Source of the DNA: Rhynchopus sp. YZ270_cl-10
Lineage: Eukaryota
Direction: 5' to 3'
NCBI GenBank assembly: GCA_964035575.1
Contig: OZ037847.1
Coordinates: 1,302,001 to 1,366,000 of the forward strand
Length of the DNA stretch: 64,000 nucleotides
The position numbers and the translations under genes are program-made. The stretch's first letter is position 1, and each line of letters starts with the position of its first letter. Of the stretch, positions 1-64,000 are shown in pieces. The notes under the pieces are model-generated. The model had not been told where the DNA came from and ran no database searches. It saw only the letters and a program-made list of their open reading frames with translations.

Positions 1-1
1 C

Positions 2-391
2 GAGGCCGGCGACGCGCAGGACGGGGCCCGCTTCGCCGTTGATGTGGTGGGTCTGTTGCTGCAGCAAGCTCCCTTGGAGGCGGTGCTGAGAAAGCTCGAT
101 GACAGTATCTCCTTCTGGCAGTTGAGGGCGAGTTGTGGGAGGTCGGGTGCGGTCGCCTTCCGCGACAAGGTCTGGACGGCGGATGTCGTGCCGAAGGACC
201 GGCAGGCGGCGGTGGCGGCGGCGCACGCAGCAGGGCGTGGTGCGAAGTCCGGGCACGGGGGTGGCCGGGCCGGGCAGGCGTACGGGGGTGGCAACGGGGG
301 GGGCCAGGCCGCGCAGCCGTACGCGCCGGGAAACGGTGGTGGCAGAGGCCGAGGCGGGGGAGGGCATTGGCGCGGTGGTCAACGCAAGTGA
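2..391 (+). CDS. C-terminal part of gag-like ORF1 (partial)
   Basis: Open frame from window start, upstream of YR; ends in a Gly/Arg-rich RGG-like tail (GGRGRGGGGHWRGGQRK). Confidence 0.6.
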   Translation, partial: EAGDAQDGARFAVDVVGLLLQQAPLEAVLRKLDDSISFWQLRASCGRSGAVAFRDKVWTADVVPKDRQAAVAAAHAAGRGAKSGHGGGRAGQAYGGGNGGGQAAQPYAPGNGGGRGRGGGGHWRGGQRK

Positions 392-515
392 CGAGAGCAG
401 GCGGCAGCGCGCGTTACGCTCTCCCTCCCACCACCCTCCCCCCCCTCTTGTTTTTTCTTCCCCCCCCCCACGGCCCTCCCCGCCAAAACACACATCCGCC
501 GAGTTTTCTTCCGAA

Positions 516-1511
516 ATGCTGCTTCAGGCTTTGCGCAAGCCGAAGAAGGGTCTCGGGGTGGCGAGGAGGAAGGAGGTGGACGACTGCGTGTTCCGCCTCC
601 GCGACGGCAAGCAGGCCGCGCGCGCTTTGGCCCATCTTGTCCCGTGGGACCAAGCGCACACTTTCGACGTGGGGCCCCGAGCAGCAGGCACCCGCGACTG
701 GCTGCTCCGAGCGTTCCGGCAGTTCGCCGAAGGGGAGACCGAGACCACGCCTCCCGACCAGACGTTGATTCGGTTCGTCTGGGGTCGCCTGCGCGGAGCG
801 TCGTCCCTCTCCGTGGCCGACTACTGCGGGCGGCTGCTGAAGGCACTGGCGGCCGAGGGGGAGACGGGATACCGCACGCGCCGGGTGCTGGCGGTGAAGC
901 GCGCGCTGACGCGTTTCGGGACGTTGCTGAGGCCGAGTCAGGCGCCGCCGGTAGACGTGGACGCGGTGATGGACGTGGTCGAGGCTTTCGGTCGCGAGGG
1001 GGCCGAGCGCGAACGGGCGTTTGTGGCCTTGGTGTGGATGGCACGGGCGCGTATGGCGGACGCACGATACCTGCTGGTGCGCGACCTGGTGGAGGTGACA
1101 GACGAGGGCGCGACGGGGCTGGAAGTCGCCCTGAAGGAGAAGCAGCAGAAGAGCTGGACACCCGTGGTGTATTTGCCACCCGGGACGCTTACCCAATACG
1201 TGGTGGAATGGGCACGCGCGCGTCGCTTGGCGGAAGGACAGGACGCGCCGTTGTTTGCAGCGACCGAGACGCAGTACCAGCGCCTCATGCGTCGGGTGGT
1301 GGGGGCTCTGCCGGCAGGGTCCTGGGCGCACTCGCTTCGCAGGGGGTCAGCGCAGGCCCTGCAATCCTGGGGGATGAGCGTGGACGGACTGAGGGACGCG
1401 CTGCGCCACGCGTCATCCAGAACGACGGTGCGTTACCTCATGCGTACGGCGCCCGAGGCTCGCAGGAAGGCACGCTCGACGCTGGACGTCCTGCAGGAGC
1501 GGCCGCTGTAG
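516..1511 (+). CDS. Tyrosine recombinase of the retroelement
   Basis: Catalytic pattern: ARMADA (R), HSLRRG (HxxR), LRHASSRTTVRY (H...Y); ATG at 516 follows a polypyrimidine tract. Confidence 0.9.
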   Translation: MLLQALRKPKKGLGVARRKEVDDCVFRLRDGKQAARALAHLVPWDQAHTFDVGPRAAGTRDWLLRAFRQFAEGETETTPPDQTLIRFVWGRLRGASSLSVADYCGRLLKALAAEGETGYRTRRVLAVKRALTRFGTLLRPSQAPPVDVDAVMDVVEAFGREGAERERAFVALVWMARARMADARYLLVRDLVEVTDEGATGLEVALKEKQQKSWTPVVYLPPGTLTQYVVEWARARRLAEGQDAPLFAATETQYQRLMRRVVGALPAGSWAHSLRRGSAQALQSWGMSVDGLRDALRHASSRTTVRYLMRTAPEARRKARSTLDVLQERPL

Positions 1512-3217
1512 GTTGGTTGTTCCGGGGGTTGGACGGGTACCCGTTGGGGGAGTATGTGCGTGACGAGGGGGATGACGTGGTGGAGGCGGATGTTGAGACG
1601 TCTGCGGCGCCTCCGCATGTGCTCTTGGATGATGTCGCTGGGGTCTGGGGTGGCCCATCTGGGGTGAAGCGGCAGGTGCTTGACTCATTCCCGGCGGGTC
1701 TGATTGATTTGGGGGCGCTCCGCCGACTGGTACCGGCGAAGGCCAGGTTGTTCGCAATGCTTGACGACATTGCGACTTTCCGTGCGCAGCTGACGGGGTC
1801 TGGGGTGTCGATGCCGGGCCCGCCCTCCAAGCTCCAGGACGGCATGTTGGCGGCGTGCGTGGGTAGTGGGGTTTTGCGCACGGAGAAGCGAGCTTTCCCG
1901 TCGGTGTGTGGGCTGTCTGTGTTTCCGCTGGCGAAGACGAACGGCAAGATGCGTCTCATCGTTGACGCACGGCCGTTGAACACGGCGATGCACTCCCCGC
2001 CAAAGTTCAGCCTCCCTACACCATACGAGCTGTCGGAACTCATCCTACGCGGGGGCGCTACGCATGCAGTCGTGGCGGATTTCAAAGGGTTTTTCTGGCA
2101 ATTCCCTTTGTCCGCGGAGGTGGGGCAGTTTTTTGGTGTGCGGCAGGGTGCGCGTCGCATGCAGCTTACCCGCATGGCGATGGGGTGGTCGTGGGCGGCG
2201 GTGATTGCGCAGGAGACGTCGCTGGGGCTTCTCGGGGATATGGCGGGTGTGTGTGCTGCTGCGTGGATAGACGACAACCTCATTTTGGGGAAGTCGGCGG
2301 GTGAGGCGTCTGCGCGGCTTCGGGGGTTCCTGCGCAGAGCGGACGAAGTTGGCGCTGAGGTGAACCGCGAGAAGTCGACGCTCACTCCGGTACAGGTGTG
2401 TACCTACGCAGGGATTGAGTGGGATTTGCGGGGGCGCAGAATGCGGCTGCCGGGGGAGTGGCGTCGGAAGGCCCGTGTCGTGATGGACGTATTGCTGTCG
2501 GCGTCGGGTCCCTCGCTGCGCGAAGTGTGGAAAGGTATCGGGGCCGTCATCTGGGCGACGTATGCGATGGGGGACCGGTTCTGCGGGGTGCCGGACATGT
2601 TGGCGTGGATTCGTGCGCGGGGCGCCGAGGTGTCTGCGGGCGCGATTGACTGGGACGACCAGGTGCAGATCTCTGCGGGCATGCGGACGGACTTGTGTGT
2701 GTTTGTGGAGCGGCGATTGGTGCCGGATGTGTGGCGCGTCCCCAGGTGGAAGCTGTCGCCGGAGGAGGGGTGTGACACGGTGGTGTGGTCGGACGCGTGC
2801 CCCGAGGGGTGGGGGTTTATTGTGCGGACGCTTGCTGGCGGGCGCGCTTTCAGGAAGTGGGGCACGTGGTCCACGGTCGAGGATATTTTCATTTTGGAGT
2901 TGCGGGCGATGGCCTGGGGCGTGCTGCATGCTGTACGTGGTGGCGCCCGCAGGATTTTGGTGGTGGGGGACAACGCCGCGGTGGTTGCTGTGCTGGAGCA
3001 GGGCCACTGTGCAGTCAGGTTAGGGAACACGGTCTTGGAGCGCCTGTTTCGGGTCACTGACGGGGCGGGTGCGGGCATGTTGTCGCGCTGGATCGCGACG
3101 GACCGTATGCCGGCGGACGAGCTGTCGCGATGGGGTACCGCTGGGCAGGACTGGGCCGACCCCCCGTCGGACGGCGTGGTGGTCGACGGTGGCGGTTTTA
3201 TGTGGTCGGACGAGTGA
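1512..3217 (+). CDS. Reverse transcriptase / RNase H (start uncertain; frame is open from 644)
   Basis: RT motifs MRLIVDAR, ADFKGFFWQF, MAMGWSWA, WIDDNLI; DIRS-type RNase H motifs WSDAC, IFILELRA, GDNAAV, PADELSR. Confidence 0.92.
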
Positions 3218-3498
3218 TGTCCTTAGATTATTCTTATTTTAGATTGCCTTCTGTTTTTTCTTCCAGCTTTTCATTAAAGCTGTTTCCCTGCCCTGTTTTT
3301 TGTCCGCTGTTTTTTTTGCAGTGGCTTTTGGTTTTATTTCTGGATGCCTGCGCCCGCTGAGGCTTGGTGTCGTATCATTGGTTTTTTGTTCACTCCGCCT
3401 TTTTTCTGGGCCCTCGGGGGTCCTGTGTTTTTGTTTGTAGTTGGGATGGATGCTCTCGTGGCCTACGGGTTTAAATATTCTACGTGACGGTGTCAGGA

Positions 3499-4131
<633 letters not shown>

Positions 4132-4188
4132 CCCCCTTTCAATTGAACAACAGGAAAAAAAATTCAAAATAACCACAATGAAATAAAT

Positions 4189-7100
4189 ATGTCATCGTTG
4201 AAGCATCCATTGCTCACCTCAGATGGTTATAACGATCGTCGCCACCACCCGCCGTACACGCAAATCCATGGGTTGAATGGGTTCTCTCCAGTTGATGCAG
4301 GGACGAATTTTTCGTCGTCAACTTCGCATGCTTCAGGGGAAACAGTAGGGCGGGGACCAACGCTTCTTGGCATCGATGGTACCCCTATCAGCAGGGTGGG
4401 AGAGGGTAAAGCAGCGACGCACCTTACCCCACTCCGCACCACACAGCCTTCCTCCTCCCCATCTCCTGCAATCCCGGGATACTCCTTGCTTGGGTCCGCT
4501 CCGGTACGACAGCCATCCGCACCCCGGAATAATTTTTCTTTATTCTTGGGAAAGGAGGACCCGAAAATGCATTCCTTGATAGAATCCGATTCAGATGAGG
4601 AAGAAGAAGAGGAAGAGGAGGAAGAAGAAGAAGAAGAAGAAGAAGAAGCTGTCTCCGGTATTTCAGGGCATTATGACATTTCGGTGCAAGGGGAGGATGG
4701 AGATGGGAGGTATTTGAGCAACCATGATGTGCCTCCTTTACGACCGATTCCGACGGTTCCGCAGTTGCATTTGAAAGGAGGGGCACCACACTTGCAGGTA
4801 GATGCATTTCGCCCGATCGATGGAGGTCATCATTCAAAATCCGGCTCTGGCGGGTATTCCCTCGAAGCATGCGACAACGAGCCTGCATTGCTGAAAGGCC
4901 GCAAAAAGGTTCTATTCGGAGAAGGCCAAGGAGAGGTTCGAGAGGAGGTATCGCAGTCTACATCTTCCGTTTCGTCGGTGAGTTTGTCATCTTTGTCGTC
5001 CTCATCATCTTCAGAGAAAAACCAAAAATCACCCTCCACCCGCACAATATGGAAGAAACAGGTTAATCAGATTATGCGCGGAAAATGGAAAGGAAAATAC
5101 CAGGTTATCCCGAATTTTCATCTTGAAAGGCTAAATGGACGGCGTCTCAAGCTTGTTATGGTTTTGTTCTACCTTTCGATATTGTTTGCGTTTCTGTTAA
5201 AGGTTTATACAGAGAAGATCACTCAGATTGACAATATCTGTAATGTCGGATCTGAACATATGTCAGAAAGCGGGTGGAATTCAAGCGAATGCATGCAAAC
5301 CTATTCCGAGGGGGACGAAATACCTATCGACTTTGTCGAGAACGTGCCGTACGTCGCTTGCCCCTCGAAGACCTGCTTCAAATGGGTGGGCACCGTTCCG
5401 ACATTATCAGTTTTGAATAAAATGTATTTCATTGGATTCACCATCGAAACTGCAATGCCGAGTACAGATTACTTTGAACAGGAGATTTGGTTTGCAGGGT
5501 TTTCTCACGTCCTAAATGATGATGGAACACCGGTCGATGGGGGAGAGCTGCTACCACCGTCTGCCTTCCATAGTAGAAATGTTACGTATAATAATGACAC
5601 CTCAACGTGGGACAAAAAGACGAGAACGTTCCGATGTAAAGCAGAGAATAAATGCGACTTTGACTTCTTCCCCGAACCCATTTATGCGACATCAAAGCCT
5701 CGTTTCCTTCAGTTGCTCCTATTCGATGCTGAACGTATAGAACCTATCATATCTGTAGGTGAACCACCCGCCGTCGCCATCATCTACTCCTTCTGGCTTG
5801 AGTCTGTTATTGAGCTGTTGGTGCGTTATGGGTCGTTGTTGATCGTCATTTATTTCTTGGTGATATACATCAAAACCCTAGGGTGTTCGAACTATTGTGG
5901 AATGAAACCGCATTTCAGACAGCACGGCTCCGCCAAATCAAAACCATGGCTTCTCGAACAAAAATGGACTGTCATTGTGCTCTGCTTTTCTGTATTGTAC
6001 TTAAACCCTATGAAGCTCCCTTCGATGTATAACTTTGCACGAAATGGATTGGTATTGGACGGACCTGGGTGGACCTGGCGTGATAGGGTCTACTATTTTA
6101 TTGATGTGAACCTCCCAGCGTACTTCATCAACCTGGTGCGGATGTGGGAGCTTATGATATACTCATGTTGTTTCAAACGGTCGCCAAAGCTGTCCCTTAG
6201 GTTCAAACATCTTAAGAGGTCCTGGCCCTACTGGCTTATTGTTATCTGGTATACTGTGTTTTTGACGCAAGATTGGGTGCGACTCAAATCTGCGTACAAA
6301 TCTTATTATGTGCAGGAAAGCGCAAACAACGGTGTCTGGCAAGGTAATCTTATCGCAAATTCATTTGTGTTCACCATTCTGATGGGGCTATGGATGTGCG
6401 CCATGATCGGCTTCTTCCTCAAAGCCAGCCACGACCTCATCAACCGACACTACTGGAAGACCAAATCACGACAGCTCTCCTTCCGCCTTTTTGTCGTCCT
6501 CAACATCTGGCACGCCATCTACGTTTCCGTCTCGATCTTTTATTGCTACTACCAATACAAGGTTGGCCGCGCAGTTCTAGAAGACATGGTGTGCAGCAAT
6601 GTGGTTACCGGACACACTGTGGGAGACACCATATCGAACATTGTGTTTGTCCTTATTCTGGCATATCTGTTTTCACCTGTTATATTTAAGCCTGGACAGG
6701 CGCCGCCAGATGCTTTGGACAGAGAGTGGGTGTCGACACGCTGGACACCTGCGTGGAAGAGCTTTGTAAACCACCAGTCAAATTCTACGATGTACTTCTT
6801 CCTGTGGGACTCAGAACGGCACATCTTCGAGGACAGTCAACGCAAGGACAGCGGTGCTGCCGGGCAGAACACTCTCCTCTCTACAGCCATGCGTCGTATG
6901 CGCCGAACCCTCCAAGGCGGCAAACTCAAAATGGAAACCGCAAGCGCGAAATTCAAAGAAACCCGCCAATCCCTCCACACCAAGCTCGTCGACTCACAGT
7001 GGACACACTCCTTTGGAAAGTATGTCCCCTTTTCTTATCCCCCCCTCAACAAAATTTACAGAAAATCCGACCGAGAGCCCGCGAATGACTCCTTCAGCAC

Positions 7101-9462
7101 CTCCCAACCAAGCAGTCCTTTCACCTTCGGTTTGGGTGGATATCTGCAAAACATATTGAGTGCAGGGGGAAAGCCTCTGTCACCTACCCAATCGCAGGAA
7201 GGTCTTCGCGAGGTGACAGCAGTTTTATCGCCACGATCATCACTTTCTTCTACACTGGAGGTGCCGCTGTTTAATGCAGATAATGACGTTCTAGGTGCAC
7301 CAGTTGTTCCTACTATGGGTGGACGACGTAGTACACACCCTATGAGAACAAAGCCATATCGCAACACTTCCTTATCACCCCAAAGCGACGCACATGCAAC
7401 ACCACAGCGCCTCGCCTCGCTCAACTCCAACTTCTCCGACCCCCCTGGAAAACAACGCGCTGTTCCCCCTTTAATTCTCGAACCACGAAGCTTTGCATAC
7501 AAAAGCATGTACCCCACTACAGGCTCACCATATACAAAGAGCCTCTCGTTTACTGGGGTAGATGATGTATACGATGAAAAGCGGATAATGCACAACCGGC
7601 ATATCGAAGAAGGCGAAGAATCACTTCAAGGGGAATGGCCGGAAGAGGAAACGGAGGAGAAGGATAAAGATGAACCGATTAAACCGTTGTTTTCGTTGGA
7701 GCTTTGCATTGATATGTTGCTTCTGTCGTGGGAGGCTTATGGCGACGAACCTTCATGTGATCATACAGGGGAGTATACCGGACGGCAAATGCCTATAGAC
7801 GTGAAACGCCATGGATATGAGCTTCTCGAGGTAATCCACTCCTGCATCGATGGAAAAAAGATGACCTTTGAGAAGGAACACCCATACCACTCCCATCCGC
7901 TGTCCTATCGGTACCTCCGTGCGTTTTCTTGCTCGCATTGTGGTACGACGAATGCAAAAGGGAAAAACAGTCATACTCCAGGATATCAACAAGGTGGGAT
8001 GTGCTATGCATGTGGTGTGTGTAGTAGATCTGCTAAAGGGTCGGTTTATGCATTGTGCAGGGCCTGTTTTAAATTGGGGTTGGTCGATGAGATTGAGGAG
8101 AAGCAGATGCAGGAGGAAGGGGAGGTGTCGCAGTCGTTGCATGGTACTCCTTCGCAGGGGTCTTCACAGAAGAGGGGAAGATCTGAAACAACAAAGACGC
8201 GGCTTGGCTCAATGATTCATGATAATTCGAAAAGGGCAAGAGATGGACTAAAGGACCTCCGAGAAACCGTGTCTGCAAAAGGAAATACGGTCCGCACCGA
8301 AATGAAAAAACTCTCCCAAGAAGCGCGAGAGGTGCTCTCATCCCTCCGTTCTCAAGAAGACCTTATCAAAACAGCAGATCTTCAGGCAATTATTTGCAAA
8401 AATGCGACGCAGATTGTGGTAGTATTTCGTGGCACCGATAATATACAAAATGTGAAGACGGATTGCCATATGACGCGCATGGTTGTGCAGGATATGATTG
8501 AAGATAAGGAGTTTGACCTACTCGACGTTTCCTCCTGCATCCATGCACTGAAGAAGCGGTCCGGGTTTGGTCTGCCAAGATGCCACAAAGGGTTTCTCTC
8601 TGCATTCCAAAAAATCGGCCCAGAAGTTATGAAGCGGCTGAAACCGATTCTCGATTGCTATGCTGACTATGAGATCCTTTGTACAGGACATTCGCTGGGA
8701 GGTGCCTTGACCGTGCTTCTTGCCTATTGGGTACGCCGGCACTACCTAAAAAAGCACATCGACAAGAACCCTGTCGTCTACACCTTCGGCTCCCCCCGTC
8801 TAGGAAACTCTATCTTTGCGGACCTTGTAGACAAAAACGTTCCAAATATCTTCCGAGTTGTCAACCAATCTGACATCATCCCAACCATGCCCTGGCGTCT
8901 CTTCGGTACACTATACAAACACGTTGGACGTGAAGTGTGCATCGACAAAAGTGGTAACTTAATCATCGAACCAACTTTTATTGAACAATTTATCGGTCCG
9001 ACCAGAGCGCAACGCAAACTAGGGTTGTTAGGCGTGTACCGCATGCTGTGGCCGTCGTCGTCCTTGACGGATCACTCGATGATCGGATATGCAAAGTCGT
9101 TGAATAAGATCACAGAGTACTTCAAGGTGCTTGACTGCAAGGTGAAGACACATCGTGGCAAGAAGAACGCTCTGTTCCTGACCCACAGGGACCGCTGGAA
9201 CGACGATGGGACCTGCCTGCTATGTGGAAAGGCTACCAAATCAGAAGGCCAAGTGTGCTCCGTCAGTGGCAACCCGCATCTCAGCCAAAGCATTCTCGAG
9301 ACACCCAACGCGACGATACAGCCTCTAAACTCTGTCGACATGGACGCAAGTCGAATGGAATTCTCCCAGTTCGTCACCGCCCTCGAGCGAGAACAAGAAT
9401 TCAACAATCAATCCTTCATCAGCCCACGCGGGGTCAGCAGAATTCCCAGTATTTTACTATAG
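4189..9462 (+). CDS. Multi-pass membrane protein with TMEM181/Wntless-like TM region, Cys/His-rich C1/DC1-like insert and class 3 lipase domain
   Basis: 1757-aa ORF; lipase motifs VVVFRGT, CHKGF, CTGHSLGGAL, YTFGSPRLGN, RVVNQSDIIP, DHSM; about 8 hydrophobic helices incl. WLLEQKWTVIVLCFSVLYLNP. Confidence 0.88.
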   Translation: MSSLKHPLLTSDGYNDRRHHPPYTQIHGLNGFSPVDAGTNFSSSTSHASGETVGRGPTLLGIDGTPISRVGEGKAATHLTPLRTTQPSSSPSPAIPGYSLLGSAPVRQPSAPRNNFSLFLGKEDPKMHSLIESDSDEEEEEEEEEEEEEEEEEAVSGISGHYDISVQGEDGDGRYLSNHDVPPLRPIPTVPQLHLKGGAPHLQVDAFRPIDGGHHSKSGSGGYSLEACDNEPALLKGRKKVLFGEGQGEVREEVSQSTSSVSSVSLSSLSSSSSSEKNQKSPSTRTIWKKQVNQIMRGKWKGKYQVIPNFHLERLNGRRLKLVMVLFYLSILFAFLLKVYTEKITQIDNICNVGSEHMSESGWNSSECMQTYSEGDEIPIDFVENVPYVACPSKTCFKWVGTVPTLSVLNKMYFIGFTIETAMPSTDYFEQEIWFAGFSHVLNDDGTPVDGGELLPPSAFHSRNVTYNNDTSTWDKKTRTFRCKAENKCDFDFFPEPIYATSKPRFLQLLLFDAERIEPIISVGEPPAVAIIYSFWLESVIELLVRYGSLLIVIYFLVIYIKTLGCSNYCGMKPHFRQHGSAKSKPWLLEQKWTVIVLCFSVLYLNPMKLPSMYNFARNGLVLDGPGWTWRDRVYYFIDVNLPAYFINLVRMWELMIYSCCFKRSPKLSLRFKHLKRSWPYWLIVIWYTVFLTQDWVRLKSAYKSYYVQESANNGVWQGNLIANSFVFTILMGLWMCAMIGFFLKASHDLINRHYWKTKSRQLSFRLFVVLNIWHAIYVSVSIFYCYYQYKVGRAVLEDMVCSNVVTGHTVGDTISNIVFVLILAYLFSPVIFKPGQAPPDALDREWVSTRWTPAWKSFVNHQSNSTMYFFLWDSERHIFEDSQRKDSGAAGQNTLLSTAMRRMRRTLQGGKLKMETASAKFKETRQSLHTKLVDSQWTHSFGKYVPFSYPPLNKIYRKSDREPANDSFSTSQPSSPFTFGLGGYLQNILSAGGKPLSPTQSQEGLREVTAVLSPRSSLSSTLEVPLFNADNDVLGAPVVPTMGGRRSTHPMRTKPYRNTSLSPQSDAHATPQRLASLNSNFSDPPGKQRAVPPLILEPRSFAYKSMYPTTGSPYTKSLSFTGVDDVYDEKRIMHNRHIEEGEESLQGEWPEEETEEKDKDEPIKPLFSLELCIDMLLLSWEAYGDEPSCDHTGEYTGRQMPIDVKRHGYELLEVIHSCIDGKKMTFEKEHPYHSHPLSYRYLRAFSCSHCGTTNAKGKNSHTPGYQQGGMCYACGVCSRSAKGSVYALCRACFKLGLVDEIEEKQMQEEGEVSQSLHGTPSQGSSQKRGRSETTKTRLGSMIHDNSKRARDGLKDLRETVSAKGNTVRTEMKKLSQEAREVLSSLRSQEDLIKTADLQAIICKNATQIVVVFRGTDNIQNVKTDCHMTRMVVQDMIEDKEFDLLDVSSCIHALKKRSGFGLPRCHKGFLSAFQKIGPEVMKRLKPILDCYADYEILCTGHSLGGALTVLLAYWVRRHYLKKHIDKNPVVYTFGSPRLGNSIFADLVDKNVPNIFRVVNQSDIIPTMPWRLFGTLYKHVGREVCIDKSGNLIIEPTFIEQFIGPTRAQRKLGLLGVYRMLWPSSSLTDHSMIGYAKSLNKITEYFKVLDCKVKTHRGKKNALFLTHRDRWNDDGTCLLCGKATKSEGQVCSVSGNPHLSQSILETPNATIQPLNSVDMDASRMEFSQFVTALEREQEFNNQSFISPRGVSRIPSILL

Positions 9463-9500
9463 GGGTTTTCTGGTTTGGGAAGGCTCGTTTTTCCTTTTAA

Positions 9501-9813
9501 TGTTACAAAGTAACAATAAACCATTTTTCCCGGTGACCCCCCCCTCCCCACCCCCTATGTTACACGGAAAAACCGTTTTTCCGAATTTTCATTTATTGTA
9601 ACAACAAGGCGCAGTGGACGTGCACATCCGAAAACACCCGCATTTGCATTTCCGGAATCCGTCCGCACTGTGGTGGGGTCAATCTGCCGAAATGGACAAG
9701 TTCTTGTTGTTGGAAAAAGCCACTTTTTCCCGCCATTGTTACAAAAAAAAAAAAGTTTTTTCCCCGGATTTCGGTCGGACCCCCTCCCCCCCCTTTATTG
9801 TTACTTTGTAACA
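9501..9813. mobile_element. MITE with TGT...ACA termini and TTAA target duplication (Ginger-like termini)
   Basis: Perfect 20-bp TIR TGTTACAAAGTAACAATAAA; TTAA at 9497-9500 and 9814-9817. Confidence 0.8.
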
Positions 9814-10289
9814 TTAAATGGAAAAACGAGCCTTCCCTTTTGTATTTTTATAGGGAGGGGGGTAGGGCAAAGACTGTCGGAACGGAAGCTACCCTGAAAA
9901 AGTATTTCAGAAAAAAAAAAAATGTATCGGGGAGAGAACTCACGTAGCGGTCAGGTGCCTGCTATCCCATGGGTGTTTGTACTAACAATTTCGCTTTGTG
10001 TTGTCTGTCCGCGGGTGGGGGTACGGTGTTACAATTCATAGAGGCTTAGGAGGGCCTCTGTCGCCATCCTAGGGTCGTTCTTTTCCAAGACTAAAGCACG
10101 TTGAGGATTAGGTTCATCTCATAAGCTTTTTTCGCGGAGTGTCGGTGCCTGCGTCCCAAGAGGCGTTTTGCACTATCAACTTCACTTTCTTTTGAGATTA
10201 TTATACATTGTTGAGATGACTCTTTCCTCCTTCTCAACGGAAAACCACATGTTCATATTTGTTCTTTGACGACTAATAAATTCAATCGA

Positions 10290-10640
10290 CAGTGGAGATT
10301 TGCACAACTGTGGCAACACAACCCCGAGGCAACTGCACTACTCCAACAATTTATCAAATTAGATCGTTTTTGACCCAACTCTTTGTCAGCATTGGACAGA
10401 AATCTGCAGATCAACGGCAGAGACTCACAGAGACTCATTCTTTTGTTTCCCCGAGTCCGATGACGCACCGAGGTACACTGCCACGAGAGGGCTTTCCATT
10501 TTCAAGTCATTTTATGTTCCTGCTGACAACCTCCCTCACGGTAACCGTGTGCATGCCAATGAAGTGCTCTCTGGGGGTTTGGTAACCCAGCCCTGCGTCC
10601 GCCGATGAACGGTGAGGCGTTTTGCACTTTCAACTTCTCT
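10290..10640 (+). repeat. Degenerate dispersed intergenic repeat; related copies near 22888-22955, 35129-35180 and 35917-36170
   Basis: Shared ordered blocks AGTGGAGA..GGCAAC..TTATCAAA, AGG(T/C)ACACTG..CACGAGAGGGCTTT..TTTCAAGTCA and GAACGGTGAGGCGTTT(T)GCACTTT. Confidence 0.7.
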
Positions 10641-11316
10641 TTTTATTTTTTTTCTAACAAAAACAAACCCATAGAGTAGAGTGAGAGGGAAGGGAAGCAA
10701 TGTATCGGATATTTGGGTAAAAACTAACTAATCGGTGTACCCTATGTTGTTCGAAGGTCGATTTTCCGCTGTGGTGGAGATTCCCAGACGAGCCCATAGA
10801 CCACTGATCTGCAGAATACTGCAATCAGCGTGGGAGGGGGTGCTTTTTTGCACCCTTCGACGCGCTGAGGGAGGGAGGGGGAAAGCAGTATGTTGTTTCA
10901 TATTCCCGCACCCGCCCCCAACCCCCTTTTTTTAGATGTGCTGTGCCACAAGGAAGCATTCATCTTTCAACCTTTTTGTTGCCTTTGTTTAGACTGATCC
11001 TTATTATTTGTTTTGTGGCAGTTTCAGCCCTTCTACAAAAAAGATGTTCTCAATTCATTTTTTTTCCTCTATTTTTTCTTCTCTCCAAGATACACATTTT
11101 TTCTGTCCATCCGAAACCAACGCCATACAAAGCCTAATTACCCTACATCTCCAATGAACCCCATTCGGAGGAAGCGCCCTCCACCCGCATTATCAGATGT
11201 TAACCCCGAAATGGATTGCAGTGACAGCACAGTTCCAACCTTTTCCCCCTTTTTTTCACTTTACCTCCACAACCCCCTATAGGTTACCATTTTTACCCCC
11301 TCAAATACAAAAAAAA

Positions 11317-12465
11317 ATGGCCACCAAACGCCAGGCAACCCTAACAGAGATGTTCGGGCGGGCACCTAAGCGGGCGTGCCTTTCTGCCCCAAAGCCCTGC
11401 CCTCTGGACACTTCTCGCACTACCAACACAACCCTTGATATGTACGACCGTGCCCCGACACCGAGAGGGCCTCCTTCGATTTCTAACTCTGCTTCATCCA
11501 GCCCCACCTCACGACCATCCTCTGCGGTGAAGGTGCCTTCTGTACCGCTAGAACGGAGCGCAGCGGATGAGGAGATGGACGCGGTGATACGGTCTTTGAC
11601 GATGGAGGTGGAGGAAGGGGAGCGGAGAGTAGCGAGGATTGACACGAAAACAGCAATGCGGGAGGAGGAGGAGGAAAGGCAAGGAGAAGAATCTGCCAAC
11701 ATCCCAGATATTGCCCCAAACGTTGTTTCACCCCCAGTAAAGACAGAGACAACAGTGAAATCGGCTCCAAAAAGGGTGGTCCAACTGAAGCTCGATCTTG
11801 GTCAGAAGAAAGGAGGCAGCATCACCTGCCCCAAATGCAAAATGACCTACGCCCCTGCAACCTCCGACGACAAACTCCATCAAAAATTCTGCTCCTCAAA
11901 GCGTGCGAAGCTCATCCACGGCTGGGGTGTAGTCTGCTGTGCCGGCGACATCTCTCAAGCCCACCTTGGCAAAAAGTCTGGAGGAGACCCATGGTGGGGG
12001 GACGAAGACATCTTGGAACAACCTCTGCTTGGTCCTTTGATTGTACGGTGTGGGCCATACTCTTCTGCACTGTTTAAGGAGAACTTTACTGTGGCTGTAG
12101 CGCATTTTGCGAGGAGGGAAATATCCTTGGAGCATACAACTGCCGTATTCGCAGTAGATCCGCAGACCTACCAACTGCTTTCTGTGGTGTTCTTTGAGAC
12201 ATTTACCCGCCAACAGCGTGCACAATATGAAAGCAACGGTGTCGTGCCTCTCATCGGCGTTACATGTGCACTAAACGGCTCCAGCAACACCGGAGGTATC
12301 TCCTCTGAGTTCACCCCTCGCGAGCTGATCTTCGAAATTCTCTCCGCCCTCACAACCCACGCCGTCCACGGCTACACAATGACCAGAAGCCAAATGTTAA
12401 TTCGTGAAGACGTAGGACACAAAGCGATCTTCACCGACCCCTCCAAGATGAGGAGTTACGCCTAA
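11317..12465 (+). CDS. Eco1/ESCO-like cohesion factor (PIP-like motif, C2H2 zinc finger, divergent acetyltransferase region)
   Basis: QLKLDLGQK...CPKCKMTY...DDKLHQKFC matches the Eco1 zinc-finger region; C-terminal HAVHGYTMTRSQ...IFTDPS resembles the Eco1 tail; N-terminal QATLTEMF PIP-like box. Confidence 0.75.
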   Translation: MATKRQATLTEMFGRAPKRACLSAPKPCPLDTSRTTNTTLDMYDRAPTPRGPPSISNSASSSPTSRPSSAVKVPSVPLERSAADEEMDAVIRSLTMEVEEGERRVARIDTKTAMREEEEERQGEESANIPDIAPNVVSPPVKTETTVKSAPKRVVQLKLDLGQKKGGSITCPKCKMTYAPATSDDKLHQKFCSSKRAKLIHGWGVVCCAGDISQAHLGKKSGGDPWWGDEDILEQPLLGPLIVRCGPYSSALFKENFTVAVAHFARREISLEHTTAVFAVDPQTYQLLSVVFFETFTRQQRAQYESNGVVPLIGVTCALNGSSNTGGISSEFTPRELIFEILSALTTHAVHGYTMTRSQMLIREDVGHKAIFTDPSKMRSYA

Positions 12466-12873
12466 AATCTTTTTTTTTTAAAAAAGGAAAATGCAGAGGG
12501 GAAAATTGCCTTTTTGAGGCGATAATCTTTCCTGTTGTATTCTGTATTTTTCTTTTTGGTATTGATAAATACCATTGTTTTGTCTATATTTTGTCTACCA
12601 AATTGTTTTCTGTATTTCAAAAAAAAAAAGGATGTTTTCTTTCCCCTCATTTTCCTCCACTTTCCACCTTATTTTTTGGGTTTCGCATTTCAAACCCATT
12701 TTATTATTCCAGCTGACATCGTACGTAGGTCAGTCGGAGGTGCTTGCATTGTATTGATAACTTCACTTTTATGTTTTACACACACACACACTCTCTCTCA
12801 CTCTCACTCTCTCTTTCTCTCAGACGATAATAAACACGATGCGCATAACATGACACGTCATGATACACAAAAG

Positions 12874-13593
12874 ATGACTATTTTCGAGCAATTCAATCCT
12901 CGGCGGATGTGGGCGGAGATCCGTTTGCAGCCTTTTGTACTGGTTGCGACTGTGGTGTGTGTGTGGCTGTTGATTTCCCTTTCCTTTGTTGCGGAGGGTT
13001 TGGCTGTGTCGTCTGAATTGGAGGATTGGACGGAAGGGGCGAATTGCTCTTTGCTGAGCTCAGAGCATGCGACGGAATGCCAAGATGGGCCTGGGGCTGG
13101 GGGTGTGGGGTATGTGTACAGCGCAATGATCATAGGCTGTGATGAGGTTGTCCGCTCCTCCGCCATATGTGGGGAGGAAACGCTGGCAGGGCGGGAGTGG
13201 TTTGTCGGGGATGTTGAGTCGATGCCTGGGGTGGTGGTGCCGGCCCAGCAGGACGTCTACTTCCCTTGCTATGTCAAGGAGTGCACGGCGTTTGAGTTCC
13301 CCGCAGTACACCGTTCGAAGGAGCGTGGTGCGTCGGCAACGTACTATACAGGAATTATCATAGTCAGTCCGTTCTGTGTTCTCGTCGTCATGCTGCTCCC
13401 CTTTGCGATAATAAGCTGTTTCAGCAACACACCTTCCGAAGGCTACGATAGTACCGACTCTCTCGAAACGCCTCTTGCGCATGCAACGTACACACAAAGG
13501 GACCTGGATCAAGCAAAATGGCGGTCCAGTGCAAGAAATTCAATACACGTTGCGGCAACACGGATGCGTGCAGATACCCGCATGCGGTCGTGA
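12874..13593 (+). CDS. Hypothetical two-TM protein with Cys-rich loop
   Basis: Two hydrophobic helices flanking a six-Cys loop; coding-like composition; alternative ATG at 12850. Confidence 0.7.
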   Translation: MTIFEQFNPRRMWAEIRLQPFVLVATVVCVWLLISLSFVAEGLAVSSELEDWTEGANCSLLSSEHATECQDGPGAGGVGYVYSAMIIGCDEVVRSSAICGEETLAGREWFVGDVESMPGVVVPAQQDVYFPCYVKECTAFEFPAVHRSKERGASATYYTGIIIVSPFCVLVVMLLPFAIISCFSNTPSEGYDSTDSLETPLAHATYTQRDLDQAKWRSSARNSIHVAATRMRADTRMRS

Positions 13594-14174
13594 ATTGACC
13601 ATAAAAGTGAAAATTAGAGGGGAAAGGGGAGGGGGGTGATGGATGGTGCCCTATTGTGGGATTTGCCCATGTGGTTTATGGGCGTCGTGATATATGTGCT
13701 CGGAGGAGGTGGGGGAGGGAGGGGGGTATGTGGTTGTGTGGGTTTTGGGGGGGGAAAGATGTGTGCGTATTGGTATTGCATTTTCATCGTTTCAAAAAAA
13801 AGTTTCTGTTCTGGTTTTATTTTGTGCTATTCTTATTTTTGTGTAGTTGAACAAAAAAACTTGAACATAAATCGTATTCCTTTTACATGAATCTCCATTG
13901 GAATACTACCAAGTGGTGTGCATATACCCTGCAGGTGGTCGAAGCTGTCGTCAATGCAATTGTTCTCTTGCTTAAGTGCTTGCAAGCATAATACAAGTCT
14001 CTATCCTTCACCATTTCCACGCTGCTGTGCCTCCCAGTGCAACTCCAATGTCCAGCAGTTTGTTCGGTTCTGCCTTACTACCTTTGTTGTTCCCCGTCCA
14101 CCCAAAACGACACTAAACACTCAGCATTACACTTTTTTACCACCAAAACTACATCACAAAAAAAAATAAAAAAA

Positions 14175-14984
14175 ATGGCCACCGAACACACCCCGCTCAA
14201 CGGAAAGAGGCTTTCCCGCCGCCACTCCAGCCGCAGAAGCATCCAGTTTGTTGACGACCACATTGACATGGATGGGTCCTTCAAGGCCGCAGTGTTCGGG
14301 TTCAACGACGGACTGAGCGCAAACACCTGCCTGATGATCGGAATGGGCTCCGGTGGAATGAACCCTGCCTCCGTGATTGCCTCGGGACTTGTGGGTCTGA
14401 TCGCAGGCGCAGCAAGCATGGGTGCAGGTGAGTGGATCTCCACAACACTGAACAACTCATACGAGAAGAACGAGATCGAACGTGAGGCCGACCACCTCCG
14501 CCACCATGAGGAGATGGAGGACAGGAACCTTGCGGAGAAGCTGCGTGAGGAGTACGGCTTTTCGCAGGAGACAATCAACCATGTTTTCAAGGACATGTCG
14601 ACGGGTAACAAAGAAAAGGACTTTGACATGAAGCTTCGCCTGAACGTGAAGATGGAGATGGGTCTTGACGTGGACGACGAGAGAGGCAACGCGATGAAGG
14701 CGATGACGTTCATGATGACGGCGTTTGCCCTTGGTGCGGCTGTGCCTCTGTTCCCTTGGTTGCCCATGTGGTTCCCGGGAGCGCACCTGGCGATGTGGCT
14801 GTCTGTGCTGTGCTCGCTGATTGCTTCGATTGTGGTGGGTATGCGTCTTGCGCAGGAAACCGGTGAGCCTATGATCGCGACGGCCGCGAGACAGGTGTGG
14901 GCTGCGACTGTTGCGATTGTTTCCGTGTGGGGTCTGGGTGCTCTCTTCCAAATGGTGACCGGTGTTGCTGCCCCTGCAGCATAA
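14175..14984 (+). CDS. VIT1/CCC1 family iron/manganese transporter, copy 1
   Basis: AAVFGFNDGLSAN, GLIAGAASMGAGEWIS, Glu-rich cytosolic segment, three C-terminal TM helices. Confidence 0.92.
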   Translation: MATEHTPLNGKRLSRRHSSRRSIQFVDDHIDMDGSFKAAVFGFNDGLSANTCLMIGMGSGGMNPASVIASGLVGLIAGAASMGAGEWISTTLNNSYEKNEIEREADHLRHHEEMEDRNLAEKLREEYGFSQETINHVFKDMSTGNKEKDFDMKLRLNVKMEMGLDVDDERGNAMKAMTFMMTAFALGAAVPLFPWLPMWFPGAHLAMWLSVLCSLIASIVVGMRLAQETGEPMIATAARQVWAATVAIVSVWGLGALFQMVTGVAAPAA

Positions 14985-15752
14985 ACAGACACCTCACTCC
15001 AAAAAGGAAGGAGACCCCAACCAAAGTGTGACCGTGTTCTGTGTTGTTTGCAAGCTGATGTTATTGATTTTTCTAGTTATTTTTCTGCACTCAAGGTGTC
15101 AACGCTTTTTTTTTTTCTATTATTTGCTTTGTTTTTTTCCCGGGAGTGAAGCGGTGGCAAAAGCGTTCTGCAGTGGGCAATGCGAGGATCTGATACACAT
15201 AAGGCTTTGTCGCCGTACTAAGTAACTATCCTTTCGCCCCCCCGCTTTTCCACTGCGCACTGCTTTATTTTTTTTTTAGTTCTTTTTGTTTTCTGTATTC
15301 CCGCTCCCGCGAAGTCATCGCCGGATCTAACAAGTTCCACATGGTTTGTCTTCTTGGATGTGTCGTACGTGCGGCACATTCATATTTGTTCAAGTTTTCT
15401 TTATGTTACCCGTTTCAACCTGTGTGTGTGAGCACTGCAAGTTTGTGTGCCTCGTGTGCCGATTCTTCAAACGTAGTGTTTGTGCGGGCTTTTGGGGGCG
15501 GTGCGAGGTTATCCGCGAAAACACAAAAGCGCGTGCAATATTAGCGATGCGAAAATAACGAAAACCGAAGACGACCGAACCCAAGGCCCAATTGCTTTGG
15601 ACTCAAAAGGGAAACGACAAAAAACGTTGGACAAAGTAAAATGTGTAAAAAAGAGAACACACAACTTTTTTCTTGCTCAGCGCCACCTCACTTTATTTGC
15701 AACATCTGTATCAGTTATCACCAACTAAAAAAAACAAAAAAAACACACAAAA

Positions 15753-16565
15753 ATGGCCACCGAACTCACCCCGCTCAACGGAAAGAAGCTTTCCCGCCGC
15801 CACTCCAGCCGCAGAAGCATCCAGTTTGTTGACGACCACATTGACATGGATGGGTCCTTCAAGGCCGCAGTGTTCGGGTTCAACGACGGACTGAGCGCAA
15901 ACACCTGCCTGATGATCGGAATGGGATCGGCAAGTGGCATGACTCCATCCTCTGTGATTGCCTCGGGACTTGTGGGTCTGATCGCAGGAGCAGCAAGCAT
16001 GGGTGCAGGTGAGTGGATCTCCACAACACTGAACAACTCATACGAGAAGAACGAGATCGAACGTGAGGCCGACCACCTCCGCCACCATGAGGAGATGGAG
16101 GACAGGAACCTTGCGGAGAAGCTGCGTGAGGAGTACGGCTTTTCGCAGGACACCATTAACTCTGTTTTCAAGGACATGTCGACGGGCAACAAAGAACAGG
16201 ACTTTGACATGAAGCTTCGCCTGAACGTGAAGATGGAGATGGGTCTTGACGTGGACGACGAGAGAGGCAACGCGATGAAGGCGATGACGTTCATGATGAC
16301 GGCGTTTGCCCTTGGTGCGGCTGTGCCTCTGTTCCCTTGGTTGCCCATGTGGTTCCCTGGGTCCCACCTGGCGATGTGGCTGTCTGTGCTGTGCTCGCTG
16401 ATTGCTTCGATTGCTGTGGGTGCACGCCTTGCACAGGCCACTGGTGAGCCTATGATCAACACTGCGCTTAGACAGGTGTGGGCTGCGACTGTTGCGATTG
16501 TTTCCGTGTGGGGTCTGGGTGAGTTGTTCCAAATCCTGACCGGCATTTCTGCCCCTGCAGCATAG
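15753..16565 (+). CDS. VIT1/CCC1 family iron/manganese transporter, copy 2
   Basis: Near-identical tandem paralog of 14175-14984 with the same motifs. Confidence 0.92.
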   Translation: MATELTPLNGKKLSRRHSSRRSIQFVDDHIDMDGSFKAAVFGFNDGLSANTCLMIGMGSASGMTPSSVIASGLVGLIAGAASMGAGEWISTTLNNSYEKNEIEREADHLRHHEEMEDRNLAEKLREEYGFSQDTINSVFKDMSTGNKEQDFDMKLRLNVKMEMGLDVDDERGNAMKAMTFMMTAFALGAAVPLFPWLPMWFPGSHLAMWLSVLCSLIASIAVGARLAQATGEPMINTALRQVWAATVAIVSVWGLGELFQILTGISAPAA

Positions 16566-17956
16566 TAAAGAACCTACCTGAAACGAACAAAAGAATCAAC
16601 CCACTGCTCTTTAACCGAGAGCAAGAGGGCCTCAACGTTTTATGAACACTATATTATTTTACACCACCCCCTATATAATAACCATGTTTGTCAAACCGAT
16701 CCCATTGTTCACAAGACTTTCAATGTCGCATAAAACAAAAGGATCGCGTAGACAGGTAAAAAGAAAATGGGGGAGGTTTTTTTTATTTAGATGACTAAGC
16801 ACTGCGAGACTTAGTATATCATCTCTCCACCAATGATATTTTTTTTTTTTGGGAAAAGCGCGTTTTTTTGGAATACTGTCTACTACCCCCGTAGTCTACC
16901 CTCATATTGTTTTTTTTTTTTGTCATCTTTGTGTTATGTTTTGCTGTGCTTTTTTTCGCACAGAAAGAGAGTGTTGGACACTGTTCTGAGTGGGAATTTG
17001 GAACAATGTGCTTGTCTAGGGTCTGCGACGCGTATTCAGATTTCAAAATTTATTTTCAAAGATATTTCGAGTGATTCAGTTCAGGGGATAGGGGAGCTAC
17101 ACACCCCATTTGACGATGAGAGGCGTGTGTGTACTATTGTTTTTTGAACAACCCCAATCGTTTTTTTTTCCTCTTCGTTCACATCTGCTGGAGCGTGAAC
17201 CATTGCGAGGTGATTACCCGAACAATATCTGTACAACGTCAACCCCATGCAGATGATATTTTTTTTGCGCAAGAGACCGCCCTTTTTATTTTCGCGCCAC
17301 CCCACTTTGATTGTTTATTGATTTCTCAAATTTTCTCTCTTTTTTTTTTTGTCATCGTTTTTCAGCTTCAGTCCTTTTTCCTTGCGTCCCCCTCAGTGGG
17401 AAGCAACGGTACATTGCACAACACGTTATGTTTTTTTTTACTTGGTTCTCCCTTTTTTCTTCTTTTTTTGATGCTCTCTTTTGAGGTGTTTAATCGCACT
17501 TTTTTGTTCTCTTTCACTTAGATAGAGCATTGTTGGTTAGGATCATCTTCACCTAGGTGTTTGTGCACGAGAGGCGCATTCATCTTGCAAGCTTTCTTTT
17601 TTTCTTTTTTCTGCACCTCTCTCGAAGTCGGGAGAGGCAGGAGGACAATTTCTTTTTTCTTCTTCTTTTTTTTTTTTTTTTTTGACCAGCAAAAAATATG
17701 GCACTCTCCTCCCTCTTCTCACCACAATCACCCCACCGCAACACAACACAACAGATTTTTCGCTGTACAACAACGCCTCACCGTCTCAAAAAAACACCCT
17801 TCAAACACACAGCATTTTTTTTTTTTCCACTGTTCACTCAAAATAACTTCCATCCCGCCCAACCCCTCCCAAATAGGCAAACGACACAAAAACAACAACC
17901 TATATTTTTTCTCTCGCATCGTGGAATAACAGCTCTAAGCCTGACGTAAAAATAAA

Positions 17957-18244
17957 ATGAGGTTTGTTTGGGTGATGATAGTGTTGATTGTGTTGGCAGT
18001 GGTGACGGAGTGTTACGTTGCTGCACCTGAACCGACTGCGACAGAGCGTCTGAGCAAAGGCGTCCGCTTTTCACTGAAGAAGCGCGCGCGGGAACACAAC
18101 GTGAACCAGTTTTTCAACTGCACAAAATACACACGTGACCACAGCGAGCGGGCGGAAGAGCTACGCAAGGCAGATTGGGAGATTTCTCTGCAATGGGTTA
18201 TGTCGACTTTGGCAGGGCTTTTCGCTCCTTCGTCTGCGTCATAA
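17957..18244 (+). CDS. Small hypothetical secreted/membrane protein (95 aa)
   Basis: Signal-peptide-like N-terminus MRFVWVMIVLIVLAVVTEC; GC-richer than flanks; A-rich start context. Confidence 0.6.
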   Translation: MRFVWVMIVLIVLAVVTECYVAAPEPTATERLSKGVRFSLKKRAREHNVNQFFNCTKYTRDHSERAEELRKADWEISLQWVMSTLAGLFAPSSAS

Positions 18245-20841
18245 TGGGGCTCTGTGGGGGTCACTGCGGGGTGTGTTTAACTAATATGGGGTAATTCTTG
18301 CGCAGAATATGACCCCAATGTGGGGATGTATGTATTATTCTATGTTTTTCGCAAGAAAAGCAAAAAAAAAAATTGTACAACTAGTGGGGGTCGGTATAAA
18401 AAAAGCAGAGCGAAAACAGCGCATCCATCGGGATGACACTTAAATGCAACGTAACGGGGCTGGGGGGGTTTTGGGGGGGCTTTTTGTTCGAAGGTGAAGA
18501 GAAGTGCTCATTGTTGGCCAGCTTTTTATCTCTTTGCTTTTTTAAAGGGAAAATGGCGATAACACATTTTTTTGTTTGCGATAACACGAAAAGTTGACTT
18601 GAAATACAGCAACCTGCTCTTGACAGTGTACCAAAAAAAATGTTTCATTAGTGCACCCAAAAAGTATACGTGTTGTCGCAATTTCCCCTATTTTTTTTTA
18701 ACGCGGAAACGATTTCAGGATTGGGCGTTGTGTCCCCTGGTCTAATGGTGTTTTGTGTTTATGATGCATTTGTTTTGTTGCCATATTACCAACCTTTCTC
18801 TGTAACCCAAATGAAGCCCTATTTGATTATTCTATAATCTATGAGACAATCGGTGCCTGCATCCAGAGGCCTATGTCTGACTGTATCTCCTTAGGATGAG
18901 AATGGGTGGCGGGTGGGGCGGGAACAGAGACGAAACCAGAGGCCTGAGGGGTAGATGGCCGAATTCCCTCATCTGCTTCCATACAGGCGGTTTTCATTTG
19001 GATCGTGGTCGGAGGGGTGTTTGCATCAACCATTCTTTTGTTCCCTTTGTAAAAAAAAAAGGCTCAGCATGCGAGACTCGAGCAAAAGCCCGCTTGAGGA
19101 AACAAGGTCTAAACGTATCTCTTTGTTGGAGTTACCTGTGCATGACTATCAAAAAGAGCAAAGTGGCGCAGTGTTTTCCCGCATGGTTCAAATTTTTTTT
19201 TCAAAAAAAGCGTGTGTGCAGGAGAGTGGTTCAGCATACAACAGTTTTCGTTCTTTAGGTACATTGTCTGGGGCCGGGGCCAAGCAATAATTTATTCGAG
19301 TGAAATATGAACCATTTTATTTCACGCATGAAAAAATGGCTCTCAAATACGTTATTTCCCAGCGAAGCGAGGGAAATAAGAGTTACGAGGGTGCCTTTTT
19401 TTTGTGGCAAGAAAATGTTCTTATTTCCTCAAATATGTAATTTTATGTGACAAGTGAAAAACGTATTTGCACCGCGTCATATAAAATATATAGAAAACCT
19501 CTTCAGCTTTCTAGTGAGGTGGTCTGCAACCTAGAGGGTTTGTTATAAGACATGTAATTGTAAGGTAAGGCAACGAAGCACGGTGAGGCAACATTGATCT
19601 GACATTTTTTTTGTTCTGTGCGACATTTTTTTCTTTCCGACGCCTATTTTCTCAAAAAAAAGATTATCTTTCCACGTTTATTAAAGATGTCTGAAGTCAT
19701 TCATCTTACGTTTTTCCTTCTCTCTTTAATGGCAAATCATGAGAGATCATCTTACAAAAAAATCCCCCCCTTTTTTAAAAAAAAAAACTTTATCAATTAC
19801 GCTTTGTAAGCAGCTGCCTACCTCGCAACATTTCGAGGTTCAGCAACACCACTGAGGCGTCTGCGCCTTGTTAACTTCCCTTAAGATGATAGTGGGTGGG
19901 GGACACGTATCCATCTCTCTAGTGCCTTTAGACTTCCTCCCTTCAACAGTCTCTTTTTGATGTGCATGCACGCGAAGCATATTCATTGAATTTTTCTTTT
20001 TTCTTTTGGTAAAAATGGAGCGTTTCCCCGTTGGTTGTTCGCTTTTTTGATAAACTCCCTTGGTTTGCAAGGACATCTTAGTGACTGAGAAAGAGGATGC
20101 ATCGTAATCTCACACCCTTCCTCTCTTACTCCACGTCTACACCACAAATCCAACATAAACAGAGCACACCGCATTTTCAAACCAAACAACAACATTTTTC
20201 AAACTCCTCTGGTTTGCAATAACACCCCCGTCTACGCTCTGGGCGCCTTTGTGTCCGCATCAGGCAAAGCCAGGTGTCCTTTTCTGTGGTCATATTTCTG
20301 TCATAGGTTCATCCCCAAAGAGATGAAGCCAAATGGGTTGTTAAGCCACCTTGTGGGTATCTTAAGGTGGGGGTTTTGTTTTGTGTGTGTTAGACAATAA
20401 TTGATACACCGAACGGCTTGTGGTGAATAAAAAAATGAGGGAAGCTAATGAAGTGCAGCATGCGTTATCAAAACTTCTTTCTTTATTATTCGATGTTTAT
20501 TTCGGGCAAGCAGTGGGGTGTTTTGCTTAGTTTTTTAATCTTGTCTTTTTTTCTTTGACAAGACATTTACTCTCAATCCTGCAAAAGGGATTTTTGCACC
20601 GGTATATATCACTTCTCCCCCGCCTTTTGTGTATTGATAGCGTGTTGTGTCGAGAACGAATGCTGCAATGAATTTCTCACAAAAAGAAAAGAAAAGAAGA
20701 GAAAAAAAAGGCTACTTCCACGAAAAGCAAATTTGTTTGTGGGGGTGGTCAACAAAAAAAGGGGGAATTTTTGTAGATGTGTGTGCACGAGAGGCACTGC
20801 CATCTTTCAAGTTTTTCATTTTCTTTGGACAAACCTGGACC

Positions 20842-21387
20842 GTTACTGGGGGGGAGCTATTAAAGTATACGTATACTTTATTCGGCGGGAATTACTGCTT
20901 AAATGGCCAAAAAAACGAAAAAGGAAAAAAAAAAAAAAATCGCTGTTATTTTGGGGTTTCTAGTGGCCGAAACCTCGCGAAAACACCACCATTGACATTT
21001 TTGGGCCAATCCCAGCCAGTGGTGGGGTCAATGTGGAAAAATGAACAATTTTTTGGTGATTTAAATTTTCACAAATCTGAACCCCATCAGCACCAATCGT
21101 GTAAAAACTGATACACGCGTTTTAGGTCAAAAATACTCGTTTCTCAGCTCAAAGTGACCCCATCACAGCATGCACAGAATCCGGACCACCGAAATCAAAA
21201 ATTTTTTTTTTCGATTTTTTGTGCAAAAATTGTCGTAAAATTTTTTTAGTAAGAAAAATGTACACAAAAACCGTATACTTTATTTCACAGATTTCCACGC
21301 TCAAAATGGGTTTCCGCGCCGTATACTTTATTACCCCCGTATACTTTATTAGCACCGTATACTTTAATAGCCCCCCCCCCCAGTAAC
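20842..21387. mobile_element. MITE with about 30-bp TIRs
   Basis: GTTACTGGGGGGGAGCTATTAAAGTATACG versus CGTATACTTTAATAGCCCC...CAGTAAC; subterminal CGTATACTTTA repeats; imperfect 8-bp flanks CCTGGACC/CCTGGGCT. Confidence 0.75.
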
Positions 21388-24309
21388 CCTGGGCTGTTTT
21401 TTCTGGTGTACACGAGAAGCGTTCATTCTTCACATTTTTCACTGATTTGTGGTGATTAAGCACGAGAGGCTTAGGTTCATCTTATCAACTTTCCTTTATT
21501 TTCTCACCTGTTTTTTTCCTGAAATTTGGTGGAATTTTGGAGTTTAAATCCCGTCAAATTCCTCCGAATTTCAGGCAAAATCTAGTGGGAAAATTCTTCT
21601 CCGCTTTTGAAACCAAACAGGTGTTTATATAAAAAGTATAAAAATAAAGTATACGAGAGGGAACTCTCGAAGGGAAAACATTTATCAGCATAAAAGAGGA
21701 CTGTTCCTTGCAGCTGCACCCTCGGGGGATATTCGAGTGAGCAAAATGTGAAGCACAGCGGCAAAGCTCCCTGGGGGGGATTGTACAGCTTACGTTACGT
21801 TACATATCCAAACAAAATCAAAAAAAAGGCGTGACCGTTAAATATGACCAAAATCAGGGTGGCTTGGGTTGAAAACTTGATAGAATGGTGGCTACGTTAT
21901 TCATCTTACAAGCTTTCTTAGTTTGTTTTGTTTTTTGTTTTGTTTTCCAGAGTTTTTGGTAACTCGGAAAAAGATAAAAGAACGAATCGTTTTTTTTTTT
22001 TCCCGTTTTTTTGCATACCTTTCTGGTTGGTTTAACCCCTTTTTTTTCTCGCTTTTATTCACCCAGAACACTTCTTTACATCCCTGAGGTGGTTTGTCTG
22101 TAATAACAATCTTCGATTTGCACCACACAATTATGATAGCAAATATCTGTGTGCATAGCAAGATACATCTGCCTCTACAGATGGCAGTCTTGATTGTGTG
22201 TGTCATCAGCATTTTTTGGCATACTCGTCATCGTCCTGTCAAACTATAGTGGAGCTCATCCTGGGGTGTCCATGAAAATCAGAAAAAAAAAAAAAAAAAT
22301 ACCACCAAAAAAATCACAACTGCAAAAAGAGCAACCCCCTCAATCAGTCTACACGAACATCAGAAAAAAAAATACCCCCCAAATTTGTCTGTGTTCATGA
22401 GGTGTCAGTGTCATTTTTACCAGAGGCGGGGGGAATTTTTTTCTCTCGTCTTTTTTTTTCTTCTTTTTTTTTTTTGCACAAATTTCACTCTGTATGTGTC
22501 AGTCAGGCACATTGCACTCTTCATTAGTTTTTCTTGATGTGCACGAGAGGCACATTCATCTTTTCAAGGTTCTCTTTTCTTTTTTAAAAAAAAAGTTTGG
22601 GTACATTTAGTGCACCCTATTATACCATCTATTCAGTAGAATAGTTAGTATCTGAAACAATTTTCTCTTTTCCTTTATACACGAGAGGTCTTTTTGAAAC
22701 CTCCACAACTCCACCCCAACCCCAAATTGGCCGCACACGGCCTTCTCAACTGCCCCCCTCCCACTCACATTAAATTTTTAACCAAGTATCCCCAGAACAT
22801 AAAACTCCCAGTAATACAAGTGTATTCCAGAATATAGTCTCTATTATTTGGATGCTTGCATCCGTTGAAAAGAAACAAAAAGTGAAAAAGTGGAGAGTTG
22901 CACAACGGCAACACAACCCCGAGGCAACTACACTACTCCAAAAATTTATCAAAAGAAAAGGAAAAAAAATCTTCCTTCTGTAGTACAAAAGGCTTCGGCC
23001 GACATTGAGTACAGATCGTTATACCAGTAGAGTATAACGTGATTGTCGTATACAACAAAAATATCTGCGCATAAGCAAACCCTTCGATCAGTCTGCAATC
23101 CGTTCAAAAACCTTCGTTAGGGAGGTGGAGTAAAGACTTCGTTTTTTTCCCTTCTTCTGTTGTTGTAGCCATATACAGTTTCCCTGCACCCTAAGCAAAC
23201 ATTCTTACTTTAGATGTGTGCATCAGAGGTCATTCGTCTAACAAGTTTTCTGTCTTTTTTGGTTCATTCGGTTCGTTTCTGTTTTGATTTTTTTTTTAGT
23301 CGCAATTTATGTACAAAAAAGCAGTGTTCTGCATGCCCAAAGAATTTCAACACTTTCAAGTGTTTCCTCTTTGGTCACATCTGCAGTTATTTTACCCACT
23401 GTTTTGTTACCACGTGAAGACCACACCATTTTTGCGTAGCTGGCACACGTTTTTTTATTTTTTCTGCTCTCAAGCGAATTAAGCACGCGAAGTTTATTCT
23501 ACAGGGAAGGCGTTGTAGCCACACTGTGCCAATAACGTTCAACCCGCCTCGCTAGGTAATCGTTATATAAAAAAAAATACGACTGAAGGCGAAGTTTTCA
23601 AAGACAAGGTTGTGCAGGGAAGCTCCCTTCCTCTTTGATTTTTTCTCTTTTTTTTTTAAAATACGATAGTGGACCATCCTCGGGTGTATGCACTAATACA
23701 ACTAAATTTTCAAAAAAACGGAAAATTGCAAAAAACAAAACGTGTTCACATGCTCGTATACCTTAAATCAAACCTGAAGGAAGTAAGTACACCACACAAG
23801 TCGCCCCCTCAAAGCGAAAACTTGATACCATGCAACAGCAAACCCCGTGAGGGAGGGAGGGAACCAAAATAAAGAAGGGGGCATAAAAAACCTTTTCTCC
23901 AAAAGAGTTCCACGTAGGCGGTACAGTGTTTCGTATGAATGGTATTGTGCGTGGGGGTGTTTCACACGTTCACATTTACTTAATATATTCAGCATTTTTC
24001 TAAGTTTGCCTCTGTTCTGTTTGCTTCTTTTTTGTAAGATGTGTGTGCATGCGAGGCACTCATCATACAAGGTTCTTTTATTTAAAAAGTGTGCGTCTGC
24101 AAGAACAGCCTTGGCTGATACTTTCTGTATTAGCACACGATCGCCTTTTATGGCACGTAGCTACCTGAGTTTTTAAAAAAAGGGGGAATATCCATTATGT
24201 ACCCACTCCCCTTCAACCTCTTCTCCGTCGTATTCTCACTCCCTTATTCAGATAGCCCCCCTTTTCCTCCTCCTCCTCCTTCTCCTCCTCCCATCAGCAC
24301 ACTCTGACA

Positions 24310-25215
24310 ATGTTTCGCCGCATGGACACACAGTACGGCGGACCCTCCCCTCGCTCTGGACACATGGCAGAAACGGGGGAGGATGGGACGATCTACTTCT
24401 TTGGCGGCCAAGGCAAGAGACGGCACAGTACACTGCACTGTTTTACCCCTGCGGATGGTGTGTGGGTGGAGGTTGATACGGAAGGGGCCGTTCCGCCGCC
24501 ACTGTGCAAAGGCAGCCTGACGTATCTCGAAGGAAGTCTCTACCTCTTTGGTGGGTGGGGCGAAGGGAGGAAGAAGCTGAACACCATGTGGCGCATCACC
24601 CCTGGAGTCTGGGTATGGGAGGAGGTGCGTACTGCAGGAAGACCCCCGCCGCGGAGCAGCCACTCCTGCGCTGTGGTTGGGGCGAAGATGATCCTCTTCG
24701 GCGGTATCGGCGACAATAAATACAACGATTTATGGCAGTTTGACCCAAAGCGGTGTGCATGGTCGCCTATCTCATGCGAAATCTCACCGCCACGCAGAAG
24801 CAGCTACGGTGGGTTGCATCTGAAGGGCAACGCATTGTATCTCTTTGGTGGGTTGGGGTGCGGGCAGTTCAATGATGTGTGGAGGCTGCAGCTGCCGGAG
24901 AAGCCTGCCGACAAATTTTTCTGGACCGAGGTCAAGACGACGGGGTCAGCACCGAGCAAGCGTGGTCGCCACTCAACAGCGATCATAGGTGATATGCTCC
25001 TTACCGTGGCAGGGACAAACCTGCGTCGTTGCTTTGCTGATGCGCATGCCCTCAACCTCAACACAAACGAATGGACAGAAATCCCCCTCACAAAATACTT
25101 CGCACCAAAGGAAGCATGTGCCGTGGTGACAACTGACACCGGGTTCTATCTTCATGGCGGAATGCAAGGTGCACAGACCTGGTTCGACGATATGTGGGAG
25201 GTCAAGGCTCCTTAG
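24310..25215 (+). CDS. Kelch-repeat beta-propeller protein
   Basis: Six repeats with PxPRxxH, YLFGG and W signatures. Confidence 0.92.
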   Translation: MFRRMDTQYGGPSPRSGHMAETGEDGTIYFFGGQGKRRHSTLHCFTPADGVWVEVDTEGAVPPPLCKGSLTYLEGSLYLFGGWGEGRKKLNTMWRITPGVWVWEEVRTAGRPPPRSSHSCAVVGAKMILFGGIGDNKYNDLWQFDPKRCAWSPISCEISPPRRSSYGGLHLKGNALYLFGGLGCGQFNDVWRLQLPEKPADKFFWTEVKTTGSAPSKRGRHSTAIIGDMLLTVAGTNLRRCFADAHALNLNTNEWTEIPLTKYFAPKEACAVVTTDTGFYLHGGMQGAQTWFDDMWEVKAP

Positions 25216-25670
25216 TGGGGGGAGGGGGAGGGAGGGAGAGAGGTGTTTCCATTAGTGTGCCCATGAGGGGTGCGGTTTGCTAGCCATAGTTCGTGTTGAT
25301 TGGGGTGTGTGAGAGGCGCACTTCGTCTACACAAGTTTTATTCTTTTTCTTGTTGTTGTTTCCCTTCTGAAAGCCGTACGTTCGGCTTTCATATTCACTT
25401 TATTTCCAGGGTAAGCGTGAGAGGCTTATCTTACCAACTTTTCGTTGTTGTTACAAAAAAACTGAAAAACAAAAACCTTGACACAGGAATAGTCTCAAAA
25501 ATCTAACCTTGCTTCTTTCCCTCCCTGTGTCGGTGATTGTTGACATTTCTCAAAAAAGAAAAGGAAATGATACCCCCTTCCCTCTGCTGATTTGCAACGT
25601 GCCTATTGCTACACATACCCTGTGCAACAACAAATGCAGATTTTCACTTTTTGCATAAACACAAGACAAT

Positions 25671-27211
25671 ATGCGCCACATGGCGACGTTAGCAGCAGTG
25701 GCCTGCACACTGTGCTGCAGCGAGGTGGCAGGGCTGAGCATCCCTGGTGACTGCACGGTGCTGCCCGCATCTGGGTCGCAGACACACAAGGAGGGCTCGT
25801 CGCAGTACTCAAACGACGAAGACCTGTGCTGGAAGGTGCCTGCATGCGGGACAGGGTACGAGGTGACGGTATCGTTCTCGGCTTTCGATGTGGAGTCTGG
25901 GTACGACTTTGTGACGGTGTGGGCAGACAACGGGGCGGGTGTGTACAGCCAGGTGTCGCAGACGTCTGGGACGAGTGCCCCTGCAGATGCGAAGAACGGG
26001 GCACACGCAGTGGCGGTGCAGTTCAAGTCTGACTATAGTGTGACGCGCGCCGGGTTCACATTTGCGTGGAGCTGTGTTGCGACAGAGACGCCGCCGCCCA
26101 CACCTGCACCCACAGCCGTGCCAACAGCCGTGCCGACACCTGCCCCCACAGCAGTGCCATGCCCACCACGTGTGCGCCACGCGTGGTCGCAGCTGTCGTG
26201 TGCAGACCGTGAACACTACATTGCGGCTGTGGCAGCACTGAAGACGCAGAAGCGGTCTGTGTACGACGCTATTGAGATGTCGCACGTGACGAACTCAGAG
26301 ATTGCACACGGGACGTCTGCGTTCCTGCCGTGGCACAGGTGGTTTGTGCTCGGGTACGAGAACGCCCTGCGGTCGCTGCCTGGGTTCGAGTGTGTGACGG
26401 TGCCGTACTGGGACGGGAGCAGGACATGAGCCTGCAGACGTGTGTGTGGAAGATGAACACGTTTGGGCCGACAAACCCGACTGGGACGACGGACAGCGCA
26501 ACGTCCTGTGTGGACAAGGGTGTGGCTGCAGGGTGGACCACGTCGCAGCCGGGGAACCCATGCCTGAAGCGCCACAGCCCGATCTTTGGTGGGGGTCCGT
26601 ACGGGGCGGCGAACGTGGGGAGGGAGGTTGTGGCCACAGACTACGCGTCCTTCAGCGCAGGGTACGAGTCAGGAGCACACCAGTCTGTGCACTCGTACAT
26701 TGGGGAGACGATGACGACGAGCTGGAGCCCTGCAGACCCGCTGTTCTTCCTGCACCACGCAAACATCGACAGAACGTACGCCCTGTGGCAGGACTACCAC
26801 GGCTACAGCGCCGTTGCTGCAGGGAGCCTGACGACAACACACTACGAGGCGAGGTACGAGGGCGGGGATGTGGCGGACGTGGCGCTCGATGCCACCCTGC
26901 CCTTTGCGCACGATGCCACGGGCACGACGAGCGAGTACCTCGCTGGAAGCATCAGCGCCCGCAGCCTGCACAACATCCAGGACATGCCTGGGGGCAACAG
27001 CTACACCTACGGGGTCGACGGGCTGGCACGCTTTATTGTGGCCGAGTACGCGACGGCACCCGTGGGGGGCTGGACGTGGCTGGAGGAGGCGTCTGCCGCA
27101 CTCACCCCTGTCACGTGCTGTGGTGACGGCAGCATCGATGACGGTGAGCAGTGCGACGACGGGAACACTGTTGATGGGGACGGCTGCTCCGCCACGTGCA
27201 TGAGCACATGA
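25671..27211 (+). pseudogene. Secreted CUB + tyrosinase + Cys-rich protein with a 1-nt frameshift at about 26414 (pseudogene or sequence error)
   Basis: Signal peptide; CUB (FSAFDVESGYDFV, FKSDYSVTRAGF); CuA AHGTSAFLPWHR; CuB HQSVH...DPLFFLHHANIDR; C-terminal CGDG..EQCDDGN..DGDGCSATC; one T inserted after 26414 restores PYWDW. Confidence 0.88.
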
Positions 27212-27497
27212 AGACAGACACCAACACCACCCAGACACGTGCCCAAAACGCTTTTTCTTTAGGTGTGCTTTGTGCGCCTTCTCTTGTTTCACTATGATAG
27301 TATCATTAGCTTTGCCAGGTTTTCTTTATTCCTGTTTTTTTCCTTACCCCTGACTGCAACAGACAAACCCACCAGCGAACCCATGCTGGTGTGCGTGGTT
27401 GCGTTCCCCTCCCTCCCTTCCACCCCACCTGTACTCTTGTGCGGGAAGGCTTCGCAATGCAATCACGCTTGCAGACCCTTCCCAGGGAGAACAGACG

Positions 27498-27714
27498 CAG
27501 GTGTCCATTGAGGCACAGAGCGTCCTCTCACCAACATTGCTACTCCCCTCTTATCCCCCTTCTGTTTTTATTTTCATATTTTTTGTCTGCATGAAACATT
27601 TCATGTCGCCACTGTGCATACGAATTCACTCCTTCGACTGCCCCTACCCCCACTCCTGATCCCTTACTCCGCAGACTGATGCAGGTGTCCATTGAGGCAC
27701 AGAGCGTCTTCTCA
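27498..27714 (+). repeat. Local direct repeat of about 34 bp
   Basis: GCAGGTGTCCATTGAGGCACAGAGCGTC(C/T)TCTCA at about 27498 and 27681. Confidence 0.8.
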
Positions 27715-28441
27715 TCACAGAGGGAAACGGAACGTGATTGGACAGGGGAGCAGAAGGGGGTGTCGACTAACATAGGCTTAGGAGCATCTTACAGGCCTTT
27801 TTGTTTCCTTCTTTCGCAATTATGTGTGAGTGTGTGCACCATTAGGTGCACACTTTCTCGATAATGCTTTTTTTTAACATTGATCAAGGAGAGTCTAAGG
27901 CCCTAGGCCTAGACGCATCCTTACATAACTTTTCTTGTCAAGATGTGTGCGCAAGAGGCACATTCTTACAACTTTTCTGTTATAGTATCCACGCATTTTT
28001 ATCTCCCCCTGATTCCCCCTTCCCTGCTGCTCGATGACAAAAGGAATACATTCACCCGTACGTTGTTTCTCTTTGCCAACATTTTCCTATTAAAGATGTA
28101 TGCACGAGAGGCATATTCATCTTTTCAAACCTTTCTTTTATAGCCAATCTTTTCTCCCGCTTTTCTAAAAAAAAAAAGATTTACCCCTCCACTATTTCCC
28201 TAAAAATTATTAGAACACTTCAACATCAACATCAAATTCAACACCCTTTCCCCCCCCTCCCACACCGCAAAACGGGCAGAGGACCCCCCAACTGGACCCT
28301 ACATCCTACATCACAGGATTCATGACCCTGTACCTTAAAGTTATCATATTTTGAACACAATCTCTATTAACTTTTTTATCAACACCACCACCCTACCACC
28401 CATCTTCTCACCCCCCCCTCTCCAGAAAGAGATGCAATAGA

Positions 28442-31400
28442 ATGGGCTTTGTGATATGCCTTGCAACGGATTTGTTGGGGCGGAAGGTGAACTTTGAGGT
28501 TACGTTGCCTCAGTTGCAACCTACGCTTCGTGATGTGGAGCACGAGGCGGATGTTGTGTTTAATGCAGAGTACGCGCGACTCGGCGTCGCACAACGCTTC
28601 GCCGCACAACGCTGGCAGGTCTACGACGAAACCCGCCAGAAATGGACCTCCCTCCGCACCTCCAACCAATCAACCCTCCTCCGCCCGGCCTGCCAGGTCT
28701 ACGCCCTGCAACGTGGCTGGGAGCATGAGATGCAGGCCCCCATCCCAAACCCTACTGCGCTGCCTCACTTCACCGCACCCCTCTCCCCTCAATACATCTC
28801 CGAATCACCACAGCGTGACTATTCTGTACCGCGCAATGAGGTGGAGCTGCAACCTCCGCAAGAAGGCACAGAAGGCGACCTGGAAGAAGCATATGAACAG
28901 CCAATGAGCGATGAAGGCAAAGTTGCCGCACTCTTCCACGAATTGAACGTACGTGGCAACGGTGCGTTGGAGATGGAGGAGTTCCGCCGTGGCCTCACCC
29001 AGCTTGATATGCCGTTCACCGCAGAGCAGTTGCGTGAAGTCTTCGTAAAGGCAGATGAAAACGCAGATGGACGGCTCAGCTTTGACGAATGGCGTCGCAT
29101 GCTTGCAAATCACCCAAACCTTCGCGATAGTCTTTACTTCAGAAGTCGAGAGTATGTCAAACGATGAGTAAAAAAAGGGGTGGGTTCCGTATTACATGAT
29201 AGTGTCAGGTGGTGGTTTAATAACAAAAAGAGCGCGTGAGGGGGGAAAAGTTCTGATTTTTTGTGGTGTTCGTGAATTTCCCACAATGCTACGAAATAGC
29301 GGGGGGGTCATGAATACCAATGTGTCTTCTATTTGATGTTGCATCTTAAGACGCAGTGATTACCAACCTTTTATTATTGCAGGTTCTGGGAAGATGCAAA
29401 GCTTCGTCAGGACATGAAGTCCTCGACAGACCAGCTGGAGGCGCTTCAGCACCGCGAGCAGCTAACACGGGTATGTGCCTTTTGTTTTTTTTTCATCCAA
29501 AAACCCCCTTTTACCCTATCCTACAATACCACCTCAACCCTTCCCACAGAATGTATGGCAGTCAGTGCAGGACGATCTGCGTGCTTTAACTGAGCGAGTC
29601 GAGACACGGCGACAGGTATAGCCTCCCCTCATAACCCCCCACCTCCCTCCACAGCGAGCATTTTATAACAAGGTGACTAAACACAGAGAGGGTTGGGTTC
29701 ATCGTATAAACTTTTCTCTTTTCTTTTATGTTCTGCAGAAATGGAGGTTTGGCGATATTCCTCTATCAGTATATTTGGTTCCTTCTGGCGTCGACCACGG
29801 AACTGCCGCTCTATATTTGTGTTTCGTGTTTCGTGCACAAAAGGAAACCCTTGAGTTTTACATCAAACCCCCTTTCCAGAATACGGAACGCCTGGCAGAG
29901 TTGGTTGCACAAAGAGAGCGTGCGTCGGAGGCTGCGCTGAGTGACGTGGCGCATTCACAGAGACATCTGCAGGAGATTGAGACTGAGGCGGCGAAGGGGA
30001 GAGAGGCATGTGAGCAGCGCCATGGTGTGTACACAACGCTTGCGACGGACGTAAAGGCGCTTGAAGAACGTCTCGTGCACGCACAAACGTCTGCCGCAGA
30101 GGTGCTCAGGGAAGAGGACATCGCTGCCGCGCAGAATGCCGAGACAAAACACCAGGCAGACGCCTTCCGGAACAAAACCATTGAAAAGGCAGGCATCTTC
30201 CGCCAAGCGCACGAAAGGGAGCGGGAGGCGAAGGAGCTGATCACTGCTGCGCAGGATGAGACCTCGGTATGAAAAATCTTTGTCAAATTTTTAACCCTCC
30301 CTCCACAGAGGCTGGAGCACAGCATCAGTGTGTGCGATGGGAATATTGAGAATGTGACGCAGGCAGCGTTTGTGGCGGAAGGTGAGTTGGCGCGTGTCGC
30401 GTCTGAAGTGGCAGTGGCGACGGAGACGTGCCAGGGTGTGCTGCAGGTAGTGGCAGCGGCGCGTCTGGAGGAGGAAGCGTCCATGCGTACGGCGCTAGAG
30501 GCACAGCGCAAGGTCGATGCTGCAGAAGAGGCGATCCGCACGCAGGCGGACGCACTCACACACCTCGCAGAGCAAAGGGAGCTTGCAGCAAAGAACGAAC
30601 AGCGGATAATAGACCAAGAAATCCGCCTCCGAATGCAGCGGCAGTCTCTTGAGCAAAATGTATGAGTTTTTTTCCCCCATGAGGTGGAATTTTTCAGTGC
30701 TCTCAAGATCCTCCACGTAGGGGAGGATATTTCCTCCAGGGGCTTTTTTTTTTTTTTTCCAGGCTTTTTTGGTGGAGGATTTCCTCCATTTTTTTTTTTT
30801 TTTTGGCGGGCTCGGGTGGAGGATTATCCTCCTAGGGGTTTTATAGTGGGGGGTCACTTTGTCTCCCCCGAGGGAGCCAATATTTTCCCGAGCCTGTATG
30901 CACCGTCCAGGGCTGCACCTTAAAAAAAATTTGCTTGCGGCGCCATTTTCATTTTTTGCTACTCAAAAAAAGGGTTCGTTGAGTGATTCTGTAGTGTAAA
31001 AGGAAGCATTTTTACACCGTACCCCAATTTTTTTTCGCCTGCGGCGCCATTTATATTATTTTTTTGCTCCGCAAAAAAATAGTTGGCAATGTCTTTGGAT
31101 ACCCTTGTATTTTGCAGCCAAAAAATGCAACGTGACCAAAGCTGCAAAATTTTTGCCATTTAAAAAAAATTACCCGCCGTTGCATCAGCCCCTGCTTCTG
31201 GAAGACGTATTGGTTTTGTACGGTTCGTGGAGCGTACGGTGCAAGAGAAAGGATTAGATTTCCGTTTTTTGTTATCTCGCAAAATTGACCCGCCTCTCCG
31301 CTCTGTGGCTGTCAGGGAGGCGCGCGCGAAGCGCGCGACGACCGCTTGTTGCGGGGGAAAATTTTTTTTTTTGGGGGGTTTTTTTTGCAAAAACGAATCC

Positions 31401-31753
31401 TCCTCATTTCGAAAATTCTGCTTTTTTCGTGGAGGATCTTGAGAGCCCTGGAATTTTTGGCGTTTTTTTTTTACCACATCTGGACGATTTTTTCGTTGGA
31501 GTTAAAAAAAGAAAGATGCACAGTACCGAGTACCGGGTATTACCTGGAAAGTTTTTATCCGGTAGCAACCTGGGTCTTGGTATTCTTGGTAGTGCCCGGT
31601 ACCCGTACCGGTTGCGTTTCATGATTTAGTCTGAACGGCAGCTACACTAAACCAACCGATTTATCAAAACAAAACAAACTACAGGAGGCACGCCTGAGGG
31701 CAGAGCATAGAGCTGTCATGGATGTTACCTTAGGAAGCAAATACGCTCGGTGA
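28442..31753 (+). CDS. BILBO1-like protein; exons 28442-29151, 29383-29470, 29550-29615, 29880-30266, 30309-30659, 31685-31753
   Basis: N-terminus (ATDLLGRKVNFEV...YDETRQKW...CQVYALQ) resembles the BILBO1 N-terminal domain; two EF-hands; coiled coil ending IIDQEIRLRMQRQSLEQN|EARLRAEH; all GT-AG junctions keep frame. Confidence 0.85.
30695..31450. mobile_element. hAT-type MITE in intron 5 of the BILBO1-like gene
   Basis: TIR CAG(T/G)GCTCTCAAGATCCTCCACG (22/23 match); perfect 8-bp TSD GAATTTTT. Confidence 0.92.
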
Positions 31754-32490
31754 TTTTTTTTTTTTTCTTTTTCTTCTTTTTCAATAGATTTTTTGTAGTT
31801 TTTCTTCCACGACCGAATGGGGGGGAAGGGGGAACGGTGTGGAGAACCATGCCTTATTTTCTCTTAGAGCTGTTATTATAAAGAAGCAACCTGTGTCCAC
31901 TTTCTTTGCTTCTCTCCCCACCTCACCCGCACATTCTTTTCTTTTTGTTTCTCCATTCACCGCGACCCTACGTAGAACGAACACGGCAACCCCCCACCCC
32001 GCACCACCCCACCCTTTCCTTGCACCTCTTCTACACTCCATAGCTCCACCCTACTTCAATATTATTCGAGGCCGAATATCATCAACTCCAACCTTTCAGA
32101 TGGTAACCTCGAATTGGAGGTAGGAAGGGGGTCCACCCGGTGCACCATGTGCCAAGGTGGTTTGTGAACTTCTCTCATGTACCCATGAATGTGACCTTTC
32201 CCCGTGGTGGGTCTTCGTATGATCTCTCAATGCGAATCGTTTCAAGTCCTGGCTAATAGTGTATATATTCAGCTCGAAAACCTAATCGCTTTTGTCGGGG
32301 TCACCCACACCGTGCGTGTTCTTTGAGCCATAAAGATCAAACCGGTCGTTGTCGGGGACAAAATGATACACCAGGTTCACGATTTTTGTCGTTTATTCTG
32401 CTCAAAATGCCCCTCCCTCCTCCCTTCTCTTTCCCCTTCCTCAAACCCCCTTGCAGTACAGGTCGGGTTGGGACAAAATAGAAGGGAACC

Positions 32491-34420
32491 ATGATGAACC
32501 AACAGCAGCAGCGTTATGTTGCAGACTCCTCGAGTGGGACGCAGATCGTGAATGCGTACGCGGCGAAGAAGGCGGCGCAGATGGAGCGTGCACGGCAGCT
32601 GCGCCAGGAGCGTGAGCTCAAGAAGCATAGAGAAGGTGGTGAGGCGGCTTCTGCGGGGCCTCTTGGGTCGGCCCGCGCCCCGCCCTCGGTCGGCAGTCAC
32701 CACAACACAGGCTCGCCCGTTGAGCAGCCGTCAGACCCCGCGCCCAGCGCAGTGCACTCCCACCCCGTGTCGGTGCCCATCAGCCGCACCACGCAGCACG
32801 CCCACTCCTCGCCCCTCGTCGAAACGCCGGCGCAGTCGTTCCATGAGGTGCAGAGCCACCAGGCAGACAGCTCCTCCGTTCTTGTGGGCGAGAATGACCT
32901 TTATAAAGCAGTGCAGGTATGTTGAAAGTGGGTCGATGGGGTGGAAATCTTAGTATATTTGGGTATGCTGGTTAACTCTTTTGTTTTTGCAGGCCGGGAT
33001 CATCACGATGGACCAGTGCAGGAAGCTCTGGGAGACCCTCCAAGCAGCAGGTGCCGGGCGGCCAGCAGAGGCACCTACCACAGCGCGGGGGTACGGCAGC
33101 TCGCCCGTCCCGCAGCAGGGGGGTACTGTGTACACGTCGGCGCAGCAGCCCACACCGGTGTCGGCACGCAAGATGTCTGCAAGCACGTCACGCGACCCGC
33201 GCGATAGCAACGAATCGATAGGCGACACAGCAAGGATGAAGGCACAGATTGCCGATGCGCAGAGCAGAGACCACGTATGTTTTTTTTTTTTAATTCGCCG
33301 TTTTTTTTTTTAAACTCTTCCCCCCTCCTGCAGCAGCCGCGAGACGAGAACGGGTGGAACCTCGACACAGACGTGGCCCACGCTGAGCCTGAAACAGACG
33401 CAGACTTCCTCCGCCGCCAGGGACGCAACTTCACCGTCTCCTCCCGCAAGCCTGCACGCGAGCCTGCCCGCCCAGAGTGGAAGGCGATGGAGGAGGAGTC
33501 GTCGGGGGGCTTTGGGGACCCACCACCGGTGCGCAAGCCTGCACGCAAGCCTGCAAGCACGGCGCGCAAGGTGGCGGCGAAGCCTGCACAGAGTGTGAGG
33601 GAGAGCAGTGCCACGCATTCGGAGCCGCTCAACATCGATGACATGCCTGTGGGCGGCGGCGGCGGCGGTGGCGGAATGGGACGTGGCATGGGAGGCAGCG
33701 GTTCCGGAAGACCCAACTTCAACAGCTCCGGGTACAGCCAGTACGACACCCCCGCCATGGACGAGGCCCCCACACGCACAGAGCCCCGCAGACGCACCTC
33801 CGCCCGCGCACAACCACCACCACAGGTGCAGCAGCACGCACACTACGAGGTTGACAGCATCCCTGTGTCCTCCGGCATGGGTGGGGGCGGGATGGGTGGT
33901 GGTGGAGGGATGGACGAACTACTAAGAGAAGCAGAGCAGGCACAGAGCGAACAGCAGCGGCAGTGCCACCAGGTATTTCCTCCCCCCCCTATACTTAACG
34001 AACCGATTTTCAACCAACCCTCTACAGTGCGGACGGAGCTTCCGCGAGAGTGTCCTCAGAAAGCACGCTGCCGGCTGTGGGAAGCAGAAGCCGCGTAAGG
34101 TGTTCAACACTAGCAAGCAGAGGGAGCTGCCTGACCAGAAGAACGTTGAGAAGTCGTATGATCCCCCGAAGGCGAAGAAGGAGAACAACTGGAAGGCGCA
34201 GCACGAGGAGTTAATGGCGGCGATGAAGAACAACAAGATCGCCAATGCTGTGGAACGAGGTGACCTTCCTGCCACCGCACTCAAGAGCGTTCCCGCACCC
34301 GTAGATAGCCGTGTCCCCTGCCCACATTGTACAAGAAAGTTCGCCCCCGACGTTGCTGATAGACATATCCCCAAGTGCAAAAACATTCTCAACAAACCAA
34401 AAAGCGTTCGCCGCTATTAG
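32491..34420 (+). CDS. C2HC zinc-finger protein, ZC2HC1/FAM164-like; exons 32491-32916, 32993-33274, 33334-33972, 34028-34420
   Basis: CHQ|CGRSFRESVLRKHAAGC, KPRKVFNTSKQR, NWKAQHEEL, CPHCTRKFAPDVADRHIPKC; in-frame GT-AG introns. Confidence 0.85.
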
Positions 34421-36702
34421 TTTTTATTTTCAGAAGGTCCAGAGAGGATAGAGAGTGAGATATAGAGAAAAGAGACATTCCCCCCCCTTATTTTCTAACT
34501 TTTTTTTATTGTGGGTTTCTATATGCTTTTTTTTCTCCCGTTCTCCAAGAAAATCTGGTTTTTTTGTTCCGGTCTGTCCACTTCGTTCAGTTAGATACAT
34601 TTTTCCCCCAAGGTTGGCCAAGCACGCGAGACTTTGCTTTACCTTACAATTTTTTCTTTTGTTTATATCCTTTCAACCGAGGGCAACGGATGCCTGCAAC
34701 ACACGCTGCCCTTGTGCACATATGAATAAAGCGCTTCAACCCTGCGGTTCAAATATCCACAAGGTTGCGGCCAAAAAAAAAAGAACCATTTTATGTATAG
34801 AAACGTGTTCACATTCAATTTTTCAGATTTCCCCCCTTTTTTTATTCCTACGAAGCTTGCTTTAAAGGAGAAATAGTATTACCAGGTACGGTCGCCAAAT
34901 CATTCCTCAAACAGGAGGATTTGTGCAATCAACGAAAACAACTTTACCTACCGATCCTATTTTTTTGTGTCCACCTTCCAACTCCCCCTTTTTTATCCAG
35001 GTGGGTGGAGGAAATATGATGGACAACCCCCCCCTTAAGACAGGTTCACCCTCCTCTTATGGTGTTAACGATGACTAAGCTAGGAGACTTAAGTCCATCT
35101 TGCCGATTTCTCTCTCTTTTTTTTATGACAGTAGATACCTGCTTGCGTGGCAACTGCACTGATCCGAGATTATCAATAAAAAGGGGGGGATTTCGGTACC
35201 TTTGGTGTCTTCCCAACTGAAAACACTTTTCAAAGAAAAGTGGGAACCTCAGAGAGGAAGTCGTGTGTAGATTTTTTATTTAGATGGCTAAGATCTTGCC
35301 ATTTTTTTGTCGACCGCATGCAAATACAAATAAAAAAAACATACAAAAAATACAAAAAATACAAAAGAGAATTTTTTAAAAAGAGTTACCCCCCACCTCC
35401 ATTCACCTTGCGGTTTTGAACGATGAAATAGCCTCAGTGCGTTATGGATTTGCCTTTGTTGTTAAGACAAAAAATGCACAATTTTTCAGATGTGAATTAA
35501 AACTTGAAAGATGTGTTCCCTTTGCAGACGTTCTTTATATTTCAAGTGTTCTCTTTGTAGGTGACTCAACAACGAGGCTTGAGTTCATCTCGCAATTTTT
35601 TTTTTTAAATATTTTTGCAATCACAAAGCAAAAAAAAACCCCCCCATCCCCCGCGCGATATGAGGCTGACGTGAGTGACTAAAAAAGGAACAGTGGTATT
35701 GCAGGGGACCACTTTCCATTTTTTTGAAAACTTGGTTGTATTAGTGTAGACACCCGAGGATGAACTCCACTATATTTTTTTCTTTCAGTTTTCTTTGGGC
35801 CCTTGTGAAAGGAAGAAGCACTGTTCTGCTTTTTTGCTTTTTTTTTTGTTTTCTTTTCCAACACTGAGATCTGTATCAAGGGGGTTTCCCCCGTTATTTT
35901 TATTACATAAAGTGGGCAGTGGAGACTGCTTGCGTGGCAACCACGCTAACCCAAACAGATTATCAAAAAAAATACCCCGACTGCACTTTTTTAAAGGCAC
36001 ACTGTCCACGAGAGGGCTTTGTATTTCAAGTCAACTTTTATTTTTATCTATTTTGTTCCTTGTACTTTCATGGCATCGTACGTGGGTCTCAGTTGGAGGT
36101 GCCTGCAGAAATCACTATTCTCTTAGTGTCTCCGCCTATGAACGGTGAGGCGTTTGCACTTTCACAATTTTTCTGTCTTTTCTTTTCTTTCAAAAATGCA
36201 AAGCACAAAAAATGCTATCCATCCTCGTCATTGGGCTTTTTTTTTCGCTCTTGGTCCGAGAGTATATTTAAAGATATGTATGCACGTGAAGCATATTAAT
36301 CTTTTCAACTTTATTTTTTCCACACACATTCTGCCGAACTTACTCCCTCCTCCCCCCCCTCACCACAAATAGCTATTTTAGATGACATTCGACCCCCCCT
36401 GTTTATTTCACATTTTTTCTTTTGTTTATGTTCATTGGATGTGATAATGATTCGGCCCAAAAAAAGAAGGGTGCCATTCGCCCATTCGCTTCATAACCCC
36501 TCCAGGAGGGTGTGGGGAGGTGGACTAGGGGAGGGTTTTTTGCTCGTTTTCTTTTTACAATACTATTTTCCCTCAACCTTTGTGGGATCTGAGGAGCGAT
36601 TCCACTCTGGCGGGGAATTTTGCATTGCCCCGTTTTATTAATTTTGTTTAAAGGTGACTGAGCACGAGGATCCAAAAATACAACAAAAAAGATTGATGAA
36701 TA

Positions 36703-37987
36703 AGGGAAAACAAACTTTCGGTCTGCGTGCGCGTCCTGCGTGCCTGGGTTTTTTTTGAGATTTTCAGAAAAAAAGTTTTTTCTGTGGAAAGGCGAATACC
36801 GACCCCCCTGCTACCCCCGTCTCCCCCAAAAAAATTTTCCCATGGAGAGCAATCGGCTCGCGCAATCAAAAGAAGGCAGAGAAAAGGGAAAATAAAAAAA
36901 GAAAAAAATTGGGTACCGTGCGCCTGCGGCGCTACCTGTCCCCTACCCTCCTTTATTTTTAAACATGGTGTACTTATTTATGTACAGTGTTCATTTTCTT
37001 TTGAGTACGACTCCACATCCCTTCACCCTCACGGATAAAGATCGATTAGGACACCATAGGGCACACCTGCAAACCTGCTCCGCAGCGAATAATGAGCTGC
37101 TGAACCGTCTCCACCCTCGCTGTGTGAGGGCACCCCCTCCGAGGACATAACCGTCCTGGGTTTTCGTTTTCGCTCTTCTCTGTGGTCACTGAACCCCCAC
37201 CGCCATCACTACAATACCATAGCTTTCTTCAGTACATTGGTGTTTCCAGTAAAACACTACAATTCCATGCCAAGTTGGATTTTCAGACTGAAAATGACCC
37301 TTGTTGAGTACGGGTTTATACTTTGTGACAATTTGAGTCACTGAATTTTTGTCCATTTTTCCGTATATCCCCCACCATAAGCCGGGATTGGCTCGGAAAT
37401 GCGGTATCCTTACTAAAACCAGAGGAATCTCGTAGTTCCTAGTAAGGGTACTTCAGTGTATTTTTGTACACACATGTGACCCCACCGTGGAGAGCAATCG
37501 GCTCGCGCAATCAAAAGAAAGCAGAAAAAAGGGGAAAAGAAGAAAAGGAAAAAGTTGGGTACCGTGCGCCTGCGGCGCTACCTGTTCCCAGTCAAAAACA
37601 CCATAATTTGATCTGAAGTTGGGTTTTCAGTCCTGAAAATGACCCTTGCTCACGAGTATGGGTTCATATTTTGTAAAAATTTAAGTCACTAAAATTGTGT
37701 CCATGTTTCCGTATATCCCCCACCACAGAACGGGATTGGCTCGGAAATACCACAAAACACTGTTTTCACCCCCTTATACACAACTGTTTGAGGTGCGTTT
37801 TTTTGGTCCCAAAACACGATTTTTCAGATTTTTCCCCCAAAAGTTAGCGCGAAGCCTGTTCTCACTCCATGAAAGAAGGACAATTTGAAAAAAACTTTTT
37901 TTTAAAACAAACTTTTTTTTGCCTGCCTGCCTGGGTTTTTCTGGGGGACGTCCCGACGCGCACGCAGACGAGAAGTTTGTTTTCCCT
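36703..37987. mobile_element. Non-autonomous TIR element of about 1.28 kb with internal duplications (possibly Kolobok-like)
   Basis: TIR AGGGAAAACAAACTT..GTCTGCGTGCGCGTC at both ends; internal direct repeats 36843-36942/37488-37589 and about 37272-37400/37617-37748; no clean TSD. Confidence 0.75.
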
Positions 37988-38813
37988 AACCAATGTTCAA
38001 AACATTAAGTAATCTAATCAGACTAAGCACGAGGCTTCGGTTCATCTTATCAACCTTTATTCCATTCGACGCTGACAAAATGCCACACTTCAATAACTAT
38101 ACGTAAAAAAGCCCCTCTTTTTTAAAACCTCGAAATGGATGTAGGACTGCATGGTTGGGGTGTCCACCCCGGTGCAACCGGTCATACCAAAGGTACACTG
38201 TTCACGAGAGGGCTTTGTATTTCAACTCTACCTTTTTTTTTCCTTTTCTGAGAGATCTGTCTCGAGGCAGCTTTCATGTTTCAACTTATTTTCTGGGTAA
38301 AGAAGATTAGGTCCTGAGGATGGCGTAGCGATGTTACTGGGGGGTAAATCGGTAGAAACACGAGGAATCGGTTATGCAGCCGAAAGGAGGTTTCATTTTT
38401 TACCTTTTTCTCTTTTCACTCTCCCACCGCTTTGGGAGAAGACTAGAAGCACATCACGTTGTGGTATTTTCCAAACCCCCCCCTCTCCCGCAACCCTTCC
38501 CCTTTTGAAGCAGAATGGGCAAGCACAACCAAAAAAACAAAGAAACATTCTCCCTTTTTTTTGCATCTCTTTTTCCCTGCGTGCTTCACGCTTTTTTCAA
38601 AGATTACTCGTAAGGGCCCCCGAACGTTGTCAACACCAGCTGATCTTCATTTATTACTCTTTGTACGTATCCATGAAGGTTCCTCTCTGAGGGTCGGTAA
38701 CCTACGGAGAAAACTGCTGTGTCTCTAGGATGCTTTTGCGTCATTCATCTTTCATTTCCGATGTTGTGCTATTTCTTTCCCAAAAAAAATCATTTCCAGG
38801 GGAAAATTGAAAA

Positions 38814-41446
38814 ATGGTGTCGGTGAGAGTTTTGTTATGTTTGCAGGTTTCGGTTTCGTTAGCGACAGTGGACTTTACTGGGTTTGGAGTGCTTGACGCC
38901 ATGCGGCGACCACAGCCACAGCAACGGGCGTCCTCTGCACGAGACGGCGAGGTAGAATTTTCCGACGGAATGCGTATCAAGACCTTTGTGAAGGAGCACT
39001 CTGCCTGCGCACCGAAGGCCTGCTACTGCAAGAATGTGGGCGACGTTGTCAACAATTTCCAGGTACCCCCTTTGGACGTTACATGCACCGAGGCTGATGT
39101 GTTGACCGACGCCAAGCTTGCGTACATCAATGAAATGGTGGCAGACGCTGTTGCCTTCTTGAGCAAGGCACTGCGTGTCAAGCACCCCATCAACAACGCG
39201 CTTGTCACCGACCGTTGTGGCACCATCGCGCAAGGTGTCTTCGCTGGCGCCACGGCGGACCCCGAACACTCCACAACCGGCCTCCCCGACACCGACCTTG
39301 TTGTCTACATCACCGCAGTGCCCGCACCAGGCGCCACCCAAGCGTGGGCAGTATCGTGCCAATGGGAGACAAACTCAGACAAAGCCCTGTCCGGACGTCC
39401 CGTTGTTGGTCTCATGAACATATCACCGCGTCTCTTAGAAGTGTCCATGAAGTCGGCCAAGCCGGTGGAGTATCAGAACTCTGTGAACACTGCGATCCAT
39501 GAGCTGATGCACGTCTTGGGGTTTACCAGTGAGTACTTCAACCAGGAGGGGAACCAGGAGTGGTTTAACACCTCGCATGGGAAGGCGTTGGAGACGGACG
39601 CTAATGGGGATGTGCGTATGGTGACACCGAAGGTGGTGGAGAAGGCGAGGGAGCATTTTGGGTGTCCGACGTTGTCAGGAGTGTTGCTTGAGAACCAGGG
39701 GGATGCGGGCACGAGTGGCTCGCATTGGGAGAAGCGCATCCTCGGGAACGAAGTCATGACGGGTGTGCAGACACCAGAGCTGACGGTGATGTCGCCTATC
39801 ACCCTCGCGTACTTCGAGGACACCGGGCTGTATGAAGTGGACTACAGCATGGCAGGCAACCTCATCTGGGGCAAGGGCCGCGGCTGCGACTTCGTCAACC
39901 TCCCCTGCGACAAGACACAGATCTCCGACCCCCTCCAGGAGTTCTGCTTCCCCCCAAACCTCGACTTCAGTACATTTAAGCAGGGCTGCACGCCCTCGCT
40001 CCTCACATTCGGCGGCTGCAACGTCATCCTCCACAAAACTGACCCCCCAGTGGCGAAGTACCAATACTTCAAAGAGGACGCAACCGCAGGAGGTGCGGTG
40101 ACGTACTCTGACTACTGTCCTTTCCACAGTGCGGAGGTGCAGTGCACCGACCTCGATCTTGACGGGGTGGCCTGCCAGAAGCTCGACCAGACGGCATGCG
40201 ATGCGAGCGTGTACTGCTACTATGACGGAAGGACGTGTCTGTCAAAGTCGCTGGATGTGAAGGGGTCGTTCTATGGGTCCGGCAGTAGGTGTTTCAACGC
40301 GCAGGTTCACGTCCGTTCGCTTACTGTGACGGATGACCGGACGGCGCGGTGCTTCAGGGTGACGTGTGCACCAGATGGGAACAGCTACTATGCGGAGGTG
40401 GGGTATTCTTCGATAGCGTTGACTTCGTCGCAGGCGCCCAGGGTGTACTGCAACAGCACAACAAGCTTGGGCGTGGCAGATGACAACTTTGTGAAGCAGT
40501 ACGACGGAGACGTGCCGTGCCACCAGCCCAGCAGAGTCTGCAGTGATGCAACCCTCCCGCGTGCGTCCTTCACAATGCCGAGCCTCGCAGCAACGGGTCA
40601 GATCGCGGCCACAAGCGCACCCACCGAAGACAGCAGCAGCGACGGCGACAAGATGCTTCTGATCATCATCATCGCTGCTGGATCCGGTGCAGTCGTGCTC
40701 TGCATAATCTGTTACGTCCTGTATGTCCCCAACCCCATCCCCATCCCCAAAACCAACCCCATTTTTCCTACAGCATCTCGCGCTGCTGCGCTTCCAAAGG
40801 AGCCAAAAACAACACCTGGCAGAAGGACCCCCTGGTCCCCCAACGCGCCTCCTCCCCAAACGTGAAGAAGACAAACCCCAAGAATGCCATGACTGCACAG
40901 CAAATGTACAACAACAGCAAACCCAACTCACCGCCGGCGTTCACAAGCCCGCAGAACCAGGGGAAGCACAACCCGCACCAGAAGCGTTTTGACAACAACC
41001 CTGGACCGGCAAACGGCCATGCGTACAACCCACCGGCACAACAGTTCCACCCGCCGCCATCTCCTCCTTCGAAGAACGCGATTGGAGGGGGGCACCAGCA
41101 GTACAGGAAGGTGACTTCACCTACGCCAACCTTTTCAAGCCCGTTGACACCACCGTTGAACCCTTTGGACATGACACAAAACAGCAACGTACCGTCCCTC
41201 CTTGGAACAAGCACTGGAGCGGTGTCCCCCTACGGACGTACCACAAGCCCCAACCCACGTGCCCTGGGACGCACTCCTTCCCCGCAACCCTTCAACAACG
41301 CTCTCAGCTCAAACTTCGGGGCAAACCTCGGAGGTAGCGCAAAAGACCCACTTGGTGGTGGTGGACCAAGAGATCCTCTTGGGGGTGGTGGTGATGGCTT
41401 CGGACAGCCGCTCCTCCCCGGGAACAACACTGCCACTATATGTTAA
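38814..41446 (+). CDS. Leishmanolysin/GP63-like M8 metalloprotease with TM helix and Pro-rich tail; intron 40721-40773
   Basis: AIHELMHVLGF, SHWEKRILGNEVMTG, TLAYFEDTGLY, WGKGRGCDF, DYCPF; the 53-nt GTATGT..CTACAG intron joins the TM segment in frame to ORF 40862-41446. Confidence 0.92.
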
Positions 41447-42487
41447 GGTTGTTCATGTTGTTCATTTTATTCAGCTGTTTTTGTAAGGCGGCGAATAAGC
41501 AGGCTGCGAACCTTAGTATTTTATTACCGTTCCCTTTTTTTTTTCATCCCAATATTTGCTTGCAATGCAGGCAACACTAACCACAAAGGAGTATTTCAGG
41601 ATGTGATTTATTTCAATATTTTGGTAAACAAAGTAAAGGAAAATGCAAGGTGAAGAGGGTATGCAATGCTTCGATCATCTTGGAAAGTTGTTCTTTACAT
41701 TCTACCGATTTTTCAACAAAAAAAAACAAAAGAAAAAAACACTACACATTTTTGTTTCCTTTTTTGTACAAGAACCTTTTTCTCGGGGGGGCAACAAAGC
41801 CCAAAAAAAAATGGGGGGTAAGGCACGGTATGCAACACAGCATCACTTGTAGAGTTATTATTGTGAAATTCGAACTGATTTTTTTTTTTTGTCTTCTGTT
41901 TCTTTCCTTCTGGGGGGGGTTTTTTTTTTATCGAAATTTTTTGCCGCAAACCGTCACCTATTTTTGTTGAAAATATAGTCTCTACTTTCCGTACAAAGGA
42001 AGAGAGAGAAAAGGCGGTCAATATTTAGTACAGACCCTACCCATTGGAGATGGGAATGCTTAGATAATGGGTCGAGACACCAAAAGGGAAGATGAACGAA
42101 ACATCGAATTCAACCTAACGCTGTTCTCTCGGAAAATGCCCCTCTTCTTTGATAACCGCATAAGAAAAAGGGGGGTAAAGTAAAGGGGAGTGCCATTTTA
42201 TTCACGTGGGGGTTCAGTGTGGTGTTGGGAGAACCTTGTCATTGTGGCAGGGTCATTTGATATTACAAAAGGAAAAAAAAGGGTATGCCCTCCCTTCCCG
42301 GTACCATCTATATACGTTCGGCTGTACAGCCAGCAGTTCTTTCCCCCCCCTCCCTTTCCCATCTGGTTACTGTCAGTTTCGGCCACACCCTACCGCTTGA
42401 TTCGTTCATTGCAAAAAAAGTTAGTGGTTTTTTTTTTTTTGTTCATTTTTTCATTTTTTTTTCATATTTTTTTTTGGTGATGTGCAC

Positions 42488-43269
42488 CAGGGTTCTCGCA
42501 ATCTTCAACACTTTTGAAAACGTTGAAGATTATAAGGATTTTTTTTTCCACCCCAAAAAACTTTTTTTTTACAAGACCTTCCGAGCAGGGTTGTTTCTAG
42601 GATCTCGTTTTTTTTCTCGGGGGGGTCAATTTTTTTCCCGAAAAAAATGGGTTTTCAGGTGTTTTTGGGTGTATTCCGAGCTTTCTCGACGACGCCTCGA
42701 TCTCATCGAGAAAACCCCATACCCCAAGACTCAGAATATCATGGTGGTATGTAGCTTCTGTGAGGGTATGAAACAGGGAAAGAAACGGTGTCCATGGCAC
42801 CCAAAGGTTCCTGGCGAAGCCACGGTACGCAACATTTCTAAAATTGCGCTTAAAATTGCACTATTTTACAGCCAAACTATGTCATGGGAAGGGTGGGTTG
42901 CAAGCTTGCGCCGCAGGCGCACGGTACGCTACTTTTTTCCTTTTGCCATGCTGCATGTTTCCTTTTCGTTCGGCGTTTGATCAATTGAGTCGCGTTCTGG
43001 CTGTGACGGGGTCACTTTGTCCATGAGGCCAGTTCTGGTCACTCTCAGAGGCTTATGTGGGGTATTGTCATGGGAAGGGTGTGATGTAAGCTTGCGCCGC
43101 AGGCGAGGAGATGGGTATCAGGTGGGAGAGGGTGGGAAGATGGGTGAAAAATTTACCCTAAAAAAATTTTTTTTTGTGAAGATTTTTAAGTTAAAAATCT
43201 TCAACGGTTTTTTCCATATTTTTTTTTTTGAAGATTTTTAGACTAAAAATCTTCAGTGCGAGAACCCTG
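42488..43269. mobile_element. hAT-type MITE
   Basis: TIR CAGGGTTCTCGCA / TGCGAGAACCCTG; perfect 8-bp TSD ATGTGCAC; subterminal ATCTTCA/TGAAGAT motifs. Confidence 0.92.
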
Positions 43270-44241
43270 ATGTGCACGAGCCCCATTCAAATCAAGCTTT
43301 TTTGGGTCCTTGAGAAGACCATAAACTGTCTTGCAACTGCAAAGAAAAAACATAATGTGGTGTATTTGTTTTCCCGAGGACCAAAGCAATGACATTAGTG
43401 TTGCAGTTTACGCCTTATCGGTTGGGATTGACCTTTGCCGTATATCATTTTTTTGAGATAACCAATCACGAGAGATCGGATCATCTTGTAAACTATTTCT
43501 TTCTTCTTCTTGATGAGTATCTTGTACAGGACATCCTTTGTACTTTCTCTTTGGTTTGAAAGTATACTAATTTTCTTTTGCATTTGGTTTACATCACCTT
43601 TTTTGCACTGTTAGTTTTACCTTCGCAGCCGCCTTCGGGGGTCTTTTCACTGTGTAGCCATTGGGTCGTGAAGTAGACGATAGGTCTGCACGTTCCGCCC
43701 CCTTCGTTGCTGTCGTGTTCCGAACATAATTACAAGAGCCTCCCCCATTTTTTTTTAGCTCTTTTACGTCAAATCTTCTCTGGCTTTGACTCCTGTCTGC
43801 CAGGTGTTTGATATTTTTCCTACCCTTTTCCTTCCCCAACATTTTTTGGTCTTCCCATCACCCAGCAGAAAATTTGTGTTTTTTAAGGTACACTGTCACA
43901 AAAGGGCGTTGTATTTTAAGTCAACTTTTTTTTCTTTTTCCACGACGAAGGTTTGTGGATTCTTTTTTCTCTCTTGCAAACGCAGCGAATTTTATTGTTT
44001 GCTATTTTGCATGAGTTTGTGTTTTGATTTGTGATCAAGGTGTCCATTGGCATTTTGGGCGCATCTTGCAAAGCTCTTTAATAACTATTTTATTGGGTGA
44101 TGTAAAGTGCACTTTTACGAGGGAGTCCTGATTCCGAGTTGCACCAATAAAAGATACAACTCGGAATCAGGACCCCCGGGTTATGTGAAGTGCGCTTTTT
44201 GCAGAACCCAATAGGAAATTTTATCTCATGAGGATATAAAC

Positions 44242-46936
44242 CATACTTGGACCGCCCGAAATATATTTCGGGCATTTCGGGCGAATTAAGGGCGGATTTC
44301 GGGCGATTTTGTGCGCCCGAATTCGCCCGAAAACGCCCGAAGTCGCCCGAAATGCAGATTTCGGGCGAATTCGGGCGCTTTTTCCTTAGTGAAAACCGAT
44401 TAGGTAGGGTTCTACTCATTTTCGCAAAAAACTTTTTATATTTGGAAATATTTGATGTCAAATCTGTCAAAATAAGCAATAATCGAAAACTTTTGTACAC
44501 CTGAGTGCACTTTGGAGGCCCATGAGAATCACCACCAAATCACGGGTTTTCTGACTATCATTTGCTTATTCCCACCCAAAACACACTATGAACCGGGTTT
44601 TCGGGGGCTCCCTAAAACATGTTAAAAAATCGCAAAAAAGTTCAAAAAGTGTTTTTTACCTTTGCCAAAACTGAGATACAAAGGGGAAAAAAATGTTTTT
44701 TCCCAGCAAAAACTGAGAAATAGCCGGGAAAAAAATGTTTTCGAATGTTTTAGGGACCCTCGGACTACGGACCCTCCCGCCCCACTTTCCAGCTATTTTG
44801 ACTTATAGAAAGGGACTCTCGCAAATTTTTTTTTCCGCCTATATAGGGCTAATTTCGACGATTTGAGGCCGTTAAAACCAGAATTTGACACTTTTGAGCA
44901 TCTGTGGGGGTCTAAAACGTGGTTTCGCGCACCCGAAATTTCGTGGTTTTTACTTGGGAAAATGCCCATTTCAACCCAAATTTTCGGTTTTTCTGGCCCG
45001 AAAGTCGAAAAAAAAAGCGCCGGGGGGCTTCGCCCCCCGAACCCCCCATTGGGGGGCTTTGCCCCCCAAACCCCCCACTGGGGGGCGTAAAGCATACGCC
45101 CCCCAGACCCCCCTATGCAATTGAGGGCCTGCGGCGCAGTTCGGAGCTCTTGGTCATACCGAACTGGAATGTTAAATGTGGATGTTATTGTGCTTGCAGC
45201 GTTGTTCCTTGCCATCATGCGGCATCAGACCTCATGCAGCAGAACACTACGGTGTCCAGCATCGGCAGTGCGTACACATCGGTGAAGGATTTTATCGACG
45301 TGACGTGGAACACGGACGACGTCTGGCATTTACGGGTTCAGTACAAGTGTGAGCAGTGCGAACGCACTAACGATTTTGCGACGAGGCGGCAGCGATACCT
45401 TTCTCCTCTTCCCGGTGCAGGGTGGATCCTTATTTTCGCTGAAAATCCGAGATTTTTTTTCGTTTTATTTTCCTCTCCTGTTTTTGAGATTTTCCCGCGC
45501 AGGCCTGACGCTAACTTTCGGGTTTTTAGGAAATCCTGGGGGGTTGATGATTTGTCCGCGAGCGCAGCGAGTCGAAAAATTGAGTGACCGTCGGAAAAGA
45601 AAACGAACAAGCAGGTTGGGACCTGTACTGAGGCAGAATAGTGGTGTTTTTTTACACATCTCATCTATCGCAGAACTAAACCCCAGGGAAATATAGGTTT
45701 TGGGGGTTTTCGCTGAAACTCGGTCATTACTCGGTCGAGCCCAACCCAGCTCGTTCGGGCCTCCGGCAGAACGTGAGAATTCCTCGATTATCCTACTGCG
45801 GAGTTCGACACTACATTGATATTTGCAATGGGCACACGCAGTATCAGTAATCTCAATACATTTACAAAAGAAACGGCGGTCATGGCACCCATGGCGAAGC
45901 AACGGTACGCAACATTTCGAAAAATTGCGCTCAAATTGCACGTTTTTAGTGCCAAACTATGTCACGCGAAGGGTGGGTTGCAAGCTTGCGCCGAAGGCGT
46001 ACGGTGCACTACTTTTATTCTCTCGCCATACTGCATGCTTCCTTTTCCTTCGGCGTTTGACCCCAATTAACTCGCGTTCTGTACTGCGCCCTCTGATAAG
46101 GGTAGTACTTTCTAGAAACATTCTGAAGTCTGTTTTTGACACACAATCGGGGTGGGTGGGCCATAATTTGCTCAACCAGTCGAAAATTGGGATTTTTCTG
46201 AAATTTGCATTGTGCCCAGCAAAAATCGTCGTTTTTTTGAAGAATTTTCCAAAAAATATGCTATACCCCCTATGACTGGACCCAACTCCCCTCACTATTT
46301 TTTCCCTCTTTTTTGACCCAGAAACCACGCGCTTTTTGAACCTTTTTATCCAAAATACTCCTTTTTAGGGAGCCCCCTCCACTATTTTTTCGTATTGCAG
46401 GGTGAATTTTTGTGAATTTTCGGGTCACAGGGTGGTTCTGACCCATTCTGGGGGGTGTTTCGGGCCTGTAGTTGCTCAGGAGATGCCCAAAAACGTGAAA
46501 AATCGCCTTTTTACGTTTTTAGTAGTATTTTAGTGTAAATTGTTAGGGAAATCGGTTTTATACGTGGCTGCTAACAGAGCTGCACTCATATAAGTTGGGT
46601 TCTACTAGGAATTTTTGCTCAATTTTTTTTTCTTTGAACAAATTTTGTGCCAATCTTTCAAATAAAGCGTTAGATTTTTACACTGGTGGCATGCTTCCCA
46701 GCACACATAAGATACTGGTTGTGCGCCCGAATTCGCCCGAATCTGCCCGAAATCGCCCGAATTCGCCCGAAATGTGCCCAAATTCGCCCGAAATGCGCCC
46801 GAATTCGCCCGAATTACGTATAAATTCCCTTTAAAACGCCCGAAATATATTTCGGGCACATTTCGGGCGCTCGGGATCCGCGCCCGAAAAATTCGCCCGA
46901 ATTCGCCCGAAATATATTTCGGGCGGTCCAAGTATG
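44242..46936. mobile_element. 2.7-kb non-autonomous TIR element with 6-bp TSD and subterminal TTCGCCCGAA arrays
   Basis: Perfect 32-bp TIR CATACTTGGACCGCCCGAAATATATTTCGGGC; ATAAAC at 44236-44241 and 46937-46942; GCCCGAA arrays at 44254-44377 and 46725-46925. Confidence 0.9.
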
Positions 46937-47687
46937 ATAAACGAGCCGCATTTTTTTTTTTTTTTTTTTTGCAGATTTTCCTGTAAAAACGAGCGTTTAT
47001 GTATGTAAGTACTCTATGTCATGCAATAAAGCTTTACGTCTCCCAAAGAAGAGCCCACCATCCCTCAGGGTAAATGAAAGTTGGTGTCCGAAAAGCCTAT
47101 ATTATGCCACGAGTTTTTACGGGCAAATCCGCAAAAAATAAAATAAAATGCAAAAAGAGTTTATATCACGAATGAGATAAAGAAAAAAAATTAATTTTTC
47201 AGTACGTCCGGTATCCGACGGCGTTTGCACTTTCAAAGACGACCCCCCTCCCCCCCTTTTTTTTTCTCCGGGGCCCACTGGTCACGCACCAAGGTACACA
47301 ATCACAAGAGGGTTTTGTATTTCAAATTATTCAAATTTTGTTGAGGATGTTTTCTTAGTCGCGACATCTGTGTTTCAAATCTGGGTTTTTAGCCAGATGT
47401 AAACCAAACGTAAAGGATGATACCTTTCCGTTTCACCTTTAGGCTACGCAGTACAAGGCTTGGTGCCGCCTTAATATTTTCTTCTATTCGTGCTCTTTCC
47501 CCAACGCCAAAAGCGAGGTTGAGCGCGGTCCTGCTGACTGCACAACAACACCCTCGCGAGGTCCTACCTTTTTCTGTTCCTTTTGTATTCCTTTTAAAGG
47601 GATTTCAACGCAACAGAGTGAACGGGAAATAGTTGGACGGTATGGTTCTTTTCTTTCCTCGGATTTGCAATTTTCTCCCCGAATCCC

Positions 47688-47720
<33 letters not shown>

Positions 47721-48767
47721 TTGTGCAAAAATATACAAACAAACTCAAAGGGCAGAGTTAGTACCCGCGAATTCAAAGAAGGAAACAAAAGGGTGTCAAA
47801 GGTTTTTTTTGAGCGAACCGTATTGGGCATCGTCTAGCATAACTCTATAAAGTAGAGAAAAGTGAGGATTTCGACACACCCCTTAAGAGTACTGTAAAAT
47901 ATGGGTGAATTTGCGAAAAGTTTAACCACTTTATCGAATCGACCCTACCACAGGCTGCGATTGCTCCGAAAATGCAAACCAAACACGGTAATGGGAGGCG
48001 ATTAACTCTAGTCTGGACAAAACAATGTGTGGTCTGACCCCTTTGTCCACTCGCTCTTTTGTATTTATAATTTTAAAATGATATGAATGGGCGCTCTGTG
48101 GTGGTGATTTAACGCATACAGAGGCTTGGGGCTACAACCCTTCACCAACCTTTCTGCACGAAGCGAACTCTCCACAGGAGATGGCTTGTTCATCTTGTTT
48201 TTGTTTTGATTTTTTTTTCTCCTTTTTTGCGATAACAGACTCGTTCAAAATGCCTCCCCCCTTATTTGTTTACGGAAACACTCAATGTCCCACCCCTTTG
48301 CATGAGATCGACTGAGATGCGTTTTAGCACGTTTCAAACTACTATTTGTTTGGTTTTGGGTACACTACCTCCGCATGAATGAGTACCGCACCGATGCTGA
48401 CCCGACCCATTTCAGCACGTTCGCGTAACCCCCCCTGCTTCCTCGAAAACGGAAAGAAAAACACCCATTCCCATGGTGCACACGAAATCCCCAAAACAGA
48501 CCCCCTTGCCCCCCTTTTGATACACCTCCCTCCCCTCTAGGCATACACTCGATGCGAGTCGCATTATCGCACAACTCTGGTCTGGCGAAACATTATCGCT
48601 CATTATCGCACATTCTCACACGATTCTCCGTGGTCAAGTACGTCGAAAATACACCCCTCACCGGGGAATGAATTTTTTTTTACCGCCCCCCTCGAAATGA
48701 AAACCCCAAATCCTAGAAACCCTGTTTCTCCCAAAAAAAAAAAAAAAATTGAGTCACACACACAAAC

Positions 48768-50132
48768 ATGACAGTTCTGCGTTCTGTGCTGGCTGGGCTG
48801 GTTGCGGCGGTGTGTGCTGTCGCGGATGTGCCTGGTGGGCGTGTGGTGCTGCACAGGCGTGAGGACGGCTCTTCTGGGTACCGCCTGCGTCTCGGGAACA
48901 ACTCGACTGCTGCAATCACAAGGCACCACCTTGAGTATGCGCGGGAGGTGATGCGGGAGAAGAGCAGGGCGAGGAAGCAGCGGCAGCGTGATGGGCATGC
49001 TCTCGCGGAAGAGGACTCGGCAGCATGTGTAATTGACAACGGGGGTACAACGATCAAAGCCGGTTTTTCTGGAGACGACGCGCCACGTGCGGTGTTCCCA
49101 AGCATTGTTGGACGTCCCAGGCACCAAGGTGTGATGGTGGGGATGGGTCAGAAAAACGTGTACGTAGGAGACGAAGCCCAAGCAAAGCGTGGAATCCTTG
49201 GAATAAACTACCCTATTGAGCATGGGATTGTGACGAGCTGGGACGACATGGAGGCGGTGTGGCATCACACGTTTTACAACGAGCTCAGGGTTGCACCAGA
49301 GAGACATGGTGTGATGCTGACCGAGGCCCCGCTGAACCCAAAAGCAAACCGTGAAAAGATGACACAGATCATGTTTGAAACATTCAATGTACCGTCGTTT
49401 TACGTTTCCATCCAAGCAGTACTTGCACTCTACGCGTCGGGACGTACCACAGGAGTAGTGGTGGACTCTGGTGGGTCCGTTACACATGTTGTGCCCATCT
49501 ACGAAGGGCACGCGTTGCCGCACGCTGTGCTGAGACTGGATCTTGGAGGACGTGACGTCACCGAGTATATGCAGAAGTTGCTGAGCGAACGTGGGTACTC
49601 GTTCACGACGAGTGCTGAAAAAGAGATTGTGAGGGACATCAAAGAGAAACTGGCATTTGTTTCAACCGACTTTGCTGACGATCTCGATCGTGCAGAAGAA
49701 AGCAGTGATCTGGAACAGGACTACGAACTTCCCGACGGACAGGTCATCACTGTCGGTAGCGAGCGCTTCAGGGCACCTGAGATTCTCTTCAAACCTAATT
49801 GGATTGGGTTGGAGCAGGAAGGACTTCACAAGCTTATTTTTAGCAGCATCATGAAGTGCGATGTGGACATCCGCAAAGAATTGTACGGCAACATAGTATT
49901 TGCAGGTGGGAACACAATGTTTGCAGGAGTTGCGGAACGTACGCAGAAAGAACTAAAGAACCTGGCACCAGACTCGATGACAGTCAGGATCATTGCCCCT
50001 CCTGAGAGGACGTACTCAGCGTGGATCGGAGGATCTATCCTTTCATCCCTTTCCTCGTTTCAGGAAATGTGGATTTTGAAGGAGGAGTATGACGAATCTG
50101 GACCGAGCATTGTGCACCGGAAGTGTACTTAG
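48768..50132 (+). CDS. Divergent actin with about 79-aa N-terminal signal peptide/propeptide extension, copy 1
   Basis: Full actin body ([65 protein letters not shown]) in frame behind [19 protein letters not shown]. Confidence 0.93.
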
Positions 50133-51083
50133 GTGTTTTTCAGTACTGTAAACTGTTTTACAATTTACTTGCGCGGCACAGCCCACGCTAAGAAGTACCT
50201 AAAAACATGCTATTTTCAACTGTAAGCTGCCAGTAGGGAATTACTGGGGGGAAAGAAAACGGACTTCGCGAAGCTATGTGTTGTGAGTTTTAAGCAGACT
50301 GTCAAAAAGCTTCGCATTTCTTTCCACAGCTTTTTGTTGCTACTTTTTCCTCCCTTTTGATTGTGTTATTTCATTTTTTTTTCTTTGCTTTTTTGAACCT
50401 TGGAAACACACCAGCTGCGTAGTGTACAGGTAAAAGTGGCACCCTAGTAGAGCTGCGATATCAACACACTGCAGTTGGTCCTTTTACACAAAATAATAAA
50501 AAGGCGTAAAACGGGTGCAGCTCCTTTGCTGCTTTCTTGGTTCACTTCCCTCTCCACGCCTCCAAAACATGACAGCCACACCCCGTTTTGCGTGTTTTTT
50601 TTTTTTTTTTTTCCTTTTTTCTTTTTTTTTTTTACTGGTGGATAATGCTCCATCTTTCGATTGAAATTTATATCTTAAACTTTTTACTGGGTCTCCGAGG
50701 AGGTACTGCGACTCTTCCTTTGTTTTTGTTGTTGGTCTACAAAGTGGGCTACCACACTACTGGTGTAGTCGAATCGACCCTACCACATGCTGGGATTGCT
50801 CCGAAAATGCAAAACAAACACGGTAATGGGAGGCGATTAACTCTAGTCTGGACAAGACAATGTGTGGTCTGACCCCTTTGTCCACTCGCTCTTTTGTATT
50901 TATAATTTTAAAATGATATGAATGGACGCTCTGTGGTGGTGATTTAACGCATACAGAGGCTTGGGGCTTGTACAACTCTTTACCAAACTTTGTGTACGAA
51001 GCGAACTCTCCAGAAGATGGCTTGTTCATCTTGTTTTTGTTTTTGTTTTTCTTTTTTCCCCTCTTTGCTTTATTTATTTGTTT

Positions 51084-51866
51084 TGTTTCGCCACCACGAG
51101 TCCACACTTCTTCGGGAACGCTTTCTTCTTGAGTGCATGACCCGCGCCGAACTTGCCAATCTCACCCGCGCCTTCTCTTCCACACACAACCTTACCCCAA
51201 AACTCCTTACCGCCATCATCGATGAATACTGCAAAAAGAAGAACAAAACGGCATCTGTTACGGCCGAGGTGCGTTCTTCTGTTCCGTGCATTGCCATCCT
51301 TCTGAACAGAGCGGTGCACATGAATCAAGAAAAATTGGTCGAACGGCTGTTCCGCATATTCAAAGCAGCATCTACGAGGAAATATAAGCACACTACATTG
51401 CTTGCCATTCTTCACGCCATGACTCTCATAAAGGACGCAGAGCTGGGTGAAAGGGTTGTTCTCCGTATCACTGACATACTAGAAGGGCCTTTCACCTTAC
51501 GAGAGAGCAGTTATTTATTTGCAAAGCTATCTATAGTGATGCCGGGACATGCTGTACAACTTCGGCTTCTTGATGTCATAAGGAAAAAGCTTGCGATCCC
51601 GCAACGGGTAAAGCCGCTTCTTATTGAAATGTTCTTAGAGAAGAAAGGGGTGCAGGGTATAGCTGAGTGGAGGTTTGGTCCGAAGGGAGGTGCACCTCCA
51701 CCTACACCGATAGCACCTAGAACACCCGACGTACCAGATCCTACTGCGCTGTTGGAGGATGCGTTGCAAAAGCACAGTGCACATGACATAGCGGACCTGA
51801 CGGTGCTTGCAGAAGGTTTGCAAAACGGAACAACCGGTTTTGACCGCAGAGACATGGCAGATGTCG
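51084..51866 (+). pseudogene. 783-bp internal duplicate fragment of the gene at 54930-57058
   Basis: Nearly identical to 55267-56049; lacks both ends of the gene. Confidence 0.88.
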
Positions 51867-52165
51867 CACCGCAGACATTGTGTACTCTTTTCCCCCACCC
51901 CATTAACTGCATGTTGCACAGTCCCATGTACAGTTCACCTAAAGACCCTCAGCACCCCTCCCTGATGCCTTTTCATCAGCCTCCCCTCAAGAAAAAGCCT
52001 ACTATTTGACTCATAAGCCCTGTGGCCTGTAGGGAGACGCGCGCGAAGCGCGCAGGCGAGCGTTCTCACCGGGGGAAATTTTTTTTACCGCCCCCCTCGA
52101 AATGAAAAACCCAAATCCTAGAAACCCTGTTTCTCCCAAAAAAAAAAAATTAGTCACACACAAAC

Positions 52166-53524
52166 ATGACAGTTCTGCGTTCTGTGCTGGCTGGGCTGGT
52201 TGCGGCGGTGTGTGCTGTCGCGGATGTGCCTGGTGGGCGTGTGGTGCTGCACAGGCGTGAGGACGGCTCTTCTGGGTACCGCCTGCGTCTCGGGAACAAC
52301 TCGACTGCTGCAATCACAAGGCACCACCTTGAGTATGCGCGGGAGGTGATGCGGGAGAAGAGCAGGGCGAGGAAGCAGCGGCAGCGTGATGGGCATGCTC
52401 TCATGGAAGAGGACCCGGCAGCATGTGTAATTGACAACGGCGCTACAACGATCAGAGCCGGTTTTTCTGGAGACGACGCGCCACGTGCGGTGTTCCCAAG
52501 CATTGTTGGACGTCCCAGGCACCAAGGTGCAATGGTGGGGCTGGGTCAGAAAAACGTGTACGTAGGAAACGAAGCCCAAGCAAAGCGTGGAGTCCTTACA
52601 CTATCATACCCTATTGAGCATGGGATTGTGAAGAACTGGGACGACATGGAGGCGGTGTGGCATCACACGTTTTACAACGAGCTCAGGGTTGCACCAGAAA
52701 AACATGCTATGCTGCTGACCGAGGCCCCGCTGAACCCAAAAGCAAACCGTGAAAAGATGACACAGATCATGTTTGAAACATTCAATGTACCGTCGTTTTA
52801 CGTTTCCATCCAAGCAGTACTTGCACTCTACGCGTCGGGACGTACCACAGGAGTAGTGGTGGACTCTGGTGGGTCCGTTACACATGTTGTGCCCATCTAC
52901 AAAGGGTACGCGTTGCCACACGCTGTGCTGAGACTGGATCTTGGAGGACGTGATGTCACCGAGTATATGCAGAAGTTGCTGAGCGAACGTGGGTACTCGT
53001 TCACGACGAGTGCTGAAAAAGAGATTGTGAGGGACATCAAAGAGAAACTGGCATTTGTTTCAACCGACTTCGATGACGACCTCGATCGTGCAGAAGAAAG
53101 CAGTGATCTGGAACAGGACGACGAACTTCCCGACGGACAGGTCATCACTGTCGGTAGCGAGCGCTTCAGGGCACCTGAGGTTCTCTTCCAGCCTCATTTG
53201 ATTGGGTTGGAGCAGGACGGACTTCACAAGCTTATTTTTAACAGCATCATGAAGTGCGATGTGGACATCCGTAAAGACTTGTACAGCAACATAGTATTTG
53301 CAGGTGGGAACACAATGTTTGCAGGAGTTGCGGAACGTACGCAGAAAGAACTAAAGAACCTGGCACCAGACTCGATGACAGTCAGGGTCATTGCCCCTCC
53401 TGAGAGGAAGGACTCGGTGTGGATCGGAGGATCTCTCCTTTCATCCCTTTCCACGTTTCAGGAAAAGTGGATAACGAGCGAGGAGTATGACGAATCTGGA
53501 CCGAGCATTGTGCACCGGAAGTGA
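52166..53524 (+). CDS. Divergent actin with the same N-terminal extension, copy 2
   Basis: Paralog of 48768-50132; ends IVHRK-stop (TGT to TGA). Confidence 0.92.
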
Positions 53525-54929
53525 ACTTATTAGGTGTTTTTCAGTACTGTAAAGTGTTTTACAATTTACTTGCGCGGCACAGCCCACGCTAAGAAGTACC
53601 TAAAAACATGCTATTTTCAACTGTAAGCTGCCAGTAGGGAATTACTGGGGGGAAAGAAAACGGACATCGCGAAGCTATGTGTTGTGAGTTTTAAGCAGAC
53701 TGTCAAAAAGCTTCGCATTTCTTTCCACAGCTTTTTGTTGCTACTTTTTCCTCCCTTTTGATTGTGTTATTTCATTTTTTTTTGCTTTTTTGAACCTTGG
53801 AAACACACCAGCTGCGTAGTGTACAGGTAAAAGTGGCACCCTAGTAGAGCTGCGATATCAACACACTGCAGTTGGTCCTTTTACACAAAATAATAAAAAG
53901 GCGTAAAACGGGTGCAGCTCCTTTGCTGCTTTCTTGGTTCACTTCCCTCTCCACGCCTCCAAAACATGACAGCCACACCCCATTTTGCGCAGGGGTGGGC
54001 GGGCACATCCTGGTTTTAAATACGGAGTGCACTGTTGTTATTTTTAAAAAAGAACTTTGTTTCTTTTACTTTCAAAGACCCCATTATTACTTTTCTTTGC
54101 ACTTTTTTTCCACCCCTTTCTCTCTTATGTTTTCGCTTTCGCGTGCGGGACACTCGCCTCCCCACCCGGGCCACCTTTTTATTGAGGTGCTGTCTACATT
54201 ACCACATAAGAACAAAGATACGCTTTCTTGAGTTTGTGTTTTTTTTTTCTTCTTGAAAGATGTGTGCGTCCTTTATCACCTGTCATCTTTCTTTCTGTCT
54301 TCCCTTTTAAAACCCTCTGGTTGTCCATGAAGAGCTAAGGGTAGCACAATTAAAAATATTGTGTTGTGTGATGCGTGCGGAACTGATTTTTGGGGAGACA
54401 CTAAACACGATTTTTAATTGTGCTACTCTATTTAGAGTCTAGTATTTCGATTATTAGAGAATAGTTAGAGTTTTCGAAACTCTAATACTACCACCTGATT
54501 TTTCTTGTTCATCTTGTTCTTGTTTTGATTTTCCCCTAATTTTTTGTTTGCGATAACAGACTCGTTCAAAAATGCCTCCCCCCTTATTTGTTGTTTACGG
54601 AAACACTCATGTCCCACCCTTTGCATGAGATCGACTGAGATGCGTTTTAGCACGTTTCAAACTACTATTTGTTTGGTTTTGGGTACACTACCTCCGCATG
54701 AATGAGTACCGCACCGATGCTGACCCGACCCATTTCAGCACGTTCGCGTAAACCCCCCCTGCTTCCTCGAAAACGGAAAGAAAAACACCCATTCCCATGG
54801 TGCACACGAAATCCCCAATACAGACCCCCCTTTCTAGGGGAACCCCACACACACACCCTTTGTGAATCCTACACATTTTCCTTCCTTTTTTCCCCCATTT
54901 TTTATCGTTCATTTGGCCAACCCATTACG

Positions 54930-57058
54930 ATGACATGGCGAAGAGTTGCACCAGTGGACATGACGTCTGCACTGAAATACTTTGGCACAGCAAGGGTAGT
55001 GCACACACCTTTGGCAAACGCTGTAAGCTGCTTTGTTGCAGAACGGTCCGCACCTTACCAGGACGTGAGCACACTGGTCAACGTTTTGGGGGACATGCAG
55101 AGCAGTTCTTCGAACTTCCACCTCGACGAGAAAGTGTCAATGGTGGCAATACCAACACTCCTGACACATGCCACAAAACGCCATCCACAGTCGCACACCG
55201 ATGTCGTCCGATTCTTAGAAGGGGCAAGCAAGCTGAAGGATCATACCGGACATAACTGGTCAGATGTGTTTCGCCACCACGAATCCACACTTCTTCGGGA
55301 ACGCTTTCTTCTTGAGTGCATGACCCGCGCCGAACTTGCGGATCTCACCCGCGCCTTCTCTTCCACACAAAACCTTACCCCAAAACTCCTTACCGCCATC
55401 ATCGATGAATACTGCAAAAAGAAGAACAAAACGGCATCTGTTACGGCCGAGGTGCGTTCTTCTGTTCCGTGCATTGCCATCCTTCTGAACAGAGCGGTGC
55501 ACATGAATCAAGAAAAATTGGTCGAACGGCTGTTCCGCATATTCAAAGCAGCATCTACGAGGAAATATAAGCACACTACATTGCTTGCCATTCTTCACGC
55601 CATGACTCTCATAAAGGACGCAGAGCTGGGTGAAAGGGTTGTTCTCCGTATCACTGACATACTAGAAGGGCCTCTCACCTTACGAGAGAGCAGTTATTTA
55701 TTTGCAAAGCTATCTATAGTGATGCCGGGACATGCTGTACAACTTCGGCTTCTTGATGTCATAAGGAAAAAGCTTGCGATCCCGCAACGGGTAAAGCCGC
55801 TTCTTATTGAAGTGTTCTTAGAGAAGAAAGGGGTGCAGGGTATAGCTGAGTGGAGGTTTGGTCCGAAGGGAGGTGCACCTCCACCTACACCGATAGCACC
55901 TAGAACACCCGACGTACCAGATCCTACTGCGCTGTTGGAGGATGCGTTGCAAAAGCACAGTGCACATGACATAGCGGACCTGACGGTGCTTGCAGAAGGT
56001 TTGCAAAACGGAACAACCGGTTTTGACCGAAAAGATATGGCAGATGTCGTAGAGTATCTGTTAGTCTCCTGCTTTGCCATTTCCCTAGCAGAAACCCTTC
56101 CCTCAGAAACCCTTGAAAAGGTCCTAAAAATATCAGCAACCTGCGCAAAGTTGGGTTTCAGACTTCCGCCGCTTCTCTTCCAATTGGTTGAAATTGTTAA
56201 ATCCGGGAGGGATGTCTCGATTGAGTGTCTAAAGGTGTTGAGTCTTTCCGATACTCCGGTCATTGAATTGTTTGAACCGTTGTGTGAAGAATTGGAGGTA
56301 AAGGGGGGGTCTGAGGCTTCAGTTGTTTTGCATGTTTTGTTGCATCTGCAGAGGTTGGAACGGAAAGGTGTGTGTGTAGCGGGATGTGTTGCCAAGGTGA
56401 CTGCTGCCCTTCGTGCAAGCCTGCCACGTATTGTCCCGCGGATCGGTGCAGAGCTGCAGGGGAATAGCCTCAACGCAAATGCTTCGTTTCTGCTCCTCGC
56501 ATCGAAGGTCGCACAGCGCTGTACCGACCCAACCACATCGGACCTCTGCACCCAGCTGGCAGAGGCGGTGGGAAAGCGGGTTGCAAAGGACGAAGGCAGA
56601 TCATCACGGAATGCATATCTTCAACCTGCGTTTGTTGAAAATGTTTGTAAGGTATGCTCCCCCTTTTTCAAAAAAAAATTGATTACGATACCTTCGGATC
56701 CAACATGATCCCCACAACTGGGTGCAATAATTTAGCAACAAACAAAAATGGGAAAAAAAAGAACCAATCGAGATCAGTTCCCAGGGCTAGTCTGAAAAGG
56801 CCAAGAAGCGCACCCACACTACCTCGGTAGAGCGAAAGAGAACAGGACTGGTACCAAAGTAAAACAAAAATAATAAACCTCCCATAACAGGCGTTGCAGA
56901 AGCACGGCATCGACAACAGCCTTTGGTTGAAAAGACGCAGCCCACAGACAGAGCTTCAATGGGTCGCCAAGCAGAGCAAGGAAGATGACTTCCGAGACGT
57001 CCAACGCACCCTCAAGGAACGGCGCACACTGCAGGAGGTGATGGTGCGTGGGGTGTGA
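54930..57058 (+). CDS. Hypothetical Leu-rich, probably alpha-helical protein; exons 54930-56651 and 56891-57058
   Basis: Long ORF; AAG|GTATGC donor and TAACAG acceptor give an in-frame 56-codon last exon; no recognised motif. Confidence 0.75.
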
Positions 57059-57359
57059 TGGTGCGCAACACACACACACACGGAGGTGCGGTGCTCGCTG
57101 CAGGGAAGGAGGGGTTCTTTACACAGGGAATCGGTCCCCCCCCCCCCCCCCTCCGCTCTCCTTCCCCCCTCTCCCCCCTAACTTCCAAAGAAACAAAAAA
57201 AACCCCCCCGAGAAAGTGTTACTGCACCCAACTCTCGACAGAAACGTTTCCCGAAACCAAAAACAAAGTGCCCCCATCCTTCTACCCCCATTGTTTTTCT
57301 CTTTTTTTTTGTTCTGTTAACAATTCACTACCCATTGTACAGCACCCTGCATTCGAAAA

Positions 57360-59168
57360 ATGGATGTTGGTGAGGACTTCGTTGTCGTGACTGACGACGG
57401 TGGACGGTACAGTGGTGCGCAGGAGGTGGTCACTGCAGCGTCGTGGGCAGAGCTGCTGCAATATGATGCTGGCAAAAGTGACGATCATGAGTGCACATGG
57501 TGGCGTGGGACTGAGTCAGAGATACGAGACAACGTAGCGCGCACAGCTCGTTCACAACGTGCCAACGAGCATGCCGCCCTGGCCTACGCTATGCACCAAC
57601 ACGAGCGAGAGGAAGAACTCTTTGCGTCCGACCAGTCGTCAGAGCCAGAGTCGCAAGCAAGCGACCACTCCAGCGACGACGCACCGTTCAGTACAAAGCG
57701 ACGTAGGTTGAAGCTGAAACCGTCCGCATCTGAAACCGTGCAAGGCACCCCTGCCTCTGGTGAGGACTACAACGCGTCGATCGCACTGCTGCAGGAAACA
57801 GGCACCGTGCTCTCTAATGCGATCTACAGGAAGCGCAGCGGGCACTACATCGCACCCGAGCAGAGCGGTGGCAGGGTGAGACACAGCCTGAGCCACAAGG
57901 CCTTCCACAATGCGTCCTCGCATGCGCCGAGCCAGTTCATCTCGCTGTTGTGCGTCAAGGCGGAGGATGCAGGGCGTCTCTGCCTGGAAGAAGATGACGA
58001 CACCCTCACGATCCGTGTCAACGACGCCGTCGATGACGCGCCTGCCCTCGCAGATGTGTACTCGGGGCCGCACATCTCCTCCATCAACGCTGCCGAAGAA
58101 GTGCATGCAAAAGGGCGTGCCCTGCTCTGGACTGCGCTAGGCTCAATCGTGGCACGACAAAACTCAAACCTCGACTTCTCCACAAACATCCGTCTCCGCC
58201 TCAGATTAGGCTCCAAAGTGATCCGAAGCCACTCACGTCTCGCACACAACCTGCGCCGGTCGTGCATCTCCCACAACGGTGTCGACACGCAAACTTCGGA
58301 CACCGTCTGCGAGGTGATCAACCGCCACGGTACGCAGGACACACAGTTCAACGACTTCATTGAGAAGCCGGAGTTTGACCGCATTGAGCATTCGCTGCTG
58401 TCTCTGCAGAACACACTGCTGAAGCATGTTCGGTCCGAGGCATTTCAGTTTCATGTGTTTTTTGGGCGGGAGCGGTTTAGGGTGACTTGTGTACAGCCTC
58501 AGGATTCATTGGTTGTCACGAAGGTGAAGAACAACTCTAATAAATACGTTTCCGTTGATGTGCTGCACCCACATGGACACGACTACCGGTACGACGTGCG
58601 CACGACGGACAACGTGCCGCAGCAGTCTGAGACCTTTGAGCACCTGGCCTCTGTGTTGGGCTGCTTTGGATATGAAGCGTCTGGGCTGACCATGCTGAAG
58701 ACGCCGCCGTTCTCGAGCGAACGGATTGGCTTCAGTACACTGCGCTACAAACGGAAACAGCAGTTCCACGTTCCTGGGTGCGGCCTTGGCGCGAGCGAGG
58801 GCGCCACGAAGGTGTCGCTGTCGCGCACACTGCAGATCGGCTTCCGCGTGCGTGACGTCTCGATGCTGTCGCTTGGCTTCGTCACCTTCGACACCTGCAA
58901 CGAGCGCCACGAGGTCGGTGCACAGCTGCTCTCAACCAAAGCCCTATTCGACCGCTTCAAACGCGGCCAGGTCGAACTCAGCAGCAACATCTCTGCCACC
59001 GTCATGAACGACTGTCGCCACCTCTTCCCCCACGCATTGGCCGCCCTGTCGCAGATCTCAGTCATGGAGGCAACCAGGATAGACACACTGCAACGTCAAA
59101 CGCAAGCCCCGATCACGGTATCAGCGCAGAACCGAGAGGAGATGGAGGACGACAGCGACGAGGTTTAA
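57360..59168 (+). CDS. Hypothetical protein, 602 aa
   Basis: Long GC-rich ORF after a polypyrimidine tract; KRRRLK basic patch; no recognised domain. Confidence 0.8.
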   Translation: MDVGEDFVVVTDDGGRYSGAQEVVTAASWAELLQYDAGKSDDHECTWWRGTESEIRDNVARTARSQRANEHAALAYAMHQHEREEELFASDQSSEPESQASDHSSDDAPFSTKRRRLKLKPSASETVQGTPASGEDYNASIALLQETGTVLSNAIYRKRSGHYIAPEQSGGRVRHSLSHKAFHNASSHAPSQFISLLCVKAEDAGRLCLEEDDDTLTIRVNDAVDDAPALADVYSGPHISSINAAEEVHAKGRALLWTALGSIVARQNSNLDFSTNIRLRLRLGSKVIRSHSRLAHNLRRSCISHNGVDTQTSDTVCEVINRHGTQDTQFNDFIEKPEFDRIEHSLLSLQNTLLKHVRSEAFQFHVFFGRERFRVTCVQPQDSLVVTKVKNNSNKYVSVDVLHPHGHDYRYDVRTTDNVPQQSETFEHLASVLGCFGYEASGLTMLKTPPFSSERIGFSTLRYKRKQQFHVPGCGLGASEGATKVSLSRTLQIGFRVRDVSMLSLGFVTFDTCNERHEVGAQLLSTKALFDRFKRGQVELSSNISATVMNDCRHLFPHALAALSQISVMEATRIDTLQRQTQAPITVSAQNREEMEDDSDEV

Positions 59169-59483
59169 CCAGAGTAATCGGACCGAGGAAACATTTTTTT
59201 GGGGGGTTTTTGGGGTTTTTTTATTTACCCATGCTATGAAGGGTGTTTGCACTCGGAGCACCAACAGTCATGCTAGACCCTGCTCTACCACAGAGTGAGG
59301 CCCACTGTCGGTACAGCATGGGACGCCAAGAGAGATGTCGTTTCCCCTACTGCTTTCATCGTACGTGGGTCAGTCGGATACCCGCATCAACAACTACCAT
59401 TTTCCCCTCCCCTTTTTTTGTCCACACCCCAACCCCCGCAGCACCACCTCACCACGTGCGAAGGTCGGGGTATCGAGGGCAAC

Positions 59484-59789
59484 ATGTATCAGGAGGAGGT
59501 AATAACACTACCGCAACCACCAACAAGAGAGGAGAGGGTCAGAAAATGGTTGGCCGAGAAAAGACTGGTTCAGGTCACTCCGAACATTGTTGCAGTGGTG
59601 TCTGCGTGCCTGGCTGTATCGGCGTTGAGCGAGGTGGACGGCTTTGAAATCCCAGACACCACTGCCCCGGTACCTGCCGTCGAACTAACATGCGAAGGAG
59701 GAAGAAAACGAACCCATGCAGAAATGGAGCAAAAACAGACGGTTCAAGAAGGTGACCCCTGGGAAAGATTTCGAACGTACGTCTACTGA
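59484..59789 (+). CDS. Hypothetical short ORF or exon
   Basis: Coding-like sequence MYQEEVITLPQPPTREERVRKWL; possible GTACGT donor near its end. Confidence 0.5.
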   Translation: MYQEEVITLPQPPTREERVRKWLAEKRLVQVTPNIVAVVSACLAVSALSEVDGFEIPDTTAPVPAVELTCEGGRKRTHAEMEQKQTVQEGDPWERFRTYVY

Positions 59790-60130
59790 CGAGGTTGGTG
59801 CATTACTAAGCGATTCACATTCTAGCCCCGCAAAGGTTTGGTTTGGTCTCTTTGCCCAACGCCTTTGCGAAAGTCTCTCAATGGGGTGCCCAGGGGTGGT
59901 GTGTTTAGGATATGTCGCAATGAGGACATCCTTGCCCTGCGGAGAAAAAAATAGGAACCCCCATTGGAGGTGTGTGTGACAAGACAGCATTTTATCAAGT
60001 TTTGTACTCAATGCTGCCCGATATTCATTTTAAAGTAAAAATGGGAATAAGTAGACCCCCTCCAGATTTCACCTTTTTTTTTGTACCATCACCCCCCCCC
60101 CCATATAGTACACCTATTTCACGCCAGGTT

Positions 60131-60700
60131 ATGACACATCCGCCTTGTCTCTCTTCTCATGTTTTACACCTGGAAAGTCCTGAACCGGAGGAAGACCGTA
60201 GCTACGTGTCTGAGTCGTTTCAGCGCATTCGGGACTGGCTTGCGGCAGTGGTGCAGCCCGCACCCCAGGTCGAGGCTGTGCCTGTAAGGAAGCGGAAAGG
60301 GGGTCTCTCTGCTCAGCAGCTTGCCAGCCTGGCAAAGGAGAGTGGGAGGGCCCTGCTGACCATGTCTCAGGAGACACCGTCGCTGCCCCGGGGGCTGTTC
60401 CCCATGGGAGCAAAGCGCAGGAAGACAGAGCCCTTGCTGGCCGCAACACGTGCCGCGCAGTTCACACCACGTGCCGCCCCGTCTCCCTTCCTCCAGACCG
60501 AAACGCCTCCACCACTCCTCACAGTCCGTCGCGACCTGCAGCCAAAGCCGCGTAAGGTAACACCACTCCCATGTGAGTGGGTGCCGTCTCCAGACCCAGA
60601 AATAGATCTCTTCGCGGACATCCGTGCCGGCGACAGAGGAGGGTGTTCTCATGAAATGGTGTGCCCAGAGGTGGACCTCTGGGCTGACATGTCTCCTTAG
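60131..60700 (+). CDS. Hypothetical Pro-rich basic protein or terminal exon
   Basis: GC-rich ORF after a CGCCAG acceptor-like site; RKRK and KRRK patches. Confidence 0.6.
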   Translation: MTHPPCLSSHVLHLESPEPEEDRSYVSESFQRIRDWLAAVVQPAPQVEAVPVRKRKGGLSAQQLASLAKESGRALLTMSQETPSLPRGLFPMGAKRRKTEPLLAATRAAQFTPRAAPSPFLQTETPPPLLTVRRDLQPKPRKVTPLPCEWVPSPDPEIDLFADIRAGDRGGCSHEMVCPEVDLWADMSP

Positions 60701-61062
60701 GTACTTTTACTTCTTGTTCTTAATTTCTCGCGACTAATAGAAGAAAAAAAAAGGTGGGGGGTAACAGTTTTTGTCGTATTTTGTACTCCCACTCTGTCGC
60801 TTCGCACCCCATCCAACGAAACACGAGAGCATCCTTCGTCTGTGCTACGAAACAAATTAGCGTTTTTACATCCTAAAAAACGGGTACACTAAAAACGGAA
60901 TATTTGTGCACCCTTTCTGACGATCCTCCCTTCATAGCACACCTCTGTACTGTACCCATATCCCCACCCACTGTTGACAAGCCCCCCTCTCTCTGCCATG
61001 ATTCCTTTTAGCCTTTTGCCTCCTCGCTTTACTCAGTACGCAGATGTGTTGGCCACACGGAT

Positions 61063-63021
61063 ATGCACTCGACGATGAGGAGGCTGTGTGCCGGGCAGGC
61101 GGATCTGTTCGTCTCTGGCGCGCTTGCAAACGTTGTTGATTCGCGCACGCATTGGAGCAGGGCCACGAAGGCCTTTCAGGCGTCCGCAACACGCAACGAC
61201 GACACTCTGGACGAGCTGCCAGCAAATCCGTCACAGCCTACTGCCAACACAGAGGCACGCAACTCAGACATCGATCTTCCCGAGGTCGTCTCCGAATGGA
61301 CCAGGACCAATATCAAGACCAAGACTAAGACCCCCCTCGAGTCTCCCGAAAGGGCAGAAGGTCCACAGGTGGAGCCCATTGCAACGGAGGACGCGTGTCC
61401 GACCCCATTCCGCGAGGTGCGTGTGTCAGGGTCTGGCGCCATGGAGCGTACCATACGTGTGGAGGAGGCTGTCATGGCGCGCGTCTATAAACGCGAAATG
61501 AAATATGGTATGCAGGGCGTTCGCCCCGGGGCGAAAAATATTTTTTTTCGTTAAAAAAATCTTTTCCTGAAAAAATGACATTTTATTTCGCCCCAGGGCT
61601 TCGCCCCACCGGGGCGAAACCCTGTATAAATAAATAAATAAAAAAAAAAAAAGGGGAAAAAAAAAAAAAAAAAAGAGAGAGAGATTTCTCCCCACCACCC
61701 TGTAGACCCCCCCGGAGGGGGGGTCGCAGAGGGGTGTCCACTGTACTCAAAATCATCCGCAAACCCGCCTGCCGTGAGAGGAAGTTTCCCCAGCACTCCC
61801 GCTCCTCAATCCTGCAGTCTGCTGAAGGTGCCCCGTACCCCCTGTTATAGAAGGTGTCACTGCTCGTGTCAACTCTATCTTCAACGGCAGAGAGACGTTT
61901 TAGTTTATTGAAAATAATCAAACTAAGGATGAAGTCTCATATGACAGATGCCTCTCTCTTGTGCATCTGTTTGATTAAACAGCACAAAGAGACCCTCAGT
62001 GAGGGGGGGATTGATGAAATTCTCCATCGTTTTGCTGGTTTTAGTATCAGGAAAGTTCAGCTGTAATAGCACTTGTGCTGGGGAAGGGATCACGCGCAAA
62101 TCGCAATTTTTTTTGACCACTCAGTACCAGGGATTCACCCCCCACGAACTAGCTTCTCTCCGGCGGGAAAATTTTTTTTTGACCTATTTTAAGCACTAGT
62201 AAAAAAGCAAAAATTTCGGATTTTTTGGCATTTCGCCACGATCAGGAAAAAACGATGGCGATAGCGAACGCCCTGATGGTATGTTCAAAAAAAAAAAAAA
62301 TCTGTTAGTCAACTGCCACTGCCACAGGGGTTAAGAAGTATTGCACGCATCTGTTGACGCACTTATTGCGGTCTGAGAAGTTTGCTCAGAAGAAAGAGGT
62401 ATATACTCATACCACCACCTACCACCTACCACTCTACCACAGAAAAGGCGTCATCTTGTCTCCACCCGGTTTGCCCTGGACGAACGCAGCCGAGAAGACG
62501 TGCTTAAGACAGTGGAGCACTTTATTCCTGCTGGGTGGACGGTTGTCTGCACGCACTCCACCCTCGCGTTTGAGAGCGTTCGTGGACACCACGCTGCTCT
62601 GCGGATGAGAAATGCACAGAAGAAGACAGTCAGTGAAACGGACAGCACGGACATGCGGATAGTAGAGATAGGATGGTGCGGGGACGCGCTGGCCGTTCTT
62701 GTGGAGGGGTGGTGGCGGGAGGATGGGCAGCAGGCACACATTACCATTGCCATTCCTGCTGGGGGCATGCCTGGCAATTCACTGATCATCACCAACTGGT
62801 TTCAGGCCTCCCAAGCCATGAAGGCGGTACGCATCTCAGGGCAGCTCACCTCCGTAATACAAAATGCACATTCTCTGCAGCTCAGTGTGTTTCGAGGGAA
62901 GAAGAAACACCGTCGCCGCCAAGTCAGCCTCCGTGGTACCCGTCAGTGGAGAGGCCGTTGGCATTCCGCCACCACCAAAAAGTCTGCCATTATAAAAAAG
63001 AAACGGATCACAGACATGTGA
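61063..63021 (+). CDS. Hypothetical protein; exons 61063-61507, 62328-62398, 62443-63021 (start uncertain)
   Basis: GT-AG junctions join ORFs 61063, 62354 and 62500 in frame; intron 1 contains a hAT element. Confidence 0.7.
61513..62275 (+). mobile_element. Internally deleted hAT element with transposase C-terminal remnant
   Basis: TIR CAGGGCGTTCGC / GCGAACGCCCTG; perfect 8-bp TSD ATGGTATG; 61854-62066 encodes SSTAERRFSLLKIIKLRMKSHM...IDEILHRFA..RKVQL (hAT dimerisation domain), in-frame stop just upstream. Confidence 0.92.
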
Positions 63022-63648
63022 GAGAGAGAAGGGAGGGTCGACAAAACAAAAGGTCTTCTTGGTCCAGGGTGATCCCATCGTGCCATAAGAATTGTTTCCC
63101 CCTGAACGTAACAAGAGGAAGCGAATTTCCTCCAGGCGATACATTGTACCCTGGAAAAAAAAAAGAGGCAGGATTTTTTTTAGATTATGATGTAGGGGTC
63201 TGGGGGAGCTGTGGCAGGTTTTACTGGCTCCATCTGTCAGTGTTTAATGTGGGTATAGTGTGCTTAGCGACTGCATTTCTCTCTCATCAAGGCATAGTTG
63301 GGGAAGTACCACTCGAATACGGTTCATGCACATTTCATGCCCGGGTGCAACGGCCGTGCCGAATCAGGGTGAATCACGTCTACACCCTGCACCGCACTTC
63401 TGTCTCGTGCGCCGTGAAAACCTTGTAAGGTACTACCACCTTTTTATGGTTTTGGCCCTGTCCAGACCCGCAAAGGAGATTTTCGTGTACGAAGGGGGAC
63501 AGAATATCGACCCCCGCATTTGACAACCCCCCCATCATACCCTTTCAGAACGGGCTCTACACCCCCTTCTTCGTAGCCCCACACACCCTCCTCCTCCTCT
63601 CCCCACACACTACTCTTTTTTTTTTTTAACTGCGTTTTTTTTCCTAAA

Positions 63649-64000
63649 ATGGGGGCAAAACATGGCACCCAAAAGGGCGTTGTGTCCTCCGACAAAAAAT
63701 CGTTGTGGGAGGTGATTGCGGAGCGAGGGGGGAAGGGTGGGGTGCAGAAGAGCTATGCGGTTTTTATTGCTGAGGAGCACAAGATGCTGCGGTGCGCGCC
63801 GAAGAACGGGACACCCTACATTCCTGGCTGCCAGATCATGCAGGGGTCTGTTGTGGAGCTGTTACCTGTTGGAGGAACCGAAAAGTACGCTGCCGTTAAG
63901 ATCCACGGCATGCAAGGTTACATGAGACGCAAGCACCTCGTCCCTGTTGCTACCTACACCCAAACTGCGGCAGCACAACATCGCAGGGCGGTTCTTATGT
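63649..64000 (+). CDS. Hypothetical protein, 5' part; N-terminal MG and SH3b-like segment
   Basis: Frame open from ATG 63649 to window end: MGAKHGTQKG...MLRCAPKNGTPYIPGCQIMQGSVVELL...YAAVKIHGMQGYMRRKHL. Confidence 0.7.
   Translation, partial: MGAKHGTQKGVVSSDKKSLWEVIAERGGKGGVQKSYAVFIAEEHKMLRCAPKNGTPYIPGCQIMQGSVVELLPVGGTEKYAAVKIHGMQGYMRRKHLVPVATYTQTAAAQHRRAVLM

Follow-up and report, generated by a model that had tools for sequence, protein, structure and literature searches.

A canonical poly(A) site consists of AAUAAA, a CA at which the RNA is cut and a U- or GU-rich downstream element, and eukaryotic poly(A) sites in general have a U-rich element after a CA cut site. The hairpin elements described here share with it the CA and the U-rich tract. 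SIRE of Trypanosoma cruzi sits in pyrimidine tracts. It is the short form of VIPER and, as portrayed in PMC12278014, resembles our elements in being short and dispersed in a genome with tyrosine-recombinase retroelements. SIDER1 and SIDER2 of Leishmania, in the description of PMC2689281, are likewise dispersed, degenerate, non-coding, mostly sense and downstream of genes. In trypanosomatids, a polypyrimidine tract governs coupled spliced-leader addition and polyadenylation, according to the account in PMC6597758. This tract and ours have in common that they are sense, intergenic and U-rich, with adenosines just upstream and several copies per spacer, and that, in polycistronic precursors, their place is between a stop codon and the acceptor of the following gene (PMC6597758).

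Here we describe a family from Rhynchopus sp. YZ270_cl-10, a diplonemid. In the window, the whole 64-kb stretch of DNA that was analysed, hairpins of ~40 bases on the sense strand are dispersed between same-strand genes, each with CAA and a U tract on its 3' side. The only species-named protein matches of the window are from Diplonema papillatum (50-53% identity), and its inferred introns read GTATG...CAG.

Architecture and distribution of the hairpin family

The unit consists of an outer stem, a small U-rich bulge, an inner stem and an RY-GNRA-R loop, which are followed by CAA and the U tract. It is thus larger than described in the first-pass annotation, because the outer stem and the CAA plus U tract belong to the unit itself. 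Counted from the start of the stem, CAA is reached after 36-40 nt in all but one of 20 hand-curated copies, and the loop reads R-Y-G-N-R-A-R in all of the 15 tallied copies except the one at 27951. Across copies the loop sequence is conserved and the stem sequences are variable. In the 21 curated copies a tract of 76% pyrimidine comes directly after CAA or TAA, a feature partly used for their curation; after CAA this tract is 59% U and 17% C, and about half of the copies have CAAG rather than CAAY. There are three subtypes (A, B and C) with different stem sequences, and pairing is retained in each. Subtype C has the same loop and another outer stem with two invariant G-U pairs. The subtypes are 80-89% identical and resemble repeat subfamilies, and likeness among copies stops after ~40-56 nt.

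A covariance model of the Infernal type, as the first-pass annotation had proposed, was seeded with 12 copies and run on both strands with filters off (E<=1). It gave 20 matches in the window, all on the plus strand and 8 of them outside the seed. All eight hairpin strings quoted earlier are present at their coordinates and none is on the minus strand; the weaker copies placed near 10089, 15358, 16790, 23213, 25305, 36275 and 38021 were all found. The exclusion from coding regions also held, since none of the 20 model matches overlaps the inferred coding intervals, which make up 45% of the window. The claim that copies are intergenic stands for most of them, with the exception of a subtype B copy (29668..29720, +) inside an inferred cis-intron (29617-29879). 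Absence from the minus strand is true of the main family and fails for subtype C, which has five plus-strand copies (10471..10518, 35994..36043, 38189..38239, 43885..43934 and 47291..47340) and one on the minus strand (18589..18632), the sole clear exception to the strand bias.

The gapped pattern of loop, TTCATCTT and CAA has 4 matches, all on the plus strand, with 0.00 expected. The loop-only pattern GCRYGNRARGC, which lacks the U tract, has 13 matches on the plus strand and none on the minus strand, with 2.46 expected; this count was reached in 0 of 100 shuffles, and 9 of the 13 matches are hairpin elements while 4 are not. A structure-blind scan for loop, box and tract found 27 plus-strand and 5 minus-strand matches, some of them false positives or duplicates that overlap; the permutation test gave p=0.0003 for six pairs and 0.018 for the outer four.

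All further copies are on the plus strand. Those of subtype A lie at 20772..20821 (CAA at 20808), 22530..22577 (CAA at 22565), 23209..23255 (degenerate, CAA at 23242), 27936..27981 (variant loop, CAA at 27969), 19955..20000 (GCGA loop variant, without clear CAA) and 36269..36318 (GUGA loop variant). Those of subtype B lie at 16788..16829 (downstream of the second VIT1 gene), 21447..21498 (CAA at 21486), 34609..34660 (the stop codon at 34421 lies 226 nt upstream), 35556..35606 and 38019..38061 (shortened loop), with degenerate copies at 10089..10133, 35067..35115 and 43453..43502. A G-U-rich hairpin (25294..25344, CAA at 25332) is found 117 nt after the kelch stop codon, and a short copy with the outer stem and a reduced top is at 19682..19719. 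The membership of a long-stem hairpin at 27825..27874 is uncertain, given its weak model score (E 0.5). From 48 kb to 64 kb of the window, copies are absent or very degenerate.

Pairing and folding

The two stems around the RY-GNRA-R loop base-pair. In an alignment that the model fitted to the structure, 87.8% of 172 stem cells are paired and 18 cells carry two-sided changes, and each value was reached in 0 of 500 shuffles. The stems had been called covarying, and of this claim the pairing part stands. The two-sided changes mostly separate two subtypes, and significance is lost in the two counts that avoid multiplying inherited changes, with 5 pairs showing two-sided change (119/500) and 14 further pair types (143/500). 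On a plain MAFFT alignment of 23 copies, RNAalifold found no consensus structure, because the stem registers differ. The first-pass proposal that G-U pairs work in the sense RNA is supported: the stems contain 18 G-U against 5 A-C (p=0.011), in a model-fitted alignment that leans to G-U, and for 18 of 23 copies the better fold is that of the sense RNA. About half of this sense-folding advantage is compositional (-2.17 versus -1.20 kcal/mol in shuffles).

Several known structures were considered. A pure DNA hairpin was rejected because of the strand bias and the G-U excess. In an ENE, a lower stem closes a two-sided U-rich internal loop and a triple helix binds poly(A); this was rejected since the flank duplex reaches -8.4 kcal/mol versus -8.9 for mismatched flanks (p=0.75) and the upstream flank is only 44% U. 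H/ACA-type guide RNAs, compared by stem length and a fixed ACA/AGA box, were rejected as well, because the stem here is too short and there is no such fixed box. The Rfam search suggested earlier gave no match at or above the gathering threshold in the window; three sub-threshold miRNA matches in 15-39 kb were far below the cut-offs. A tRNA search of the window found none. The hairpin loop is reminiscent of the sarcin-ricin loop of 28S rRNA, which has a GAGA cap, and D. papillatum has ~3600 scattered 28S pieces. By this analogy, an rRNA-derived origin of the hairpin could be a lead to follow.

Position relative to genes and splice acceptors

At 6 of the 18 start codons, a copy lies 236-369 nt upstream. 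Among the copies at about such distances are subtype A hairpins at 17552..17601 (CAA at 17588, with a short ORF 370 nt downstream at 17958), 24034..24081 (CAA at 24068, with the ATG of the kelch protein 242 nt downstream) and 28091..28138 (CAA at 28126, 316 nt before the ATG of a BILBO1_N/EF-hand gene), a short hairpin at 25404..25447 (CAA at 25435, with the ATG of the CUB-tyrosinase 236 nt downstream), and degenerate copies at 10931..10980 (outer stem and CAA plus U tract, with the ATG at 11317 following after 349 nt) and, between two VIT1 genes, 15353..15403 (362 nt before the ATG at 15753). When copies were redrawn inside their own spacers, 2.1 start codons were expected with a copy 200-400 nt upstream, versus the 6 observed (p=0.0015, for a range chosen after the data were seen). 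No start codon of the 18 has a copy within 200 nt upstream (p=0.067). There is no model match within 800 nt upstream of 12 of the 18 start codons, and 13 of the 20 model matches have no start codon 200-400 nt downstream.

The first AG is met 7-64 nt into or past the tract. It is a CAG in 2 of 21 copies, compared with 171 of 762 in the background; all six inferred cis acceptors end in CAG and their tracts are 33% C. The composition becomes C/A-rich and G-poor from ~240 nt before start codons. Diplonemid acceptor tracts are described as C-rich, with CAG (PMC12621601), and 5' UTRs of D. papillatum as ~70 nt long (PMC10161547). Because of these properties, the element is too far upstream and has the wrong composition for a usual acceptor. 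The CAAC plus pyrimidine tract of the copies does resemble the YYAAC plus tract of the introns ending at 29382 and 32992, and the intronic copy has a CAG 32 nt downstream.

Sequencing contigs across copies

Contigs from 4 of 5 sequencing runs (all but X2; of unrecorded kind, from 2 studies) were compared with 15000-34900. The variant at 21451-21492 occurs in 35-69 contigs per run with unrelated, T-rich flanks, and thus the family is dispersed in the genome. Run X5 looks RNA-like, since two of its pieces depart from the genome sequence where exon borders are inferred. Its RNA-like contigs bridge several copies, among them copies downstream of three genes. For the 21451-21492 variant, 35 contigs of X5 continue into T-rich sequence, and the behind/before ratio in X5 (35/54) equals that in the DNA-like run X1 (45/69). 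No A tail was seen among the 6 loose ends listed for X5, in contigs that cannot show RNA ends. As a weak hint, two of the RNA-like X5 contigs end before the AG behind the element is reached, one within 72 letters upstream of 24300 and the other within 12 letters upstream of 28425.

Discussion

We tentatively favor, at somewhat less than an even chance, the view that the hairpin is a structured 3'-end cleavage and polyadenylation signal that ends one message in the polycistronic pre-mRNA. The first-pass annotation had proposed an RNA element in polycistronic precursors; a sense-strand element it is, and among the roles proposed its position favors processing or polyadenylation. Judging from diplonemid biology, same-strand genes would be co-transcribed, and each message would receive the spliced-leader cap a short way upstream of its ATG, at a CAG acceptor in C/A-rich sequence. 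A protein would read the purine-rich loop, the stem would set the spacing, CPSF73 would cut at the CAA or close to it, and the downstream element would be the U tract. The cut would then fall ~200-330 nt upstream of the next acceptor. Where a spacer has several copies, messages could end at more than one 3' position, and the copy in the cis-intron could be an intronic poly(A) site. The RNA-like X5 contigs that read through copies, the many start codons and model matches that lack a partner at the preferred spacing, and the antisense subtype C copy count against this, and so does the statement in PMC6597758 that trypanosomatids lack a dedicated poly(A) signal. A wider version is possible, though we think it rather unlikely: that diplonemids evolved a dedicated structured poly(A) signal, the two-stem hairpin with its RY-GNRA-R loop, which replaced AAUAAA and the trypanosome 'measuring' rule and serves genome-wide to cut polycistronic precursors, with the subtypes marking alternative or intronic 3' ends.

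Our reading bears on the way in which euglenozoans choose poly(A) sites in polycistronic RNA and link this choice to spliced-leader addition. If it is true, a conserved structured signal in the sister lineage would give a direct handle on the matter through 3'-end mapping, compensatory mutation in a transformable diplonemid and reader-protein pull-down. It would also aid gene-end prediction in diplonemid genomes and the design of expression cassettes. Under the rival readings, too, this is an abundant RNA motif for which we found no Rfam match or published description. No description of this motif was found in the literature; the supplements of PMC10161547 and PMC12621601, outside the scope of this search, could mention it. 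A single JGI metagenome match to the strict pattern, in a 1.5-kb contig, was judged to be chance, as it lacks flanking stems and faces away from an LRR-like frame, and thus there is no cross-species evidence for the hairpin.

The hairpin could instead be a trans-splicing signal that presents the CAA branch adenosine beside the polypyrimidine tract, as in trypanosomes, which we consider unlikely. The leader would be added at the downstream AG, indirectly fixing the upstream poly(A) site, and gene-less copies would give short non-coding capped RNAs. The account in PMC6597758 fits here, as it places the trypanosomatid branch at the A residues nearest the tract and reports processed RNAs that lack an ORF and arise from spare tracts. 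The intron-like CAAC and tract, the nearby AG and the CAG behind the intronic copy point the same way. However, the first AG is rarely the CAG seen at every inferred cis acceptor, the tract is rich in U and not in C as diplonemid acceptors are, about half of the copies are CAAG, and the implied 5' UTRs of 200-350 nt are long compared with those of D. papillatum. The two X5 contigs that end short of the AG add a weak hint against it. With about the same low probability, the element may be a protein-binding stem-loop of the 3' UTR for mRNA stability, export or translation, SIDER-like and possibly a once-mobile tiny repeat. This would leave the fixed CAA plus U tract and the spacing to the ATG unexplained, even though it agrees with the contigs bridging copies downstream of three genes, the conserved loop on variable stems and the subfamily-like subtypes. 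D. papillatum 3' UTRs have a median of ~800 nt and were proposed as protein platforms (PMC10161547). SIDERs are 57-69% sense in 3' UTRs, but they have sizeable antisense classes (PMC2689281), whereas the main hairpin family has 0 of 20 copies antisense; target-site duplications and an A tail are also missing.

Least probable, and in our view improbable, is that a short mobile repeat inserted sense-wise into T-rich tracts and that its copies are now decaying relics without a function. The dozens of nearly identical copies that one variant has in unrelated T-rich flanks would be expected of such relics, as would the many truncated copies, their patchy distribution with several per spacer and the one antisense copy. 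The two-sided changes that mostly separate subtypes and the non-significant event-type counts are in line with this, and repeats make up over half of the D. papillatum assembly. Yet pairing is retained across three subtypes with different stems, and the spacing to start codons is non-random. For 20 copies the longest shared flank word is 5.5 nt, against 5.5 nt for mismatched flanks (p=0.59), so target-site duplications were not detected. Profile, covariance-model and BLAST searches found no match between the copies and the window's tyrosine-recombinase retroelement (1-4014, the single element compared). These two results, together with the lack of a consistent A tail (the longest A run is <=4 within 45 nt after CAA in 14 of 20 copies, and the tract is U-rich) and the 36-40-nt unit, lend no support to the earlier suggestion of a SIDER-like retroposon 3' stem-loop. 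A remote retroposon origin of the hairpins may nevertheless apply.

Compared with the known systems, the Rhynchopus family is distinct in each case. At a canonical poly(A) site AAUAAA precedes the cut, whereas here AATAAA is absent within 60 nt upstream of the CAA in 21 of 21 copies (ATTAAA is present in 1 of 21) and the hairpin stands in its place, at a site where we infer cleavage. SIRE is the A2-B2 repeat region of VIPER (PMC12278014), and the hairpins are unlike the repeat region (3499-4014) of the window's retroelement; elements of this class make no target-site duplications (PMC12278014). SIDERs carry one or two 79-nt retroposon signatures, DIRE traits and their antisense classes (PMC2689281). 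The Rhynchopus unit, in contrast, is 36-40 nt plus the tract, is defined by pairing and is sense in 20 of 20 matches. It has no shared 79-nt block, since likeness ends at ~40-56 nt and flanks are unrelated, a judgement of the SIDER signature by its length and not by its sequence. No LINE retroposon of the ingi/DIRE type is present in the 64-kb window. For the trypanosomatid signal, PMC6597758 gives no consensus branch sequence and names the first AG after the tract as the preferred acceptor. In Rhynchopus, by contrast, the first AG does not look acceptor-like, and the tract is preceded by a conserved hairpin and loop.

Results

The window holds a family of ~40-nt intergenic stem-loops, each followed by CAA and a U tract. 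All eight hairpins that the first-pass annotation had quoted lie where it placed them (8/8), with 0 on the minus strand. A strict pattern of gapped loop plus CAA has 4 matches in the window against 0.00 expected. When the U tract is left out, the loop-only pattern GCRYGNRARGC has 13 matches on + and 0 on − (expected 2.46), and thus T skew alone does not explain the strand bias. A covariance model seeded with 12 copies returned 20 matches, 20/20 on + and 8 of them beyond the seed. The family had been described as absent from coding regions, and this holds, since 0/20 model matches overlap inferred coding sequence. Profile searches brought further copies of subtype B to light, together with subtype C. 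The total is ~30 copies spanning 10 kb to 47.4 kb, past which there are very degenerate traces only.

The outer stem has 5–7 pairs and the inner stem 4–6, with a U-rich bulge or internal loop of 1–3 nt between them. The 7-nt loop, R-Y-G-N-R-A-R, can be folded as a GNRA tetraloop above a bulged purine. Downstream of the hairpin come 1–4 nt, CAA and the tract, and the distance from stem start to CAA is 36–40 nt in 19/20 curated copies. Subtypes A and B are distinguished by the inner stem; in their outer stem the 5' strand is more variable than the 3' strand, with A/G swaps via G-U. Subtype C retains the loop, and its outer stem is a different one that includes two invariant G-U pairs. A fourth hairpin type, which also has CAA and a U tract at its end, is found at 10146–10190, 10599–10644 and 36132–36176. 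At 10471–10644 and 35994–36176 it stands behind a subtype C copy, with similar spacing in both places, and resembles a two-hairpin composite unit.

All long Pfam-matched genes in the window are on the + strand: a tyrosine recombinase paired with a reverse transcriptase (183–3217), two VIT1 genes (14175–16565), a CUB-tyrosinase (25671–27211), two actins (48768–50132 and 52166–53524), and genes for a lipase, a kelch protein, a leishmanolysin and a BILBO1_N/EF-hand protein. Six short introns, GTATG...CAG, were inferred via reading-frame continuity. In the 231-nt BILBO1_N/EF-hand intron, a short GATG/CATC stem with CCAAC and a U tract (29325–29382) resembles, in degenerate form, the hairpin element, here placed at a cis 3' splice site, the CCAAC and tract lying 17 nt upstream of the acceptor. 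Among 25 matches to the VIT1 protein, the sole species-named ones are from Diplonema papillatum (50–53% identity), which makes the host a diplonemid, though not D. papillatum itself. In D. papillatum the genes form unidirectional arrays, essentially every mRNA carries a spliced leader, and UTRs are ~70 nt (5') and ~800 nt (3') long (PMC10161547).

Contigs of four public runs were compared with positions 15000–34900. A joint from 16564 to 15000 in 4/4 runs points to an extra tandem copy, outside the window, of the VIT1 genes, which are themselves tandem and 93% identical. The CUB-tyrosinase gene is spread across two frames, and other copies in the runs differ from it (at 26420–26430, with indels near 26720); it may thus belong to a multicopy family as a pseudogene. 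The divergent actins lie within a 1.9-kb duplication, 96% identical, and each has an N-terminal extension of ~80 residues with a signal-peptide-like start. The tyrosine recombinase ORF overlaps the reverse transcriptase ORF, and downstream come a perfect 146-bp direct repeat (3499–3644, 3869–4014) and a long CT microsatellite; we read 183–4014 as a TATE/VIPER-like retrotransposon end. Repeats with no relation to the hairpins, either high-copy or internally inverted, occupy 30700–31600, 20976–21300, 44091–44383 and 46719–46936.

For the subtype B copy at 21451–21492, contigs with loose ends before it number 69, 51 and 54 in runs X1, X4 and X5, and those with loose ends behind it 45 in X1 and 35 in X5, with agreement of ~0.5. 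This variant therefore occupies dozens of unrelated T-rich contexts. In JGI metagenomes the pattern had a single match, which looks like chance.

Discussion

The best reading of the copies is an RNA hairpin. In the inner stem of 12 copies, 90% of 60 cells are paired, with 9 two-sided changes. Across the 20 model-aligned copies the figures are 87.8% of 172 cells and 18 two-sided changes, either of which was reached by 0/500 shuffles, and slid registers of the same alignment pair at 30–54%. Neither the number of pairs with a two-sided change (119/500 shuffles) nor that of further pair types (143/500) is significant in these 20 copies. Most two-sided changes reflect the A/B split, so that independent events are few. 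RNAalifold found no structure in an unguided alignment, and single-copy folding gave a mean z-score of −1.6. The sense strand folds better than the antisense in 18/23 copies, about half of this gap being present in shuffles as well. G-U pairs exceed A-C by 18 to 5. Of the covarying stems proposed in the first-pass annotation, the kept pairing stands; formal covariation is not established.

No run is annotated as RNA; run X5 behaves like it. [quoted passage not shown] X1 contigs continue through both points. X5 contigs bridge the copies at 16788, 17552, 19682–20821, 25294, 25404 and 34609, which shows that the element is transcribed and, at least on occasion, read through. Records 30 and 31 break off before 24300 and 28425, at most 72 and 12 unplaced letters short of them, near the kelch and BILBO1_N/EF-hand gene starts. 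This hints, weakly, at mRNA 5' ends close to the ATG instead of at the element, and the stops may also come from masked repeats. A tails were seen in 0 of the 6 X5 loose ends listed, and contigs cannot show ends.

A copy lies 200–400 nt upstream of 6/18 starts (2.1 expected, p=0.0015, for a range picked post hoc). For 12/18 starts the 800 nt upstream hold no model match. The distances from CAA to ATG at six start codons are 349, 362, 369, 241, 236 and 339 (one start), and 316 nt. C/A-rich, G-poor composition resembling this organism's introns begins ~240 nt before the ATG, and the last YAG is CAG, 1–50 nt upstream, in 8/10 starts examined, a count without a chance comparison. Positions and composition together put the element ~200–330 nt from the likely acceptor, in the interval expected to hold the end of the upstream message. 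We tentatively favor, at somewhat under even chances, a 3'-end signal in pre-mRNA, and infer the steps beyond anatomy and position. A protein would read the loop, a cut would fall at or near CAA with the U tract downstream, and the spliced leader would then be added at the next C/A-rich CAG. AATAAA is absent at the elements; its 17 sense and 49 antisense occurrences in 24.4 kb of non-coding window sequence are uncorrected for T skew.

The hairpin could also present a branch point and tract serving trans-splicing, which we consider improbable, about on a par with an element acting on message stability from within the 3' UTR. Diplonemid acceptors are reported as C-rich with CAG (PMC12621601); U makes up 59% of the element's tract, beyond which the first AG is CAG in 2/21 copies versus 6/6 cis acceptors. 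This reading overlaps with the 3'-end signal, because leader addition and polyadenylation are coupled in trypanosomes (PMC6597758 and bioRxiv 10.64898/2026.10.18.760011). Less likely still is a relic without function. Overall, the element is probably a pre-mRNA processing signal.

Rfam returned 0 matches, and the ENE was rejected as a candidate because its lower stem is absent from the element. A literature search, its scope excluding the main D. papillatum supplement, found no description of the motif, and the accessible parts of PMC11613528, bioRxiv 10.64898/2026.07.29.740908 and 10.64898/2026.09.29.755400 do not mention the element. The hairpin family is real, undescribed and abundant in a diplonemid. 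SIRE is linked to VIPER (PMC12278014), whereas the hairpins show no link to the tyrosine-recombinase element of the window. Nor is the element a SIDER, the analogy drawn at first pass: SIDERs carry a 79-nt signature (PMC2689281), and the diplonemid element is too short to hold it, with neither target-site duplication nor A tail.

Follow-up and report, generated by a model that had tools for sequence, protein, structure and literature searches.

The window, by which we mean the whole stretch of 64,000 nucleotides analysed here, carries two intact actin open reading frames on its forward strand, at 48768-50132 (copy 1, 454 aa) and 52166-53524 (copy 2, 452 aa), with an in-frame stop just 5' of both. 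They are tandem chimeric genes: an orphan leader of 79 residues runs in frame into an actin of foraminiferan type. Three segments can be distinguished in copy 1: (i) a predicted signal peptide, aa 1-19 (48768-48824), helical at residues 2-18 in a low-confidence full-length model; (ii) an orphan pro-region, aa 20-79 (48825-49004), containing two sequons, Met62 and the tetrapeptide RKQR; and (iii) the actin moiety, aa 80-454 (49005-50132), which has no indel and ends in HRKCT. Actin numbering is given below as protein residue minus 79. In copy 2, the leader occupies 52166-52402 and the actin moiety 52403-53524, the latter with a derived Met80 and without C374 and T375. As proposed in the first-pass annotation, both genes begin with the same in-frame extension of about 79 aa: none of the first 237 nt (79 codons) differs between them. 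Beyond the leader, 55 of 1119 nt and 38 aa differ, with no indel.

The two genes lie in duplicated units, A (48657-50592) and B (52065-53989), which are 95.9% identical, in the same orientation, and differ at 3 of 460 nt in their 3' flanks. Between the units, also on the forward strand, a truncated gene copy (51084-51866) is 98.9% identical to the neighbouring gene at 55267-56049 and is part of the rearrangement that created the actin pair. A third copy, P0002, was found on a separate ENA contig of 1.57 Mb; its leader is identical at 76 of 79 residues and its whole protein is 89% identical. Rfam gave no matches. Seven of the nine sequencing runs listed contain part of the window, five of them half or more (two studies), one being possibly its source; no RNA run was listed among them.

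Origin of the actin moiety

The Pfam Actin family (PF00022) spans aa 83/85-453 of the two proteins with E-values of 1e-135 or better (461 and 450 bits against a cut-off of 27). In a tree without named euglenozoan, cercozoan or endomyxan actins (41 of 42 rows in its first version, JGI117 having been left out by a length filter), the actin moiety groups with named foraminiferan actins at 100/100, and its nearest rows are JGI119 and JGI126. It carries 14-15 of the 27 residues diagnostic of foraminifera, against 4-6 outgroup states, and an AU test rejects a group that unites it with one viral and three SAR actins (p 1e-7). The protein is not a conventional actin: it is of foraminiferan type, with altered phosphate loops and near-neutral amino-acid divergence, features missed in the first-pass annotation.

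Judged by its surroundings, the host is very probably a diplonemid. Ten short, G-poor intron candidates of the form GTATG..YAG (selected at 12% G or less) occur on the forward strand of the window and none on the reverse strand, and one of them restores the frame of a GP63-like gene to 859 aa; the GTATG intron motif has been reported for Diplonemidae (PMC12621601). The window also holds a match to the BILBO1 N-terminal domain (E 1e-8), and diplonemids possess many BILBO1-like proteins (PMC13615690). Of 23 open reading frames of at least 240 aa in the window, 19 are on the forward strand, the remaining four being shadows on the reverse strand. A search of Atlas with the EF-hand protein yielded no host taxon.

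Few cytosolic proteins are as conserved as actin, and its transfer between eukaryotes is rare. Because the host is diplonemid-like, yet the actin nests with foraminiferan actins, the gene was very probably gained by eukaryote-to-eukaryote transfer from the Retaria/Endomyxa actin clade, as judged from the phylogeny and diagnostic residues. An assembly chimera, foraminiferan contamination, or a native diplonemid actin convergent on foraminiferan actin are other conceivable sources, and both the metagenome type of the assembly and the lack of diplonemid actins in the tree speak for them. We regard them as highly improbable, since three instances of the leader-actin junction, differing in sequence, lie on two contigs (486 kb and 1.57 Mb), the flanks of the locus are shared with neighbouring host loci, the three actins sit on a separate, long and derived stem (0.23) that no listed foraminiferan sequence resembles, and 14-15 diagnostic residues are too many to converge easily.

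The leader and its start codon

The N-terminus had been described as signal-like, and this description holds well beyond chance under a crude tripartite rule, applied in place of a trained predictor. The rule is passed by 2 of 113 open ATG frames of the reverse strand, used as a null set; among shuffled leaders, 0.015% pass when single nucleotides are permuted and 0.075% when whole codons are. It permits four cleavage sites, one of which lies after A19. Hydropathy over 11 residues reaches 2.68 in the leader, against 2.29 and 2.12 in two clearly secreted proteins of the window (GP63-like and CUB-tyrosinase, respectively) and a maximum of 1.91 in ten other actin-domain proteins with at least 40 residues before the first DNG. 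The predicted N-glycosylation sequons are also present, as two overlapping sites at N44 and N45. The basic run proposed as an RxxR convertase site contains one minimal motif, R69-K-Q-R72, together with dibasic RK and RR, but no R-X-K/R-R.

A single-sequence model of the pro-region comprises three beta-strands and a long basic helix (mean pLDDT 83.7, pTM 0.51). Fold searches with the pro-region produced no clear match to the COMM domain or another known small fold: the best Z was 5.3, below the stated chance range of the tool (rmsd 2.7 over 62 residues, 6% identity), and the best Foldseek E-value was 0.18. The full-length AlphaFold model is uninformative (pLDDT 31), and complex prediction of the pro-region with the actin moiety yielded no verdict (score 0.02). 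Codons ending in A are scarcer in the leader (3 of 79) than in the actin (83 of 375; p 3e-5), which separate sources for the two parts would predict.

No Pfam family matched the leader, and no homologue was found in Atlas or PDB sequences. Among 370 candidates of 249-795 aa, its only relatives were copy 2 and P0002; none of 598 pattern matches in JGI metagenomes and none of 133 in IMG/VR carried it. Two profile matches among 1.84 billion representatives were discarded as summed noise, both being tandem-repeat proteins with single stretches of 24-25 bits. An aspartic-protease propeptide as the identity of the pro-region found no support in the homologue searches.

It had been argued that copy 1, which has no methionine at the usual actin start, must initiate upstream. 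Met80 is indeed absent from copy 1, as it is from P0002; both have Ala at this position. In copy 2, two base changes gave rise to Met80 as a derived state, and only this copy has a methionine at the usual start. Use of the first ATG is nevertheless not forced, because Met62 (48951 in copy 1) is in frame in all three copies, directly before the basic run, and may offer an alternative start lacking the signal. If trans-splicing occurred within the leader, translation from Met62 (or from Met80 in copy 2) would give a cytosolic or nuclear Arp-like protein with the basic run as nuclear localisation signal. The degenerate phosphate loops described below would suit such a protein, as nuclear Arps typically have them. 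We consider this reading quite improbable. An AG scan, although a weak test, detected no acceptor inside the leader better than those upstream: no leader AG before Met62 has a pyrimidine run longer than 4, vs 8 before the first ATG. The acceptors upstream of the first ATG are themselves weak (pyrimidine fraction 0.53-0.57) and resemble only those of the weakest control genes. A start at Met62 would also leave unexplained a conserved, open and codon-biased stretch of 61 codons with a signal-like beginning and a confidently folded domain. The GTATG at 48935, within the leader, was rejected as an intron start, the sequence that follows being about 50% G vs 12% or less in the candidates; removal of an in-frame intron from this position would in any case leave the signal in place. 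Translation from the first ATG followed by entry into the ER is moderately likely.

An altered nucleotide pocket

Both phosphate loops, DNGSG and DSGDG in conventional form, are no longer intact. In loop 1 (49035-49058 in copy 1), S14 is replaced by G in copy 1 or by A in copy 2 and P0002, and G15T and M16T occur in all three copies; in loop 2 (49464-49481), D157G and G158S are common to all three. The altered positions are invariant in 99-100% of 100 relatives, and the altered loop-2 pattern had no matches in JGI metagenomes. Of 22 listed pocket residues, 6 are found among the 22 shared changes (p 8e-4). D11, K18, H73, Q137, D154 and H161 are all present in copy 1; the exceptions at these catalytic or sensor positions are K18R in copy 2 and D154E with H161Y in P0002. 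Conservation is mostly maintained in the D-loop and at Y143, L346 and L349 of the hydrophobic cleft; P0002 lacks R62. Private changes in copy 2 include E167K, Y240D, Y337D and M355K, and a TGT to TGA nonsense change ends this copy two residues early.

Two further losses are such as ER passage would favour. The sequon at Asn12, abolished by the loop-1 changes, is present in 99 of 100 relatives and in none of the three chimeric copies, and the actin moiety has 2-3 cysteines in these copies vs 4-8 in relatives. Loss of S14 is explicable by decay of the pocket alone as well.

Divergence, constraint and decay

The dN/dS between copies 1 and 2 is 1.08, against 0.30 for a control VIT1 pair, and fits decay as well as diversification. 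The 1356 coding nt contain 55 substitutions and no indel, vs 86 substitutions and 21 gap openings in seven duplicated non-coding segments, where indel rates are inflated by homopolymers. Differences between the copies are clustered (p 0.0006), and silent ones adjoin amino-acid ones (p 0.007).

These genes could be decaying or silent, a foreign actin behind a native secretory leader that was perhaps once functional and whose window copies now drift. Besides the dN/dS, such a fate agrees with the early stop of copy 2, the rearranged surroundings, in which a truncated gene separates the copies, private substitutions of a radical kind at invariant positions (K336T, Y337D, Y240D, M355K, E167K), and the alteration of 34 and 41 of 298 invariant columns vs a mean of 0.74 in relatives. 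We nonetheless judge it unlikely. Invariant columns take fewer of the private changes than chance predicts, both in copies 1 and 2 (19 of 33, p 0.004) and, far more strongly, in P0002 (5 of 25, p 3e-10), a pattern that indicates residual constraint on the sequence. Three copies have also come through a long stem without indel or internal stop. For a neutral gene, however, the absence of internal stops over 38 aa changes has a 13% chance; the stronger count, 10 stop codons expected vs 1 seen, takes about 190 changes from model branch lengths, and with 60 changes p is 0.18. Simple drift would not give 0 differences in 237 nt of leader, 3 in 460 of 3' flank and 55 in 1119 of actin, and the clustering speaks against it as well. 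With partial gene conversion, leader and flanks would stay similar and the actin surfaces would diversify.

A putative secreted actin mimic

The reading of these proteins as pre-pro-actins of the secretory pathway, put forward in the first-pass annotation, is the one best supported by the signal, the conserved leader and the losses of Asn12 sequon and cysteines, although its argument from Met80 fails and the convertase site is minimal. Secretory routing of some kind is probable on this evidence. We propose, with a probability of roughly 0.45, that the product is secreted to act as an actin mimic, disturbing the actin of prey or hosts among the Rhizaria. The signal peptide would be removed after about A19 and the pro-region possibly cut at the basic run, the chimeric actin entering the ER and then being released. 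Its mostly retained D-loop and cleft residues could still allow docking on filaments or binding of profilin- or cofilin-type proteins, and the altered nucleotide pocket, together with copy-specific changes at R62, E167, Y169, K336 and Y337, would break the normal ATP-driven cycle. The protein would then either poison filaments or sequester actin-binding proteins. Overall, action on foreign cells has odds slightly short of even.

An ER-routed product may instead serve its own cell, as a lumenal or surface scaffold (e.g. in extrusomes) or as a decoy for actin-directed toxins or nucleases. All the evidence for ER routing fits this equally; actin released by non-classical secretion has roles outside the cell (PMC4450071), and a transferred actin forms a new structure in Microcystis (PMC3254629). 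It seems unlikely, for the contact surfaces of a scaffold should be conserved, yet dN/dS is 1.08 and P0002 has lost R62, and for a self-protecting decoy the host's own actin would presumably be a simpler source than a foraminiferan-type one.

The diplonemid D. papillatum is described as preying on live microeukaryotes and as having a large secretome (PMC10161547). Extending the secreted mimic to a full scenario, a predatory or parasitic diplonemid would have captured the actin of its victim, added a secretory leader and removed the features that spoil ER passage, giving diversifying, dominant-negative weapons against foraminifera or related rhizarians; this chain of events as a whole is doubtful. 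If true, classical secretion of an actin would be seen here for the first time, in an effector that one eukaryote turns on another and that is built from the very protein it targets. A foreign actin with a signal peptide would by itself imply that the actin fold can become ER-routable with the loss of one sequon and a few cysteines, and would leave a molecular record of an interaction between diplonemids and rhizarians that is otherwise undocumented. The genes further provide a natural actin variant with rewired ATP loops, open to direct tests in Paradiplonema papillatum, which can be transformed, as well as in polymerisation assays.

Comparison with known systems

As the first-pass annotation supposed, no described equivalent, i.e. 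no actin with a signal peptide, was found in the literature searched (with few subscription journals), which also contained nothing relevant on diplonemid actin phylogeny. Foraminiferan/Retaria-Endomyxa actins (Globobulimina turgida P0135 and cluster members from Elphidium and Ammonia) are 79-81% identical to the chimeric actins without indel, and share with them the HRKCT end and the 14-15 diagnostic residues; paralogues of foraminiferan actin have been described (PMC5455982, PMC3014934). Unlike these, the chimeric actins have a 79-aa leader, changed loops P1 and P2, no Asn12 sequon, fewer cysteines, a euglenozoan-type contig and fast amino-acid change.

Imitervirales viractins are likewise actin-related genes in a foreign genome and, in the cited part of PMC8850707, proposed manipulators of the host cytoskeleton; they are viral and ancient, and the main text of that report does not use the word 'signal'. 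The one viral actin retrieved, L001 (62%), lacks a leader and groups apart from the chimeric actins. Membership in the viractins was rejected on the flanks common to host loci, the absence of the leader from viral contigs and the AU test. The actin of Microcystis aeruginosa PCC 7806 is also a horizontally transferred eukaryotic actin in a new use; there the recipient is a bacterium and the actin forms an intracellular shell, with profilin, and the cited part of the report mentions no export leader (PMC3254629). The extracellular cytoplasmic actin of insects, an immune factor, resembles the proposed mimic in acting outside the cell on other organisms. As described in the cited part of PMC4450071, it is an ordinary cytoplasmic actin released without signal peptide, whereas the locus described here holds dedicated, divergent genes with a predicted classical signal.

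Genes coding for leader-actin fusions

Copy 1 (48768-50132, + strand, 454 aa) and copy 2 (52166-53524, + strand, 452 aa) are both located inside a 1.94 kb duplication with 95.9% identity. The first-pass annotation had reported two actin ORFs with an identical extension, and the first 237 nt are indeed the same in both; beyond them, 55 nt and 38 residues differ. The Pfam Actin match spans residues 83-453, and the leader has no match in Pfam. Querying with residues 1-85 yielded 2 matches among 370 candidates, namely copy 2 of the window itself and P0002. The latter is a 454-aa ENA protein from another contig, 1.57 Mb long, and its species may differ from the window host. P0002 shares 76 of the 79 leader residues and 89% identity overall with the window protein. 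That the extension-actin junction is an assembly chimera is made less likely by its occurring three times with differing sequences; an artefact, or convergence, is very improbable.

Signal-peptide character was judged by a crude tripartite rule that asks for a positively charged n-region, a hydrophobic core free of charges and small residues at -1 and -3. The leader scored 2.68, exceeding both evidently secreted proteins of the window; of 113 open minus-strand ATG frames, 2 passed the rule, as did <0.1% of shuffles. The single-sequence predicted fold of residues 20-82 comprises three strands and a long helix (mean pLDDT 83.7), with sequons N44/N45 placed at the turn joining the second and third predicted strands. 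Codons with a final A are scarcer in the leader (3 of 79) than in the actin (83 of 375; p 3e-5), in keeping with separate origins for the two parts. As for the convertase-type RxxR proposed in the basic run, a minimal R-X-X-R is present there, with nothing beyond this minimal site.

Copy 1, devoid of a Met at the actin start, had been thought to initiate necessarily upstream; this does not force use of the first ATG, because an in-frame Met62 lies directly before the basic run. Initiation at Met62, with a nuclear role for the product, is nevertheless quite unlikely. A trans-splice acceptor downstream of the first ATG had been named as an argument against a secreted product: AGs within the leader ahead of Met62 are the poorer candidates (pyrimidine runs of at most 4, versus 8 for the AGs lying 51 and 44 nt before the first ATG), but the upstream sites match just the weakest control genes in quality. 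Diplonema 5' UTRs are described as about 70 nt long (PMC10161547).

Host and origin of the actin

Among ORFs of at least 240 aa in the window, 19 of 23 are on the + strand, the 4 on the - strand being shadows of + genes; unidirectional gene clusters are described for D. papillatum (PMC10161547). Short G-poor GTATG..YAG segments number 10 on the + strand and 0 on the - strand in a window scan. Excision of one of them, a 53-nt intron candidate (40721-40773, +), makes whole a leishmanolysin (GP63)-like protease gene of 859 aa (38814-41446, +) with a signal peptide, a membrane segment and a long Pro/Asn-rich tail. GTATG is the 5' splice site given for Diplonemidae, kinetoplastids being intron-poor (PMC12621601). 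A BILBO1-N-terminal-domain and EF-hand protein (28442-29167, +; Pfam E 1e-5, below cut-off; PDB E 1e-8) resembles the BILBOD family of D. papillatum, for which 76 BILBO1 N-terminal-domain proteins are described (PMC13615690). One-strand genes, candidate GTATG introns and a BILBO1-type protein together make a diplonemid the likely host.

The nearest single-domain actins (79-81% identity) end in HRKCT, and the minority with names come from foraminifera (Globobulimina, plus one cluster with members from Elphidium and Ammonia). A 41-row tree unites the three genes in a clade of their own (100/100, stem 0.23), nested in a 100/100 clade with foraminiferan-type actins. Three foraminiferan rows can be told from every one of the 15 named non-rhizarian actins at 27 columns. 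Of these diagnostic positions, 15, 14 and 15 show the foraminiferan state in the three genes, and 4, 4 and 6 an outgroup state. Grouping the three genes with one viral and three SAR actins was rejected (AU test, p 1e-7). Retaria and Endomyxa are reported to have a common actin clade (PMC5455982; PMC3014934), so from these comparisons, in a set whose main gap is any named euglenozoan, cercozoan or endomyxan actin, the actin moiety appears foreign to the host and its donor is best stated as the Retaria/Endomyxa actin clade.

Two further actins were noted. P0128 (ENA, 620 kb contig) is a partial foraminiferan-type actin with its own P2 (phosphate loop 2) change and T303N; it groups apart from the window genes and may thus be an independent divergent copy. 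L001 (229-1344), on a giant-virus contig, encodes a divergent actin (62%) that lacks a leader and whose phosphate loops are altered; an AAA ATPase-like ORF adjoins it.

Remodelled ATP pocket and mode of evolution

Relative to 100 full-length actin relatives, the three copies share 22 changes, including S14G/A, G15T, M16T, D157G, G158S, A181G, M299F, S300A and T303N. Six of the 22 hit residues on a list of 22 pocket positions (p 8e-4); D11, H73 and Q137 are intact in all three. Thr15 and Gly157 are the Hsp70 states, and hence ATP binding may be changed instead of lost. Loss of S14 abolishes in all three copies the Asn12 sequon that 99 of 100 relatives possess and leaves the actin moiety without a sequon; the moiety's cysteines number 2-3 versus 4-8 in relatives. 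Both losses would suit passage through the ER, although that of S14 could be explained by pocket decay alone.

Copies 1 and 2 differ with a dN/dS of 1.08 (43 non-synonymous, 12 synonymous), versus 0.30 for the VIT1-family transporter tandem pair (14175-16565, +), a control under purifying selection. The leader is unchanged over its 237 nt, and the 3' flank has 3 differences in 460 nt. Differences between the copies are clustered (p 0.0006), silent ones adjoining amino-acid ones (p 0.007), a pattern suggestive of partial gene conversion with divergence islands, or of piecemeal exchange with paralogues outside the window. A decaying chimera is an unlikely explanation: the 55 coding substitutions come without a single indel, versus 21 gap openings alongside 86 substitutions across 7 duplicated non-coding segments, and private changes tend to spare invariant columns (19 of 33, p 0.004; 5 of 25 in P0002, p 3e-10). 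Counted against function are several radical private changes, a nonsense change depriving copy 2 of its last two residues, and the 13% chance of a stop-free frame after 38 neutral changes.

Other features of the window

At 183-3217 (+), two overlapping ORFs, one for a tyrosine recombinase and one for a reverse transcriptase that has an RNase H-like tail, form a YR retroelement, presumably DIRS/TATE/VIPER-like, with a 146-nt direct repeat (3499-3644 and 3869-4014). The gene at 4189-9462 (+) encodes a multi-pass membrane protein of 1757 aa whose C-terminal part is a class 3 lipase domain, and an intron candidate begins at 7020 within its open frame. A secreted CUB-tyrosinase gene (25671-27211, +) is split in two overlapping frames near 26426, with no obvious intron, by a frameshift or sequencing error. 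A 10-nt CGCCCGAAAT-like unit recurs in both orientations as short arrays at 44265-44353 and 46724-46827, within a region of few genes that lies upstream of the actin pair.

Discussion

The fusion, the clade of origin, the pocket changes, the open frame and the fast divergence are observed. We tentatively propose, with a probability of roughly 45%, that the product is a secreted actin mimic directed at rhizarian prey or hosts; use of the first ATG, ER entry, processing, delivery and target are all our inference. With its D-loop and hydrophobic cleft kept, the protein could attach to filaments or to proteins that bind actin, and the altered nucleotide cycle would make it a poison or a sink. A self-serving lumenal or surface role in the flagellate, to which a predicted signal peptide would equally apply, is unlikely.

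Literature searches found no signal-peptide actin. The parts consulted of a 2024 actin-evolution review (PMC12050087) mention no secreted or transferred actin, and those of PMC12146513, PMC7052976 and bioRxiv 10.1101/2023.01.27.525846 hold nothing relevant. If secretion and an effector role are true, a described counterpart is absent. The window actin is an actin-family member failing two defining features of conventional actin. Viractins, as described, are viral (PMC8850707), unlike the window genes. The transferred actin of Microcystis is reported to be intracellular (PMC3254629) and insect extracellular actin to exit without a signal peptide (PMC4450071), whereas the window actin carries a predicted export leader.
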